A DNA stretch of 53,419 nucleotides from an uncultured Bdellovibrionales bacterium (GTDB taxonomy: Bacteria; Patescibacteriota; Minisyncoccia; Moranbacterales; UBA1568): NCBI GenBank assembly GCA_964543815.1, contig CAZIZG010000001.1, positions 182,265-235,683 on the forward strand, in the 5' to 3' direction. Within the stretch, counting starts at the first letter, position 1; each line of letters opens with the position of its first letter. Shown piece after piece: positions 1 through 53,419 of the stretch. The notes below the pieces were generated by a model. That model was given only the letters and a program-made list of their open reading frames with translations. It searched no databases and was not told the origin of the DNA. Both the position numbers and the translations under genes were made by a program.

Positions 1-1
1 C

Positions 2-757
2 AGCCTATTTGGCAACATTGAAATGCCCGTCAGTGAAATCAAGTTAGCGTCAGTCGCCCCTGCCAATAAAAAAACTCGCCTCGACTGGGAAAAAGAACTT
101 CTTGGTCTCTACGTAAGCGATCATCCCACGAGTGATTATCAATCTTACTTCAGTAAAGTAGCCACACCACTTGGTCAACTCGAGAAGCAATCTGACAATG
201 CCAATGTCAGAATTGGTGGTGTCATCACCACCGTAAGAAAAATTTTGACCAAAACTGGTAGTACCATGTTCTTCGTCGGGCTTGAAGACATGACTGGCCG
301 GATTGAAATGCTGGTTTTTGGTAAAACTGCCGAGCACACTGCTGGATCCTGGCTAGAGGGAGAGATTGTCATCGTCAATGCCCGTGTCTCACATAAAGAC
401 GGGGCGCTCAAATGTATCGCCGAAAGTGTAGAAAAGATTTCGCCCGAGACACTCACTCACTTTGCCCGCACCGAAGCCACTCGGGCCAAGCTATCACGTC
501 CCGTGTCAAAAGAAGCACCTGATGCCACATCAGAACCAAAGACTGCCACAAAACGCCTCACCATAACCATTGGTGGTGCCAATCCAACAGGTACCATCGC
601 TAAACTTTCACAGTTGCTCAAGACAATGCCAAGCGGCGACCACACGGTCTCGGTCAAATTGGGAGGGACATTTATTGAAACCACGTTTATCATCAGCCCC
701 ACTTCAGAGTACCGGAAAGATATTGAGGCCATCGAGGGGGTAGAATCGGTAGCCTAG
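2..757 (+). CDS. dnaE: DNA polymerase III alpha subunit, C-terminal fragment (5' end lies outside the window)
   Basis: The frame is open from base 2. KELLGLYVSDHP followed by an OB-fold-like segment (VRIGGVITTVRKILTK...MFFVGLEDMTG) is typical of the DnaE C-terminus. Confidence 0.8.
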   Translation, partial: SLFGNIEMPVSEIKLASVAPANKKTRLDWEKELLGLYVSDHPTSDYQSYFSKVATPLGQLEKQSDNANVRIGGVITTVRKILTKTGSTMFFVGLEDMTGRIEMLVFGKTAEHTAGSWLEGEIVIVNARVSHKDGALKCIAESVEKISPETLTHFARTEATRAKLSRPVSKEAPDATSEPKTATKRLTITIGGANPTGTIAKLSQLLKTMPSGDHTVSVKLGGTFIETTFIISPTSEYRKDIEAIEGVESVA

Positions 758-771
758 ACACACTATTCAAA

Positions 772-1710
772 ATGGCGAAAGTTTGTCATACTAGTCCGAT
801 GCCAAATACACCCCACCCTACGATTATTATCACTGGACCGACAGCCTCCGGCAAGTCGGATTTAGCCATTTCTTTAGCCAAGAAATACGGTGGCGAAATC
901 ATCTCCGCTGACAGTCGGCAGGTCTATCGAGGTATGGACATCGGCACTGGTAAAGTGACCAAACGAGAACAACGACTCGCTCCCCACTGGCTTCTCAATG
1001 TGGCCAGTCCCAAGAGAAATTACAACGTCACCCACTTTGTCCGTGATGCCAAACACGCCATGGCAAATATCCGGAAGCGAGGCAAAACTCCCATCATCTG
1101 TGGCGGGACTGGCTTCTGGATTCAAGCACTCATTGAAAATAGTCCTTTTCCGGCCGTCAAACCCAATCTCGTCCTGCGGAAAAAACTCAAAACGTACTCT
1201 ACTGAAAATCTCTTCAAACAGCTTCAAAAAAAAGATTCGGACCGTGCTAAAAATATCGATCCTAAAAACAAGGTCCGCCTTATTCGTGCTCTGGAAATCA
1301 TCAGCGTTCTCGGCAAGGTACCACGACCCGAAAAAATCTCGCAACGACCGAGCGATTGCCTCATCTTCGCGTTAAATCCCTCCAAAGAAATACTTTGGGG
1401 CAACATTGCCTCACGTCTGGAAAAACGGTTAAAACAGGGTATGGTAGCCGAGGTACGGGAGCTGCGCGCCAGTGGAATCAGCTGGAAAAAACTGGAAAGT
1501 TTTGGCCTTGAGTACAAATATATCGCCCTCTTTCTCCAGAAGAAAATTTCTCGTGAGGAAATGAAAGAACGCCTCGAGTTGGAAATCCGCCACTACGCCA
1601 AACGCCAACTGACATGGCTCCGTCGTTTCGAGAAAACTCATCCTCTCGAATGGGCCGAGACTAAAGAAGTAGTCCTCACACTTGTCGCAAAAAAATTTCA
1701 CCTGATTTAA
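772..1710 (+). CDS. miaA: tRNA dimethylallyltransferase
   Basis: P-loop GPTASGKSDLAISLAKK, then EIISADSRQVYRGMDIGTGK and CGGTGFW, all hallmark MiaA motifs. An alternative ATG at 799 is possible. Confidence 0.9.
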   Translation: MAKVCHTSPMPNTPHPTIIITGPTASGKSDLAISLAKKYGGEIISADSRQVYRGMDIGTGKVTKREQRLAPHWLLNVASPKRNYNVTHFVRDAKHAMANIRKRGKTPIICGGTGFWIQALIENSPFPAVKPNLVLRKKLKTYSTENLFKQLQKKDSDRAKNIDPKNKVRLIRALEIISVLGKVPRPEKISQRPSDCLIFALNPSKEILWGNIASRLEKRLKQGMVAEVRELRASGISWKKLESFGLEYKYIALFLQKKISREEMKERLELEIRHYAKRQLTWLRRFEKTHPLEWAETKEVVLTLVAKKFHLI

Positions 1711-1742
1711 AAAAAATTACGTAATGAATTACGTAATTTTTT
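1711..1742. terminator. Perfect 15-bp inverted repeat between convergent miaA and gatB; likely bidirectional terminator
   Basis: AAAAAATTACGTAAT-GA-ATTACGTAATTTTTT sits directly after the miaA stop. It is flanked by an A-run and a T-run and contains two TTACGTAA palindromes. Confidence 0.6.
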
Positions 1743-1768
1743 GTTTATTTCACCTGCCTGCTATTCTA

Positions 1769-3244
1769 CTACGCCAATTTTTTTCTAAGGAGTTCCATGA
1801 CGAGTTTAGGATTCGCTTTTCCCTTCGTTTCTGCCATCACCTGACCCATGAGATATTGCAGAGCATTTTGTTTCCCAGACTTGAAGTCCGATACAGATTG
1901 TTCATTGCGCTCAAGCACTGCGTGAACCGCCTTTTCCAAAACCTCGCTATCGTTCACCTGACCAAGATTGAGACGTTCGATAATATGCGACGGATCCGTA
2001 TCGCCATCGCCACCCTGGTACATGGTAGCAAGCACCGTCTGCGCTGCACTTGAGTTGATCTTACCATCTGCCACGATACCAATGAATTCAGCATAATTCT
2101 CTGGCGTGAGAGCGAGGTTTTCAATGGACTGATTATTTTCAACGAGATGCTTGCGCAGTTCAGTCAAGAGGTAGTTTGAAGCAAGCTTCACTGCCCGTTC
2201 TACCGGCACCGTCACTTCTTTGGCAGCAATTTTTTCCTCAAGCTCACTTACTACCGCCTCAAAGTATTCCGAAAAAGACCTTTCGTCCGTTAAAGTCACG
2301 ACATCTTTTTCAGGAAGACCGTACTGACTCATAAACCGAGCTTTCTTCGCATCTGGCAATTCCGGCAACGTCGTCTTCAGTCGCTCTACATAATCCGCAT
2401 CGAAACGAAAAGGCGGGATATCCGGCTCCGGAAAATAGCGATAGTCATGGGCTGATTCTTTCTTGCGCTGAGAAACGGTGATGTTTTTGTTCTCATCCCA
2501 TCCTCTCGTCTCCTGAATAACACTCTCGCCTTTTTCAAGCATTTCAGTCTGACGAATAATCTCATATTCAATCGCCCGCTCTACCGAACGAAACGAGTTG
2601 ATATTTTTCACTTCCACTTTGGTACCCGACAACCGATCTGCGCCCTCCGGATACAGAGAGATGTTGACTTCACAGCGCATCTGCCCCTTCTCCATATCAG
2701 CATTTGACACTCGAAGGTAACGGAGTGTCTGACGAAGCTTCTGACAAAACAAACTAGCATCGCGACCATTAGTAAAGTCCGGTTCAGTCACCAGCTCCAT
2801 AAGTGGTACTCCAGCCCGATTGAAGTCAACGAGAGTATAGTCCGCCCCTGCCGGATGCATCGACTTCCCCGTATCTTCTTCAAGATGAATGCGGGTAATA
2901 CGAAATTTTCGTCCCTCAATTTCCATAGTGCCGGCCTCACAAAAAGGCTGATCATACTGAGAAATCTGATACCCCTTCGGCAAATCAGGATAGAAATAAT
3001 TTTTTCGATCAAACTTAGAGTCCAGCCGAAGCGTACAACCAAGTGCGAGACCGACCCGCTGTACCGCCTCAATAGCAGCCGCATTTGGCACAGGAAGCGC
3101 TCCAGGCTGAGCAGTACAAACCGGACAAATATTGACGTTAGGAACTGTCTCCATACCGAGACCATTCTTGCACGCACAAAACATCTTGGACTCAGTTCTG
3201 AGTTCCGCATGCACCTCCATACCAATGGTTACTCCGTACTTCAT
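1769..3244 (-). CDS. gatB: Asp/Glu-tRNA amidotransferase subunit B
   Basis: 491 aa. MEVHAEL...KMFC, NICPVCTAQPGALPV and a C-terminal YqeY-like tail match GatB end to end. Confidence 0.95.
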   Translation of the reverse strand: MKYGVTIGMEVHAELRTESKMFCACKNGLGMETVPNVNICPVCTAQPGALPVPNAAAIEAVQRVGLALGCTLRLDSKFDRKNYFYPDLPKGYQISQYDQPFCEAGTMEIEGRKFRITRIHLEEDTGKSMHPAGADYTLVDFNRAGVPLMELVTEPDFTNGRDASLFCQKLRQTLRYLRVSNADMEKGQMRCEVNISLYPEGADRLSGTKVEVKNINSFRSVERAIEYEIIRQTEMLEKGESVIQETRGWDENKNITVSQRKKESAHDYRYFPEPDIPPFRFDADYVERLKTTLPELPDAKKARFMSQYGLPEKDVVTLTDERSFSEYFEAVVSELEEKIAAKEVTVPVERAVKLASNYLLTELRKHLVENNQSIENLALTPENYAEFIGIVADGKINSSAAQTVLATMYQGGDGDTDPSHIIERLNLGQVNDSEVLEKAVHAVLERNEQSVSDFKSGKQNALQYLMGQVMAETKGKANPKLVMELLRKKLA

Positions 3245-3253
3245 ATGCGCATT

Positions 3254-3679
3254 CTAATGGGTACCTGTACTACCAAATCCTCCTTCACCACGTATGGTAT
3301 CATCTAACTCACTCACTTCGCAAACCTCAGGCAATTCCACCCTCTGAATCAATAATTGGCTTATTTTAGCCCCTTTTTCAACAACATAAGGATCATTTGA
3401 AAGATTGACCATAATAACACCAATCTCGCCACGATAGGAAGCATCGATAACTCCCCCCATCGTCTTTACACCCCACTTGTGTGGCACACTTGATTTATCC
3501 CAAATAAGCCCCACGTAACCCGAAGGGATCGCCAGGGCAATGGCTGTTTTTACAGTCCGTCGTTCCCCGGGTGCCAACACAAACGACTCGTATGAATACA
3601 GGTCCAACCCAGCATCATCCGCATGAGCACGAGCTGGAACAAAAGCATCATCGGCTAATTTTTTAACATGTAACTTCAT
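3254..3679 (-). CDS. dut: dUTP diphosphatase
   Basis: AGLDL, GERRTVKTAIALAIPSGYVGLIWDKSS, RGEIGVI and a GGFGSTG tail. The start is trimmed to the ATG at 3679, which overlaps the tmk stop as ATGA. Confidence 0.9.
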   Translation of the reverse strand: MKLHVKKLADDAFVPARAHADDAGLDLYSYESFVLAPGERRTVKTAIALAIPSGYVGLIWDKSSVPHKWGVKTMGGVIDASYRGEIGVIMVNLSNDPYVVEKGAKISQLLIQRVELPEVCEVSELDDTIRGEGGFGSTGTH

Positions 3680-4371
3680 AATATTTGTGCTACTTGCTCC
3701 CATACCTTTTCCGCAATCTCTTCCCGAGAGAGCAGTTCGCCCTTTTTAGTGCAATCAATTTTCTTCCAGTGATTAAGTTTTTTAACAAGCTTCAAAGCAT
3801 TGGATCGACTTGCCGCCTGATGATCAACATTTGCCTCAGCCAAATCAGTCTTACGTCTCTTCATATAAACCTTTTTTTGCTTCTGATCTTCTGCTTTTAA
3901 GAGTGACTGAGAGATAAGGGTTGGAACATCAAGGTAGGTAATAATATCAGGACGTGGCAAACCAAAAACACCATGCTCCATTTGGTCAAGCCAGCTTAAA
4001 AACTCCTTCTGTCGTTTTGGATGAACAATCTTTCCTCCTTGATGTATCTGATTAGAGCTCACGTAGCGGTCGAGCACTACCACATATCCTTTTTTGAGCC
4101 ACTCCTCAATCTTTGGCTTTGATTCGAACCGATCAGCAGCGTACAGTACCGATCCAATATGGGGATCAATCGCTATAAAATCCCCATACTCCCCCGTAAG
4201 ACACTCACCAATGAGGGCACCAAAAAAATTCGTCTCATATTGGGGAAAGTCGAGAGTTTTTACTTTGTACCCCTCCTTATGAAGTCGCGCTATGAGAAAT
4301 CGTGTCTGGGTCGCCTTGCCACTCCCATCACTCCCGTCAAGCACAATCAATTTTCCCTTTTTCATATTCAT
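3676..4371 (-). CDS. tmk: Thymidylate kinase
   Basis: GKLIVLDGSDGSGKATQ P-loop, a DRY motif (VVLDRYVSSN) and a length of 231 aa. Confidence 0.9.
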   Translation of the reverse strand: MNMKKGKLIVLDGSDGSGKATQTRFLIARLHKEGYKVKTLDFPQYETNFFGALIGECLTGEYGDFIAIDPHIGSVLYAADRFESKPKIEEWLKKGYVVVLDRYVSSNQIHQGGKIVHPKRQKEFLSWLDQMEHGVFGLPRPDIITYLDVPTLISQSLLKAEDQKQKKVYMKRRKTDLAEANVDHQAASRSNALKLVKKLNHWKKIDCTKKGELLSREEIAEKVWEQVAQIL

Positions 4372-4375
4372 TGCC

Positions 4376-4942
4376 TTACTTCCGTACCTTGGCCACTACT
4401 TCATCAATCTGCTTTTGAAGTTCTTCGAGTGTCCCGTCGTTATTCACGACATAATCAGCCCGTTCTTTGAGACCGCGTATTTGTACTTCTGTTTCCAAAA
4501 GAGCGTCTTTTTCAAACTGCGCCAACGTTTTTCCTTCGTCATCGGTATTTTGACGGCGCTTCGTCAGCCGTTCATAGCGCGTTTCCGGACTCGCCTCAAC
4601 ATAGACAAAATAAAAATTAGGCTCGGTTTCCATATGAACAATATCAAACGATCGTCGAACGCCATCGACTACGACCAATTCCTTGTCGCTTTTTTTAGCC
4701 TCGGCCAACATAATTTTAGAAAAAATATCCTCACCAAAACCCTTGCGCAGATGTAGAGAAAGACGCGCCATATTCTCGCGATTTTGATCCAAACTCATCC
4801 GATCGAGGATATCCCGGAGCGGCTGCGAGAAGCGTAATGACAACGCTCCATGCTTCTCAGCCAGATATTTCCCTACCGTATCCTTACCGCATGCAATCTC
4901 CCCCGCAATTCCGATAATGATTTTTTCCATAGTATTCGACAT
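4376..4942 (-). CDS. P-loop nucleotide kinase (dephospho-CoA kinase / dNMP kinase-like)
   Basis: IIGIAGEIACGKDT P-loop in a small ~188 aa kinase-like protein embedded in the dTTP gene cluster. Substrate cannot be assigned from sequence alone. Confidence 0.55.
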   Translation of the reverse strand: MSNTMEKIIIGIAGEIACGKDTVGKYLAEKHGALSLRFSQPLRDILDRMSLDQNRENMARLSLHLRKGFGEDIFSKIMLAEAKKSDKELVVVDGVRRSFDIVHMETEPNFYFVYVEASPETRYERLTKRRQNTDDEGKTLAQFEKDALLETEVQIRGLKERADYVVNNDGTLEELQKQIDEVVAKVRK

Positions 4943-4956
4943 TGTATTGTTAGTAT

Positions 4957-5442
4957 TTATCTTTCCAAAATATAATACGTAAACTTGTTCTTTTCATTCT
5001 CTCCGAATTCTTGACTGAGTACTTTTTGAAATTCGCTATAATCCGGAAAAAATGTGTCCGCTTCATGTTCCCCTTCCACCAACGTCAGGTACAACCTTTC
5101 CGTGAGAGACAAAAATTGTTTATAGATACTCGCACCACCGATGATGAATACTTCGGTATCCTCCACCTCCTTGGCTTTTTGCAGCGCCTCCTCAATTGAA
5201 TGAACAACTACACAACCGGACAACTCAAGTGACTGATTGAGCGTCACCACAATATTCTGTCGATTAGGTAACGGCCTTCCGATTGAATAGTACGTATTTT
5301 CACCCATGATGACCGTATGCCCGGTAGTCAACTGTTTGAATCGACGTAAATCTTCGGGGATATCCCAAAGAAGCTTATTATTCTTACCAATGGCGCGATT
5401 TTTATCAACGGCCACAATCATGGAAATTTTTGGCGTAGACAT
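4957..5442 (-). CDS. folA: Dihydrofolate reductase
   Basis: ISMIVAVDKNRAIGKNNKLLWDIPEDLRRFKQLTTGHTVIMG and FIIGGASIY are canonical DHFR motifs. Confidence 0.9.
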   Translation of the reverse strand: MSTPKISMIVAVDKNRAIGKNNKLLWDIPEDLRRFKQLTTGHTVIMGENTYYSIGRPLPNRQNIVVTLNQSLELSGCVVVHSIEEALQKAKEVEDTEVFIIGGASIYKQFLSLTERLYLTLVEGEHEADTFFPDYSEFQKVLSQEFGENEKNKFTYYILER

Positions 5443-5452
5443 GGAGTCAATG

Positions 5453-6370
5453 TTAGACAGCTATTGGAGCCTTGATGGCCGGATGAGATTGATAGCTCTC
5501 AAGCGTAAAGTCTTCAGGTTTAAAATCAAAAATATCTCTCACTGCTGGATTGAGTTTCATGATCGAAAGTGGAAGCGGGTTACGGGTCAATTGTTCCTGT
5601 ACCTGATCGTGATGATTACTGTAGATATGGACATCGCCACCCGTCCACACAAATTCGCCCGGCTCCAAATCACACACTTGCGCCACCATCATGGTAAGCA
5701 ACGCATAAGAGGCAATGTTAAATGGCACACCGAGAAAGGTATCACAACTGCGCTGGTAGAGCTGGCAAGACAATTTCCCATTAGCCACGTAAAATTGAAA
5801 GAGACAGTGACAGGGAGGTAGTCCCGCTTTGCCCATTTCCTCAATATCAGCCACATTCCACGCCGATACAATGAGCCGTCGATCATCGGGCTTTTGTTTG
5901 ATACGCTCAATTACCTGCGTAATCTGGTCAATATGCCGCCCGTCCGGTGTCGGCCAACTGCGCCATTGGTAACCATAAATAGGACCAAGCTCTCCGTACT
6001 CCTTGGAAAAATCATCCTCTGTCTTGATACGCTCGATGAATGTCTTGAGGCCAGATTTCCATTCTCCGCTTCCTGTTTCAGGAATAGTCTGGTTTGTTTT
6101 TTTAAGATAGGCCTTGTAGGGCCACTCATCCCAAATATGGACATCATTTTGGGCCAGATATCTGAGATTTGAGTCCCCTTTAAGAAACCAAAGCAGTTCA
6201 ATGATAATGGAACGGAGCGCCATCTTCTTAGTAGTAAGGAGCGGAAATCCCTCAGACAAATCAAATCGCATCTGATATCCAAAAACGCTTCGTGTCCCAG
6301 TACCAGTACGATCCCCCTTATCGACACCGTGTTCTTCGATATGCTTCAGGAGATCTAGATATTGACGCAT
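5453..6370 (-). CDS. thyA: Thymidylate synthase (ThyA type)
   Basis: MRQYLDLL...[19 protein letters not shown] (catalytic Cys) and DVHIYSNH. Confidence 0.95.
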
Positions 6371-6406
6371 ACTAACAATAGTGAGAAATTATCCCATTTC
6401 TTATCC

Positions 6407-6435
6407 ATTTTATCGTACTCACAGCACTTCCGCAA
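6407..6435 (-). promoter_or_regulatory. Sigma70-like promoter upstream of thyA
   Basis: On the minus strand: TTGCGG, a 17-nt spacer, then TAAAAT, about 35 nt upstream of the thyA ATG. Confidence 0.4.
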
Positions 6436-6450
6436 ACCAGTGGAAACAAG

Positions 6451-6481
6451 AAAAAAAGCCCTATTTTTTTGGGCTTTTTTT
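6451..6481. terminator. Hairpin terminator at the dcd 3' end
   Basis: AAAAAAAGCCC-TATTTTTTT-GGGCTTTTTTT. A GC stem flanked by an A-run and a T-run, overlapping the dcd stop codon. Confidence 0.5.
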
Positions 6482-7042
6482 CTTGAAGTTGAGATGCATT
6501 TTTGAGGCCTGGGGCTTGGTATCCCCCTTATATTTGGAGTTCAGTCCTTTAGAACCGTACGGGCGCTCACAGGGAGACGAGAGGTATTCGAAGGCCATTT
6601 GACCAATCGGCATACCGTAGTACAACTTGAGCGGAATTTTCCCAGCATTAAAAAGTTCCAGGGTCATTTTGAGTGAATTTCCAGCGTCAAGAAACCCCGC
6701 CGTTGTATGAATAATGAGACCGAGGCGCCCGAGAGAGCTCTTCCCTTCCAGTCGGCCAACCAATTTCTCTGACACGCCCGTTTCTTCCAAAAGAACACCG
6801 AGCGCAAATTCTCCCGGATGAAGGATGAAAGGCTCATTCTTGGTAATATCAATCTTTTTCATCAAATCCGACGAAATATCTCTCGGATCAATCACAAAGT
6901 TCTGATTGGTATTGAATACCAAAAAATGACGGTCAAGATGAACATCGTAGCTCGCCGGTTGTACACACTCAGCCCGAAACGGTTTAATAACAATTTCCTT
7001 CGATTTCAACTCCTTTTTGATATCACGATCTGAGAGAATCAT
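6461..7042 (-). CDS. dcd: dCTP deaminase
   Basis: MILSDRDI start, then ASYDVHL, EGKSSLGRLGL and HTTAGFLD. The ORF-track N-terminus is trimmed to the ATG at 7042. Confidence 0.9.
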   Translation of the reverse strand: MILSDRDIKKELKSKEIVIKPFRAECVQPASYDVHLDRHFLVFNTNQNFVIDPRDISSDLMKKIDITKNEPFILHPGEFALGVLLEETGVSEKLVGRLEGKSSLGRLGLIIHTTAGFLDAGNSLKMTLELFNAGKIPLKLYYGMPIGQMAFEYLSSPCERPYGSKGLNSKYKGDTKPQASKMHLNFKKKSPKK

Positions 7043-7089
7043 AATTTTGAGCATTAAACACAAGAGACCCAAAAGGGTCCCTTGAAACG

Positions 7090-7779
7090 TTACGCCTTAA
7101 GTGTCAGACTTGGACCCATGGTTGAGCACACAGAGAGACGCTTGATAAGTTTGCCTTTCATGTTCTCGGGCTTGGACTTGTCGATGGTTTCACGAAACGT
7201 TTGATAATTCTCAGTCAATTGTTCAGCCGTGAAGGAAAGTTTACCGATGACCTGGTGCACATTACCGGTGTCATCATTCTTAAAGCTCACCTTCTTACCC
7301 TTTTTGAGCATTTCCACCGCTTCCTTGATTTTAACGGTAACCGTTTCAGTCTTCGGTGATGGCATCATACCCTTCGGACCCAAGATTTTAGCGATAACAG
7401 CGAGTTTGGGCATGAGTTCAGGTGTTGCCAAAAGGACATCGAATGCAACGCCCGGCACTACCTTACCATTCTTGATATCTGCGATAAGCTCTTCGCCGCC
7501 AATGAGATCAGCCTGTGCCTCCTCAGCTTCTTTTTCTTTACTGCTTGTGATGACAGCCACTTTCTGAGCACGACCAGTACCATGCGGCAAAATAACAGTC
7601 GCCCGAACCATTTCATCAGACTTCTTCGGATTGATACCGAGACGAACATGCACTTCGACAGACTCATCAAATTTAGCCGTCTTGTTCTCCTTCAAAAAAG
7701 CAATGGCTTCTTCCGGCGTATACTCCTTCCCCTCCTCAAGTTTCGTCGCGATATTACGGTATAATTTCCCGTGTTTCAT
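7090..7779 (-). CDS. rplA: 50S ribosomal protein L1
   Basis: MKHGKLYR..., DESVEVHVRLGIDP-like, VAVI and GPKGMMPSPK. The track start at 7797 is a TTG, so the ATG at 7779 is preferred. Confidence 0.9.
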   Translation of the reverse strand: MKHGKLYRNIATKLEEGKEYTPEEAIAFLKENKTAKFDESVEVHVRLGINPKKSDEMVRATVILPHGTGRAQKVAVITSSKEKEAEEAQADLIGGEELIADIKNGKVVPGVAFDVLLATPELMPKLAVIAKILGPKGMMPSPKTETVTVKIKEAVEMLKKGKKVSFKNDDTGNVHQVIGKLSFTAEQLTENYQTFRETIDKSKPENMKGKLIKRLSVCSTMGPSLTLKA

Positions 7780-7845
7780 AGTATTGTCGTGGTTCAAACG
7801 CCTCGGCCGTCATACGAACGGGCTCCCACAAGAATTTAATAATAA

Positions 7846-8271
7846 CTAGTCAACTACTTTGATACCCATTGAACGAGCGGAACCAGCGATAATCTTCATC
7901 GCAGCATCAACATCATTAGCAGAGAGATCCACCATCTTTTTTTCAGCAATTTCACGAACCTGAGCCATTGTTACCTGTCCCGCCTTGTCCTTGAGCGGAT
8001 TAGCCGCGGCCTTGGCAATGCCGGCAGCCTTTTTCAGAAGATCAGAAGCAGGCGAAGTCTTGAGCGCAAATGTGAATGTTCGATCTTCGAAAACAGTAAT
8101 CTCTGCCGGAACAATATCACCCATACGGTCTTGAGTGGCAGCATTAAACTTGGAGCAAAAATCCTGAATATTGAGACCATGCTGACCAAGAGCTGGTCCA
8201 ACCGGAGGGGCTGGATTAGCCTTACCAGCAGGAATCTGGAGCTTAATGACGGTTTTGATTGCCTTTGCCAT
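7846..8271 (-). CDS. rplK: 50S ribosomal protein L11
   Basis: [26 protein letters not shown] is the canonical L11 N-terminal motif. Confidence 0.95.
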
Positions 8272-8292
8272 AGTATTCTATAAATCAATTAC

Positions 8293-8838
8293 TTATCCCT
8301 TCTTGACCTGGAGAAAATCGAGTTCCACTGGTGTTTCACGACCAAAAATAGAAACAAGTACTTTGACCTTACCTTTCTCCTCATCAATTTCCTGAATCTT
8401 CCCTTCGAATTCCTTAAATGGGCCATCAACAATCTTCACAGCATCACCGACGTGTACATCAATCTTATATTTCGGTTCGGCCACACCCATTCGCTTCTTC
8501 AAGGCATCAATTTCCTTGGTATCAATAGGGGTCGGAGTAGTACCAAGACCAATAAATCCGGTGACGTTAGGCGTATTACGCACCACATACCAGGAAGCAT
8601 CCGTCACCATCATATCAACAAGGACATAACCAGGATAAATGCGCTCCTCCACCACCACACGCTTCCCCCCTTTAATCTTGATTTTCTTTTCCTTTGGCAC
8701 CAAGACATCAAAGATAAGCTCCTGCATATCCATGGATTCAATACGCTGCTTCAAGTTACGAGCAACGTTATCCTCATAGCCAGAATAGGTATGAAGTACA
8801 TACCAGGATCGGCCGTGATGTTGTGTTTGCTTTGCCAT
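8293..8838 (-). CDS. nusG: Transcription termination/antitermination factor NusG
   Basis: WYVLHTYSGYE (NGN domain), PGYVLV and a C-terminal KOW (GDAVKIVDGPFKEFEGKI). Confidence 0.95.
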   Translation of the reverse strand: MAKQTQHHGRSWYVLHTYSGYEDNVARNLKQRIESMDMQELIFDVLVPKEKKIKIKGGKRVVVEERIYPGYVLVDMMVTDASWYVVRNTPNVTGFIGLGTTPTPIDTKEIDALKKRMGVAEPKYKIDVHVGDAVKIVDGPFKEFEGKIQEIDEEKGKVKVLVSIFGRETPVELDFLQVKKG

Positions 8839-8858
8839 AAGAAATACCTCCTAAAAGA

Positions 8859-9044
8859 TTATGTGAGCAAATACTTTTCAACCAGAAAACCAAAGAGGAA
8901 ATCAAGAGCTCCGAGAAAAATTGCCACCGAAAGACTAATAGTAATCACCAGCATCGTATAGCGGATGATTTCTTGTCTCGATGGCCAATTGACACGTGAG
9001 AGTTCGACTTTGGCCTCTCGCAAAAAGGTCAGAATGGCTTGCAT
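8859..9044 (-). CDS. secE: Preprotein translocase subunit SecE
   Basis: 61 aa. FLREAKVELSRVNWPSRQE followed by one TM helix, in the conserved position upstream of nusG. Confidence 0.8.
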   Translation of the reverse strand: MQAILTFLREAKVELSRVNWPSRQEIIRYTMLVITISLSVAIFLGALDFLFGFLVEKYLLT

Positions 9045-9062
9045 ATTTTTTCCCTCTTAAAA

Positions 9063-9079
9063 AAAGCCCCGAGGGCTTT
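9063..9079 (-). terminator. Short hairpin plus U-run inside the secE leader (possible attenuator)
   Basis: Minus strand reads AAAGCCC-TCG-GGGCTTTTTTT, 17 nt upstream of the secE ATG and downstream of the promoter-like element at 9088-9116. Confidence 0.4.
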
Positions 9080-9087
9080 GTAAGGAG

Positions 9088-9116
9088 AGATTACCAGAAA
9101 AAAGAGGAGCTGTCAA
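9088..9116 (-). promoter_or_regulatory. Sigma70-like promoter for secE-nusG
   Basis: Minus strand reads TTGACA, a 17-nt spacer, then TAATCT. Confidence 0.4.
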
Positions 9117-9234
9117 TCCCACATCTTTTTGGCATGAGCACGCAAAAAACTGGCACCTAAAGGATGCTTTATGTCCTACGGATAAATGGTGATAAGAGAA
9201 GCTTTTAGAGAAATGACACCAAAAAGGCGCGGGA

Positions 9235-9765
9235 CTAAAAAAGCTCGACTTCATCGAAGAATTTCTTATAGTTTCTCAGATGATTTTCGGTCTCCTCGCG
9301 CGAAAGGACAAAAGTAGCATCATGGACAATTTGGTTACGAATCTCATGAGAAACAATGAGTAAATCTTTAGTACCAAGCTGCGCCCCCTTTACTCCCTCA
9401 AGCTTCTCGGTCATCGTTGCTCCTTGAAATCCGATGCCGTCAAGAATCTCATCAGCGAGGGCGTCAGCCTCGAGAATGGCTACCTTGTATTGTGACGGAT
9501 TTCCTGTATCAAGTCGTCCCAGAATCGCCTCCCAACGCTTGATAAGAGAGCTCTTTGTCACTAGGGGTCTCTCTGAACCATAAAGCGCCGCTTTAAGATC
9601 AGATGATAGTCCCTTCAGAAGGAGCAACAACACGATATCAACCAAAAGCACCCCAATATAAACGAAGAGGAAAAATTTGAGCGTAAAAAAAAGAATCGAG
9701 TGCTCAAGAAACTGAGTGACCTTTTCCCATACGAAAAACGACAATTGTGTCAAATCGACCTCCAT
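9235..9765 (-). CDS. Hypothetical membrane-anchored protein
   Basis: 176-aa ORF with an N-terminal hydrophobic helix (FFTLKFFLFVYIGVLLVDIVLLLLL). No family recognised. Confidence 0.5.
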   Translation of the reverse strand: MEVDLTQLSFFVWEKVTQFLEHSILFFTLKFFLFVYIGVLLVDIVLLLLLKGLSSDLKAALYGSERPLVTKSSLIKRWEAILGRLDTGNPSQYKVAILEADALADEILDGIGFQGATMTEKLEGVKGAQLGTKDLLIVSHEIRNQIVHDATFVLSREETENHLRNYKKFFDEVELF

Positions 9766-9774
9766 ACCCTACTA

Positions 9775-11226
9775 TTATTTGGTCTTTGTTTCAAAAGCAT
9801 GAGCTACTGCGAGCAGATTTTCCTCATCAAACCAACGCCCCATCAGCTGCCCCCCAATAGGAAGCTTTTTTCCTTCTTCATCAACAGTACCAATAGGAAA
9901 AGAAAGGGCTGGCACGCCAGTCAAATTAGCAGTAACAGTATAGATATCCCCGAGATACATCTTGAGCGGATCGGTATTTTTTTCACCAATCTTAAACGCG
10001 GGTTCAGGAGCGGTAGGAGAAAAGATAAAATCTACCGTTTCAAAAACCTTTTCAAAGTCCTGCTTGAGGAGTGCTCGCACCTTCTGTGCCTTGAGATAGT
10101 AGGCATCGTAATACCCTGAGGAAAGACTGTAGGTCCCGAGCATTATTCGGCGCTTCACTTCCGGTCCAAATCCATGATGACGCGTATCGAGATAGGTCTC
10201 AAGAAGGGTACTGGTACCAACAGTAGAATTCTTTTCATCGTTAATCGAAAGCCCATAGCGCATGCCATCGTAACGCGCCATATTGGAACTGAGTTCACAC
10301 GGCTGAATGATATAGTAACAGGGCAAAGCAAAAGCACTGTGAGGAAGGGAAATTTCTACCACTTCAACCCCTAGGGAACGAAAACGATTGAGAGCGGCCT
10401 GAGAGAGATCCTTAATCCTCGGGTCAAGACTCTCCGCAAAATACTCTTTCGGTACACCAATTTTCTTGCCTCGGATATCCGTCTCCAAATAATCTTCGTA
10501 TCGCTTCTCATGACCACTGTCAGCCGAAGTAGCATCATGAATGTCTCGTCCGGCGATGCGTGACAATACGATGGCTACATCTTCTACGCTTGTTGCTATC
10601 GGTCCGATTTGATCAAGACTCGATGCTGCCGCCATGAGACCATAGCGACTGACTCGACCGTAGGTCGGCTTGAGACCAACTACCCCGCAAAAAGCAGAGG
10701 GTTGCCGAATTGATCCACCAGTATCCGATCCAAGGGCCCAGACAACCTGCCCTGCAGCCACTGCCGCCGCAGAGCCACCAGACGTACCTCCTGGCACTCG
10801 CGTGATATCGACGGGATTTTTGGTCACCTGGTAAGCACTATTTTCCGTGGATGAACCAAGAGCAAATTCATCCATGTTTGTCTTGCCCAAAATTGGCGCA
10901 TGAATCGCTTTTAACTTTTCAACAACTGTCGCGTCATGAGGCGCAATATAGTTATCAAGAATTTTGGAAGCACTCGTGGTGCGGATACCCTTCACAAGCA
11001 TATTATCCTTGAGGGCCCCAGGAATACCAGCAAGCAAATCGATGCTTTCCCCTCGGGCAATCTGTTCATCCACCGCCCGAGCTTCCGCCATGGCCTCATC
11101 CTTCATGAGAGTAAGGAACGCCAGAATGCTTGGCTCTTTTTCTGAAAGTGCAGCAAAATACCGTTCGACAAGCTCAAGAGCCGTACACTCACGATTAACC
11201 AATTTTTGGTGAAGATCTCGAATCAT
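9775..11226 (-). CDS. gatA: Glu-tRNA(Gln) amidotransferase subunit A
   Basis: Amidase signature GGTSGGSAAAVAAG and GSDTGGSIRQPSAFCGVVGLKPTYG. The start is trimmed to the ATG at 11226, 1 nt after the gatC stop. Confidence 0.95.
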   Translation of the reverse strand: MIRDLHQKLVNRECTALELVERYFAALSEKEPSILAFLTLMKDEAMAEARAVDEQIARGESIDLLAGIPGALKDNMLVKGIRTTSASKILDNYIAPHDATVVEKLKAIHAPILGKTNMDEFALGSSTENSAYQVTKNPVDITRVPGGTSGGSAAAVAAGQVVWALGSDTGGSIRQPSAFCGVVGLKPTYGRVSRYGLMAAASSLDQIGPIATSVEDVAIVLSRIAGRDIHDATSADSGHEKRYEDYLETDIRGKKIGVPKEYFAESLDPRIKDLSQAALNRFRSLGVEVVEISLPHSAFALPCYYIIQPCELSSNMARYDGMRYGLSINDEKNSTVGTSTLLETYLDTRHHGFGPEVKRRIMLGTYSLSSGYYDAYYLKAQKVRALLKQDFEKVFETVDFIFSPTAPEPAFKIGEKNTDPLKMYLGDIYTVTANLTGVPALSFPIGTVDEEGKKLPIGGQLMGRWFDEENLLAVAHAFETKTK

Positions 11227-11227
11227 A

Positions 11228-11515
11228 CTAAAATACCGAACGGACTTTGAGAAAATTATCTTTCGTATCAGGAGCATTCCTAAGTATCTGGGTCTTGCCA
11301 CTCTTTTCAAACATCACTTGTTCATCACTCCGCATCACATCAGTACGGCCGGTGATATGACCAATCGGTTCAATAGTATCAGTCGGAAGCGTCTCTAGCT
11401 CTCGAAAAAAATCAAACACGGCCGATAGATCCTTCTGATACATCGGTATTTCATCCTTATTCAGCCCAATACGACTCAACAAGGCAATGTGTTCTACTTC
11501 ATCCTGAGATAACAT
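11228..11515 (-). CDS. gatC: Glu-tRNA(Gln) amidotransferase subunit C
   Basis: 95 aa. VEHIALLSRIGL...F, in the typical position directly upstream of gatA. Confidence 0.9.
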   Translation of the reverse strand: MLSQDEVEHIALLSRIGLNKDEIPMYQKDLSAVFDFFRELETLPTDTIEPIGHITGRTDVMRSDEQVMFEKSGKTQILRNAPDTKDNFLKVRSVF

Positions 11516-11531
11516 ATCATCCCTCTATCAC

Positions 11532-13631
<2,100 letters not shown>

Positions 13632-13837
13632 TCATTCTATCACCATTCCAAAAACCCCACATCAACAACTCTATCAGCCAAATCGTGATACTCAACGGTA
13701 AATCATAACAATTCTTAACCGAACGATTGTATTAACACCAAAAAAACGTATCAAAAAAATAAAAAGGAGAAAATACCACGTACTTAATAAATACCTCTTT
13801 TCTTTTAATTCGTATTCGTTTTATACCCCGCCTGATA

Positions 13838-14944
13838 CTAATCTTTGATACATCGAACTGACATTGCTTGCTCTTTTAAGAGATTTTGTCTAGCTACTGT
13901 TCCGCCAAAACCGTCAATACTCAAAACGTTATCAACCCAAATCCCTGTTGCATCGATCTCCTTAGAGGTGAGCAGGCTCGCCATAGCGGAGGTATCTCCC
14001 GGAAGACCTCTTCCCCCAAAAGAACCTCCCGTTTCCATTCCGGCAAAATTATTCTCAAATCCAGAACTTCCACCTGGTCTTATTTTAAAACCAACATCAG
14101 TTCCTTGAACCGTGGCAGCAAAAGTCGGGTCATTCACTGTAGGATCGAGATGATTATACAAAGTATACAGATCCATTCTCGTAGGAATATGCCATCCGTT
14201 TGGGCAAATACCCTGCGCCCCCTCCGTCGTTGAGTACTGCATAGCTTCATCCCAAGTATACAGCCCTCCATCTGGCTGATTGGGATGATTAGTGGTGCAG
14301 TTGGCGGACACATTACCGAAGCAGTATCGCTCGATAGTACCGTTATTTGTCTGATTAATACTATTGTTAATTCTATTCCCAACCCGCATATTTTGCTGCA
14401 TCCAACACTGACTCCCGATAGCCACGGTGTCATACACATTACCATCGGCATCTGTAACGGTTGATGCGGTACAGGTCGGCGGTTCAACCGTAACATCGAT
14501 AGCTCTCGTGGCGCCAGCATAATACCCAGTAGCTACAATACGCACGAGCTTAGTTCGCCACTCATCATACGTAGCGTAACCTGCTCCACTACACTGCAGT
14601 GGGCTATCGCTATTATCAAGAAATGCCACTTCATAGGTGGCTCCTGTACTCGCCGATGGCAGAGAACCAGAGACAACTCCTCCCGTACACCCGGCCGATC
14701 CATACAGACTCGTAGCCAGCGCCCCCACCGTAGCATCATTATCTTTGTAAACCCGTTTTAAAATATTTTCCGATGCCCCGTCAGCAATCTGAAAGGCGAG
14801 AGCGGAATTTTCGGTTGCTCGAGAACTATTCTTTCCCAAAATAACGATGCCCGCGGCACTAAGAGAAGCTGAAAGCAAAATCGTAAGCACCAAAAGTGTA
14901 AAGACGAGCACTGAGCCACGAGGATTTTTGTTTTTTAAAGTCAT
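13838..14944 (-). CDS. Pilus-locus protein: PilX-like N-terminal anchor plus C-terminal FISUMP (Fibrobacter succinogenes major paralogous) domain
   Basis: N-terminus PRGSVLVFTLLVLTILL. C-terminus YDTVAIGSQCWMQQNM, GGLYTWDEAM, CPNGWHIPT and a terminal SVRCIKD match the TIGR02145-type pattern from memory. Confidence 0.75.
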   Translation of the reverse strand: MTLKNKNPRGSVLVFTLLVLTILLSASLSAAGIVILGKNSSRATENSALAFQIADGASENILKRVYKDNDATVGALATSLYGSAGCTGGVVSGSLPSASTGATYEVAFLDNSDSPLQCSGAGYATYDEWRTKLVRIVATGYYAGATRAIDVTVEPPTCTASTVTDADGNVYDTVAIGSQCWMQQNMRVGNRINNSINQTNNGTIERYCFGNVSANCTTNHPNQPDGGLYTWDEAMQYSTTEGAQGICPNGWHIPTRMDLYTLYNHLDPTVNDPTFAATVQGTDVGFKIRPGGSSGFENNFAGMETGGSFGGRGLPGDTSAMASLLTSKEIDATGIWVDNVLSIDGFGGTVARQNLLKEQAMSVRCIKD

Positions 14945-14956
14945 ACACGTGTTGGT

Positions 14957-15529
14957 TTAGAGTCCAATATTGCCAAAATCACGAAGAGACACTGAGGTTT
15001 GAATCCGAGCATGATGTGAAGTCCCTTCAGAAATATCAAGTGAAATAGTCACCTTTCCCACTACAAGCGACGGAGTCGACGCAGACGGAGTTACCTTAAA
15101 GGATCCAGATATAACACCCGTACTAATATTAGTAAACACAACAAAGTTATGCGAAGTACATGCGGCTACATCAGCCACTGCCGCTGATGCTATCTGAAGA
15201 TTCCCTCCATTGATACGATACCGGATGCAACGATCCTGTGAATGGTCAAAAAATTGAATAGACTGTACATCAGCCGGTCCAGAAGCCGGAACCACCACAG
15301 AGCTCGTTCGAAGTTCCTTCCCAATAATATTAAGCGAATACTGGGCATTATCAATATCACGTTGGATAGCACGCGTATTTCGATATCCTGAAAAAGCCGT
15401 CCCGAATATTTGCGATACTGCGACCATCATGAGCGAAAAAACAAACAAGGAAATAAGCACTTCCGCCAGAGTGAATCCTTTCGCTACAAGACAAGGCTTT
15501 ATTTTTTTTTGAATTACTTGAATCAGCAT
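14957..15529 (-). CDS. Minor (pseudo)pilin with prepilin N-terminal methylation motif
   Basis: KGFTLAEVLISLFVFSLMMVAV. Trimmed to the ATG at 15529 because the longer track ORF runs into the upstream gene. Confidence 0.7.
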   Translation of the reverse strand: MLIQVIQKKIKPCLVAKGFTLAEVLISLFVFSLMMVAVSQIFGTAFSGYRNTRAIQRDIDNAQYSLNIIGKELRTSSVVVPASGPADVQSIQFFDHSQDRCIRYRINGGNLQIASAAVADVAACTSHNFVVFTNISTGVISGSFKVTPSASTPSLVVGKVTISLDISEGTSHHARIQTSVSLRDFGNIGL

Positions 15530-15540
15530 AAGAAATATCC

Positions 15541-16086
15541 CTACTTCCAGGCAGTAAAGAAAGCCTCTGAATAAACACAAGAATTGGCGAGTGTACACGT
15601 AGCAGGATTCCCATTGGAAGGAGGAAGAGCCCCTCCTCCCCATACGACAAAACTACGCACCGAAGCCCGTTCGCCACCAACAGAAGAATAGTCTACGTAA
15701 ATATAACGCGTGTAACGCTCTTGGCCCGTTCCGAGATGGGCATACATACCACTGGCATACTGAAGATAATATCGCGAGGCAGCTCCTTGCGCTGCCTGGC
15801 AGTCAAGACTCCCTGAAGCATCATTCCAATCAATGCGGCAGTGCTTATTATTGGAAAATGACGTAAACCCAGTTCCTCCAGACGCAAAATCATTATCACG
15901 AACATTCCGAACCAATTCTATACCCTCCTGGGCTAAATCCGTTGCAATAACAATATCCTGGTTCACAAAGGAATAACGGAGACTCCCCGACATCACTGCG
16001 ATAATAGTCACTAGCCCAATTGATACCACAAAAATAGATAGAAGCACTTCAGGAGTAGAGAACCCACTCTGAAAAGAACGCTTCAT
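15541..16086 (-). CDS. Minor (pseudo)pilin
   Basis: MKRSFQSGFSTPEVLLSIFVVSIGLV is a class III signal-like leader followed by a conserved Glu. The start chosen is the ATG at 16086. Confidence 0.65.
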   Translation of the reverse strand: MKRSFQSGFSTPEVLLSIFVVSIGLVTIIAVMSGSLRYSFVNQDIVIATDLAQEGIELVRNVRDNDFASGGTGFTSFSNNKHCRIDWNDASGSLDCQAAQGAASRYYLQYASGMYAHLGTGQERYTRYIYVDYSSVGGERASVRSFVVWGGGALPPSNGNPATCTLANSCVYSEAFFTAWK

Positions 16087-16112
16087 TATCCGCCAAAGAT
16101 GTATCGTCATAG

Positions 16113-16622
16113 CTACGGACAAGTTGTGCCAGAGAAATGATTGATGAGTCCACTCTGATACGTACAGACAACATAAGAGGTTCCGGCCTTACTAACCACG
16201 ACTGGTTGGCTCGCTGTCGCGAAAGAAACCGCGGCATGTGGCAGCGTAAAGTAAAAATTTCCCGTACCAGCAAAAGCAGTGCCGCTCCCCAATGTATAGG
16301 AGCCAAGTATCGCTGATTGCGTACAAGCGCCACTGCCATCCTTATACCAGTACGTAGTAGTATATGACGTTGTCCCCCAAGAAACCACGAAACGACACGG
16401 GTTGGTTCCTGCCACTCCCTGGTAGCCCGTCAAGGCGTAATTTTGTGCTTCTCGGAAAGCACTCGCCACCTCTCGGGCCGTACCTTCAAGTTCCTGTGTT
16501 ACTCGTCCTGTACTGTAATCAAACAACATCACTGACGACATGACACTGAGGATAGCCAAAACAACCAATACCTCAATGAGAGTGAAGGCGGCTTGTGTTA
16601 TTGTATTTTTATTTTTTTCCAT
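16113..16622 (-). CDS. Minor (pseudo)pilin
   Basis: MEKNKNTITQAAFTLIEVLVVLAILSV. The start chosen is the ATG at 16622. Confidence 0.7.
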   Translation of the reverse strand: MEKNKNTITQAAFTLIEVLVVLAILSVMSSVMLFDYSTGRVTQELEGTAREVASAFREAQNYALTGYQGVAGTNPCRFVVSWGTTSYTTTYWYKDGSGACTQSAILGSYTLGSGTAFAGTGNFYFTLPHAAVSFATASQPVVVSKAGTSYVVCTYQSGLINHFSGTTCP

Positions 16623-16635
16623 ACATCCGACTGAC

Positions 16636-17421
16636 CTACAGTAGTAGCGAGCGAAATACCTCAGGGTACATCTCTGGAAGAAAAAGCGTGAGCAAAGTAC
16701 CAAGGACGAGATAGGGCGCGAACGGTATTTGTGTTTTTAGGCCTTTTCCGCCAAAAAGAGTCATGCCTATACCGATGATTGCCCCTGATCCAAATGAAAG
16801 CGTCATAAGAAGCAGTACTGCTGGTAGACCAACTATCAAACCAGCAAGCGCCCCCAGCCACACATCACCCCACCCCATCCAGGTTTCTCGGGAAAAAAAT
16901 ACCAACCCGAAAAAAAATGTCCCTATACTAATTGCTCCGAGCAAAGACTGTCCTGTCACCCCAGACCAAAATGCCTCTTTTCCAGAAAACGTTACTAGGA
17001 GATAAAGAAATGTCACCCCTAGTACGGATAAAAGTAAGACGATGGGAATTTCCATATACAGTATATCATAGGTCGCTATGGCAAGCAGGATACTTACGGT
17101 TATAAGGAGCCATGTCGTCAGCATCCAAGAACGCTGATCGCTTATATCAAAATAAAGAAGACTCACTATTGCAAAGCAAAGTCCTGTGACAGTCTCCAGC
17201 ATCGGATACTGCCACGAGAGAGAAACATGACAATCACGACATTTTCCCCCAAGAAGAATAAAACTTAAAACCGGTATATTATCATACCAGCGAATCTGAT
17301 GACCACACTGGTGACAATATGATCGTCCCAATAAAGTCTCCCCTGTTTTTAATCGATAAACAACAACATTGAGAAAACTCCCAATGATGAGCCCAAAGAT
17401 GAAAAAAAATAAAGCGACCAT
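16636..17421 (-). CDS. pilD: Prepilin peptidase (A24 family)
   Basis: N-terminal Cys-rich region CHQCGHQIRWYDNIPVLSF...GKCRDC and polytopic membrane body with GWGDV. Confidence 0.9.
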   Translation of the reverse strand: MVALFFFIFGLIIGSFLNVVVYRLKTGETLLGRSYCHQCGHQIRWYDNIPVLSFILLGGKCRDCHVSLSWQYPMLETVTGLCFAIVSLLYFDISDQRSWMLTTWLLITVSILLAIATYDILYMEIPIVLLLSVLGVTFLYLLVTFSGKEAFWSGVTGQSLLGAISIGTFFFGLVFFSRETWMGWGDVWLGALAGLIVGLPAVLLLMTLSFGSGAIIGIGMTLFGGKGLKTQIPFAPYLVLGTLLTLFLPEMYPEVFRSLLL

Positions 17422-17495
17422 ATGATATCAGTATAGTCGTTTCCAAGAAAATTTCAAAGGAAACAAGACAAAAAAAATAACACTCTATTACAAAT

Positions 17496-17526
17496 AAAAA
17501 ATCCCGCCGGAGCAGGATTTTTTATT
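17496..17526 (-). terminator. Intrinsic terminator after the pilin gene
   Basis: Minus strand reads AATCCTGC-TCCG-GCGGGATT followed by TTTTTATTT, 11 nt after the pilin stop. Confidence 0.6.
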
Positions 17527-17536
17527 ATCCGAAAAA

Positions 17537-17908
17537 CTAGCAACCAGCACCCGCGTACGTCGTACCAGTATTGGTCACCGTCGCTGTACATACTATAGCC
17601 GTGTTAATCGGCGTGGCAGTAATAGAGAACGTACCGCTACCCGTGGCGCCACAGCTTGAGGCTCCAAATGCAGCTGCCCAGTTGGTCGAAGCAGAATCCG
17701 CCGGAGCTGTCGGGGCTGCCGAATCACACTGAATCAAAAATCCTGCTACCGCCCCCGCTGTTTCTGCCTTGAAAGCTGCTAATTGTGCCTTCGTTCGGGC
17801 ATTGCTCAAACTCACCAAAACAATCGAGGCCAAAATACCGATGATGGCGATGACAATCAAGAGTTCGATGAGGGTAAAGCCCTTTAATGACTTTTTCATA
17901 ACTTTCAC
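17537..17908 (-). CDS. Type IV pilin (copy 1)
   Basis: [26 protein letters not shown] prepilin motif, 123 aa, C-terminal Cys residues, good SD (AAGGAGGTGAAAG) and its own terminator. Confidence 0.9.
17821..17894. repeat. 74-nt repeat, copy A (pilin 5' coding region)
   Basis: 73/74 identical to 18259-18332 by direct comparison. The single difference is at 17871 versus 18309. Confidence 0.9.
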
Positions 17909-17972
17909 CTCCTTTAACGAATTTATATTTATTTCAAAACTAGTATTCTATACTTTCACGACCAATCCATCA

Positions 17973-18347
17973 TTACGGACAGTTCGTAAAATCCACCCCT
18001 GTTTCACTCACTGTCGCAGCTGTACAGCCGCCAGCTATTACTGAAGCTGACTGGGGTACTGCTCCGATAGAAAATGTACCATCACCAGCCGCGCCACAGC
18101 TTGAAGCAGCAAACGCTGCATCCCAATCTGTTGTCCCTGGGGTATCAGTCGGAGCGGTTAAGGCGTTATCATCACATTCGAGTACCAACCCACTCACTGC
18201 CCCGGCCACTTCAGCCTTGAAGGCAGCCTTCTGAGCCTTGGTCCGAGCGTTAGAGAGACTCACCAAAACAATCGAGGCCAAAATACCGATGATGGCGATG
18301 ACAATCAAAAGTTCGATGAGGGTAAAGCCCTTCAACGTTTTTTTCAT
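17973..18347 (-). CDS. Type IV pilin (copy 2)
   Basis: [39 protein letters not shown]. The C-terminal half diverges from copy 1. Confidence 0.9.
18259..18332. repeat. 74-nt repeat, copy B (pilin 5' coding region)
   Basis: See 17821-17894. Confidence 0.9.
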
Positions 18348-18432
18348 ATGCTCACCTCCTTCTTGTTTTTGTTTTTATATTTCATTTCTTTGATATTTTT
18401 ACTATAGCACATTTTGAGTCATTTCAACAGGA

Positions 18433-19641
18433 CTACAACTGGGAAGCAATATTGTAAATTGGCATAAGTACCCCCACCACCAGTATTCCCACTCCGATTC
18501 CCAACGAAACGATGAGGATTGGCTCTATCAAACTCGTCAAGCTTCGGGTTGTTGTCTCTACCTCTTGATTATAGAACTTGGCCGTACTCGCAAGTACCCC
18601 CGATAAAGAACCCGTCTCCTCTCCGATACGAACCATCTGTGAGACAATCGGCGGAATCTCGCGTGAACGTAAAAGAACCGTACTCATTGTACCGCCAGAT
18701 CGTACTTCATCGGCTGCCCGTAAAACAATCTTTTCAAAAACATGATTTCCCACGATCTCACTCACGATGTTCAGTGCTCGAACCACTGGAATACCTCCAT
18801 CAAGCAGAGCACCTAGATTCTCAGCAAACCGGGTGACATAGATACTTCGACACAATGATCCTACCACAGGGATTTTTAGGATGATAATCTCCCACTCGTG
18901 TCGCCCGGCATCCGTCTTAATATAGTAAGCGATACCAGAAGCAACCGCTATAATAACCAGCAGTACCGCCCACCACCAGGCATTCATGAAATCCCCAAGC
19001 CAAATAAGGATAGCCGTATACCACGGGACAGGAACATGCAAATCCTTAATCATGATAGTCAATTTTGGCAAGATAAATGTCACTACCAAAAAACCAATAA
19101 TAAAGGCTACCAAGAGCACAAATACTGGGTAATAGAGAGCCCCCTTAATTTTAGAAGCGAGTTGATAATTTTTTTCAATACTCTCCGCTACCACTTCAAT
19201 TGATTTCTGCAGCTCTCCAGAAGCCTCACCTGCCCGAAGCATATTAATAACCAGTGGTGAGAATGTTCCGGTATGCTTTTCAATGGCTGTTGAAAATTGC
19301 GCCCCGTCCTCGATATCATCAGACATTTCCTTTAAAATGATTCGGAAGTAGCGATTGGTTGTTTGTTCCTCGACCGTCCGCAAGGCTGAAACCAGCGGGA
19401 CACGTGCCTCTACCAACGTTGCTAACTGCTGAAAAAATACTACTAACTCCTTCTGTTTCACTCCTTCCCAGATTTTCTGAAAATCCTTGACAATCGTCAG
19501 GGTTTTTTCTTCTTCCTTGATAGAGATAGGCACCAGCCCATTGCGCCCTAAAATATCAGCTGCCAACTTATCATTGGCGGCCTCAACCATTCCTTCACGT
19601 ATTTCGCCATGGGAATCCTTGGCCTTAAAAACAAACTTCAT
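18433..19641 (-). CDS. pilC: Type IV pilus platform protein (GspF/PilC family)
   Basis: 402 aa with two T2SS-F repeats (LATLVEARVPLVSAL... and LGALLDGGIPVVRAL...) and three TM segments. Confidence 0.9.
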   Translation of the reverse strand: MKFVFKAKDSHGEIREGMVEAANDKLAADILGRNGLVPISIKEEEKTLTIVKDFQKIWEGVKQKELVVFFQQLATLVEARVPLVSALRTVEEQTTNRYFRIILKEMSDDIEDGAQFSTAIEKHTGTFSPLVINMLRAGEASGELQKSIEVVAESIEKNYQLASKIKGALYYPVFVLLVAFIIGFLVVTFILPKLTIMIKDLHVPVPWYTAILIWLGDFMNAWWWAVLLVIIAVASGIAYYIKTDAGRHEWEIIILKIPVVGSLCRSIYVTRFAENLGALLDGGIPVVRALNIVSEIVGNHVFEKIVLRAADEVRSGGTMSTVLLRSREIPPIVSQMVRIGEETGSLSGVLASTAKFYNQEVETTTRSLTSLIEPILIVSLGIGVGILVVGVLMPIYNIASQL

Positions 19642-19650
19642 AGGAGAAAC

Positions 19651-20733
19651 TTACGAACCTTTACTCAAAAGCATCTGAAGATAATCACGATTTTTCGAAT
19701 ACATAAAGGCATCGTCTACCGATACAAGTCCTCGACGTACCAAATCAGCCAGTGCTCGATCGAGTGATACCATTCCTTCTTTTAGGCTCGTCTCAATAAC
19801 CGAATCAAGCTGATGGTTTTTATTTTCCCGAATCAGATTTTCAACAGCATTATTTTTAAACATAATCTCCACGGCCGGAATACGCCCCCCACCCGTATGA
19901 GGGAGAAGACGCTGCGATACCACTCCGAGAAGCACACTGGAGAGCTGCATCCGAATCTGGTTCTGCTGATGAGCCGGAAACACATCCACGATACGATCAA
20001 TGGTTTGGGCGCTATCATTGGTATGAAGAGTCGCAAAGATGAGGTGACCCGTCTCGGCGGCAGTCATGGCCGTACTGATAGTTTCCAAATCACGAAGTTC
20101 ACCGAGTAATACCACATTCGCATCCTCACGAAACACAGCACGCAACGCGTCGGAAAAATTCTTGGCATCGCGCCCTATCTCACGCTGATTAATGATGCAA
20201 CGATCCTGATTGTACACAAATTCTATTGGGTCCTCGATGGTAACAATGTGTTTGTCCTGATTATGGTTGATATAGTCAATGATAGCGGCGAGAGTCGTCG
20301 ACTTACCATGGCCCACCGGACCCGTTACCAGAACCAACCCCTGCGAATGACCAGCGAAATCATAAAGTGTCTTCGGGACATTGAGCTCGTTCAAATCACG
20401 GAGCTTATCCATAACAAAGCGCATGGTAATACTCACGTATCCCTTCTGAAAAAATACGTTGGTACGGAAACGTACCCTGTCTTCAAAATTATAGGAAAAA
20501 TCCGTCTGACCAGCAGCTAAGAGTTCCTCTTTCTTTTCGTCGGTCAACAATACATCGCTCAGAGCCTTTGTGTCCTGTGGGGTCAGCATTTTTTCCTGAG
20601 TCATTGGATGGAGTTTGCCATCGATACGAAGCGTCGGGTACCGACCAACCACCAAATGCAAATCGGAGGCACCTTGCTGCCCTACTTGAAGCAATAAACT
20701 TTTGAGACGCTGTTCAACGTGCAGTGTTTCCAT
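19651..20733 (-). CDS. pilT: Twitching-motility retraction ATPase
   Basis: GLVLVTGPVGHGKSTT Walker A, VVLLGELRD, ETGHLIFATLHTN and a length of 360 aa. Confidence 0.9.
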   Translation of the reverse strand: METLHVEQRLKSLLLQVGQQGASDLHLVVGRYPTLRIDGKLHPMTQEKMLTPQDTKALSDVLLTDEKKEELLAAGQTDFSYNFEDRVRFRTNVFFQKGYVSITMRFVMDKLRDLNELNVPKTLYDFAGHSQGLVLVTGPVGHGKSTTLAAIIDYINHNQDKHIVTIEDPIEFVYNQDRCIINQREIGRDAKNFSDALRAVFREDANVVLLGELRDLETISTAMTAAETGHLIFATLHTNDSAQTIDRIVDVFPAHQQNQIRMQLSSVLLGVVSQRLLPHTGGGRIPAVEIMFKNNAVENLIRENKNHQLDSVIETSLKEGMVSLDRALADLVRRGLVSVDDAFMYSKNRDYLQMLLSKGS

Positions 20734-20792
20734 GTTTTTGGTATTGGTTTTTCTCTCGTAACTGCTTTAGTATAGCATACCACTCTTAGCTT

Positions 20793-22466
20793 CTATTCTT
20801 CATCAATCAGTATCTTCCCTTCAGTAACTCGCTCAACTTCCGAGAGAGTCGTTATCCCCTTCAAGACTTTCAATATACCATCCTGTTTCATTGTAAGCAT
20901 TTTCTGATCATTTGCTGCCTGCTTGACCGCACTTTCGTTGCCCTCCTTGTCCGAAATAACCGTACGCATCACCTCGTCAACGGCCACTGTTTCGTACAGC
21001 GCAATCCGTCCCTTATAGCCTGTTAAGCCACACTTTTCACAACCCTTTCCCTGAAAGGCTACAATTTTTTGCCCTTTCTTGAGACCGTACGAAACAACCT
21101 CGGATTCCACGATATCAGCAAAATATTCTGCCACTATTTTATACTGCGTTTCTGTCAGTGGCATTTCAATTTTACAATGTTCACAAATACGCCGTACCAG
21201 ACGCTGAGCCGCCACCGCCTGAAGGGAGGAGGCCAGCAAAAACGGTTCAATCCCCATGTCAACGAGACGTGTGATGGCTCCTACAGCATCATTGGTATGA
21301 AGAGTTGAAAGAACGAGGTGGCCCGTAAGCGCAGCATGGATAGCAAGTTCGGCGGTTTCGCCATCTCGAATTTCACCTACCATGATGACATTAGGATCCT
21401 GACGAAGAATCGAACGGAGTCCCGCCGCAAACGTATAACCGATTTCTGGTCGCACCTGACTCTGATTGATGCCCTCCATAAAATACTCTATCGGATCCTC
21501 GAGTGTAATAATGTTCCGATCCTCCTTATTTAATATCTGCAAAAAGGCATAGAGCGAAGTAGACTTTCCTGATCCAGTCGGTCCAGTTATAAGAATAATC
21601 CCAAACGGCTCTCGAATTTTGGTCTCAAGTACCTTACGGTTTCTCCCCCACAGACCAAGATTGTCGAGATTACCCACGCCAGCATTTTTTTCCAAAACAC
21701 GCATCACTATTTTCTCTCCTTCCATTACCGGAAGACTTGAAACACGAAGATCCACAATCTCATCCTTACTTTCGAAACGAAAACGACCATCCTGAGGCTT
21801 GCGATTTTCATCAATTTTCAAATTGGCGAGGATTTTGATGCGTGATATAACCGCTCGGCCAACCTCCTTTGGAAAAACCAAATCCGCCCGGAGAAGCCCA
21901 TCTACCCGATAACGTACTCGATAAGCGCCCTCTATCGGCTCAACATGGATATCACTGGCCCGACTGTCAAGCGCGTGTTTGACGACCACTTCTACCAATT
22001 TCGCAATAGGCGCATCTTGAAAAATATCCTGATCGGCAGCAGACTTGGTGACAAGCTCCTTTCTGGCAGCGATATCAATCTCCTCCTCCTTAAGAGACTG
22101 AATTGCTTCTTTCAAGACTTTTTCGGTACCAGTATAATTCTTGGCTATCTCATTAAAAAGCTTTTCAGAAATCAAGTAGACCTCGATACCGAGACGCTCC
22201 TTCTCCGCCAAAAACCGCAACACATTGAGGGCTTCAAAGTCCTGCGGATTTACCATAGCCACGGACAAGGTTGTTCCCTTTCTTTCGAAGGGTATCATGC
22301 TATATTTTCGAGCGGAGTCTTCTGGGATGAGTGTCAGAACATCTCGATGGATATTCTGAGGGACGCTCTCAACAAAGGGCACTCCCAAAGCTTCAGCTTG
22401 AGCCTTTATTGTTGCCAATTCTTCAGTAGCTATTTCTGTTGCCGTAACAGGTTTTTTACTTGCCAT
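20793..22466 (-). CDS. pilB: Type IV pilus assembly ATPase (GspE/PilB family)
   Basis: GIILITGPTGSGKSTS, IMVGEIRD, TGHLVLSTLHTN and a CxxC...CxxC Zn motif. The track start at 22487 is a TTG, so the ATG at 22466 is preferred. Confidence 0.9.
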   Translation of the reverse strand: MASKKPVTATEIATEELATIKAQAEALGVPFVESVPQNIHRDVLTLIPEDSARKYSMIPFERKGTTLSVAMVNPQDFEALNVLRFLAEKERLGIEVYLISEKLFNEIAKNYTGTEKVLKEAIQSLKEEEIDIAARKELVTKSAADQDIFQDAPIAKLVEVVVKHALDSRASDIHVEPIEGAYRVRYRVDGLLRADLVFPKEVGRAVISRIKILANLKIDENRKPQDGRFRFESKDEIVDLRVSSLPVMEGEKIVMRVLEKNAGVGNLDNLGLWGRNRKVLETKIREPFGIILITGPTGSGKSTSLYAFLQILNKEDRNIITLEDPIEYFMEGINQSQVRPEIGYTFAAGLRSILRQDPNVIMVGEIRDGETAELAIHAALTGHLVLSTLHTNDAVGAITRLVDMGIEPFLLASSLQAVAAQRLVRRICEHCKIEMPLTETQYKIVAEYFADIVESEVVSYGLKKGQKIVAFQGKGCEKCGLTGYKGRIALYETVAVDEVMRTVISDKEGNESAVKQAANDQKMLTMKQDGILKVLKGITTLSEVERVTEGKILIDEE

Positions 22467-22504
22467 CGTAGTGTATACATCAAACAAAGAACCCTAAAAG
22501 AAGT

Positions 22505-23278
22505 CTATTGAAAAGGATTGGCTCGACCAGGATTGAGATCCTTGAGGGGCGACACTGGATACTGTATCCAGGCAAGGAGACTCGTCAGCTGGGCGGTATC
22601 AAAAACTCCTTTGGAAAAAATCGGCGCATTCAGCGCTGTATCGAGAGTCATCGGTGGGAAATAGTCAAACTGAGACTCAAATGTCCCCTTAAGCACCCCT
22701 GCTGCGGCATCCGCCGAATCTTCCTCAGGAACAGAGATAGAGAAATTTGAAATTTTATGAAATCGATTCATATGAGCTAATCGATTAAAAAAATCCTTTA
22801 TGCCTTCATAGCTTCCTTTCACTTCAACTTCAGCGGCATAGGCCTTTACTTTGGGCTTCAACGCTGCAGCCACCGTCTCTCCAGCTACCACATTCGGATC
22901 AGCGCCTGCGGCAGGATCCGCCACTGAAGCTACCGATTTAGTGTCTGGCTTGATAACCACATTCTTCATGCCCATAATACTCACAAACACTCCGGACTGT
23001 GATGCTAGATAATTAAAAATATCAATAACACGCTCCTGATCGTGATCATTTGGAATAAATGAGTTTACCAAATTGACCGATTCTGTTTGCGAGGCAAGAG
23101 ATGATTCGAGATTTGAAATATTCGAAAGCAACGTAGTCATATTCTGAGACTGCCCGGTTTTGGTATCAAGCAAGACTTTTTTCTCCTGCAACACATCGGT
23201 ATCTGGTTTCACGTAACCAATAACAACGATGAGTGCCATGATAATAGAGAATGGAACAATGAGAATTTTCAAACTCAT
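22505..23278 (-). CDS. PilO-like pilus assembly protein (tentative)
   Basis: N-terminal TM, then a predicted coiled segment. Sits between the pilN-like gene and pilB. The call rests on position and architecture only. Confidence 0.45.
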   Translation of the reverse strand: MSLKILIVPFSIIMALIVVIGYVKPDTDVLQEKKVLLDTKTGQSQNMTTLLSNISNLESSLASQTESVNLVNSFIPNDHDQERVIDIFNYLASQSGVFVSIMGMKNVVIKPDTKSVASVADPAAGADPNVVAGETVAAALKPKVKAYAAEVEVKGSYEGIKDFFNRLAHMNRFHKISNFSISVPEEDSADAAAGVLKGTFESQFDYFPPMTLDTALNAPIFSKGVFDTAQLTSLLAWIQYPVSPLKDLNPGRANPFQ

Positions 23279-23297
23279 ATGATAAAGGATTCAGTAG

Positions 23298-23825
23298 TTA
23301 AAAATTCGCTTTGAAAACAAAGGTGATTCTATCCTTATCATCACGCTCAATCCGATCAACCACGACCTGTGAAAATATTTTCTCCGCCTTTAAGCTCAGG
23401 ATTTGCTCTGCCATTTTCCGAAAGTCCTCGCTTCTCCCGGCGATAATACTCGTGCGAGCTTGGTTATCATAAGTAAAGCTTGTCAAAACAATGCCGGGCA
23501 CCATAACACTTTCCAGTCGACGAAGGATATCTCTCGGATCAGTCAAACCATCCCTGTGTTCGGCATAATACGTTACTCGGGCGTCAAAATCGGCTACCCG
23601 ATTAACACCCTCGCCCTTTAGACGCTCTGCATTGGCACTTAATGTTTCATCCAGAGTAGCAATCTTTTTGTCGAGCGATCCAAGATAAAGACGCATACCA
23701 CCCCATACCGACCCCGAAAGAGCCAAGAGTACCAAACTCACAATAATACCAGTATCAAAGAATCCTCGAGATCGCTTTACCTCCTCTTCTTCTGCTACTG
23801 GTTGAGAAAGATTTACACCTGGCAT
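23298..23825 (-). CDS. pilN: PilN-like pilus assembly protein (tentative)
   Basis: Short cytoplasmic N-terminus, one TM (IIVSLVLLALSGSVWGG) and a coiled-coil region, directly downstream of pilM. Confidence 0.5.
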   Translation of the reverse strand: MPGVNLSQPVAEEEEVKRSRGFFDTGIIVSLVLLALSGSVWGGMRLYLGSLDKKIATLDETLSANAERLKGEGVNRVADFDARVTYYAEHRDGLTDPRDILRRLESVMVPGIVLTSFTYDNQARTSIIAGRSEDFRKMAEQILSLKAEKIFSQVVVDRIERDDKDRITFVFKANF

Positions 23826-23843
23826 ACTAAAAACATGAGAGAT

Positions 23844-24965
23844 TTATATTTTTTTGGTAAGAAGATCCTTCAAAGAAAACGGCTTCTTTTGAACAAACTC
23901 CTTTTTATGAGTCATTTCGTCAACACCCACCAGCGCCAGACCAATGGCTACCGAAAAAGATGTTCCCAGACGCTGTATCTCTGCGCTTACTGATGGGTCA
24001 TAGGTAATTCGCTTCCATGGATCGCCGATGCTCACCGGTATACCAAACACTCGGGTATAATACGTCGTTAATCCGGTCAATTGTGCCGTGCCACCTGAAA
24101 GAATAATTCCCTGACAGCTTTTATCCGGATATCTTTCTTGATAGGTCGAAAGCATTCGCTTCGCTTCACTGGCTATCATCTCAAGTGCCGGCAGCACCAT
24201 AGAAGACCCTGCCTCATTCAAAAAATCCTTGCCACTTTTCTTCATGGCTTCGGCCCGTTCTGGTGCCACACCGAGCGCATCCGTGAGTGTCCGAGTAATG
24301 TCCTTGCCACCCGCATCAAGATTTCGACTCACCTTTACCAGTCCCTCGTCCACCAGCACCAAATTCGTGGCACGAGAACCGATATCTATGACGAGAAACA
24401 CCCCTGGTTCATGACCAACAATTGACCGAATAAGTGAGAATGTCTCAAGCTCAAGAAAATTCATTTTTTTCTGCGCATCTCGGATATATTTCTGGTAACG
24501 TGCCACTTCTTTATTGAGTGCTGCCACTAACAGAATCTCCATCTGTTGAGCACCTCCCTCTTCTGCGGCAGGATGCATCCCAACAACCTCCCAACTAAGC
24601 GCTACGTCTTCGAGTGACGACGGGATATATTTATGAGCTTCAAATTGTATTGCTTCCTTCAATTCATCCTCACTCATCTCAGGGAGCTCAATGAGCGAAA
24701 CCAGTCCGGTAAAAGCCGGCATGGCTGCGTAGATTCCGTCGCTCTTGGGCTGTAACCGCTCAAGCAACGCTCGCAAATACAACGCCACCTCATCATCAAA
24801 AGAGTTCTCACCAGTCATGATACCCTTTTCGAGACGACTCAAATCCACCTCACCAAAGTTCACTAGCTTCGGCTTGCCCTCCTCGACAGTCAATTCGACT
24901 GCCTTAATAAGGGAGGTACCAAAATCAATACCAAGAAAATATGGTTTCTTTCTTCCAAAAAACAT
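23844..24965 (-). CDS. pilM: Type IV pilus assembly protein PilM (actin-like ATPase)
   Basis: LGIDFGTSLIKAVEL, DIGSRATNLVLV and ILSGGTAQLTGL are actin-fold phosphate and adenosine motifs. Confidence 0.85.
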   Translation of the reverse strand: MFFGRKKPYFLGIDFGTSLIKAVELTVEEGKPKLVNFGEVDLSRLEKGIMTGENSFDDEVALYLRALLERLQPKSDGIYAAMPAFTGLVSLIELPEMSEDELKEAIQFEAHKYIPSSLEDVALSWEVVGMHPAAEEGGAQQMEILLVAALNKEVARYQKYIRDAQKKMNFLELETFSLIRSIVGHEPGVFLVIDIGSRATNLVLVDEGLVKVSRNLDAGGKDITRTLTDALGVAPERAEAMKKSGKDFLNEAGSSMVLPALEMIASEAKRMLSTYQERYPDKSCQGIILSGGTAQLTGLTTYYTRVFGIPVSIGDPWKRITYDPSVSAEIQRLGTSFSVAIGLALVGVDEMTHKKEFVQKKPFSLKDLLTKKI

Positions 24966-25059
24966 CGCTTTTGTTTCTCGTTTTTTTGTTTACATCTGCT
25001 CTTGAAAGTATATCACAGGTTTTCTCTTTTCAAAAGCAAAATTGGATGCCCCTCACCGT

Positions 25060-25089
25060 TTGACAGTAGGCCATACCAACCCATAGAAT
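25060..25089 (+). promoter_or_regulatory. Sigma70-like promoter for the clpC-like gene
   Basis: TTGACA (25060-25065), an 18-nt spacer, then TAGAAT (25084-25089), about 30 nt upstream of the ATG. Confidence 0.45.
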
Positions 25090-25120
25090 AAATACGTTCA
25101 ACCCTACCCGCCATTCCCCT

Positions 25121-27607
25121 ATGCTCGAAACGACTTTCAGTCAAAAATTGACCCTACATGCTCGGCACAGCCTCAAAGAAGCCCGTGAAATTGCTCACTA
25201 CACCCGTCACACTACTATTGAGCCAGAGCATCTCCTCCTCTCTATTTTTCTTGAAAATGGCAGCTTGGGCAGTATTTTGCTTGAAAATATTGGCTTTGAA
25301 AAGGAAAGTCTGGCAAAATTATGCCTCAAGAAAAAAACCGGGTCCAAAGCCCTACCCAAAACTCACCCCTTACCGCTCTCAGCCATACTCAAACACAGCC
25401 TGCGTCGAGCCTATGCCCTCGCGAGTGAGTTTCACTACCCCTACGTGGGTACCGAACATTTGGTCTATGCCCTTCTTGAAGAACGGAGCTCAACCATAGA
25501 CTCAATCCTGGCCACTCTCAAAATTAAAGAGAAGAAAATTCAATCCACCATCGAAGCCCATCTCAATTTTGACCATTTCCCTCAGCTCTCAAAGATGTTT
25601 GACCTTCCAGAAGCAGCCAATACTGAAACCAGCAAGAAAAGCAGCAAAGCCACCCCTTCGCTTGACCAGTTCACTCTCGATATGGGCAAAGATGCGGGCA
25701 GTAGTCAGCATTTACTCGTAGGGCGCAAAAAAGAGCTTGACCGTCTCGTTCAAATTCTCTCTCGAAAAAATAAGAATAACCCCCTCCTCATCGGCGAGCC
25801 CGGTGTTGGCAAGACTGCCCTGGTCGCAGCCTTGGCCAAAAAAATTACCCGCGGTGACGTGCCTCACTCTCTTTTTAGCAAGCGCGTGCTCATGCTCGAC
25901 CTCACGCTCGTCGTCGCCGGTACTAATTTCCGAGGAGAATTTGAATCACGCCTTAAGGACATCATCAAAGAGGCTTCTCAAAACAAAGACGTCATCCTCT
26001 TTATTGACGAAATCCACACCATCGTCGGAGCCGGCAATACCTCGGGCGGTCTCGACGCTGCCAACATCCTCAAGCCCGCTCTCTCACGGGGTGATATTCA
26101 GTGTATTGGTGCGACTACCCTCTCAGAATATAAACGTCATATCGAAAAAGATCCGGCACTCGATCGGCGATTTCAGTCACTCGTCATTACCGAGCCAACA
26201 GCCGAAGAAACTAAACATATTCTCAGTCAAACCAAAACCTCCTACGAAACATTCCACCATGTCGCTCTCTCACAGCCGATTATTGATTTGGCTGTCGACC
26301 TTGCTATTCGTCATATCCCAGATCGCTTCCTCCCTGATAAAGCTTTCGACATCATCGATGAGGCCTCGGCCCTCGCCAAGCACGGTAAGAACAAATCCCC
26401 TTTCGCTACCGCCTTGTTTCAGCTCGAAGAAGAACTCCGGGCCACCGTCGGACTCAAGGAATCACTCATCAAACACGAAAACTACGATGATGCCGCCAAA
26501 TGGCACGCTCGAGAACAAGAAATCACCAAAAAAATTGCCGCGCTCAAGAAAAAACATCACGAGGAGGCCTCGCTTGATATCAAAGTTGTCACCGAAGAAC
26601 ATATCCTCCGGACTCTGGCCCACATGACCAATATTCCTTTCGAGAAATTATCCGAGGAGAATCCCGGGAGCAAGATTACTCGACTTGAACAGGTCTTCGC
26701 CGAACGTCTCATCGGCCAAAACGAAGCCGCGAATGCCCTGACGGAAACCCTGGTCCGTTCTGTTAGTAATATCAGCGACCCGGATCGACCCCTCGGCTCC
26801 TTCCTCTTCCTTGGTCCGACCGGCGTCGGCAAGACATATATCGCCAAGCTCCTCGCGGAGGAGTTCTTCGGAAGCAAACAAGCTCTCGTTCGACTGGACA
26901 TGAGTGAGTTCATGGAGCGCCACAGCGTGGCTCAGATTCTTGGTGCTCCTGCCGGTTATGTCGGCCACGGCGAAGGCGGCAAACTGACTGAAACCATCAG
27001 ACGTAAACCCTACAGTGTTGTCCTTTTCGATGAAATCGAGAAAGCTCACCCGGACGTCTTCAATATTCTCCTCCAGATTCTTGATGAGGGCACCCTCACC
27101 GATGCCGAAGGACGAAGCGTCAGTTTCCGCAATACGCTTATCATTCTCACCTCAAATATCGGCACCGCCGCCTTTACTCAGGGAGCGCGTATTGGATTTG
27201 AGAAACAACTCGATAACAAAAACCGCCTCTCGGCCTTCGAACAAACCAAGCAGAGCGTCCTCGGGGAGCTCAAAAAGGAACTCCGACCTGAGCTCCTGGC
27301 TCGCCTCGATCAAACCATCGTTTTTGAACCACTCTCAGAAAGCGCCATCGAACATATCGTCGCTCTCGAGCTCAGTACCCTTACCAAACGCCTCAAGGCC
27401 AAAGGCGTCACCCTAAGTGTACCCAAAAAAGTCCTGCTCCACATTGCCAAGAAAAGCTTTGCCCCGGAACAAGGCGCTCGTCTCGTCCGAAAAAACATTC
27501 AAGACCTGGTAGAAAAGCCGGTAGCCCGCAAACTCATTACCCAGTCCACTCAGAAGAAAAGAACGCTTCGTCTCTCCATAAAAGGTGACACCATTGTGTG
27601 CGCATAA
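25121..27607 (+). CDS. clpC: ClpC/ClpB-type AAA+ chaperone ATPase
   Basis: Clp_N repeats. Two AAA modules (GEPGVGKTA with ILFIDEIH, and GPTGVGKTY with VVLFDEIEKAH). UVR-like linker (YDDAAKWHAREQEI). Confidence 0.85.
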   Translation: MLETTFSQKLTLHARHSLKEAREIAHYTRHTTIEPEHLLLSIFLENGSLGSILLENIGFEKESLAKLCLKKKTGSKALPKTHPLPLSAILKHSLRRAYALASEFHYPYVGTEHLVYALLEERSSTIDSILATLKIKEKKIQSTIEAHLNFDHFPQLSKMFDLPEAANTETSKKSSKATPSLDQFTLDMGKDAGSSQHLLVGRKKELDRLVQILSRKNKNNPLLIGEPGVGKTALVAALAKKITRGDVPHSLFSKRVLMLDLTLVVAGTNFRGEFESRLKDIIKEASQNKDVILFIDEIHTIVGAGNTSGGLDAANILKPALSRGDIQCIGATTLSEYKRHIEKDPALDRRFQSLVITEPTAEETKHILSQTKTSYETFHHVALSQPIIDLAVDLAIRHIPDRFLPDKAFDIIDEASALAKHGKNKSPFATALFQLEEELRATVGLKESLIKHENYDDAAKWHAREQEITKKIAALKKKHHEEASLDIKVVTEEHILRTLAHMTNIPFEKLSEENPGSKITRLEQVFAERLIGQNEAANALTETLVRSVSNISDPDRPLGSFLFLGPTGVGKTYIAKLLAEEFFGSKQALVRLDMSEFMERHSVAQILGAPAGYVGHGEGGKLTETIRRKPYSVVLFDEIEKAHPDVFNILLQILDEGTLTDAEGRSVSFRNTLIILTSNIGTAAFTQGARIGFEKQLDNKNRLSAFEQTKQSVLGELKKELRPELLARLDQTIVFEPLSESAIEHIVALELSTLTKRLKAKGVTLSVPKKVLLHIAKKSFAPEQGARLVRKNIQDLVEKPVARKLITQSTQKKRTLRLSIKGDTIVCA

Positions 27608-28344
27608 ACAGGGCCTCATGTATTTCATTGGGACGTTTTGTTTGGAAACAAGTTCTCGACACACTGTTTCCTCTTTCTTGTCTCGGCTGCGGCCGTACAA
27701 AATACTGGCTGTGCCCTACCTGTCTCTCACGCTTACCTATTCGGCTCGAGCAGGATTGCCCTACCTGTCGACACCATATTACTCCCCATGGAGCCGTCTG
27801 TTTCTCCTGCCGTGATACCAACCCACAATCCCTCGACGGTCTTTTCGTCGCCTCCTACTATCACGACTCGCTTCTCCCTCATGCTATCCATACCTGGAAG
27901 TACCGCTTTATCCCCGGCCTCGCCGCACCGCTCGGCCAGTTTCTCGCGACCACCCTCCGAGAGAGCGATCTCCCGCTCCCCGATGCTCTCATCCCGGTAC
28001 CACTTCACCCGAGGCGCCTCCGGTTTCGAGGTTTCAATCAAGCCACGCTCCTCGCTACCGAACTCACCAAACGCCTCACCCCCGGTCTTGATTTCCCTGT
28101 CACGGAAGCCCTCATCCGTACCCGGTACACCAAACCGCAGATGAAAACTGATTCGCGCGAAGAGCGACTCAGGAACCTCAGGGAGGCTTTTGTCATCGTT
28201 CCCGGACAAGAAACAAACATCGTCAATAAACACCTATGGCTCGTCGATGACGTCGCCACGACCGGCACCACTCTCGAAGAATGTGCCCAGGTACTTAAAG
28301 CAAACGGCGCTCGCTCCGTCTGGGGCATCGTCCTCGCCCGCTAA
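27598..28344 (+). CDS. comFC: ComF family phosphoribosyltransferase-like protein
   Basis: N-terminal CxxC...CxxC (CLGCG...CPTC, then CPTC...CFSC) and a C-terminal PRT motif LWLVDDVATTGTTL. Overlaps the clpC stop by 10 nt. Confidence 0.85.
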   Translation: MRINRASCISLGRFVWKQVLDTLFPLSCLGCGRTKYWLCPTCLSRLPIRLEQDCPTCRHHITPHGAVCFSCRDTNPQSLDGLFVASYYHDSLLPHAIHTWKYRFIPGLAAPLGQFLATTLRESDLPLPDALIPVPLHPRRLRFRGFNQATLLATELTKRLTPGLDFPVTEALIRTRYTKPQMKTDSREERLRNLREAFVIVPGQETNIVNKHLWLVDDVATTGTTLEECAQVLKANGARSVWGIVLAR

Positions 28345-28347
28345 TCA

Positions 28348-28379
28348 AAAGAGTTACGTAATTTGTTACGTAACTCTTT
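28348..28379. terminator. Perfect 14-bp inverted repeat between convergent comF and the DUF1761 gene
   Basis: AAAGAGTTACGTAA-TTTG-TTACGTAACTCTTT. It shares the doubled TTACGTAA core with the hairpin at 1711-1742. Confidence 0.6.
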
Positions 28380-28399
28380 GAAAGATACCCGAAACGAAT

Positions 28400-28816
28400 C
28401 TAGAGGTAAGAGAGCGTAGCGGCAGCCGTCATAAGACAAACGAGTGATCCACCAGCCATGATAGCGAATTTCTTACCCATCCATTCCTTTGGCGTGCCCC
28501 CAAACATGACCGCAATCGCCTGAGTCGGTACTACGAAGCCAAGCCACAGAAATCCCGCTACCCCAAACACGTTCCAATCTCCGGGCAATCCCTCGAGAAA
28601 CAACGCGAGGACGATAGTAGTGATGAGTGTCCCCACAAACTGGAGCACCAAATACGGCCCCATTCCCTTTTGGGCCTTATCCTGCTCTTCCTGTGAGAGT
28701 TTGTCATACCCGTGCATCGCTCCCCAGGTCTTTCCAAAAATCGGCATGTACCACACCGCCCCGATGATAAACTGAAGCACCGTTGCCACCACGATAGCAA
28801 TATAATTGAGTTCCAT
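28400..28816 (-). CDS. DUF1761-like small membrane protein
   Basis: MELNYIAIVVATVLQFIIGAVWYMPIFGKTWG, four TM segments. Family name is from memory. Confidence 0.6.
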   Translation of the reverse strand: MELNYIAIVVATVLQFIIGAVWYMPIFGKTWGAMHGYDKLSQEEQDKAQKGMGPYLVLQFVGTLITTIVLALFLEGLPGDWNVFGVAGFLWLGFVVPTQAIAVMFGGTPKEWMGKKFAIMAGGSLVCLMTAAATLSYL

Positions 28817-28839
28817 AACTTTTTACTGCTTAAGGATGA

Positions 28840-29145
28840 TTACTTTTCAACACTTCCAACAACTCTTTTTCCGAACCACTTGGCGGCATTCGGTCGCCGA
28901 TGTGGACAACCCGGCCAACAACATGGTCGTCGCTTCCCTCCGCGTAAATCCTGTCCTAATCGTTTGATGTGTTCCGCTCGAGTCTCTGGTTTTTTGACGA
29001 TAGTAATGAAGCATATCCACTCGTTCCGGGCCAAGGGCGTCAGGCCATTCCAGAGCTCAAGCAGCTTTGGCGCACCCGAAAGCACTTCCTTCAAATCCCG
29101 AGGAACCGTATGGACAACACCGGAACTGATTGAAACCTTGGTCAT
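28840..29145 (-). CDS. YdeI/OmdA-like domain protein
   Basis: VPRDLKEVL...LWNGLTPLARNEWICFI...KKPETRAEHIKR resembles the YdeI/OmpD-associated family. Confidence 0.55.
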   Translation of the reverse strand: MTKVSISSGVVHTVPRDLKEVLSGAPKLLELWNGLTPLARNEWICFITIVKKPETRAEHIKRLGQDLRGGKRRPCCWPGCPHRRPNAAKWFGKRVVGSVEK

Positions 29146-29417
29146 GCGACTATTGTAGCAAATTTTGGAGGAATTCGATAAGCGGTTTCAAATAAAAAAA
29201 GTGCCGCCAGGACGCTGATTTTGCTTCTGCAGAGAGGGGGACCTGCCTACCGACAGAAAGGATTCAAATCTGACTCGACTATTCCAAAAGTTTAAGATAC
29301 CTGTTGCAATATCCCAATTGATTCGCTTATTCGATACTTTCATTATCAATCGCTGAGACTTCGTTTTTCCTCAAGAAGGTTATCAATACCATTACTTTTT
29401 CTTACTTTCATCAGTTC

Positions 29418-29822
29418 TTAGACCCCAGATTTATTTTTATCAGGCGTTTCCGCTTTCTTACTAAGCATAGTATCCATCATTTGAGTTCTTTGCTGATTTT
29501 CTGCAAACATACCATGCCTTACTGGAGCAGAACCCCCGTTTCTTGCTTCTTCTGCTTCTCGGAAAGCTCTTGTGACTTCGTCGGCACGCGCCTGTCTCTC
29601 TCGTTCCTCCTTTCGTTCTATATAGCGGTCGCGCGAAGCGTCGTCTTTCAACGCTTCTTCATGTGCCATATCAATCGCTGACATTTCCACTCCACCCCAC
29701 CTCTTTATTCGACTATTATGGCTCTCTGCTCGATTTTCAAATACTTGTGACCATTCAGCACGCTCCTTTTCAAGCCTTGCCTGTTTCTCTGGTGTCGGGG
29801 CTGCTGGTTGTTCCATGCTCAT
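29418..29822 (-). CDS. Hypothetical highly charged protein
   Basis: 134-aa ORF, E/R/K-rich. No motif recognised. It is the only long ORF in this interval. Confidence 0.4.
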   Translation of the reverse strand: MSMEQPAAPTPEKQARLEKERAEWSQVFENRAESHNSRIKRWGGVEMSAIDMAHEEALKDDASRDRYIERKEERERQARADEVTRAFREAEEARNGGSAPVRHGMFAENQQRTQMMDTMLSKKAETPDKNKSGV

Positions 29823-29888
29823 ATGAATACTTGCTTATTAATTTTACTTCTCTACTTGGTTCACTTCACACTAAATACTCAATACGAG

Positions 29889-30100
29889 GAGGGAGAGAGC
29901 TCAGTCAGGGATAATCGTCTCGCCGTCGCTCAACAATTTCCACGACCCTGCCTCGATTATGAGTGCATTTTAACAGAGGAGAGATTCGGTCACAACTCGT
30001 CTGTATCCGGCCTCTTCGGCCGTACATCCGGTCGCGACCCCGCCTCCTTTCCCGTCTGCTGACGATAAAGTCCGGCCTTCTCATCTCTCCCTCTCTTCCA
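29889..30100 (+). ncRNA. Candidate structured RNA of unknown class
   Basis: 10-bp closing stem (GAGGGAGAGA at ~29892-29901 with TCTCTCCCTC at ~30086-30095), internal GGCC-TCTTC-GGCC hairpin, four TCCGG(C/T)C repeats and no credible ORF. The hairpin plus T-run at 30105-30143 follows on the plus strand. Confidence 0.3.
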
Positions 30101-30104
30101 AACC

Positions 30105-30143
30105 AAAAAAATACAGCACCCCACCGGGGTACTGTATTTTTAT
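30105..30143. terminator. Bidirectional-looking intrinsic terminator
   Basis: AAAAAAA-ATACAGCACCCC-ACC-GGGGTACTGTAT-TTTTT. A 12-bp stem with one mismatch. Confidence 0.55.
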
Positions 30144-30146
30144 TGG

Positions 30147-30252
30147 TGCGGGCCACTCGGGTTAAGTACCCACCGATGGGGCCGTTGAGGGGTATTTTAG
30201 CATCCTTTGGAAGGGTTTGCTGAGGCACCCGAGTCTAGGGCCTCTTTTTACC
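30147..30252 (+). ncRNA. Second candidate structured RNA element
   Basis: GGCC+ACTCGGGT pairs with ACCCGAGT(+CTAG)GGCC. Two inner helices each need one G-U pair on the plus strand only. The element ends in GGGCCTCTTTTT. No ORF. Confidence 0.25.
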
Positions 30253-30297
30253 AAATGAGACAAATGAGACGGTTCCTAGGTGATTTCGGGAATAGTC

Positions 30298-30885
30298 TCA
30301 TTCCACCACAATCTTTCCTCTCATTTCCATATGTCCTTCTCCGCACCAGACCGAGCAGAAGAACTCAAAAGTGCCCATTTTACTAGCAACAAACTCCACG
30401 ACTGCCCCGTCGGGAGGAACGTCTTGATTCACGCCGAGATCAGGAATGACGAGGCCATGCTTCACATCAGCATTATGAATGATCAGCCTTACCAATTCAC
30501 CTTTCTTAGCCGTAATGGTTGCTGGTTCCCAAACATATTGCCTGACACCCATATGGATCGTACGTTCAGTCACACCGTTGACTACCTCGGTACTGGGGGG
30601 TGGGAAGCTTCCTTCTGAACTACTAGAACCCATTCCTTTTGGCGGAAGACCGGGTAAAAAAGCTTCAGGAGCAACTGAGACCTGACCATCGCTTGCCGGA
30701 TTATTTTTGGGCTCTTCGATGGGCTGTTGGCTGACGACATTGGGCAGTAATACTGGCACTTGTTCTTCTTCTGAAGGCTGAGAGGGTTCATTGGCTTCCT
30801 TGGAAGAAAAAGACTTATAAACCCACCACGAAACACCCTCCATAAGGGCGAGTACTAGAACGACGATAATAACTCCTTTCTTCAT
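30298..30885 (-). CDS. Membrane-anchored cupredoxin with CuA-like site
   Basis: N-terminal TM, Pro/Glu-rich linker, then a C-terminal cupredoxin with H...C-x3-C-x3-H-x2-M (FFCSVWCGEGHMEM). Confidence 0.75.
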   Translation of the reverse strand: MKKGVIIVVLVLALMEGVSWWVYKSFSSKEANEPSQPSEEEQVPVLLPNVVSQQPIEEPKNNPASDGQVSVAPEAFLPGLPPKGMGSSSSEGSFPPPSTEVVNGVTERTIHMGVRQYVWEPATITAKKGELVRLIIHNADVKHGLVIPDLGVNQDVPPDGAVVEFVASKMGTFEFFCSVWCGEGHMEMRGKIVVE

Positions 30886-30905
30886 AGCACCTATCTCAGC
30901 TAGAT

Positions 30906-33002
30906 CTAGAGTTCTGATTCAACTCTTTTCAGCAATACCGCGTTCGTCGCGACAATGATCGACGAAACGCTCATGAGTAAAGCTGCAAATTCTGGACGGA
31001 GCATAATGCCAAAACTCGGGTACAGGATGCCACCTGCAACCGGTATAGCCAGGATATTATAGATGGAAGCCCAGAAAAGATTCTGTTTCATTTTTCGCAC
31101 CGTTGCTTTACTCAAGGTTATTGCCCGGAGTATATCGAGCGGATCGGATTTCATAAGCACCACTTTTGCTGTCTCAATCGCAACATCCGTACCGGCACCA
31201 ATCGCGATGCCGACATCCGATTGAGCGAGTGCCGGGGCATCATTGATGCCATCTCCGACCATTGCTACGAACTTCCCTTCTTTTTGGAGTGATTCAACAT
31301 AGCGAGCTTTATCTTCAGGAAAGACCTCTGCAAACAAGCGGTCAATTCCCAACTTTTTTCCAATGACCTCAACCGTCTTCTGATTGTCGCCACTGATAAG
31401 GGCTACTTCGATTCCGAGCCGCTTCATCCCATCAATAGCCCGTTTGGCTGTTGCCTTGATTGGATCAGTCACCGCGATGGCGCCAACTGCTTTTTTATCG
31501 ACGGATATGAACATGAGCGTTTTACCATCGGCTTCAAGTGGTTTTGCCTGCTCGTCGATATCTCCCAAAGGAATATTGCGAAGAGCGAGGAGCTTCCGTG
31601 TTCCGATGGATACCGACTTTCCATCTACTTGTGCCTCAATCCCGTGTCCAGCAAGAGACATAAAGTTCTCCACCTTCTGCGTCAAAGCAATCCCCCTCGA
31701 TTCGGCTTCTCCGATAATCGCCCGCGCGAGCGGATGATTGGAACGCATCTCCGTAACCGCAGCAACAGCAAGTAATTGTTCCTCCGAAAATCCAGTGGAT
31801 ACGATGATATCAGTTACTTTCGGCTTTCCTTCAGTAAGCGTACCGGTTTTGTCGAGTACGATAGCTTGAATCTTTGAGACTTGTTCAAGGGTTGGAGCAT
31901 CTTTGATAAGAATGTTGTGTTTGGCGCCAAGACCCGTCCCGACCGCTACGGCCGTCGGGGTAGCCAATCCCAGCGCATCCGGACAGGCAATCACGACCGT
32001 GGCGATCGCGAAGGAGAGCGCGAGAAGAAGCGGCGCACCGACGAAAAAATACCAGATAATAAAGACCAGTAGCCCTGATCCAATAGCCCCAATGACCAGA
32101 TATTTCGCAAATCTGTCCGCGATTCTTTGTCCAGGAGCCTTTGAGTTCTGAGCCGTTTCCACCAATTTCATGATCTGTGCGAGAGCCGTTTCATCACCAA
32201 CCTTTGTCGCCCGAAAACGCAAAGAGCCGTTCTGATTGATGGAGCCACCCACTACTCTGTCTCCTGGTTTCTTTGTAACTGGGAGAGATTCGCCCGTTAC
32301 CAGTGATTCATCTACGGCTGATTCTCCTTCGGATACTTCGCCATCCACTGGTATTTTGTCACCAGGTTTCAAAAGGAGTGCATCTCCTACTTTGACCTCG
32401 CTTGTCGGTACAAGTTCTTCCTTGCCGTTACGGATGATACGAGCTTGAGGAGGCACAAGATTGAGGAGGGCTCTCAGCGCATCTGTCGTTCCGCGACGGG
32501 ATTTCATCTCCATCCAATGGCCGAAAAGGACGAAGGTGATAAGCATGGCGGCCGCTTCGTAATAGGAATCGGCACTCCCGATCAAAGTAAGTAAAACGCT
32601 GAATCCATAGGCTGCCGTGATGCCGACAGCGATGAGTACTGCCATATTCAGCGTCCTATTCTTCAATGCGAAGTATGTCGAGTAGAGAAAAATCCAACCA
32701 GAATAGAAGAAGACCGGCGTGGTGAGCAGAAAAAGAAGCCACGGCAGCGGAAGTGGAGATGGAAGATTGAGACCGAGAAACTCTGTACCCAGTGGCGAGT
32801 AAAGAATGATCGGGATAGTCAATGCAAACGCAAAGAAGAACTTATTGCGAATATCAATTTCCATGAGGCGAGCCATTTCCCGTCCAGCCAGTCCGGTATG
32901 ATCCATGCCCATCGTCATCGACATACTCATTTTGAGCTTCGCCCAAAAACCCATCCCAGTCATGTCATGTGTGACGTGACCAGTGTGCTGACTATGATCC
33001 AT
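30906..33002 (-). CDS. Heavy-metal P1B-type ATPase, CopB-like, with His/Met-rich N-terminus
   Basis: TGES, DKTGTLT and GDGINDAP. The N-terminus is MDHSQHTGHVTHDMTGM...MSMSMTMGMDH. The TM motif reads IACPDALGLATP. Confidence 0.9.
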   Translation of the reverse strand: MDHSQHTGHVTHDMTGMGFWAKLKMSMSMTMGMDHTGLAGREMARLMEIDIRNKFFFAFALTIPIILYSPLGTEFLGLNLPSPLPLPWLLFLLTTPVFFYSGWIFLYSTYFALKNRTLNMAVLIAVGITAAYGFSVLLTLIGSADSYYEAAAMLITFVLFGHWMEMKSRRGTTDALRALLNLVPPQARIIRNGKEELVPTSEVKVGDALLLKPGDKIPVDGEVSEGESAVDESLVTGESLPVTKKPGDRVVGGSINQNGSLRFRATKVGDETALAQIMKLVETAQNSKAPGQRIADRFAKYLVIGAIGSGLLVFIIWYFFVGAPLLLALSFAIATVVIACPDALGLATPTAVAVGTGLGAKHNILIKDAPTLEQVSKIQAIVLDKTGTLTEGKPKVTDIIVSTGFSEEQLLAVAAVTEMRSNHPLARAIIGEAESRGIALTQKVENFMSLAGHGIEAQVDGKSVSIGTRKLLALRNIPLGDIDEQAKPLEADGKTLMFISVDKKAVGAIAVTDPIKATAKRAIDGMKRLGIEVALISGDNQKTVEVIGKKLGIDRLFAEVFPEDKARYVESLQKEGKFVAMVGDGINDAPALAQSDVGIAIGAGTDVAIETAKVVLMKSDPLDILRAITLSKATVRKMKQNLFWASIYNILAIPVAGGILYPSFGIMLRPEFAALLMSVSSIIVATNAVLLKRVESEL

Positions 33003-33004
33003 AA

Positions 33005-33199
33005 TTATTTGTGTTCGTTATTATGCCCATGACCCTTATGCATGAATAAGTGCATCAGTGGGCATAATAGGAGAACGAGATATGGTAATACTGAAAAAAC
33101 ATGTGAGGTATGATTTCTCAAGAGAAATACTAACCCGACCAAACCTATAGTCAAAATAATCCACCATGTCCTTCGAGAAAACGTTTCAGACTGTTCCAT
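33005..33199 (-). CDS. Small membrane protein with His-rich tail
   Basis: 64 aa, two hydrophobic helices, C-terminus HLFMHKGHGHNNEHK. Its stop lies 3 nt from the ATPase start. Confidence 0.45.
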   Translation of the reverse strand: MEQSETFSRRTWWIILTIGLVGLVFLLRNHTSHVFSVLPYLVLLLCPLMHLFMHKGHGHNNEHK

Positions 33200-33217
33200 A
33201 TAGTTTGAAAAAATGAA

Positions 33218-33439
33218 TTAAACAAGCTCTCCGCGCTTCTCAAGCATCATATGGTGAATGGTCGCAACCTGGAGCCAGATGGCAATAAGAATAAGAATCG
33301 CGGCACAGAGTAAGGCATCTATTTTTGTAATTCCAAAAACAAGATTATCCGACCCACCTAGGATGGCGCCAGCAAACACAACGACTCCGACGAAACCGAC
33401 GATAACACTTGCAACATGCATTAACTTTGAGGGTTTCAT
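33218..33439 (-). CDS. Small hydrophobic protein
   Basis: 73 aa with two predicted TM helices. Co-oriented within the metal cluster. Confidence 0.4.
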   Translation of the reverse strand: MKPSKLMHVASVIVGFVGVVVFAGAILGGSDNLVFGITKIDALLCAAILILIAIWLQVATIHHMMLEKRGELV

Positions 33440-33460
33440 ACTTTTAAATTGACTGGTTTA

Positions 33461-33844
33461 TTAAAGAGAATCAACTACCTTTTTGAGCTTCGCCTCCACC
33501 TTAGCTGCAATAACAGCCAAGGCAGGGTTTTCGACCATGCTCATAGCAACCGTCGGGAGAATGGCTGATACAAATGTTTCTCCATCCTCTGCGTACACAA
33601 TAACATTGCAGGGCAAAAAGAGTCCTATCTCTTTTTCACTTTTAAGGGCCTGGAAAGCAAACGGCGGATTACAAGCTCCAAGAATAACGTAGTTCTCATA
33701 TTCGACATCGAGCTTTTTCCTGAGCGTCGCTTTTACATCAATTTCCGTGAGTACGCCAAACCCTTCTTTTAAAAGTTCTTCCTTTGTTTTTGATACTGCG
33801 TCAGCAAAGGAGAGCACCACTTTTCGTTGATATCCATATTTCAT
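33461..33844 (-). CDS. DUF302 domain protein
   Basis: FGVLTEIDVKATLKKKL...YVILGACNP is the characteristic DUF302 pattern. Confidence 0.75.
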   Translation of the reverse strand: MKYGYQRKVVLSFADAVSKTKEELLKEGFGVLTEIDVKATLRKKLDVEYENYVILGACNPPFAFQALKSEKEIGLFLPCNVIVYAEDGETFVSAILPTVAMSMVENPALAVIAAKVEAKLKKVVDSL

Positions 33845-33853
33845 AGCTTGCTC

Positions 33854-34096
33854 TTATGAATTAATGTCTCTTTTCTTTGCCTCAAATTCTTCCTGAGTTA
33901 TTTCACCTTTCGCATAGCGCTCCTTGAGAATGTCCAGCGCTGCGTTTCTGTTCTTTTCTACTCCCTGATTGCTCATCCGCTGAACAAATGCAACGACACC
34001 CCAAATGACGAAAACCCAAAAGGCAATCATCAAGACCCATCCGAAAATCATTCCGAATGACCCCAATCCGTACCCATAACCCCAATTACCCATCAT
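33854..34096 (-). CDS. SHOCT-domain membrane protein
   Basis: N-terminal TM and a C-terminal LDILKERYAKGEITQEEFEAKKRDI SHOCT motif. Confidence 0.7.
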   Translation of the reverse strand: MMGNWGYGYGLGSFGMIFGWVLMIAFWVFVIWGVVAFVQRMSNQGVEKNRNAALDILKERYAKGEITQEEFEAKKRDINS

Positions 34097-34120
34097 ATAT
34101 CTTCACCTCCTTTCGTATAA

Positions 34121-34417
34121 TTATTTATCATACGATTTCACCATCTTGAATACCTGTTCGAGCAATTCCTTCGATATTTTACCTTTCTTTGAATGAGAGA
34201 CGCTCTTTAACTTTTCCTCTATGTAGTTCTGGATGAGTATTCTCTGGGCACTACGCAAGAGTCCGAGAGTAGCGGCATTGATTTGGAGGAGGTCAATGAG
34301 CGGTCTCCCATCCTCGGTCATGGAAAGTGTCTTCCGGATATTACTGGAAGCTTTTTTCAGACTGATACTCAATTTCTTGTCCATATTCGTATCATAGAAA
34401 TTATTCTGGAGAGACAA
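34121..34417 (-). CDS. CsoR/RcnR/FrmR-family-like small helical regulator (divergent)
   Basis: By-eye alignment to RcnR: DKKLSISLKKASSNIRKT..., LLQINAATLGLLRSAQRIL... and a VFKMVKSYDK tail. An alternative ATG at 34384 would remove the overlap with the upstream gene. Confidence 0.5.
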   Translation of the reverse strand: MSLQNNFYDTNMDKKLSISLKKASSNIRKTLSMTEDGRPLIDLLQINAATLGLLRSAQRILIQNYIEEKLKSVSHSKKGKISKELLEQVFKMVKSYDK

Positions 34418-34943
34418 CCGGTTGTTGATACTTTAGTGGTTCAATGACGCAGAATATGCTCTCCGTTCGTCCCCGCACGAGGACATATAAGGACACAGAA
34501 AGGAAACCTATGGCCACGAGAGAAAGCTCCATACCCTGGAAAGGTAAGTAGGCAGCGGCACCGCCGAAACCCAGGAGGGCGAGTATCGGCAGCCCGCAAC
34601 TCGCACAACCACTTCCTACCACCCCCAGAATGGAGCTCCCACCGATAGCCCAATGCATTTTCCCAGAAGATCGGATTGGCCGAAGACGCTCAAGCGTCAG
34701 CATGAGATTTAATCCCGTCAGCACTGCAACAATGATAAGCAGGAAGAGGCTCAGTCCGCTCATAGCAGTCCACATACCTACGAGGAGCGCAATAAGAATA
34801 TCCCGTTTATAGACCAGAGAATGTCCTCCAAACAGCGCATCCTGCACGAGGCTCGCATTCATAAGATAAACGGCCGCTATGACATAGAGCATCGCGATGA
34901 TGAACGTAGGAACAATGATTTTTGCAGACCAGATTTGCTTCAT
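34401..34943 (-). CDS. Polytopic membrane protein with a CxxC in a TM segment
   Basis: 180 aa, about five hydrophobic helices, GSGCASCGLPILALLG. Family not recognised. Confidence 0.5.
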   Translation of the reverse strand: MKQIWSAKIIVPTFIIAMLYVIAAVYLMNASLVQDALFGGHSLVYKRDILIALLVGMWTAMSGLSLFLLIIVAVLTGLNLMLTLERLRPIRSSGKMHWAIGGSSILGVVGSGCASCGLPILALLGFGGAAAYLPFQGMELSLVAIGFLSVSLYVLVRGRTESIFCVIEPLKYQQPVVSPE

Positions 34944-34956
34944 AGGCTATGCCTCC

Positions 34957-35787
34957 TTACTTACCGCTTAGCTTCTCCTCAATAATAGTCTTGAAGGCGC
35001 TAAATGGTTGGGCTCCCACGATAAGCTGACCTTCAATCTGACCATCCTTGCTCGACCTTCCGATAATCCATGACGGCGTACCAGATACCCCAGCTGCCGT
35101 GCCATCAGCCATATCTTTCGCTACTTCGTCTTTGAATTTTCCAGAGTCCAGACATTGCTGAAACTGATTCACGTTAAGTCCTAAGCTCTTGGCAATAACA
35201 GGCAATTCTGTGAGAGCAAGCCCGGTGCCATTCGAGGTAGTTTTCGCGAAGATCTGGTCATGAAACTTATAGTAAGTCGCATCATTCCCCAGGCTTCTCG
35301 CGCACTCAGCTGCTTCAGCTTCTTTCTCTGCGTTCGCATGAAAGGAAAGCGGGAAGTCCCGATAGACTAATTTAACCTTGCCTGTATCAATGTAATTCTT
35401 CTTGAGATCAGGCAGTAAATCAGTGAAGGTTTTTTTGCAGAAGGGGCACTCATAGTCGGAAAACTCGATCAGTGTCAGAGGCGCATTCTTGTCTCCCATG
35501 ACCGGATCGTTATCTACCGACACCTTGACCGGACCGCTTGGCTGATTACTCGGCTGCTGCGCTGTCGGCGATGGATTTCCCGACGGTTGTCCTACTGCTG
35601 CCGATCCGACACTAACGCCTTTCTGAAAAGCACCGCCTGAAGAGAGGATGCTCGCGCTAATGATCAACCCGCCGAGAAGAATTGATCCGGCAATGATCCA
35701 GGCTGCTTTGCTTGGCATTTCCTTTTCTTTCCTCATCTTGATTGGCTCTCTTATCTCACCTTCCTCTGACTTGTACCAGTCTTCCAT
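34957..35787 (-). CDS. DsbA-family thiol:disulfide oxidoreductase, membrane anchored
   Basis: TM anchor, low-complexity linker, thioredoxin fold with EFSDYECPFCKK. Internal ATGs make the exact start uncertain. Confidence 0.8.
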   Translation of the reverse strand: MEDWYKSEEGEIREPIKMRKEKEMPSKAAWIIAGSILLGGLIISASILSSGGAFQKGVSVGSAAVGQPSGNPSPTAQQPSNQPSGPVKVSVDNDPVMGDKNAPLTLIEFSDYECPFCKKTFTDLLPDLKKNYIDTGKVKLVYRDFPLSFHANAEKEAEAAECARSLGNDATYYKFHDQIFAKTTSNGTGLALTELPVIAKSLGLNVNQFQQCLDSGKFKDEVAKDMADGTAAGVSGTPSWIIGRSSKDGQIEGQLIVGAQPFSAFKTIIEEKLSGK

Positions 35788-35815
35788 AGCAATAAGTATT
35801 AATTGGTTTTTTAGC

Positions 35816-37447
35816 TTAATCAGTTTTTCCTACGGTATAGGAGAACATCATCCCACTTTCCGCATGCTCGAGAATGTGACAGTGTGCGACCCATGTGCCC
35901 GGATTGGAGGCGTCGAGCAAGATGTCTACCGTATCGCCCTTGGCTACGAGTGTCGTATCAACCCATGCTGGATTTTCGTTTCTTACACCGTTTGTCGAGA
36001 GCACCATGAGGCGCTGCCCGTGGAAGTGGATCGGGTGCTGCATTGGATGCATCGATTGCGGATCATTGAAGATGCGGATCTTTACCTTATCACCCAACTG
36101 GAAGTTCCAGTCCTTGATGTCCATATTCACCTTGCCATTTGTCTTGTCGACCAGCTTCCATTTCATCATGTTCGAATTTGACTGGGCATTCATACTGGCC
36201 ATCGTGTCTTCCCACTCCAGAGCATCGCCATCATCACCCATGCCCATATCTTCGTCTGACATAGCCATCCCGCCACTACCCATCGAATGCATTCCCATCG
36301 GCATGCCCTTGCGCATCTCCGAGTTCATATCAAGCGAAAGGTTTAGACTCTTATCTGGGGCCTTGGAGAGATAAGTGTTCATGAGACCCTCCAACTCATT
36401 CACAACTTCTGTATTTGTCCGCAGTGTTGCAAATTCCTTGCTATAAGCAGGGGTGGCTACCTCTGAAGAAACGCTCACTCTTCCGAGTGCATATTCCTTC
36501 TCGGGCGTCTGGTGTTTCATGGCATATTCACCGGCCTTCTCGAAGAACACATCGACAACACGCCGTTCGCCGGGAGCCACCATCACTTGATCAACGAAAG
36601 TTTCCTTCTCGTACCTTCCGACATCAGCGCCGACGAGCTTCATCTTGGCTCCAGGAAGCGTGAAATTGAAGAGTCGTGTATTGGCAGCATTGGTAAGATA
36701 GAGACGCACTACCTCGCCCTGCTTGGCTGACAGTTGATAATCCGTTTCCCCGTTTATGAGCATCACATTGCCGAAACGTCCCATGAGCGTATGATCGGCT
36801 ACCTTGGCATCAAATGGGAGCATGCCCTTTTCATCGAGAGCGATGTCATCGAGCGTGAGCGGAATCTCACGATTCACCGGCGACCAGTAGGCTGTATCTT
36901 TCGGAGTCACGATGAAATTGGCGTAGAGACCGGATTCCAAAGTATAGTCCGTCCGAACATGTGGGTGGTACCAAAATACCCCCGGATCAGAAAACTTAAG
37001 CTTATAGGTGAATGATTCTCCAATCCCGATCTCCTTTTGCGTCACACCCGGCACGCCATCGAAGGGATTATCCATTCGAACTCCATGGGCATGGAGGGTG
37101 GTCGCAATGTCACCCCCATTCTTCAGATTGATGGTGATTTCCGATCCTTCAGCAACACGAAGGGTCGGCCCCGGGATAGAGCCGTTGTATCCGAGCATTT
37201 TCACGGTACGGCCGGCAATGTTCTTTTGGATGGGTGTAATAACGAGATCTGTCGATTGGCCATCTTTTAAGTCAATGACTGAAGAAGAAGCTGCTTGTTT
37301 CAGATCTCCTGATGGCGAAGCATTCAAGCTCGAAGCTCCTTTTCCAATGGAATCGACTTCTCCCTGGCGGCTGACTATTCCATACCAAGCAAGCGAGCCC
37401 ACAACGGCTACCACTACTACCACCCACACTACTTGTCTGTTGCTCAT
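35816..37447 (-). CDS. Multicopper oxidase with Met-rich insert
   Basis: HAHGV, WYHPH, HPIHFHG and HCHILEHAESGMM copper-binding motifs. Met-rich segment MRKGMPMGMHSMGSGGMAMSDEDMGMG. Confidence 0.9.
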   Translation of the reverse strand: MSNRQVVWVVVVVAVVGSLAWYGIVSRQGEVDSIGKGASSLNASPSGDLKQAASSSVIDLKDGQSTDLVITPIQKNIAGRTVKMLGYNGSIPGPTLRVAEGSEITINLKNGGDIATTLHAHGVRMDNPFDGVPGVTQKEIGIGESFTYKLKFSDPGVFWYHPHVRTDYTLESGLYANFIVTPKDTAYWSPVNREIPLTLDDIALDEKGMLPFDAKVADHTLMGRFGNVMLINGETDYQLSAKQGEVVRLYLTNAANTRLFNFTLPGAKMKLVGADVGRYEKETFVDQVMVAPGERRVVDVFFEKAGEYAMKHQTPEKEYALGRVSVSSEVATPAYSKEFATLRTNTEVVNELEGLMNTYLSKAPDKSLNLSLDMNSEMRKGMPMGMHSMGSGGMAMSDEDMGMGDDGDALEWEDTMASMNAQSNSNMMKWKLVDKTNGKVNMDIKDWNFQLGDKVKIRIFNDPQSMHPMQHPIHFHGQRLMVLSTNGVRNENPAWVDTTLVAKGDTVDILLDASNPGTWVAHCHILEHAESGMMFSYTVGKTD

Positions 37448-37496
37448 AGAGTTGTATTTATGATTTACGAAACTAATTAATGATTATTTACTTCTC

Positions 37497-38021
37497 TTAG
37501 AGAGTCATGAATGGTGAGAAATCACTCCCGCTTTTCTGGTATATCTCGTAGGGAGCTTGCTTCACGCCAGGCATACCGGGAGTTCCTATCGGCATACCAG
37601 GAAGACCGATGCCGTCGATATTCAGCTTTTCTGAGAGAAGCTTTTCAACGGCGACCAATGGCACATGTCCTTCAATAAAGTAATCTCCAATCACTGTCGT
37701 ATGGCAGCTTTGCTTATCTTCTCCAATACCATATTGCTCCTTAATGGAACCCATGTTCTCGGTGGATTTCACGTCAACCTCATATCCTTGTTTCTTCAAT
37801 TCTGCAACGTAACCGTTGCAACACCCACAATTCGGCGCTTTGTAAACGGTGGCCATTCGCGCTATCGGAACCGCCGCGGTTTCCACGCTGTCGACCGAGA
37901 TAGTACCGGGTTCTGCACTCACTATTTTTTGCTCGGATCTTTCTTGACCGTACCACAAAAAAGATCCAAGTATGGCAGCAGCCCCTATGACCAATAATGA
38001 TTTCCTATACTTCATACTCAT
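37497..38021 (-). CDS. DUF411 (CopG-like) metal-binding protein
   Basis: YKAPNCGCCNGY...CHTTVIGDYFIEGHVP. The start overlaps the copA stop as TAATG. An alternative ATG lies at 38015. Confidence 0.8.
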   Translation of the reverse strand: MSMKYRKSLLVIGAAAILGSFLWYGQERSEQKIVSAEPGTISVDSVETAAVPIARMATVYKAPNCGCCNGYVAELKKQGYEVDVKSTENMGSIKEQYGIGEDKQSCHTTVIGDYFIEGHVPLVAVEKLLSEKLNIDGIGLPGMPIGTPGMPGVKQAPYEIYQKSGSDFSPFMTL

Positions 38022-40969
38022 TATTTGATTTGATTATTTATCGCTGTTACTGGAAGTTCCTTTTCCATATTTTGACTGCTAAACTTTGCGAATTGGAAAA
38101 AGAGCACTGAGAATGCAACTACCATGACAAGCGGCGCTACCAAGGATGCGAAGTTTCTTCTCCCTGGCCGAAAGAAACGGAGAAGGAGCGAATTGCCCAC
38201 GACAGAAATAGATGAGAGGGCCATGGCGAGACCAGCAAGCTCTGGCTTCAAGACCAGCCCAACCCCGGCAAACACTCGAGCCGCTACTGGAATACCCATC
38301 ACATTGTAGAAGAGAGCGAAAAACATATTCTGTTTGATCTTTGACATGCTCTCTTTGGAAAGCTCAATGGCCGTCACCACATCATGCACATCGCTTCGCA
38401 TGAGGACTATATCTCCTGCTTCCATAGCGACATCGGTTCCCGATCCCATGGCTACGCCTAAATCGGCTTGTGCCAACGCTGGGGCGTCATTAATCCCATC
38501 TCCCACCATAGCGACACGCTTCCCTTGTTCCTGAAGGTTCTTGACGTGCAGAGCCTTGTCTTCAGGGAGTACTTCGGCGAACACATTTGTTACACCAACC
38601 TGCGAAGCTATGGCATTGGCCGTCCGTGCATTGTCTCCCGTGATCATATAGACCTCGATTCCCATATTCAGAAGTTTCTTGACAGCATCTCTTGATGATT
38701 CCTTCACGGTATCAGCAACAGCGACCGCACCGAGAACCTTCTCTCTGGTAGCCAAGATCATAGCGGTTTTCCCTTGTTCTTCCAGGCGCATGAGTTTCCG
38801 GTTGATACGATCGAGTGGAAGCTGAATAACATCTGTGATAAGCCTGCGATTCCCAAAAAAGTACTCCGTATCGCCGATAATTCCTTGCACACCATGTCCC
38901 GGAATAGCTTTGAAGTCGCTTACATCTTCCAAGACACAGCCCTCCTCCTTGGAATATTCGTAGATGGCTTCAGCTAAAGGATGTTCGGAAAGCTTTTCCA
39001 AACTGGCGGCTATTTCAAGAACTTCATCTTCATCGGCATCATTGAAGGTAAGGATGTCGGTCACCTCAGGCTTTCCTTTGGTGAGAGTCCCTGTTTTGTC
39101 GAAGATGACGGCATTGATTTTGCAGGCGGCTTCCAACGCTTCACCACCTTTGATGAGAATCCCGTTCTCCGCACCCTTTCCTGTACCGACCATGAGTGCT
39201 GTCGGCGTTGCCAACCCAAGAGCGCATGGACACGCGATCACAATGACAGCGGTAAAGGCCATGAGAGCAAACGCCAAGGTAGCACCCAAGAAAAAGTACC
39301 AGACGACGAAGGTAAGGATAGCAATTCCAATCACGACCGGAACAAACCAGGCAGAAATGCGGTCAGCAAAGTTCTGAATCGGCGCCTTCGAGCCTTGCGC
39401 TTCCTCAATAAGGCGGATGATTTGAGCCAACGCTGTTTCGCTTCCTATCCGAGTCGCTTCAAACTCAAAGCCACCAGTCTTGTTGACCGTTCCACCAATC
39501 ACCATATCGCCTTCGTTCTTTTCGGCCGGGATGCTTTCTCCGGTAATCATGGATTCATCAACCGCCGAAGATCCTTTCGTGATTTTCCCATCGACAGGGA
39601 TCTTCTCGCCGGGACGGACAATAATAATATCTCCATGAACGACTGCATCTACCGGCACATCGAGTGTTTCACCGTTTCGCATCACCCGAGCTGTCTTGGC
39701 CTGGAGGCCCATGAGTTTTTTAATGGCATCAGAAGTTCTTCCCTTGGTTCGTACCTCGAGCCACTTACCCAGAATGACGAAGGTGATCAGAAAGGCGGCT
39801 GTCTCAAAGTAGAGTTCTGGAATTTTTTCTCCATTCTGACCAATCACACTTCCGTTCTGTACCACATACAGAACGAAGTTAATGAGGCTGTAGAAGAAGG
39901 CGGTCGATGTTCCGATGGCAATCAGACTATCCATGTTGAACGTCTTCATCTTGAGAGCAGACCAAGCACCCTTATAGAATCCGGCGCCGATAATGAACTG
40001 GATCGGAATCGTAAAGAGCAGTGAGAAAACTCCGACATACGGCAAGAGCGTCGTTTTCCCAGGGATTGCGAAGAAGTCGAATAGCATGAAGTAGAGCATC
40101 GGGACGCTCATGGTAAAACCGAAAATGAACTTATTGAAGTAGCTACTGATTTCCTTATCGCGTTTGCGCCGTTCATACTCAGTGTCCTTCGGATCGACTT
40201 CTTCCGCTTTATAACCCGCCTGTGCAACCGCCTGCTTCAAGGAAGCGATCTGGATTTTGTTTTCATCGAATGTGACCAATGCCTTTTCAGCAGCGAAATT
40301 CACACTGGCTTGTTTCACGCCTGGCACCTTTTTGAGCGAACGCTCAATCAGATTTGCACAGGACGAACAGTGCATGCCAAACAATGAAAGGCTGATGCGT
40401 TTATTCGAATCGCGTTGAGCCTCTCCCTGCATATCTTTTTGAGAAGCCAGCGCTGTCCCTCGCGCTTGCACCACATCTCTTCCTTGTGAAAGGTTTCCTC
40501 CAATACCCTGAATACTTCCAACGGTCTTCAGAACATGGTTTACCATGTCTTTCAAGGATGTCTTCTCTTCAGGACTCTCTATCTCAGCCGATTGACTGTT
40601 CGAAATAGTGCCCTCAAAATAGGGTTTTCCAGTTGGGTCTTCCAATATTTTTCCTGTAGCCTCTATTCGTGATTCAATCTTTACCTTGAACGGAACATCA
40701 GTCGCTGTTTTCTTTTCCTGTTTCTCTGGTTCCTCTAAGGAGAGAGCCTCTTCATTTGCAAGGAGAGCCTGATAGCCAGCTTTTTCAACGGCCTTCAGAG
40801 TTTCATCAGGAGAGGTTTGAGAGTCATCCAGAAGAAATGTGCCTTGACCCGTTTTATGATCAATCTTGACCTCGCTTACTCCTGGTAGCACGGAAAGCTC
40901 CTCCCCGATGAGTATCTCGCAGGAATGACAGGTCATGCCGCGGATAGATAATGTTATTCGTTTCGTCAT
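38021..40969 (-). CDS. copA: Copper-translocating P1B-1 ATPase with two HMA domains
   Basis: GMTCHSCE and [11 protein letters not shown] motifs, then [17 protein letters not shown] and GDGINDAP. 982 aa. Confidence 0.95.
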
Positions 40970-40993
40970 ACTCGTAGAATAGTCTTGAGAGAA

Positions 40994-41200
40994 TTAGGCA
41001 GCTGAAACGGCATAGTCGGTTCCTTGAAGTGAAGCCTGTACTTCATCGAGAACGATCACTCTTTCTGAGGTGAGAACAGCCTCGCCGTTTTCTTGGAGCG
41101 CGAAGTCTGTCACACCAGCTATCTTTTTGATTTTAAGCGCTATGACCTTGAAGCAGGATCCGCAGTGCATTCCGCTTACTTTGAAATGGAGAGTATTCAT
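40994..41200 (-). CDS. copZ: CopZ-like HMA metallochaperone
   Basis: MNTLHFKVSGMHCGSC..., 68 aa. The track ORF is trimmed to the ATG at 41200 so that it no longer overlaps the upstream gene. Confidence 0.8.
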   Translation of the reverse strand: MNTLHFKVSGMHCGSCFKVIALKIKKIAGVTDFALQENGEAVLTSERVIVLDEVQASLQGTDYAVSAA

Positions 41201-41234
41201 AAGAGATATATTGAGTACGTTCGGATTATTGTCA

Positions 41235-42608
41235 CTAAGAGTTTTTGGCGACCACTGTGAAGTTGCCACGATACATGCCCATAGAACAGGAAAACGGGAT
41301 TTGTCCGACCTCTTTCGGAGTAAATTCAATCACATTTTCGCCTGCCACCAGATTCTTACGAACGCCAAGCTTGGAGGCAATAATAGTGCTCGCGCAGGTA
41401 AACTGATTGGTAGAATTGACTATCCACTTGACCGGAACTCCCGCTTGAACCGTGAACTGGCTTGGGGAGTAACCATCGGCTGCCTGGGTCATACGAACCA
41501 CTTGCACGCCATTTTCAATCTTCACGCTCGGATCAGCAGACTTTACCGCCACTGCCTCCGTTTCAGCAGCTCTCGTCGAACCGAAGTCCCAGCCAGTCAA
41601 GTTCAGGCCGTTATTGACATTAAAGATGGCCAGCAAGATGACTACTATTCCTGCAAACTTGAAGAAACGCTGAGCAAAGATACCCTTGATCACCGAAGTC
41701 AGCCCACCAATTCCGAGAAGTCCAGGTGCCGTTCCGAGGGCAAAGAGTCCCATGATGAGACTGCCTTGTGCAAAGCTTCCTGTGCTCACAGCGTAGATCT
41801 GCATGGCTTGAGTGAAGCCACAGGGCAGGAAAAAGGTCATAGCACCGAGAACGAACGAATTTTTGTGACTGTATTCTCTTTGCTTGTCACTGATGCCCAG
41901 TAATCGACTGATTCCTTTAGGGAGAGCGAAGCTTACTGTTTCCAGTCGTGGACACACACCTGTCAATTTCAAGCCGAGGAGGAGCATAACGATTCCGACA
42001 GCGATAGTGACGACACCCAGGGTGGTGCCGGAAAGTTGGAGGAACGATCCGAGAGAACCGAGGAGACCTCCCAAAACCGCATAGGAAAGAACTCTTCCGG
42101 CATTGAAGAAGAGGTGTGGCCGAAACTTCTGCATCGGAGTAGCTTCCGGATGTTTTTCGGAATGTCTTGCCGATATTCCAAGAATGAGCCCTCCCACGAG
42201 AGCCAGGCACGTGGAAAAACCAGCGGTCAACCCAATAAGGAGAGCGACTGAAAGACTTGTCGGTTTTGCCGCGTTCCCAATGTTCATGAGATCGGATAGG
42301 CCCGTTTCTTTCAGAAGAAAGTAAAGTCCAAGCACGAAAAGAAACGCAATACCGAGATCCTTGTAATCACTCACGTTGCGACTGAACCACGGTTTCTTCC
42401 CTACCACCCCGATCGTATAACCAGCAGAACGTATGGCATCTTCAATCGCTTGCTTGCTTGGTTTTACCTCGTACGAAATCTCAGCGATACCTCTTTTGTA
42501 ATTGACATGACTCTTCTTGATCTCTGGAATTTCAGAAAGTTTATCTTCGATGAGAATCTCACAAGACCGGCAATGCATTCCCGCAATGGGTACAACAAGT
42601 TTTTGCAT
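41235..42608 (-). CDS. Fusion protein: HMA domain + DsbD_2/TauE-like polytopic membrane domain + C-terminal cupredoxin-like domain
   Basis: MQKLVVPIAGMHCRSCE. TM core with FSTC and FFLPCGF. C-terminus YSPSQFTVQAGVPVKW...FSCSMGMYRGNFTV. The start is set at the ATG at 42608. Confidence 0.7.
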   Translation of the reverse strand: MQKLVVPIAGMHCRSCEILIEDKLSEIPEIKKSHVNYKRGIAEISYEVKPSKQAIEDAIRSAGYTIGVVGKKPWFSRNVSDYKDLGIAFLFVLGLYFLLKETGLSDLMNIGNAAKPTSLSVALLIGLTAGFSTCLALVGGLILGISARHSEKHPEATPMQKFRPHLFFNAGRVLSYAVLGGLLGSLGSFLQLSGTTLGVVTIAVGIVMLLLGLKLTGVCPRLETVSFALPKGISRLLGISDKQREYSHKNSFVLGAMTFFLPCGFTQAMQIYAVSTGSFAQGSLIMGLFALGTAPGLLGIGGLTSVIKGIFAQRFFKFAGIVVILLAIFNVNNGLNLTGWDFGSTRAAETEAVAVKSADPSVKIENGVQVVRMTQAADGYSPSQFTVQAGVPVKWIVNSTNQFTCASTIIASKLGVRKNLVAGENVIEFTPKEVGQIPFSCSMGMYRGNFTVVAKNS

Positions 42609-42732
42609 AGGATAGATTTGTTTGAAGACTAAAATCCATTTCTGTGTAGTGAAATGGTTACAAAAAACGCCAGTGAAAGAAGTGAGTATCATCTCAAACG
42701 AGAAAATCACCCTCTCTGGCGTTTCAACAAAT

Positions 42733-43152
42733 CTATTCTTTTTTGGCTACGGAAAGTAGAACCTCTGTGAGAAGAGGTGGTCCAGGAGGCGACGAATTAA
42801 CAAAACCCGACTCGTCAATTGGCAGGTATGCTACCGAATCCCAATGGGTGATTGCTAAAACAGGGAGTTCGCTAGAACCATTTACTTTTTTCACTGTCCC
42901 TGTTTTTGATATTGAGTTTCCACAGGAGATCGTACAACCATTGATGCTCTTCGAGGTTGAGTCACAGGTAGCACAACCAGGATTTACTTGATTGCTCTCC
43001 TCTGTATTCTCGTAGCCCGATGCCCCTCCCATATCTGACATCTGCATATGGGAGGCCGCAGACACCCCCATAGGAAAAGCACAGAAGCCGCTTGCAAAGA
43101 AAGCGAAAGCCGCAATAAAGCCGAAAGAAGCAATTTTCTTTGAAGTTTTCAT
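42733..43152 (-). CDS. Secreted Cys-containing hypothetical protein
   Basis: Signal-peptide-like N-terminus (MKTSKKIASFGFIAAFAFFASG). The mature part carries CATCDS...CTISC. First gene of the minus-strand metal block. Confidence 0.45.
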   Translation of the reverse strand: MKTSKKIASFGFIAAFAFFASGFCAFPMGVSAASHMQMSDMGGASGYENTEESNQVNPGCATCDSTSKSINGCTISCGNSISKTGTVKKVNGSSELPVLAITHWDSVAYLPIDESGFVNSSPPGPPLLTEVLLSVAKKE

Positions 43153-43446
43153 AAACACTTACACTATACTACTTTTTTCCGATTATCTCAAGGGGAAGGA
43201 AATTTATATTTACTCTAAGTGCTCTTCACCATCTGCGTCTTCGTAAACGCCCTAAACACACCCTGAGCGAAGACTGAACCACGTCTCCGTTAGACATTAT
43301 GATGTAAGCCGTACTTTGCTGGCAAGTGTCATAGAGATCTTTGTTTTCCTCAATGGAAGACCCAAATGAGATGAGTCATCTTATTCAGGTGTAGTACAAA
43401 ATGTGAGGGAATGTCAACGCATGGCTATAGTTATCCACCGCCCCGC

Positions 43447-43476
43447 TTGACGGTTCATACATGATCCCCATATACT
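43447..43476 (+). promoter_or_regulatory. Sigma70-like promoter in the 470-nt gap before the ParB-methylase gene
   Basis: TTGACG (43447-43452), an 18-nt spacer, then TATACT (43471-43476). Confidence 0.35.
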
Positions 43477-43558
43477 AGACATACAACTTAGAGATATAAC
43501 TTCTGCAGTCGTCCTCTTCAATTCTCGAAGAGAGACGTAGGTGAACAAGATTTTTCTT

Positions 43559-43626
43559 GGGCGCAGGCAGAGTTACTTGATCGGCTTTTTATAAGCTTGT
43601 CAGCTAACTCCGTCTGCGCCCTTTTT
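43559..43626 (+). terminator. Large hairpin plus T-run just upstream of the ParB-methylase start
   Basis: GGGCGCAGGCAGAG...35 nt...CTCCGTCTGCGCCC. 14 positions with one mismatch and one G-U, followed by TTTTTATTT. Confidence 0.45.
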
Positions 43627-43652
43627 ATTTGTTAATCATTATCCATAACCAT

Positions 43653-44984
43653 ATGGAAAAGAAAGAATTGGAGATCCAGTATCTCCCCATCGCATCTCTC
43701 CGCCCCGCGGAATACAACCCTCGCAAGCACTCGAAAGAGGCACTCGAGGAATTGAAGAAGTCGCTGTCACGTTTCGGTGCCATTGATCCAATCATTCTGA
43801 ACGGTGCTCCGAACCGGATGAATGTCGTTATTGGTGGCCACATGCGCTTGAAGGCGCTCAAAGAATTGGGCGAAAAGAATGTACCGGTGGTCTACATTAA
43901 CCTGCCAGATATTGAGAAGGAAAAAGAATTGAATATCCGGCTTAACAAGAACACTGGTGAGTTTGATTGGGATCTCCTTACTGACTTCGGCGAGAGCTTC
44001 CTCAAAGAGGTTGGCTTCTCTTCTGAAGAGCTCGACGATATCTTTGCGGTTGAAGGAAGTCCGGAAACCTTCGACCTGAAGAAAGAACTCGAGAAACTCG
44101 ATATCAAAGAGATCAACATCAAGAAAGGCGATGTCTACGATTTGGATGGCTCACGCCTCATGTGCGGAGATTCAACCATTGAAGCCGACATGTTAAAGCT
44201 CATGGAAAATGAGAGAGCTGATATGGTGCTGACCGATCCGCCTTACATCCTCGATTATCTACACGGCAAGAAAAAGAACGGCAAGGCGACTGAAGGATTC
44301 GGAGCCAAACGTGATCGTCGTTACCTCGAAACGGATTCCTTGCCGGATAACTTCACCGAGCTTTGGATGGAAAACATTTCAAAGATCGCTAAGCCCGACT
44401 TCCACATCATCGTGTACGAAAACTGGAAGAACATTCGGACGATTTGGGGAGCCATGGAGAAGTACTGGAAAGTGAAGAATATGATCGTATGGCATCTCCC
44501 CAATCGAATGCAGGGATTTGCTGCCAAGTACAAGCTCTTCTCCAAACACGATATCGCTATGGTTGGATCATCGGAAGAAGCACGTGGCTTCAACCTCGCT
44601 CCGGAGGAAGAGCTCCTTCAAAACGAATACGAAACTGCTCTCTATGCCATTCAAGGAAAGCCCCAATGGGAAGGCTATGAGAAAGGAAAAAGAATCTGCC
44701 CAACCGATTTCATCGACTACAAAGCCGCTGATGAGAAATCTTCCGGCCAAGGCATCATCTTCGGTACCAAGCCAATTGAGATCCTTATTCCCTACATCAA
44801 GGTTCTGACCAAGCGGGGCGATCTCATCGTTGAACCCTTCGGCGGTTCAGGCTCCACCCTTATTGCTTCTACGACAATGAATCGAAGGTGCTTCCTCATG
44901 GAGAAATCTCCAGTCTATGCGGAGGTCATAAAGAGGAGATGGGAAAAACTAACCGGTAAGAAAGCTAAGCTCTATGTACGCTAA
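43653..44984 (+). CDS. ParB-like nuclease domain fused to an N6A/N4C DNA methyltransferase
   Basis: ParBc-like segment LRPAEYNPRKH...VIGGHMRL. MTase motif IV VLTDPPY and motif I EPFGGSGST. The track start at 43629 is a TTG, so the ATG at 43653 is preferred. Confidence 0.85.
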   Translation: MEKKELEIQYLPIASLRPAEYNPRKHSKEALEELKKSLSRFGAIDPIILNGAPNRMNVVIGGHMRLKALKELGEKNVPVVYINLPDIEKEKELNIRLNKNTGEFDWDLLTDFGESFLKEVGFSSEELDDIFAVEGSPETFDLKKELEKLDIKEINIKKGDVYDLDGSRLMCGDSTIEADMLKLMENERADMVLTDPPYILDYLHGKKKNGKATEGFGAKRDRRYLETDSLPDNFTELWMENISKIAKPDFHIIVYENWKNIRTIWGAMEKYWKVKNMIVWHLPNRMQGFAAKYKLFSKHDIAMVGSSEEARGFNLAPEEELLQNEYETALYAIQGKPQWEGYEKGKRICPTDFIDYKAADEKSSGQGIIFGTKPIEILIPYIKVLTKRGDLIVEPFGGSGSTLIASTTMNRRCFLMEKSPVYAEVIKRRWEKLTGKKAKLYVR

Positions 44985-45387
44985 ACAACAAGCGTCGATT
45001 GATCGGCGCATGGAAAAGCAAAAGAAAGATATTCTGGAAGCGCTGCAGAAGACGCCAGTGGTTCATGTTGCTTGCGAGCGTTCCGGTGTGAGCAAAGCCA
45101 CCTTCTATCGGTGGAGAGAGAAAGATCCTGCTTTTGAGAAGGGCTCCAATGAAGCACTCAAGGCAGGGAAAGAACTCATCAATGACATGGCAATTTCTCA
45201 GCTCATTTCAGCGATCAAAGACAAGAACTTGGGTGCGATTAAGTTCTGGCTCTCGAACCACCATCCAGACTTCAAGACCAAGGTCGAAATCGGCGGACGG
45301 ATAGAAATGATCGAGGAACTCTCTCCAGAGGAACGGATCATGGTCAGTGAGGCGCTGAAGCTCGCTGGCTTAACCCCAGAGCTATGA
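44974..45387 (+). CDS. Small terminase-like HTH protein
   Basis: ACERSGVSKATFYRWREKDPAFEK is an HTH typical of phage small terminase / phBC6A51-type homeodomain proteins. Overlaps both neighbouring genes. Confidence 0.6.
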   Translation: MYAKQQASIDRRMEKQKKDILEALQKTPVVHVACERSGVSKATFYRWREKDPAFEKGSNEALKAGKELINDMAISQLISAIKDKNLGAIKFWLSNHHPDFKTKVEIGGRIEMIEELSPEERIMVSEALKLAGLTPEL

Positions 45388-46868
45388 GGACTAAACCAAG
45401 AACCTTAGAAGAGATTATCCGTAACCGCAAGGTACGGCGAAAACTTTCTCAGGAGAGCTTCTACATGTTCTTCTATATCTACTTCTCGCACTATGTGAAG
45501 TATGCGACTGCTCCCTTTCAAAAGGAAATGTTCAATCTGCTTGAAGATGAAGCTCATCAGACCCTCGTCTTCGTTGCCTTTCGCGGTTCAGGAAAATCCA
45601 CCATTGTCACCATGGCCTATGTCCTCTGGTCAATCCTGGGTAAGCAGCAGAAAAAGTATGTGGTCATCGCCGGACAAACCCAGTGGCAAGCTCGTCAGCA
45701 TCTTCAGAACATCAAGGCTGAGCTCGAGAGAAATCCTTTACTTCGGAATGATCTTGGACCTTTTCAGGAAGAGAGCGCTGAGTGGGGTTCCTTTTCTTTG
45801 GTCCTCTTGAACTTCGAAGCCAAGATTGCTGCGGCTTCCACCGAGCAGAGTATCCGTGGTACCCGGTATGGTGCGCATCGTCCCGATCTCATCGTCTGCG
45901 ATGACGTGGAAGACTTAGCTTCGGTAAAGACGCTAGAAAGCAGAGACAAGACCTTTCGCTGGTTTACGGGTGAAGTCCTGCCTTCAGGCGATCTCGATAC
46001 GCGGGTGATAGTCGTCGGTAACCTCCTCCATGAAGATTCGCTCATCGTGCGTCTCAAGAAAAGCATCGAAGCTGGAGAACTCACTGGGCTCTTCCGAGAG
46101 TATCCGCTACTGGATGATTCCGGTGTTTCCCTCTGGCCCGGTAAATTCCCTGATGCCGTCTCGATCCAAACCGAGAAGAAAAAGATCGGCAGCCGCAATG
46201 CTTGGATGCGCGAGTACCTGCTTCTCATTATTCCCGAAGACGATCAGGTGGTTCTTGCTGAATGGATTACCTACTACGATGAGATGCCGAGCATAGACGA
46301 TCTTTCCTATCGCTATACGATAGCGGCCATCGATCTCGCCATCTCCGAAAGTACGAGCGCAGACTACACGGCCATACCGGTCGCTCGAGTCTTTGGTTAC
46401 GACAAGAAGATGCGAATCTACATCCTGCCGCATCCGATCAATCAGCGGATCAACTTTCCTCAGCAACTGGAAGTTATCAAGGGTCTGTATCTGGAACATA
46501 ACAAGCGGATCACGTTTTTGGTCGAGATTAATGGCTATCAGAAAGTGATGCTCCAAACACTGGAGAAAGAAGGCTATCCGGTCAAGGGCGTACAGCACAG
46601 CAGCGACAAACGGGTCCGCCTTTCTCTCATCACGCCTCAGCTAAAAAACGGTGTGGTGCTTTTCCCGAGAAATGGAGCAGATATCCTCATCCGGCAACTA
46701 GTGGGGTTTAAGGCAGAAAAACATGACGATTTGGCGGATGCATTTACGATGCTTATTGATTACTGCGTACAGAAAAATGGACGCTCTATGTCAGAAACTC
46801 TTGAAGAATTCGCCCGACTCAATCAACGTATCAAACGCTCTGAGAGTCTGCTCTACAAGCAGTTCTAA
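45384..46868 (+). CDS. Phage terminase large subunit
   Basis: Walker A AFRGSGKST, Walker B LIVCDDVED and a C-terminal RNase-H-like nuclease part (AAIDLAIS...ADYTAI, KHDDLADAF). Confidence 0.85.
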   Translation: MRTKPRTLEEIIRNRKVRRKLSQESFYMFFYIYFSHYVKYATAPFQKEMFNLLEDEAHQTLVFVAFRGSGKSTIVTMAYVLWSILGKQQKKYVVIAGQTQWQARQHLQNIKAELERNPLLRNDLGPFQEESAEWGSFSLVLLNFEAKIAAASTEQSIRGTRYGAHRPDLIVCDDVEDLASVKTLESRDKTFRWFTGEVLPSGDLDTRVIVVGNLLHEDSLIVRLKKSIEAGELTGLFREYPLLDDSGVSLWPGKFPDAVSIQTEKKKIGSRNAWMREYLLLIIPEDDQVVLAEWITYYDEMPSIDDLSYRYTIAAIDLAISESTSADYTAIPVARVFGYDKKMRIYILPHPINQRINFPQQLEVIKGLYLEHNKRITFLVEINGYQKVMLQTLEKEGYPVKGVQHSSDKRVRLSLITPQLKNGVVLFPRNGADILIRQLVGFKAEKHDDLADAFTMLIDYCVQKNGRSMSETLEEFARLNQRIKRSESLLYKQF

Positions 46869-46955
46869 GAAGCTTGTTAGGGACAACTTAGGAAGGTTTT
46901 AAGGGCTTTTTGAGAGGTCTGGACTTGTTTAGGAGTACGCGTCATTGATGTATGT

Positions 46956-48305
46956 ATGGATACCATGCAAATTCAGGGCAATACTACCAGACAACAAATC
47001 CCGGTAAAAGTGAAGTACTGCCTGTACGCCAGAAAAAGCAGCGAGTCAGAGGAACGCCAGGTTCTCTCTATCGACTCACAGATTAAAGAAATGCTTCAGC
47101 TGGCTGACCGTGAAGGGCTTGAGGTCATCACGATGAAGCGCGAATCTCACTCAGCTAAAGAAACTGGGCAACGACCCGTCTTCAACGAAATCGTCGATGA
47201 ACTTCGGGAAGGAAAGTTCAACGGCATCCTCACCTGGGCCCCAGATCGCATCTCGCGTAACGCTGGTGACCTTGGGAAAATTGTCGATCTGATGGATGCC
47301 GGAAAGCTTGCTGAGATCAGGACCTTCAGCCAGGTATTCACAAACAATCCCAATGAGAAGTTTCTCCTGATGATTCTTGGCTCGCAGGCCAAGCTCGAGA
47401 ATGACAACCGGGGGATAAATGTAAAACGTGGACTCAGGACAAGGGTCGAGATGGGGCTCTGGCCCGGAGTCGCACCCCTCGGCTATCTGAATCAAAAACA
47501 CATCGAGAAGAAGTGTCAGATCATTGTTGATCCCGAACGCGCTCCTGTAGTGAAAAAAATGTTCGAGAAGATGGCGTACGAAAAGTGGTCCGGTCGAAAG
47601 ATCTACCACTGGCTCAAGTTTGAGCTCAACTTCAAAAGCACAGGAAATCATCATGTGGCTCTCGGCAATCTCTTCCGCATTCTTCAAAACCCCATCTACT
47701 ACGGCCCCTTCGAGTATCCGAGGGGTTCCGGTAACTGGTATCAGGGAAAGCACGAGCCAATCATCAGCAAAGAGCTTTTTGATAAAGCTCAGGAGCAGTT
47801 AAAACGCGACAAGATCGTCCGCCAAAGTAGAGAGTTTGCCTTTACCAAACTTATGCTATGCGGATTGTGTGGATCAGGCATCTCTGCTGAAGAGAAGTAC
47901 AAGCAACTCAAAGATGGTTCAGTTGTGAAGTACATTTACTATGGCTGTGGACGATCAAAGGATCGCCACTGCAAAAATCCGTACCTCAGGGAAGAAGAGT
48001 TAACTGAACAGCTCATAAAGATCATGGATCAAATCGATCTTAATCAGACTGGGGTGCAACACAAGTTCGAGGAAGAATTGAAAAGGTATAACAAGTTCAA
48101 CCGTGGCGTTCTCGGGATTAGAAATCAAATCAAAGATCATGAGGCCCTTGATCTGCGTACCTATGCAAAGTACATCCTCCGAGATGGAACGAATGAAGAG
48201 AAACGAGAGTTAATGGGATGCTTTAAGTCCCAGATCAAAATAAGGAAGCACATCGTTACTATTGACCAAGAAAAGCCATGGAACCACCCTAGAATTGAGG
48301 ATTGA
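46956..48305 (+). CDS. Large serine recombinase
   Basis: Resolvase catalytic domain YARKSSESEERQVLSIDSQ, a recombinase domain and a Zn-ribbon CGLCGS...YYGCGRSKDRHC. 449 aa. Confidence 0.9.
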   Translation: MDTMQIQGNTTRQQIPVKVKYCLYARKSSESEERQVLSIDSQIKEMLQLADREGLEVITMKRESHSAKETGQRPVFNEIVDELREGKFNGILTWAPDRISRNAGDLGKIVDLMDAGKLAEIRTFSQVFTNNPNEKFLLMILGSQAKLENDNRGINVKRGLRTRVEMGLWPGVAPLGYLNQKHIEKKCQIIVDPERAPVVKKMFEKMAYEKWSGRKIYHWLKFELNFKSTGNHHVALGNLFRILQNPIYYGPFEYPRGSGNWYQGKHEPIISKELFDKAQEQLKRDKIVRQSREFAFTKLMLCGLCGSGISAEEKYKQLKDGSVVKYIYYGCGRSKDRHCKNPYLREEELTEQLIKIMDQIDLNQTGVQHKFEEELKRYNKFNRGVLGIRNQIKDHEALDLRTYAKYILRDGTNEEKRELMGCFKSQIKIRKHIVTIDQEKPWNHPRIED

Positions 48306-48391
48306 TTTTTGTCCCTTAAAAAGCTATAATAGCCGTACAATGTTGCCTAAACTTCTACCCTTAAAAGGTAGAGGCATGGCTCAATAATAGA

Positions 48392-48440
48392 ACCTACGCG
48401 AATAAAAACGGTCTTCCGACCGGCACTTATTCGCGTAGGT
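48392..48440. repeat. Perfect 14-bp inverted repeat built from the ACCTACGCGAA motif
   Basis: ACCTACGCGAATAA (48392-48405) and TTATTCGCGTAGGT (48427-48440), with an inner GGTC-TTCC-GACC hairpin. Confidence 0.85.
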
Positions 48441-48544
48441 CGATAGCTCGAAAGAGTTATCGGGCAGTTTCGAAAGGAATTGTCTGCTTTGGTCGGAGGA
48501 CCATTTTTGTATCTTAAAAATCTCAATCGGATCTTAATCAAAAA

Positions 48545-48555
48545 ACCTACGCGAA
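48545..48555 (+). promoter_or_regulatory. ACCTACGCGAA leader motif, 4 nt upstream of the ATG at 48560
   Basis: AAACCTACGCGAA-acct-ATG. No purine-rich SD is present. Confidence 0.4.
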
Positions 48556-48559
48556 ACCT

Positions 48560-49009
48560 ATGATTAACGACAAAGAATTCAAGGGCTACAACGGGACACT
48601 CATCCTCACAGATACAGGGGTTGTAATAAAACGTGGACTCAAAGGCGTCCTACTTGGAGGCGGTATGCTGCGGGGAGATAAAACCATTCCCTACCGCAGT
48701 ATCGTTGCCGTGCAATTGAAAAAAGCAGGAATGACTGCGGGTTACCTACAGTTAACTCTCAAGGGTGGCTCTGAATCAAAGGGCGGATTGTTTCAATCCA
48801 CAACAGATGAAAATAGTATCAATTTCCATTTCAATAAGAATAAGGACTTTGAAGAGGCGAGGCAGCTGATAGAAGAAAAGATTAGTAGCTCAGAAGGAAC
48901 AGGCAGTACCAATCTAAACAATCTTGAAAAGTTAGCCGAACTGAAAGACAAAGGGATTATTACTCAGGAGGAGTTCGATCAAAAGAAGAAGATGCTCCTT
49001 GGTCTTTAA
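48560..49009 (+). CDS. Bacterial PH-like (DUF4429-like) domain + C-terminal SHOCT domain protein
   Basis: GTLILTDTGVVIKRG...IPYRSIVAVQLKKAGMTAGYLQL, then LEKLAELKDKGIITQEEFDQKKKMLLG. Confidence 0.65.
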   Translation: MINDKEFKGYNGTLILTDTGVVIKRGLKGVLLGGGMLRGDKTIPYRSIVAVQLKKAGMTAGYLQLTLKGGSESKGGLFQSTTDENSINFHFNKNKDFEEARQLIEEKISSSEGTGSTNLNNLEKLAELKDKGIITQEEFDQKKKMLLGL

Positions 49010-49030
49010 TTCTGAAGAATGAGATAAGAA

Positions 49031-49041
49031 ACCTACGCGAA
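49031..49041 (+). promoter_or_regulatory. ACCTACGCGAA leader motif, 4 nt upstream of the ATG at 49046
   Basis: AAACCTACGCGAA-cact-ATG. Same spacing as the copy at 48545. Confidence 0.4.
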
Positions 49042-49045
49042 CACT

Positions 49046-49747
49046 ATGAATCAAGAAACTCAGTCTTTGGGACAGACTCAAAACAACCCCAAGAAGCCCT
49101 GGTACAAGAAATGGTGGGTGATTACTATAGCCATCATTCTCTTCTTTCCGGCGATAGTAGATATCTTCGATGGCCCAGATGAAGAAAGTAAAAGTGAAGT
49201 AACGGTAGTACAGCCCGCTGCCGAAGAAGTGAAGAACGATGCACGGGCCGAAGTAGAGAAAGCTCCGGAGACACCGCCTGCACCCAAGACCGATCAACAG
49301 ATTCTTGAAGAGAAGCTCAGTGGTATGGTCAGTAGCATCGGCGGTAAAGATATGACCTATCGAGGGATGGATATCCAAAAGACTGACGCTGATCGTCCCA
49401 AAGATACGAAAATGGTGACGGTCAAAGTAGACCTGAAAAGCTTCTACAGTAAGAACTCACTTCTCCGAGATACAGGAGAGCTTTCCACATCCATTTTTCA
49501 ATCCGTATACGATGTTCCAAGTATCCAGGCTTATGATGTCATTGTCTGGTACTATGCTGAAACCACGGATCGCTATGGGAATAAGAAAAATGATGTTGTT
49601 CTTACCTACTTTATCGATAAGCCAACTTATGGAAAGATTAATTGGCAAAACTTCGACAAGAAAGCGGCTTGTGATTTCCTAGAGCAGGAAGCGAAGATAT
49701 CCGGCACTATGGATACGGGCTGTAAAACACTCGTGAATATCCAGTAA
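49046..49747 (+). CDS. Membrane-anchored hypothetical protein
   Basis: 233 aa. N-terminal KKWWVITIAIILFFPAIV anchor, acidic/Pro linker and a C-terminal globular part. No family recognised. Confidence 0.5.
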   Translation: MNQETQSLGQTQNNPKKPWYKKWWVITIAIILFFPAIVDIFDGPDEESKSEVTVVQPAAEEVKNDARAEVEKAPETPPAPKTDQQILEEKLSGMVSSIGGKDMTYRGMDIQKTDADRPKDTKMVTVKVDLKSFYSKNSLLRDTGELSTSIFQSVYDVPSIQAYDVIVWYYAETTDRYGNKKNDVVLTYFIDKPTYGKINWQNFDKKAACDFLEQEAKISGTMDTGCKTLVNIQ

Positions 49748-49756
49748 GCAAACTTA

Positions 49757-49784
49757 GTAAAACCGCCAGTGATGGCGGTTTTAC
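49757..49784. terminator. Bidirectional terminator between convergent genes
   Basis: GTAAAACCGCC-AGTGAT-GGCGGTTTTAC, a perfect 11-bp stem. Confidence 0.7.
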
Positions 49785-49825
49785 TATATTGTTAAAGGTA
49801 GTGATTCTTTGGATGCTGAACACCT

Positions 49826-52729
49826 CTATCCAAGACGATATTTCTGCTGTCTCTGCCGGAATGCCTCCGATCCCCCCTCCAGAACTTTAACTGCACGATC
49901 ACGGATAATAGGATTTTCGATCGAACCAGAAATGTACGATATCTCTCCGTTATCTCGATTTGCAATGATAATCTGTTCAGCATCACTATTTATAACTACA
50001 TTGCCATTGTTCGATGCCAAGATAACTTGACGGTATGTCTTTGCCTGTCGGATAGCGCGGACTAACTCATCCATAATAAACTCGTTATCGAGGTGGTCAT
50101 CGTGCGAATCGATAATAATTGGCTTGTCTCCCTGTGCAAGGTAAATTTTGATCAATACTGTTGCTTTCTGTCCAAGAGAAAGTTTAGACAAGGAGGTATT
50201 CTTGTATTGTACTGTGGGTGTCACGGAGAGGTAATCGGCGTACAAGAAGCTATAGAAGTCACCAATACTAATCGCCTTGGAACTTTTGAGCTTATCTTTG
50301 TGTTCCAGGTTAAGCTTGTCCACCTCAGCTACTAAATCCACGATTTTCGTCTCGTCACCTTCAATGACTTCTTTCATGAGAATCAAAAACTTGGCAAAGA
50401 TAGACTCTCCATTTTTACCAGCTACCTCCACTTTTCGGTTATCCATTACATCTTCCGCTGTTTGAAGAAATCTGTCGGAATCGAACTGTATTTTCACTCC
50501 GAAGCTTAGATCAGAAAGCACATCAGCCTTCTCAGACGAGAAAGTAGCAATGATTTCCTCATACTTCTTCTTTTGTAAAATAACTGTCTCGATCAACTTT
50601 TTAAACAGAGTAGTCCGGTCTCCTACTGAGACGCTAAGCGACTGCTCATCTTTTTTAAACTGTTCTGCTTTCGACTTTATAGAGATAATAGCTACCTCAA
50701 GCTCAGCTTTTTTATCAAGTAGCTTCGCATGATCTTTAATGCCCGCCTCAAAACTCGCAAGTTCTCTTTGTGCGACTTCTATATCTTTGACTATTGAGGT
50801 GATCTCGTTTTTAACCTCGACTGTTCTACCCTCCAGTTTCGATTTCTCACCGTAAGCAATAAGATCAAGGGTTTCAGCTATCCCAAGTTTTGTAAGAACC
50901 GTATTGATGGAAGTAAGCTGGCGATTAAATGCTACCAGGTCCGTGTCGATAAAATGCACAGCACTAGCAAGAAGGTTCTTGAGAATCGCGAGGTCCTCCT
51001 TTTTGGCTTTAAGATCGGAAATGATTTTTTGTTTATCCTGCGCGACTTTAATTTTTTCAATACTTTGAGCCTTTGCAAGCTCTTTAATACGTTCCTCGAT
51101 ATCCTTCAACTCAGCTGCCTTTTGCTTCGACTCAAGTTCTATAGATTGGGCGATATCTTTTCCAATTCGCTGTTCCAAAAAAACGATACTCTCATTTTTT
51201 TGAGAGAGACTTTCCTGGGTTTCACTAACGCCTTCAGCTAATTGCTCAAATTCGAAACTTTTTACAGTGTCTTTTATCTGCGGACTTTCAAATACAAGGT
51301 TTTTCACGTATATATCAAGGTCAGAGTCATCACCGATGTATTTTTCTAACTCACCCTGTGCAACATAAACGATGCCACTATCTTGAAAAAATGCGTCATC
51401 GCAAACATCCTTCTCGAAAGCTGAACCATCTTTAAAATCAAGTTTTGTTTTGATTACAGGACTTTGATCAGATATGCGTCGCACGAATGAGTTAGGATCA
51501 TCCGTATGACATCGATCTATGTAACAGTTTGCGATCAGGTCAACGAAGGCAGTCTTTCCTCCGCCCTTACCTCCCGTAACGGCAACTAATCCTGCGTTAA
51601 GCGGAATCTTAGTTTCCTTAATTGAAAGCTCGGTGCCTATCGTTGATTGACTGATACTGAACCCCGCTAGTGTGTATTTACTCTTTAGTGGTGTTGGATC
51701 TTCTTGCTGAATAACAACTCGCTCAGAGGGCTCATAGAGAAGCTGCTTGAGCCCTTCAAATGTCGGGTCTGCTTTTATCCATGCATTTCTGAGCTCACAA
51801 TAGTGTTCGCTGTTCGCACAATCGTGGTCTGCTTTACCACGATGAGCACAGGGGTGCCCAATGTATTTTATTTCGTGGGCATCAGATCCATGCAAGCAAG
51901 GTTTCAGTGTCTTAAACTCATCGATGAACTTCCCTTCGCCTTCCCCATAAGGGGGCCGCCCCAACGCCCACTCTCGTGTTTTTGGGTTTGAAGACAGCAG
52001 AAAATCTGATTTCTGTATCAACACTTTTCTTGTTTGGTGATCTCGTGAATTCCAATCTATACCACTAAGATCCTCATCTGCTACCACGCCCATAAGGTAT
52101 TTTCCTTTAAATTTTGATGGCGCACCCTCCAAAATACTCGTTATCTGACTGTCATCAACAACAGCGCTCATCATGCCAATGTGTATATCAGATCGGTCCT
52201 GAAATTCTTTGTGCTGTGTTTTCAGCTTCGCACCCAAGGTCGTGAGATTGGAGATCTTCAATTTCGCCTTTTCCTCCGGGTCCTGAGGGTTACCCTCGTA
52301 GACAAAATCTATGTCATGCAAAAAGTTTTCCTCAATAGACTTTATTGGTACATCTTCGGCAAAAAGAACATGAAAATTGATGCTACTGTCACCAACGAAT
52401 TTATTGAGACGAAATTCGATATTTGGCAGCACCAGTATTTTTAATATTTTCTCAATTTCGTCGGCTGTGAAGAGTGCCTGCAATTTCGCTGGGTCACCCA
52501 GGTATTCCTCTTTAATTTTCTTATAGCCATCAATAGTGAAGTAATCGGTAATCCCGAGTACCGCAACATCCTTAGCAATGGCAGTTTTGAACAGGCCTTT
52601 GACATACTCATCCCAGTCAGCCGGAAACTGGCTATTCAAATGTGAGGCTGGCGTATGCACATGGAGATCCCACTTGCGCCAGACTGATCCTTTTTGGTAG
52701 GGAAAATTATCACTCATAGGAATACGCAA
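49826..52729 (-). CDS. 967-aa fusion: N-terminal PHP phosphoesterase + Rad50/SMC-like ABC ATPase with a long coiled-coil insert
   Basis: PHP motifs WDLHVHTP, NIEFRL, NFHVLF and HGSDAH. Walker A TGGKGGGKT (aa 384-392, nt 51554-51580). About 450 aa that is largely heptad-like and K/E/L/I-rich. ABC signature LSLGQ (aa 850). Walker B PIIIDSHDD (aa 870-878). Confidence 0.8.
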   Translation of the reverse strand: MRIPMSDNFPYQKGSVWRKWDLHVHTPASHLNSQFPADWDEYVKGLFKTAIAKDVAVLGITDYFTIDGYKKIKEEYLGDPAKLQALFTADEIEKILKILVLPNIEFRLNKFVGDSSINFHVLFAEDVPIKSIEENFLHDIDFVYEGNPQDPEEKAKLKISNLTTLGAKLKTQHKEFQDRSDIHIGMMSAVVDDSQITSILEGAPSKFKGKYLMGVVADEDLSGIDWNSRDHQTRKVLIQKSDFLLSSNPKTREWALGRPPYGEGEGKFIDEFKTLKPCLHGSDAHEIKYIGHPCAHRGKADHDCANSEHYCELRNAWIKADPTFEGLKQLLYEPSERVVIQQEDPTPLKSKYTLAGFSISQSTIGTELSIKETKIPLNAGLVAVTGGKGGGKTAFVDLIANCYIDRCHTDDPNSFVRRISDQSPVIKTKLDFKDGSAFEKDVCDDAFFQDSGIVYVAQGELEKYIGDDSDLDIYVKNLVFESPQIKDTVKSFEFEQLAEGVSETQESLSQKNESIVFLEQRIGKDIAQSIELESKQKAAELKDIEERIKELAKAQSIEKIKVAQDKQKIISDLKAKKEDLAILKNLLASAVHFIDTDLVAFNRQLTSINTVLTKLGIAETLDLIAYGEKSKLEGRTVEVKNEITSIVKDIEVAQRELASFEAGIKDHAKLLDKKAELEVAIISIKSKAEQFKKDEQSLSVSVGDRTTLFKKLIETVILQKKKYEEIIATFSSEKADVLSDLSFGVKIQFDSDRFLQTAEDVMDNRKVEVAGKNGESIFAKFLILMKEVIEGDETKIVDLVAEVDKLNLEHKDKLKSSKAISIGDFYSFLYADYLSVTPTVQYKNTSLSKLSLGQKATVLIKIYLAQGDKPIIIDSHDDHLDNEFIMDELVRAIRQAKTYRQVILASNNGNVVINSDAEQIIIANRDNGEISYISGSIENPIIRDRAVKVLEGGSEAFRQRQQKYRLG

Positions 52730-52794
52730 GTGTACTACGAAATGTGGAGAAAATCCATCTCCTTAAATACTTCCTTTTTGAGCTATCAACAGTC

Positions 52795-53301
52795 CTATCG
52801 GAACTGCACTGGAGGTACATTTGCTAGAATTTCTCTTGAGAGCGCAAATGTCCTCTCTATTAGAGCCTGGTCCATGCCAGATTTTTTATCGTCTTCGTAG
52901 AGCTTGCTGAGATGCTCGTCCCAGTAATCCCTGGTATCCATTATGAGCGCCCACAACTGCTTCAGTTCTTCATCCGTTTCTTGGTTGATGACACCTCTTG
53001 CAGAATACATCCAAATTGAAAGCGCAGCCGCTTCTGTGTTACTGCCTCTTTTCCGTAAAGTTTTGACTGCGTCCTGTAAAGGCGGCAGCATGAAATAACT
53101 CACATCAGAAGAGAGGCTAGGCTGTCCATCGGGTAGTTTAAAATGACCTTCGTTCTGAAGTCCTGCTCTAGTCCAAGTGCTGTATACAAAGTAATCAGCA
53201 AGCTGTCTTTTTTCTAACGGTCGATATAGTTCGACCAATGCCCTGATGTCATCTTGATAACTCGCGACCGCATGCCTGTGAATGAAGCTAAATATGCCCA
53301 T
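52795..53301 (-). CDS. Hypothetical 168-aa protein, upstream partner of the PHP-ATPase
   Basis: Co-oriented with a 65-nt gap to the ATPase gene. Composition looks helical. No motif recognised. Confidence 0.5.
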   Translation of the reverse strand: MGIFSFIHRHAVASYQDDIRALVELYRPLEKRQLADYFVYSTWTRAGLQNEGHFKLPDGQPSLSSDVSYFMLPPLQDAVKTLRKRGSNTEAAALSIWMYSARGVINQETDEELKQLWALIMDTRDYWDEHLSKLYEDDKKSGMDQALIERTFALSREILANVPPVQFR

Positions 53302-53367
53302 ATGACTAAAAAATGACTTAATGCTCGAAATGAGGCACTCGGGTCATCCGATACTCAATACTCAGTG

Positions 53368-53419
53368 CGGAGAGGGAGAGATTCGAACTCTCGAGGGTTT
53401 TAACGCCCCGCCACGTTAG
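53368..53419 (-). tRNA. tRNA-Ser (probably anticodon GCU), 3' portion; the 5' part lies outside the window
   Basis: Minus strand: T-arm GAGAG-TTCGAAT-CTCTC, acceptor 3' strand CCTCTCC plus discriminator G, and a long variable arm. The anticodon loop ends ...CUAA, so the anticodon is NCU. CCA is not encoded. Confidence 0.8.

Follow-up and report, generated by a model that had tools for sequence, protein, structure and literature searches.

A gene close to the end of the window—the whole 53,419-nt stretch of DNA that was analyzed—encodes a 963-aa protein (49826..52717, minus strand), which profile matches assign to TrlF, a family that is already catalogued, with the anti-phage protein Ppl, itself encoded by a single gene, as a distant relative. 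Taking all parts together, we consider it reasonably probable that this gene is a stand-alone TrlF member that joins, within one chain, a PHP domain and an ABC head of the SMC/Rad50 type whose coiled coil has no hook, and that it is carried as island cargo and acts in defense.

Gene start and family membership

A preliminary description of this DNA had read the open reading frame from an alternative TTG at 52729 (49826..52729, minus strand, 967 aa), and both this frame and that of a 168-aa protein upstream (52795..53301, minus strand) are indeed found there. The ATG four codons further inside is the start in the public gene call and in all homologues (52717, 963 aa); residue numbers refer in the following to the 963-aa or the 967-aa form as indicated.

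The same description had taken the genes for a system without a name, which does not hold for the large protein. The suggested HMM search yields a full-length match to the NCBIfam model NF045780, "TrlF family AAA-like ATPase", with 503.3 bits (E 2.2e-150) at a curated whole-protein cut-off of 350 bits, aligning residues 13–965 (967-aa numbering) to positions 1–944 of the 944 model positions; in addition, the protein is distant kin of the named Ppl. Membership in Wadjet, Lamassu, Gabija, Septu, or PARIS was considered and set aside: for the large protein, PADLOC reports no models other than Ppl and two weakly matching PDC candidates, and the small protein matches none. Sequence searches return more than 2,800 homologues. 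In some sources, homologues are labelled "DNA repair protein" or "RecN".

Domain architecture

From N to C terminus, the protein consists of the PHP domain, an N-terminal ABC half-head, the coiled coil, and a C-terminal ABC half-head; the AF2 model of the 963-aa form has a pLDDT of 88.8. The PHP phosphoesterase domain (51719..52690, minus strand; about residues 10–333 in 963-aa numbering) is predicted from a profile match and aligned ligands; the Foldseek lists are dominated by the ATPase. With hhalign against Pfam-PHP-positive TrlF proteins, a probability of 99.8% (E 6.7e-30) is reached, and the HxH, TD(H/Y), E, H, and SDAH motifs line up between the profiles. The Pfam PHP model PF02811 itself stays below threshold, as it fails on the window's clade because of a helical insert of ~80 residues within the domain. 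All PHP motifs that had been quoted before are present—HVH (23–25), NIEFRL (103–108), NFHVLF (118–123), and HGSDAH (280–285; 967-aa numbering)—and the ligand candidates are H19, H21, E101, H116, D279, and H281 (963-aa numbering). Among 80 homologues, H21, E101, H116, and D279 are invariant and H19 and H281 are conserved in at least 90%, and a five-way alignment including E. coli Ppl shows H21, E101, H116, D279, and H281 invariant. The quoted PHP and ABC motif residues as a whole are invariant or nearly so in the 80 homologues and, therefore, do not occur by chance.

After the DAH motif follows the Cys/His-rich knuckle that had been noted before (about 51797..51904, minus strand; residues 276–311 in 967-aa numbering). 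Its C274, C290, H298, C300, and C307 (51797..51898, minus strand; 963-aa numbering) are invariant in the 80 homologues and specific to the clade: the cluster occurs in 112 of 120 window-type proteins, in none of 120 TrlF proteins of the type found in the sister element L009 (see below), and is missing from Ppl. It is probably a zinc knuckle.

The N-terminal half of the ABC head (51278..51718, minus strand; Pfam AAA_23, 29.4 bits) contains a Q-loop and the Walker A motif GGKGGGKT (nt 51551–51574; residues 386–393 in 967-aa numbering), and the C-terminal half (49829..50509, minus strand) contains the signature LSLGQ (50168–50182; residues 850–854), the Walker B motif IIIDSHDD (50096–50119, or 50096–50122 with the preceding Pro; residues 871–878, both in 967-aa numbering), and, by motif comparison, SNN at the H-loop position (within 50000–50023), all on the minus strand. 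The ATPase motifs named in the preliminary description are, hence, in place, but the Walker A lysine is K392, not K391. Between the two halves, an antiparallel coiled-coil arm with a short apex loop is predicted at 50534..51265 (minus strand; residues 485–728 in 963-aa numbering), where the AF2 secondary structure comprises long antiparallel helices. Residues 485–728 contain no cysteine, so a CxxC hook is absent—in line with the heptad-like, hook-less region described before. Foldseek matches the head and coiled coil of the AF2 model to MukB, Smc, JetC, Rad50, RecN, and RecF at a probability of 1.0 (best E 6e-10), with SMC-like defense ATPases (9qxx, 8dk2, 9uxh) among the top structural matches. 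The proposed split-head Rad50/SMC layout and the proposed PHP domain in cis are thus both borne out, the latter by the ligand motifs aligned in hhalign together with these head matches.

The comparison with Rad50/SbcC–Mre11/SbcD is instructive on both sides. Shared are the split ABC head with an antiparallel coiled coil and the coupling of an ATPase to a metal-dependent phosphoesterase. However, TrlF has its nuclease as a PHP domain in the same chain, whereas Mre11 is a calcineurin-like protein of its own; TrlF also lacks the CxxC zinc hook, its coiled coil is far shorter (~120 residues per strand), and its gene resides on a mobile element. Neither flanking gene—encoding the 168-aa protein and, downstream, a 233-aa protein, both without a Pfam match—is of the Mre11/SbcD type, no such partner recurs across loci, and no calcineurin-like gene appears among the TrlF upstream neighbors scanned with Pfam. 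Wadjet JetC and Lamassu LmuB likewise bear an SMC-like head with coiled coil and are associated with defense; TrlF, in contrast, comes without kleisin or KITE partners and without a separate effector, its nuclease being in cis, and the PADLOC models of JetC and LmuB do not match it.

Relation to Ppl and other TrlF proteins

Gao et al. 2020 are said to have reported Ppl as a single-gene anti-phage system. Ppl is a single-gene defense with PHP and ATPase domains (PMC11482910) and is described as an NTP-inhibited ssDNA 3′–5′ exonuclease that senses 3′-OH ends (PMC12904381); phage protection and this activity are known for E. coli Ppl only. It (NCBIfam NF042955, PADLOC PDLC02208; E. coli WP_015059139) resembles the window protein in combining PHP and ABC-type ATPase in one polypeptide, in conserving the HxH, E, H, and DxH ligands as well as Walker A, signature, Walker B Asp, and D-loop, and in being a solitary gene on plasmids, just as no conserved partner gene was found across the TrlF loci examined. 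On the other hand, the window protein is only ~19% identical to Ppl, in which the catalytic Glu and the H-loop His are retained and the knuckle is missing. The scores against NF042955 (80.9 bits in two stretches, at a cut-off of 1000) and PDLC02208 (63.3 bits over the C-terminal ~170 residues only, best stretch 795–962) are low.

Other TrlF members, such as WP_252836616 from a Burkholderia glumae plasmid and WP_000678689 from an E. coli IncF plasmid, show the same domain order and are solitary genes on mobile elements. However, these plasmid members and those of the L009 type are only 22–33% identical to the window protein, whose clade has DSHD for DQPE and SNN for THN and adds the knuckle after DAH and the helical PHP insert. 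DSHD occurs in all 120 window-type homologues and SNN in 119 of them, whereas all 120 L009-type proteins combine DQPE with THN, and E. coli Ppl combines a DQPE Walker B with an SHS H-loop. The canonical residues of most TrlF members—Walker B DQPE and H-loop His, neither of which the curated TrlF model requires—are thus replaced in the window's clade, with Asp in place of the catalytic Walker B Glu and Asn in place of the H-loop His. On this census, DSHD/SNN is a clade-level variant. Because of these two replacements, the head in this clade would act mainly as a nucleotide-binding switch with slow hydrolysis and not as a motor.

The integrative element

As accessory cargo, TrlF occupies the tRNA-proximal end of a 23.2-kb copper-resistance integrative element (about 30146..53370), delimited by junction and copy comparisons and by gene annotation, which agrees with the end-of-island position claimed before. 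The element carries copper-resistance cargo, a ParB_N-methylase, a 137-aa gene, a TerL-like gene, a serine recombinase, a LOOT RNA, a SHOCT gene, the 233-aa gene, TrlF, and the 168-aa gene. Hereby, the TerL-like protein (phrog_38, E 2.8e-86), the ParB_N-methylase, and the large serine recombinase make up the module that had been called phage-derived, and rightly so.

Only the 3′ end of the adjacent tRNA-Ser(GCT) gene lies at 53367..53419 (minus strand), cut by the window edge; with just these last 53 nt inside, neither ARAGORN nor Rfam detects a tRNA anywhere in the window. The identical, longer public contig L001 contains the complete gene (7848–7935), which ends 65 nt before the 168-aa gene and confirms the tRNA-Ser next to the pair. 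The tRNA-proximal junction, with the core CCGCAC, lies at 53365..53370 (minus strand); it is from here that sister elements located at four different sites are homologous to one another (alignments A4 and A5). The same core marks the distal junction (30146..30151, minus strand), followed by a terminator-like hairpin that is presumably the displaced tRNA terminator; in another host background, a copy of the element matches the window at 99.98% identity as far as 30143–30146, beyond which the two sequences diverge. As judged from these alignments, the element inserts at the 3′ ends of tRNA-Ser genes. The large serine recombinase (449 aa, 46956..48305, plus strand; Pfam Resolvase, Recombinase, and Zn_ribbon_recom) is its sole recombinase and the presumed integrase; the gene lists of L057 and L058 contain no second one.

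In the sister element L009, TrlF is precisely replaced by a 24%-identical TrlF—a pattern typical of defense hot spots. Homology between the window and L009 resumes at 49793. On its downstream side, the exchanged cassette borders on a hairpin with a 14-bp stem (49755..49786), located where the 233-aa gene and TrlF converge; it is a candidate bidirectional terminator with a T-rich tail only on the plus-strand copy. The suggested GC calculation upholds the AT-richness of the region, but the difference is modest (42.5% GC at 49826–53365 vs 46.5–46.7% elsewhere).

The upstream 168-aa gene

The preliminary description had proposed a two-gene cassette of TrlF and the 168-aa gene, which is the terminal gene of the element. 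Its product is all-helical in the AF2 model (pLDDT 58.7), in agreement with the "small, probably helical" protein expected; Pfam, NCBIfam, and PADLOC yield no match for it, so the HMM search leaves it in an uncharacterized family, as had been supposed. This family comprises 42 clusters at 50% identity.

In its strict form, the proposal implies that the PHP-ATPase and the 168-aa protein work only together, as a two-component system in which the latter would be a sensor, an antitoxin-like inhibitor, or an adaptor. The local arrangement is suggestive: both genes share their orientation, the gap to the TrlF frame (in its 967-aa TTG form) is 65 nt, and no terminator-like site lies in between. Across the element lineage, two highly divergent TrlF alleles are found behind the small gene (83–100% identical), and in L013 the remnant of one such allele. 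Moreover, fusions occur among remote members of the 168-aa family: to a Zeta-toxin-like P-loop domain (a weak match, E 1e-4 to 4e-4, below the Pfam threshold), to a receiver domain, or to a zinc finger. Remote members also adjoin a Metallophos-STAND protein and a DUF2779 protein, a hint at a regulatory module used in conflict systems. Nevertheless, we regard the obligate pair as unlikely. Searched with the 168-aa family profile, 33 other TrlF/Ppl loci and 18 viral TrlF loci give no matching ORF, TrlF is found in none of 12 other (metagenome) loci carrying the 168-aa family, and no neighbor family recurs across all 24 loci compared. The closest TrlF relatives (71–78% identity) have unrelated neighbors, TrlF and Ppl genes on plasmids are solitary, and the sister element L012 keeps the 168-aa gene but has no ATPase. 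Finally, the stop codon of the small gene is the precise point where homology breaks off, which places this gene in the element backbone and outside the swapped cassette. The adjacency is thus confined to one element lineage, and the pair is not conserved in other genomes, as a two-gene cassette would have been expected to be.

On these comparisons, the 168-aa gene is an end gene that the element family conserves, but no partner of TrlF proteins in general. Its product may serve in regulation or in maintenance of the element, it may be transcribed together with TrlF, and since the gene precedes two TrlF alleles in the lineage, a lineage-specific link between the two may exist. A more far-reaching version of such a link would see the DSHD/SNN/zinc-knuckle clade as a mechanistically distinct Ppl-like branch, in which the head, having lost fast ATP hydrolysis, is purely a nucleotide sensor gating the cis PHP domain and the 168-aa protein is a dedicated modulator across TrlF alleles. 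A modulator tolerant of divergent alleles would explain two 24%-identical TrlFs in one slot and would, within the element lineage, be an inhibitor or a trigger adaptor. We hold this to be decidedly doubtful.

Distribution and proposed function

Among plasmid records, 1142 match TrlF, 129 of them over the full length, and the listed full-length matches bear the PGAP name "TrlF family AAA-like ATPase"; 18 IMG/VR contigs carry TrlF as well. The distribution is patchy, with 50–60% identity between Bdellovibrionales, CPR, Planctomycetota, and Chloroflexota. Members of the window's clade lie near type I R-M (L015, L018, L035, and the P0006 locus), type III R-M (L023 and L028), Wadjet JetA/JetB (L027), TIR-TM (L063), a Mokosh-like helicase (L026), mad8/HerA-like plus PD-(D/E)XK genes (L017 and L020), and Vsr-Dcm (L061).

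This distribution bears on the idea that TrlF is a DNA-repair or recombination enzyme, an SbcCD/Rad50–Mre11 or RecN analogue with PHP replacing Mre11, which would serve replication or integration of the host or the element and not defense. Among known folds, the heads of SMC, Rad50, RecN, and RecF and the Rad50/gp46-like proteins of phages are indeed the nearest, and the PHP domains of PolX and PolC act as exonucleases in proofreading or repair, as cited in 10.1101/2025.09.30.679545; the repair names given to some homologues point the same way. Yet, TrlF sits on a horizontally transferred island outside the core context, is patchy across phyla and abundant on plasmids, is swapped or lost between sister elements, has neither zinc hook nor Mre11/SbcD partner, and is neighbored by R-M, Wadjet, and TIR genes instead of repair genes. 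A repair role, hence, appears very improbable.

The most likely role of TrlF would be the defense of host and element against phages or competing mobile DNA, and the defense or anti-MGE function suggested before is plausible for mobile-element cargo whose relatives adjoin R-M, Wadjet, TIR, and Mokosh-like genes. In the literature searched, no experimentally tested TrlF-family protein was found, and the mechanism is carried over by analogy from E. coli Ppl, a ~19%-identical relative: nucleotide bound to the head, and possibly also to the PHP site, would keep a TrlF homodimer inactive, until infection-linked cues like nucleotide-pool depletion or free 3′-OH DNA ends would unleash the PHP 3′–5′ exonuclease on DNA.

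Alternatively, TrlF might primarily serve the mobile element against rival plasmids, ICEs, satellites, or incoming DNA ends in a Wadjet-like manner, with phage defense being secondary. Its position at the end of an integrative element, the 825 conjugative plasmids among the 1142 matching ones, and the anti-plasmid Wadjet JetC among its structural relatives would be consistent with this. However, Ppl—the only tested relative—restricts phages (PMC11482910), and kleisin/KITE-type partners or a Toprim nuclease as in Wadjet are missing. This explanation overlaps with defense to a degree that sequence cannot separate the two, and as the primary role we deem it rather unlikely. Several TrlF loci are not obviously defense islands, and five Chloroflexota loci bear a copper ATPase upstream of TrlF.

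Architecture and family of the large protein

The large gene of the window (49826..52729, minus strand, with a called reading frame of 967 aa from TTG) is a further member of the catalogued TrlF family. NCBIfam NF045780 ('TrlF family AAA-like ATPase') matches the protein over its whole length with 503.3 bits, at a cut-off of 350 bits, and the NCBIfam scores for Spaf_1101 and for the anti-phage protein Ppl are far lower. The preliminary description had recognized no named system here; the architecture is, however, already known. Public gene calls and all homologues place the start at an ATG four codons further in (52717), which gives 963 aa. Pfam reports AAA_23 only, PADLOC reports Ppl alone (63 bits, on the C-terminal 170 residues), and a sequence search of the PDB with either the single protein or a 17-sequence profile gave no meaningful match. 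An archaeal 'RecF-like' protein may also bear the name 'TrlF'; a literature search returned nothing relevant on the origin of the name and no experimental paper on TrlF.

The motifs quoted for this protein are all found in it—HVH, NIEFRL, NFHVLF, HGSDAH, the Cys/His stretch, the Walker A GGKGGGKT, LSLGQ, and IIIDSHDD—and their residues are invariant or nearly so among 80 homologues. The sole slip concerns the Walker A lysine, which is K392 and not K391 in the 967-aa numbering. An AlphaFold model built on these 80 homologues is confident (pLDDT 88.8, pTM 0.73), and Foldseek against the PDB returns MukB, Smc, Wadjet JetC, Rad50, RecN, a chain of the Lamassu complex, and RecF, all with probability 1.0 and all as heads with coiled coils; in the viral library, phage Rad50/gp46-like proteins rank top. 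The coiled-coil region (residues 485–728 in the 963-aa numbering) holds not a single cysteine, and hence there is no zinc hook, as the missing CxxC had indicated.

These SMC/Rad50-like ATPases take up both the PDB and the viral lists, so that a PHP fold is not visible by Foldseek and was therefore checked by profile–profile comparison. A second TrlF subfamily, found beside the same 168-aa gene in the sister element L009, has a PHP domain that Pfam detects. The profiles of the window-type and the L009-type proteins align with a probability of 99.8% (E 6.7e-30) over 805 columns, which brings DLHIH/DLHIH, GITDY/AITDH, NIEFR/GVELS, NFHV/GHLL, and HGSDAH/NSDAH into register. In a five-way alignment that includes Ppl of Escherichia coli, D17, H21, E101, H116, S278, D279, and H281 are invariant, and the Walker A, the signature motif, the Walker B aspartate, and the D-loop are kept as well. 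Hence, the reading of the protein as a PHP domain joined to a Rad50/SMC-like ATPase was right.

A clade with an altered ATPase site

Three places set the clade of the window protein apart from the other TrlF proteins and from Ppl. Its Walker B reads DSHD in 120 of 120 sequences, whereas all 120 L009-type sequences, and also Ppl, have DQPE; its H-loop is SNN (119/120), compared with THN in the L009-type (120/120) and SHS in Ppl; and a Cys/His cluster (C274/C290/H298/C300/C307) is present in 112 of 120 members and absent from both the L009-type and Ppl. DSHD and SNN also recur in 27/27 scorable genome loci recovered with a profile of the clade, down to 38% identity. The Walker A, Q-loop, signature motif, and D-loop are thus accompanied, in their intact form, by a replaced catalytic base and a replaced linchpin histidine—a combination which, judged from general knowledge of ABC ATPases, would allow the heads to bind nucleotide and to engage, with hydrolysis being slow. 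The finding flags a large TrlF clade whose ATPase catalytic site is altered and which carries an additional Cys/His knuckle; its members come from many phyla, CPR bacteria among them.

The integrative element and its boundaries

In alignments of five loci, homology starts exactly at ...CCGCAC|TGAGTATTGAGTATCGG..., the 3' end of a tRNA; the sites in these loci are the tRNA-Ser isoacceptors GCT (in two versions), CGA, and TGA, plus one non-tRNA site. In a second host background, a copy matches the window at 99.98% identity between 47447 and ~30146 (17.3 kb compared), beyond which the two diverge, and at 99.85% over the tRNA-proximal 8.6 kb. The distal junction at ~30146 reads ...CCCGCAC|CAATAAAAATACAGTACCCCGGTGGGGTGCTGTATTTTTTT and thus has the same core as the tRNA-proximal one; the sequence that follows this core looks like a displaced tRNA terminator. 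Together, junction alignments and second-host divergence delimit an integrative element of 23.2 kb (~30146–53370) with CCGCAC at both junctions, and the TrlF gene and the 168-aa gene upstream of it therefore lie at its end. A long att duplication was considered and rejected, as the window holds the tRNA 3' end just once and the junctions share CCGCAC only. Neither ARAGORN nor Rfam reports a tRNA in the window, since the window includes no more than the final 53 nt of one (53367–53419); on identical DNA of a longer public contig, the full tRNA-Ser(GCT) ends 65 nt upstream of the 168-aa gene, in line with the adjacent tRNA-Ser of the preliminary description. Likewise, the region of the two genes is modestly AT-richer, as presumed by eye (GC 42.5% versus about 46.6% elsewhere in the window).

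Degenerate copies of the tRNA 3' end plus element terminus occur in the window at 29854–29954, about 200–300 nt beyond the distal junction, and in the other host (L057, 19854–19958), 2.6 kb beyond it. Both may have been left behind by previous insertions at this site. In a further contig with the core genes NUDIX, DprA, and TopA (L041; 11–72 and 5107–5205), the element terminus lies at one place and, 5 kb away, an unrelated 202-aa ORF (P0126) is joined to the first 99 nt of the 168-aa gene, which looks like a recombination scar.

The only recombinase of the element is a large serine recombinase (46956–48305); it is, to our knowledge, unusual for elements with such a recombinase to target tRNA 3' ends. 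The cargo includes two P-type copper ATPases, a multicopper oxidase, DsbD-like and DsbA-like proteins, a ParB_N-methylase, and a TerL-like gene. The ParB_N-N6/N4 methylase, a 137-aa gene, and the TerL-like gene (phrog_38, E 2.8e-86) form a plus-strand module (43629–46868) directly upstream of the recombinase. Capsid, portal, and tail genes are missing from the element; the module may be what is left of a prophage, or it may serve packaging in a satellite-like way. A reading of the whole window as a prophage was discarded, given ThyA, LigA, ClpB, and similar genes left of ~30.1 kb and copper-resistance cargo at 30–43 kb.

Between the recombinase gene and a SHOCT/DUF4429 gene sits a LOOT RNA (Rfam RF03000; 48344–48484, plus strand; 63 bits versus a gathering score of 46), which is found at the same position in L009 (5197–5337). 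The motif AACCTACGCGAA occurs inside this RNA (48380–48402) and again at 48533–48555 and 49026–49056, right before the points where translation of the SHOCT gene (48560) and of a 233-aa gene (49046) starts. This placement suggests a shared leader or regulatory element.

An allele exchange beside the 168-aa gene

Compared with L009, the window is 83% identical at the DNA level through the 168-aa gene (52795..53301, minus strand, the same orientation as TrlF), and this identity ends exactly at the stop codon (52795). Homology resumes at 49793, at a hairpin (49755–49786), and continues at 80%. The slot between these points holds a 900-aa TrlF in L009 that is only 24% identical to that of the window; of the other sister elements, L013 has a 144-aa remnant of an L009-type TrlF and L012 no TrlF. 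Here, two distant TrlF alleles are cleanly exchanged for one another at a single locus, a pattern that fits a variable defense slot in a conserved backbone. It would also allow for a lineage-specific link between the 168-aa protein and TrlF-type enzymes, which appears unlikely.

The two-gene cassette that had been proposed is in fact not borne out. No neighbor family recurs across all 24 TrlF loci compared, in which the 168-aa protein clusters solely with its L009 counterpart. A profile of its family matched no ORF in 33 other TrlF/Ppl loci—the sole match among the 34 searched being the window's own DNA (L014)—and none in 18 viral-contig TrlF loci. The nearest TrlF relatives (71–78% identity) have unrelated neighbors, TrlF and Ppl genes on plasmids are solitary, and none of 12 further loci carrying the 168-aa family has a TrlF. 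Hence, annotation of the TrlF system should leave out the 168-aa gene.

The family itself is real yet small: it forms 42 clusters at 50% identity, and 35 of these reach E 1e-10 or better; its broad alignment holds no conserved stretch, and the collections were scanned with a narrower one. The 168-aa protein has no match in Pfam, NCBIfam, or PADLOC, its AF2 model is of low confidence (pLDDT 58.7), and the best Foldseek match reaches only E 0.18. Pfam finds no domain over the shared region of 10 further members; what it reports are fused additions (Zeta-toxin-like, receiver, zinc finger) and a single EST1 match below threshold. Such fusions were seen in the distant members P0247/L043, P0274, and P0252/L050, with a Zeta-toxin-like P-loop (weak, at E 1e-4 to 4e-4 and below the Pfam threshold), a receiver, or a treble-clef zinc finger (also below threshold). 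One distant member lies downstream of a 1009-aa Metallophos and STAND-NTPase protein (L051, 1606–4635). The 168-aa gene is the terminal gene of the element and is kept in every variant; a role as recombination directionality factor was considered and would suit a gene placed at the att junction, but the contexts in which distant relatives of the family are found are unrelated.

Genomic context and possible function

A role of the window TrlF in defense or against mobile elements, as suggested at the outset, is likely from its context. Members of the clade are found beside type I restriction–modification (L015, L018, L035, and the P0006 locus) and type III restriction–modification systems (L023, L028), Wadjet JetA/JetB (L027), a TIR-TM gene (L063), a Mokosh-like helicase (L026), mad8/HerA-like and PD-(D/E)XK genes (L017, L020), and Vsr-Dcm (L061). 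The family matches 1142 plasmid records, of which 129 are full-length and 825 conjugative, and members are also found on IMG/VR contigs.

The one tested relative, Ppl, restricts phages (PMC11482910). According to a 2026 review, Ppl is a 3'-5' exonuclease on ssDNA, which NTPs inhibit when bound to both domains and which nucleotide depletion together with 3'-OH ends activates (PMC12904381); our literature search returned this review statement only and no primary paper on the mechanism. By analogy, the window TrlF would most likely, though with uncertainty, also act as an NTP-inhibited exonuclease that depletion and 3'-OH ends release. The window clade would be a useful comparison for this nucleotide-sensing model of Ppl. 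If the defense reading is true, the locus adds another Ppl-like nuclease–ATPase as mobile-element cargo, whose carrier is a copper-resistance island moving between hosts via tRNA-Ser sites. The practical value is limited to a flagged clade, a documented allele swap, and a corrected annotation of the 168-aa gene.

In five Chloroflexota loci (L029–L032 and L036), an HMA-P-type copper ATPase lies directly before the TrlF homologue (in L029 at about 2764–5211). This echoes the copper cargo of the element in the window, and TrlF may hence travel with metal-resistance islands. Elsewhere in the window (17537–18348), two adjacent paralogous genes of ~123 aa each stem from a tandem duplication of 445–448 nt with 75% identity, which appears to bear no relation to the TrlF finding.
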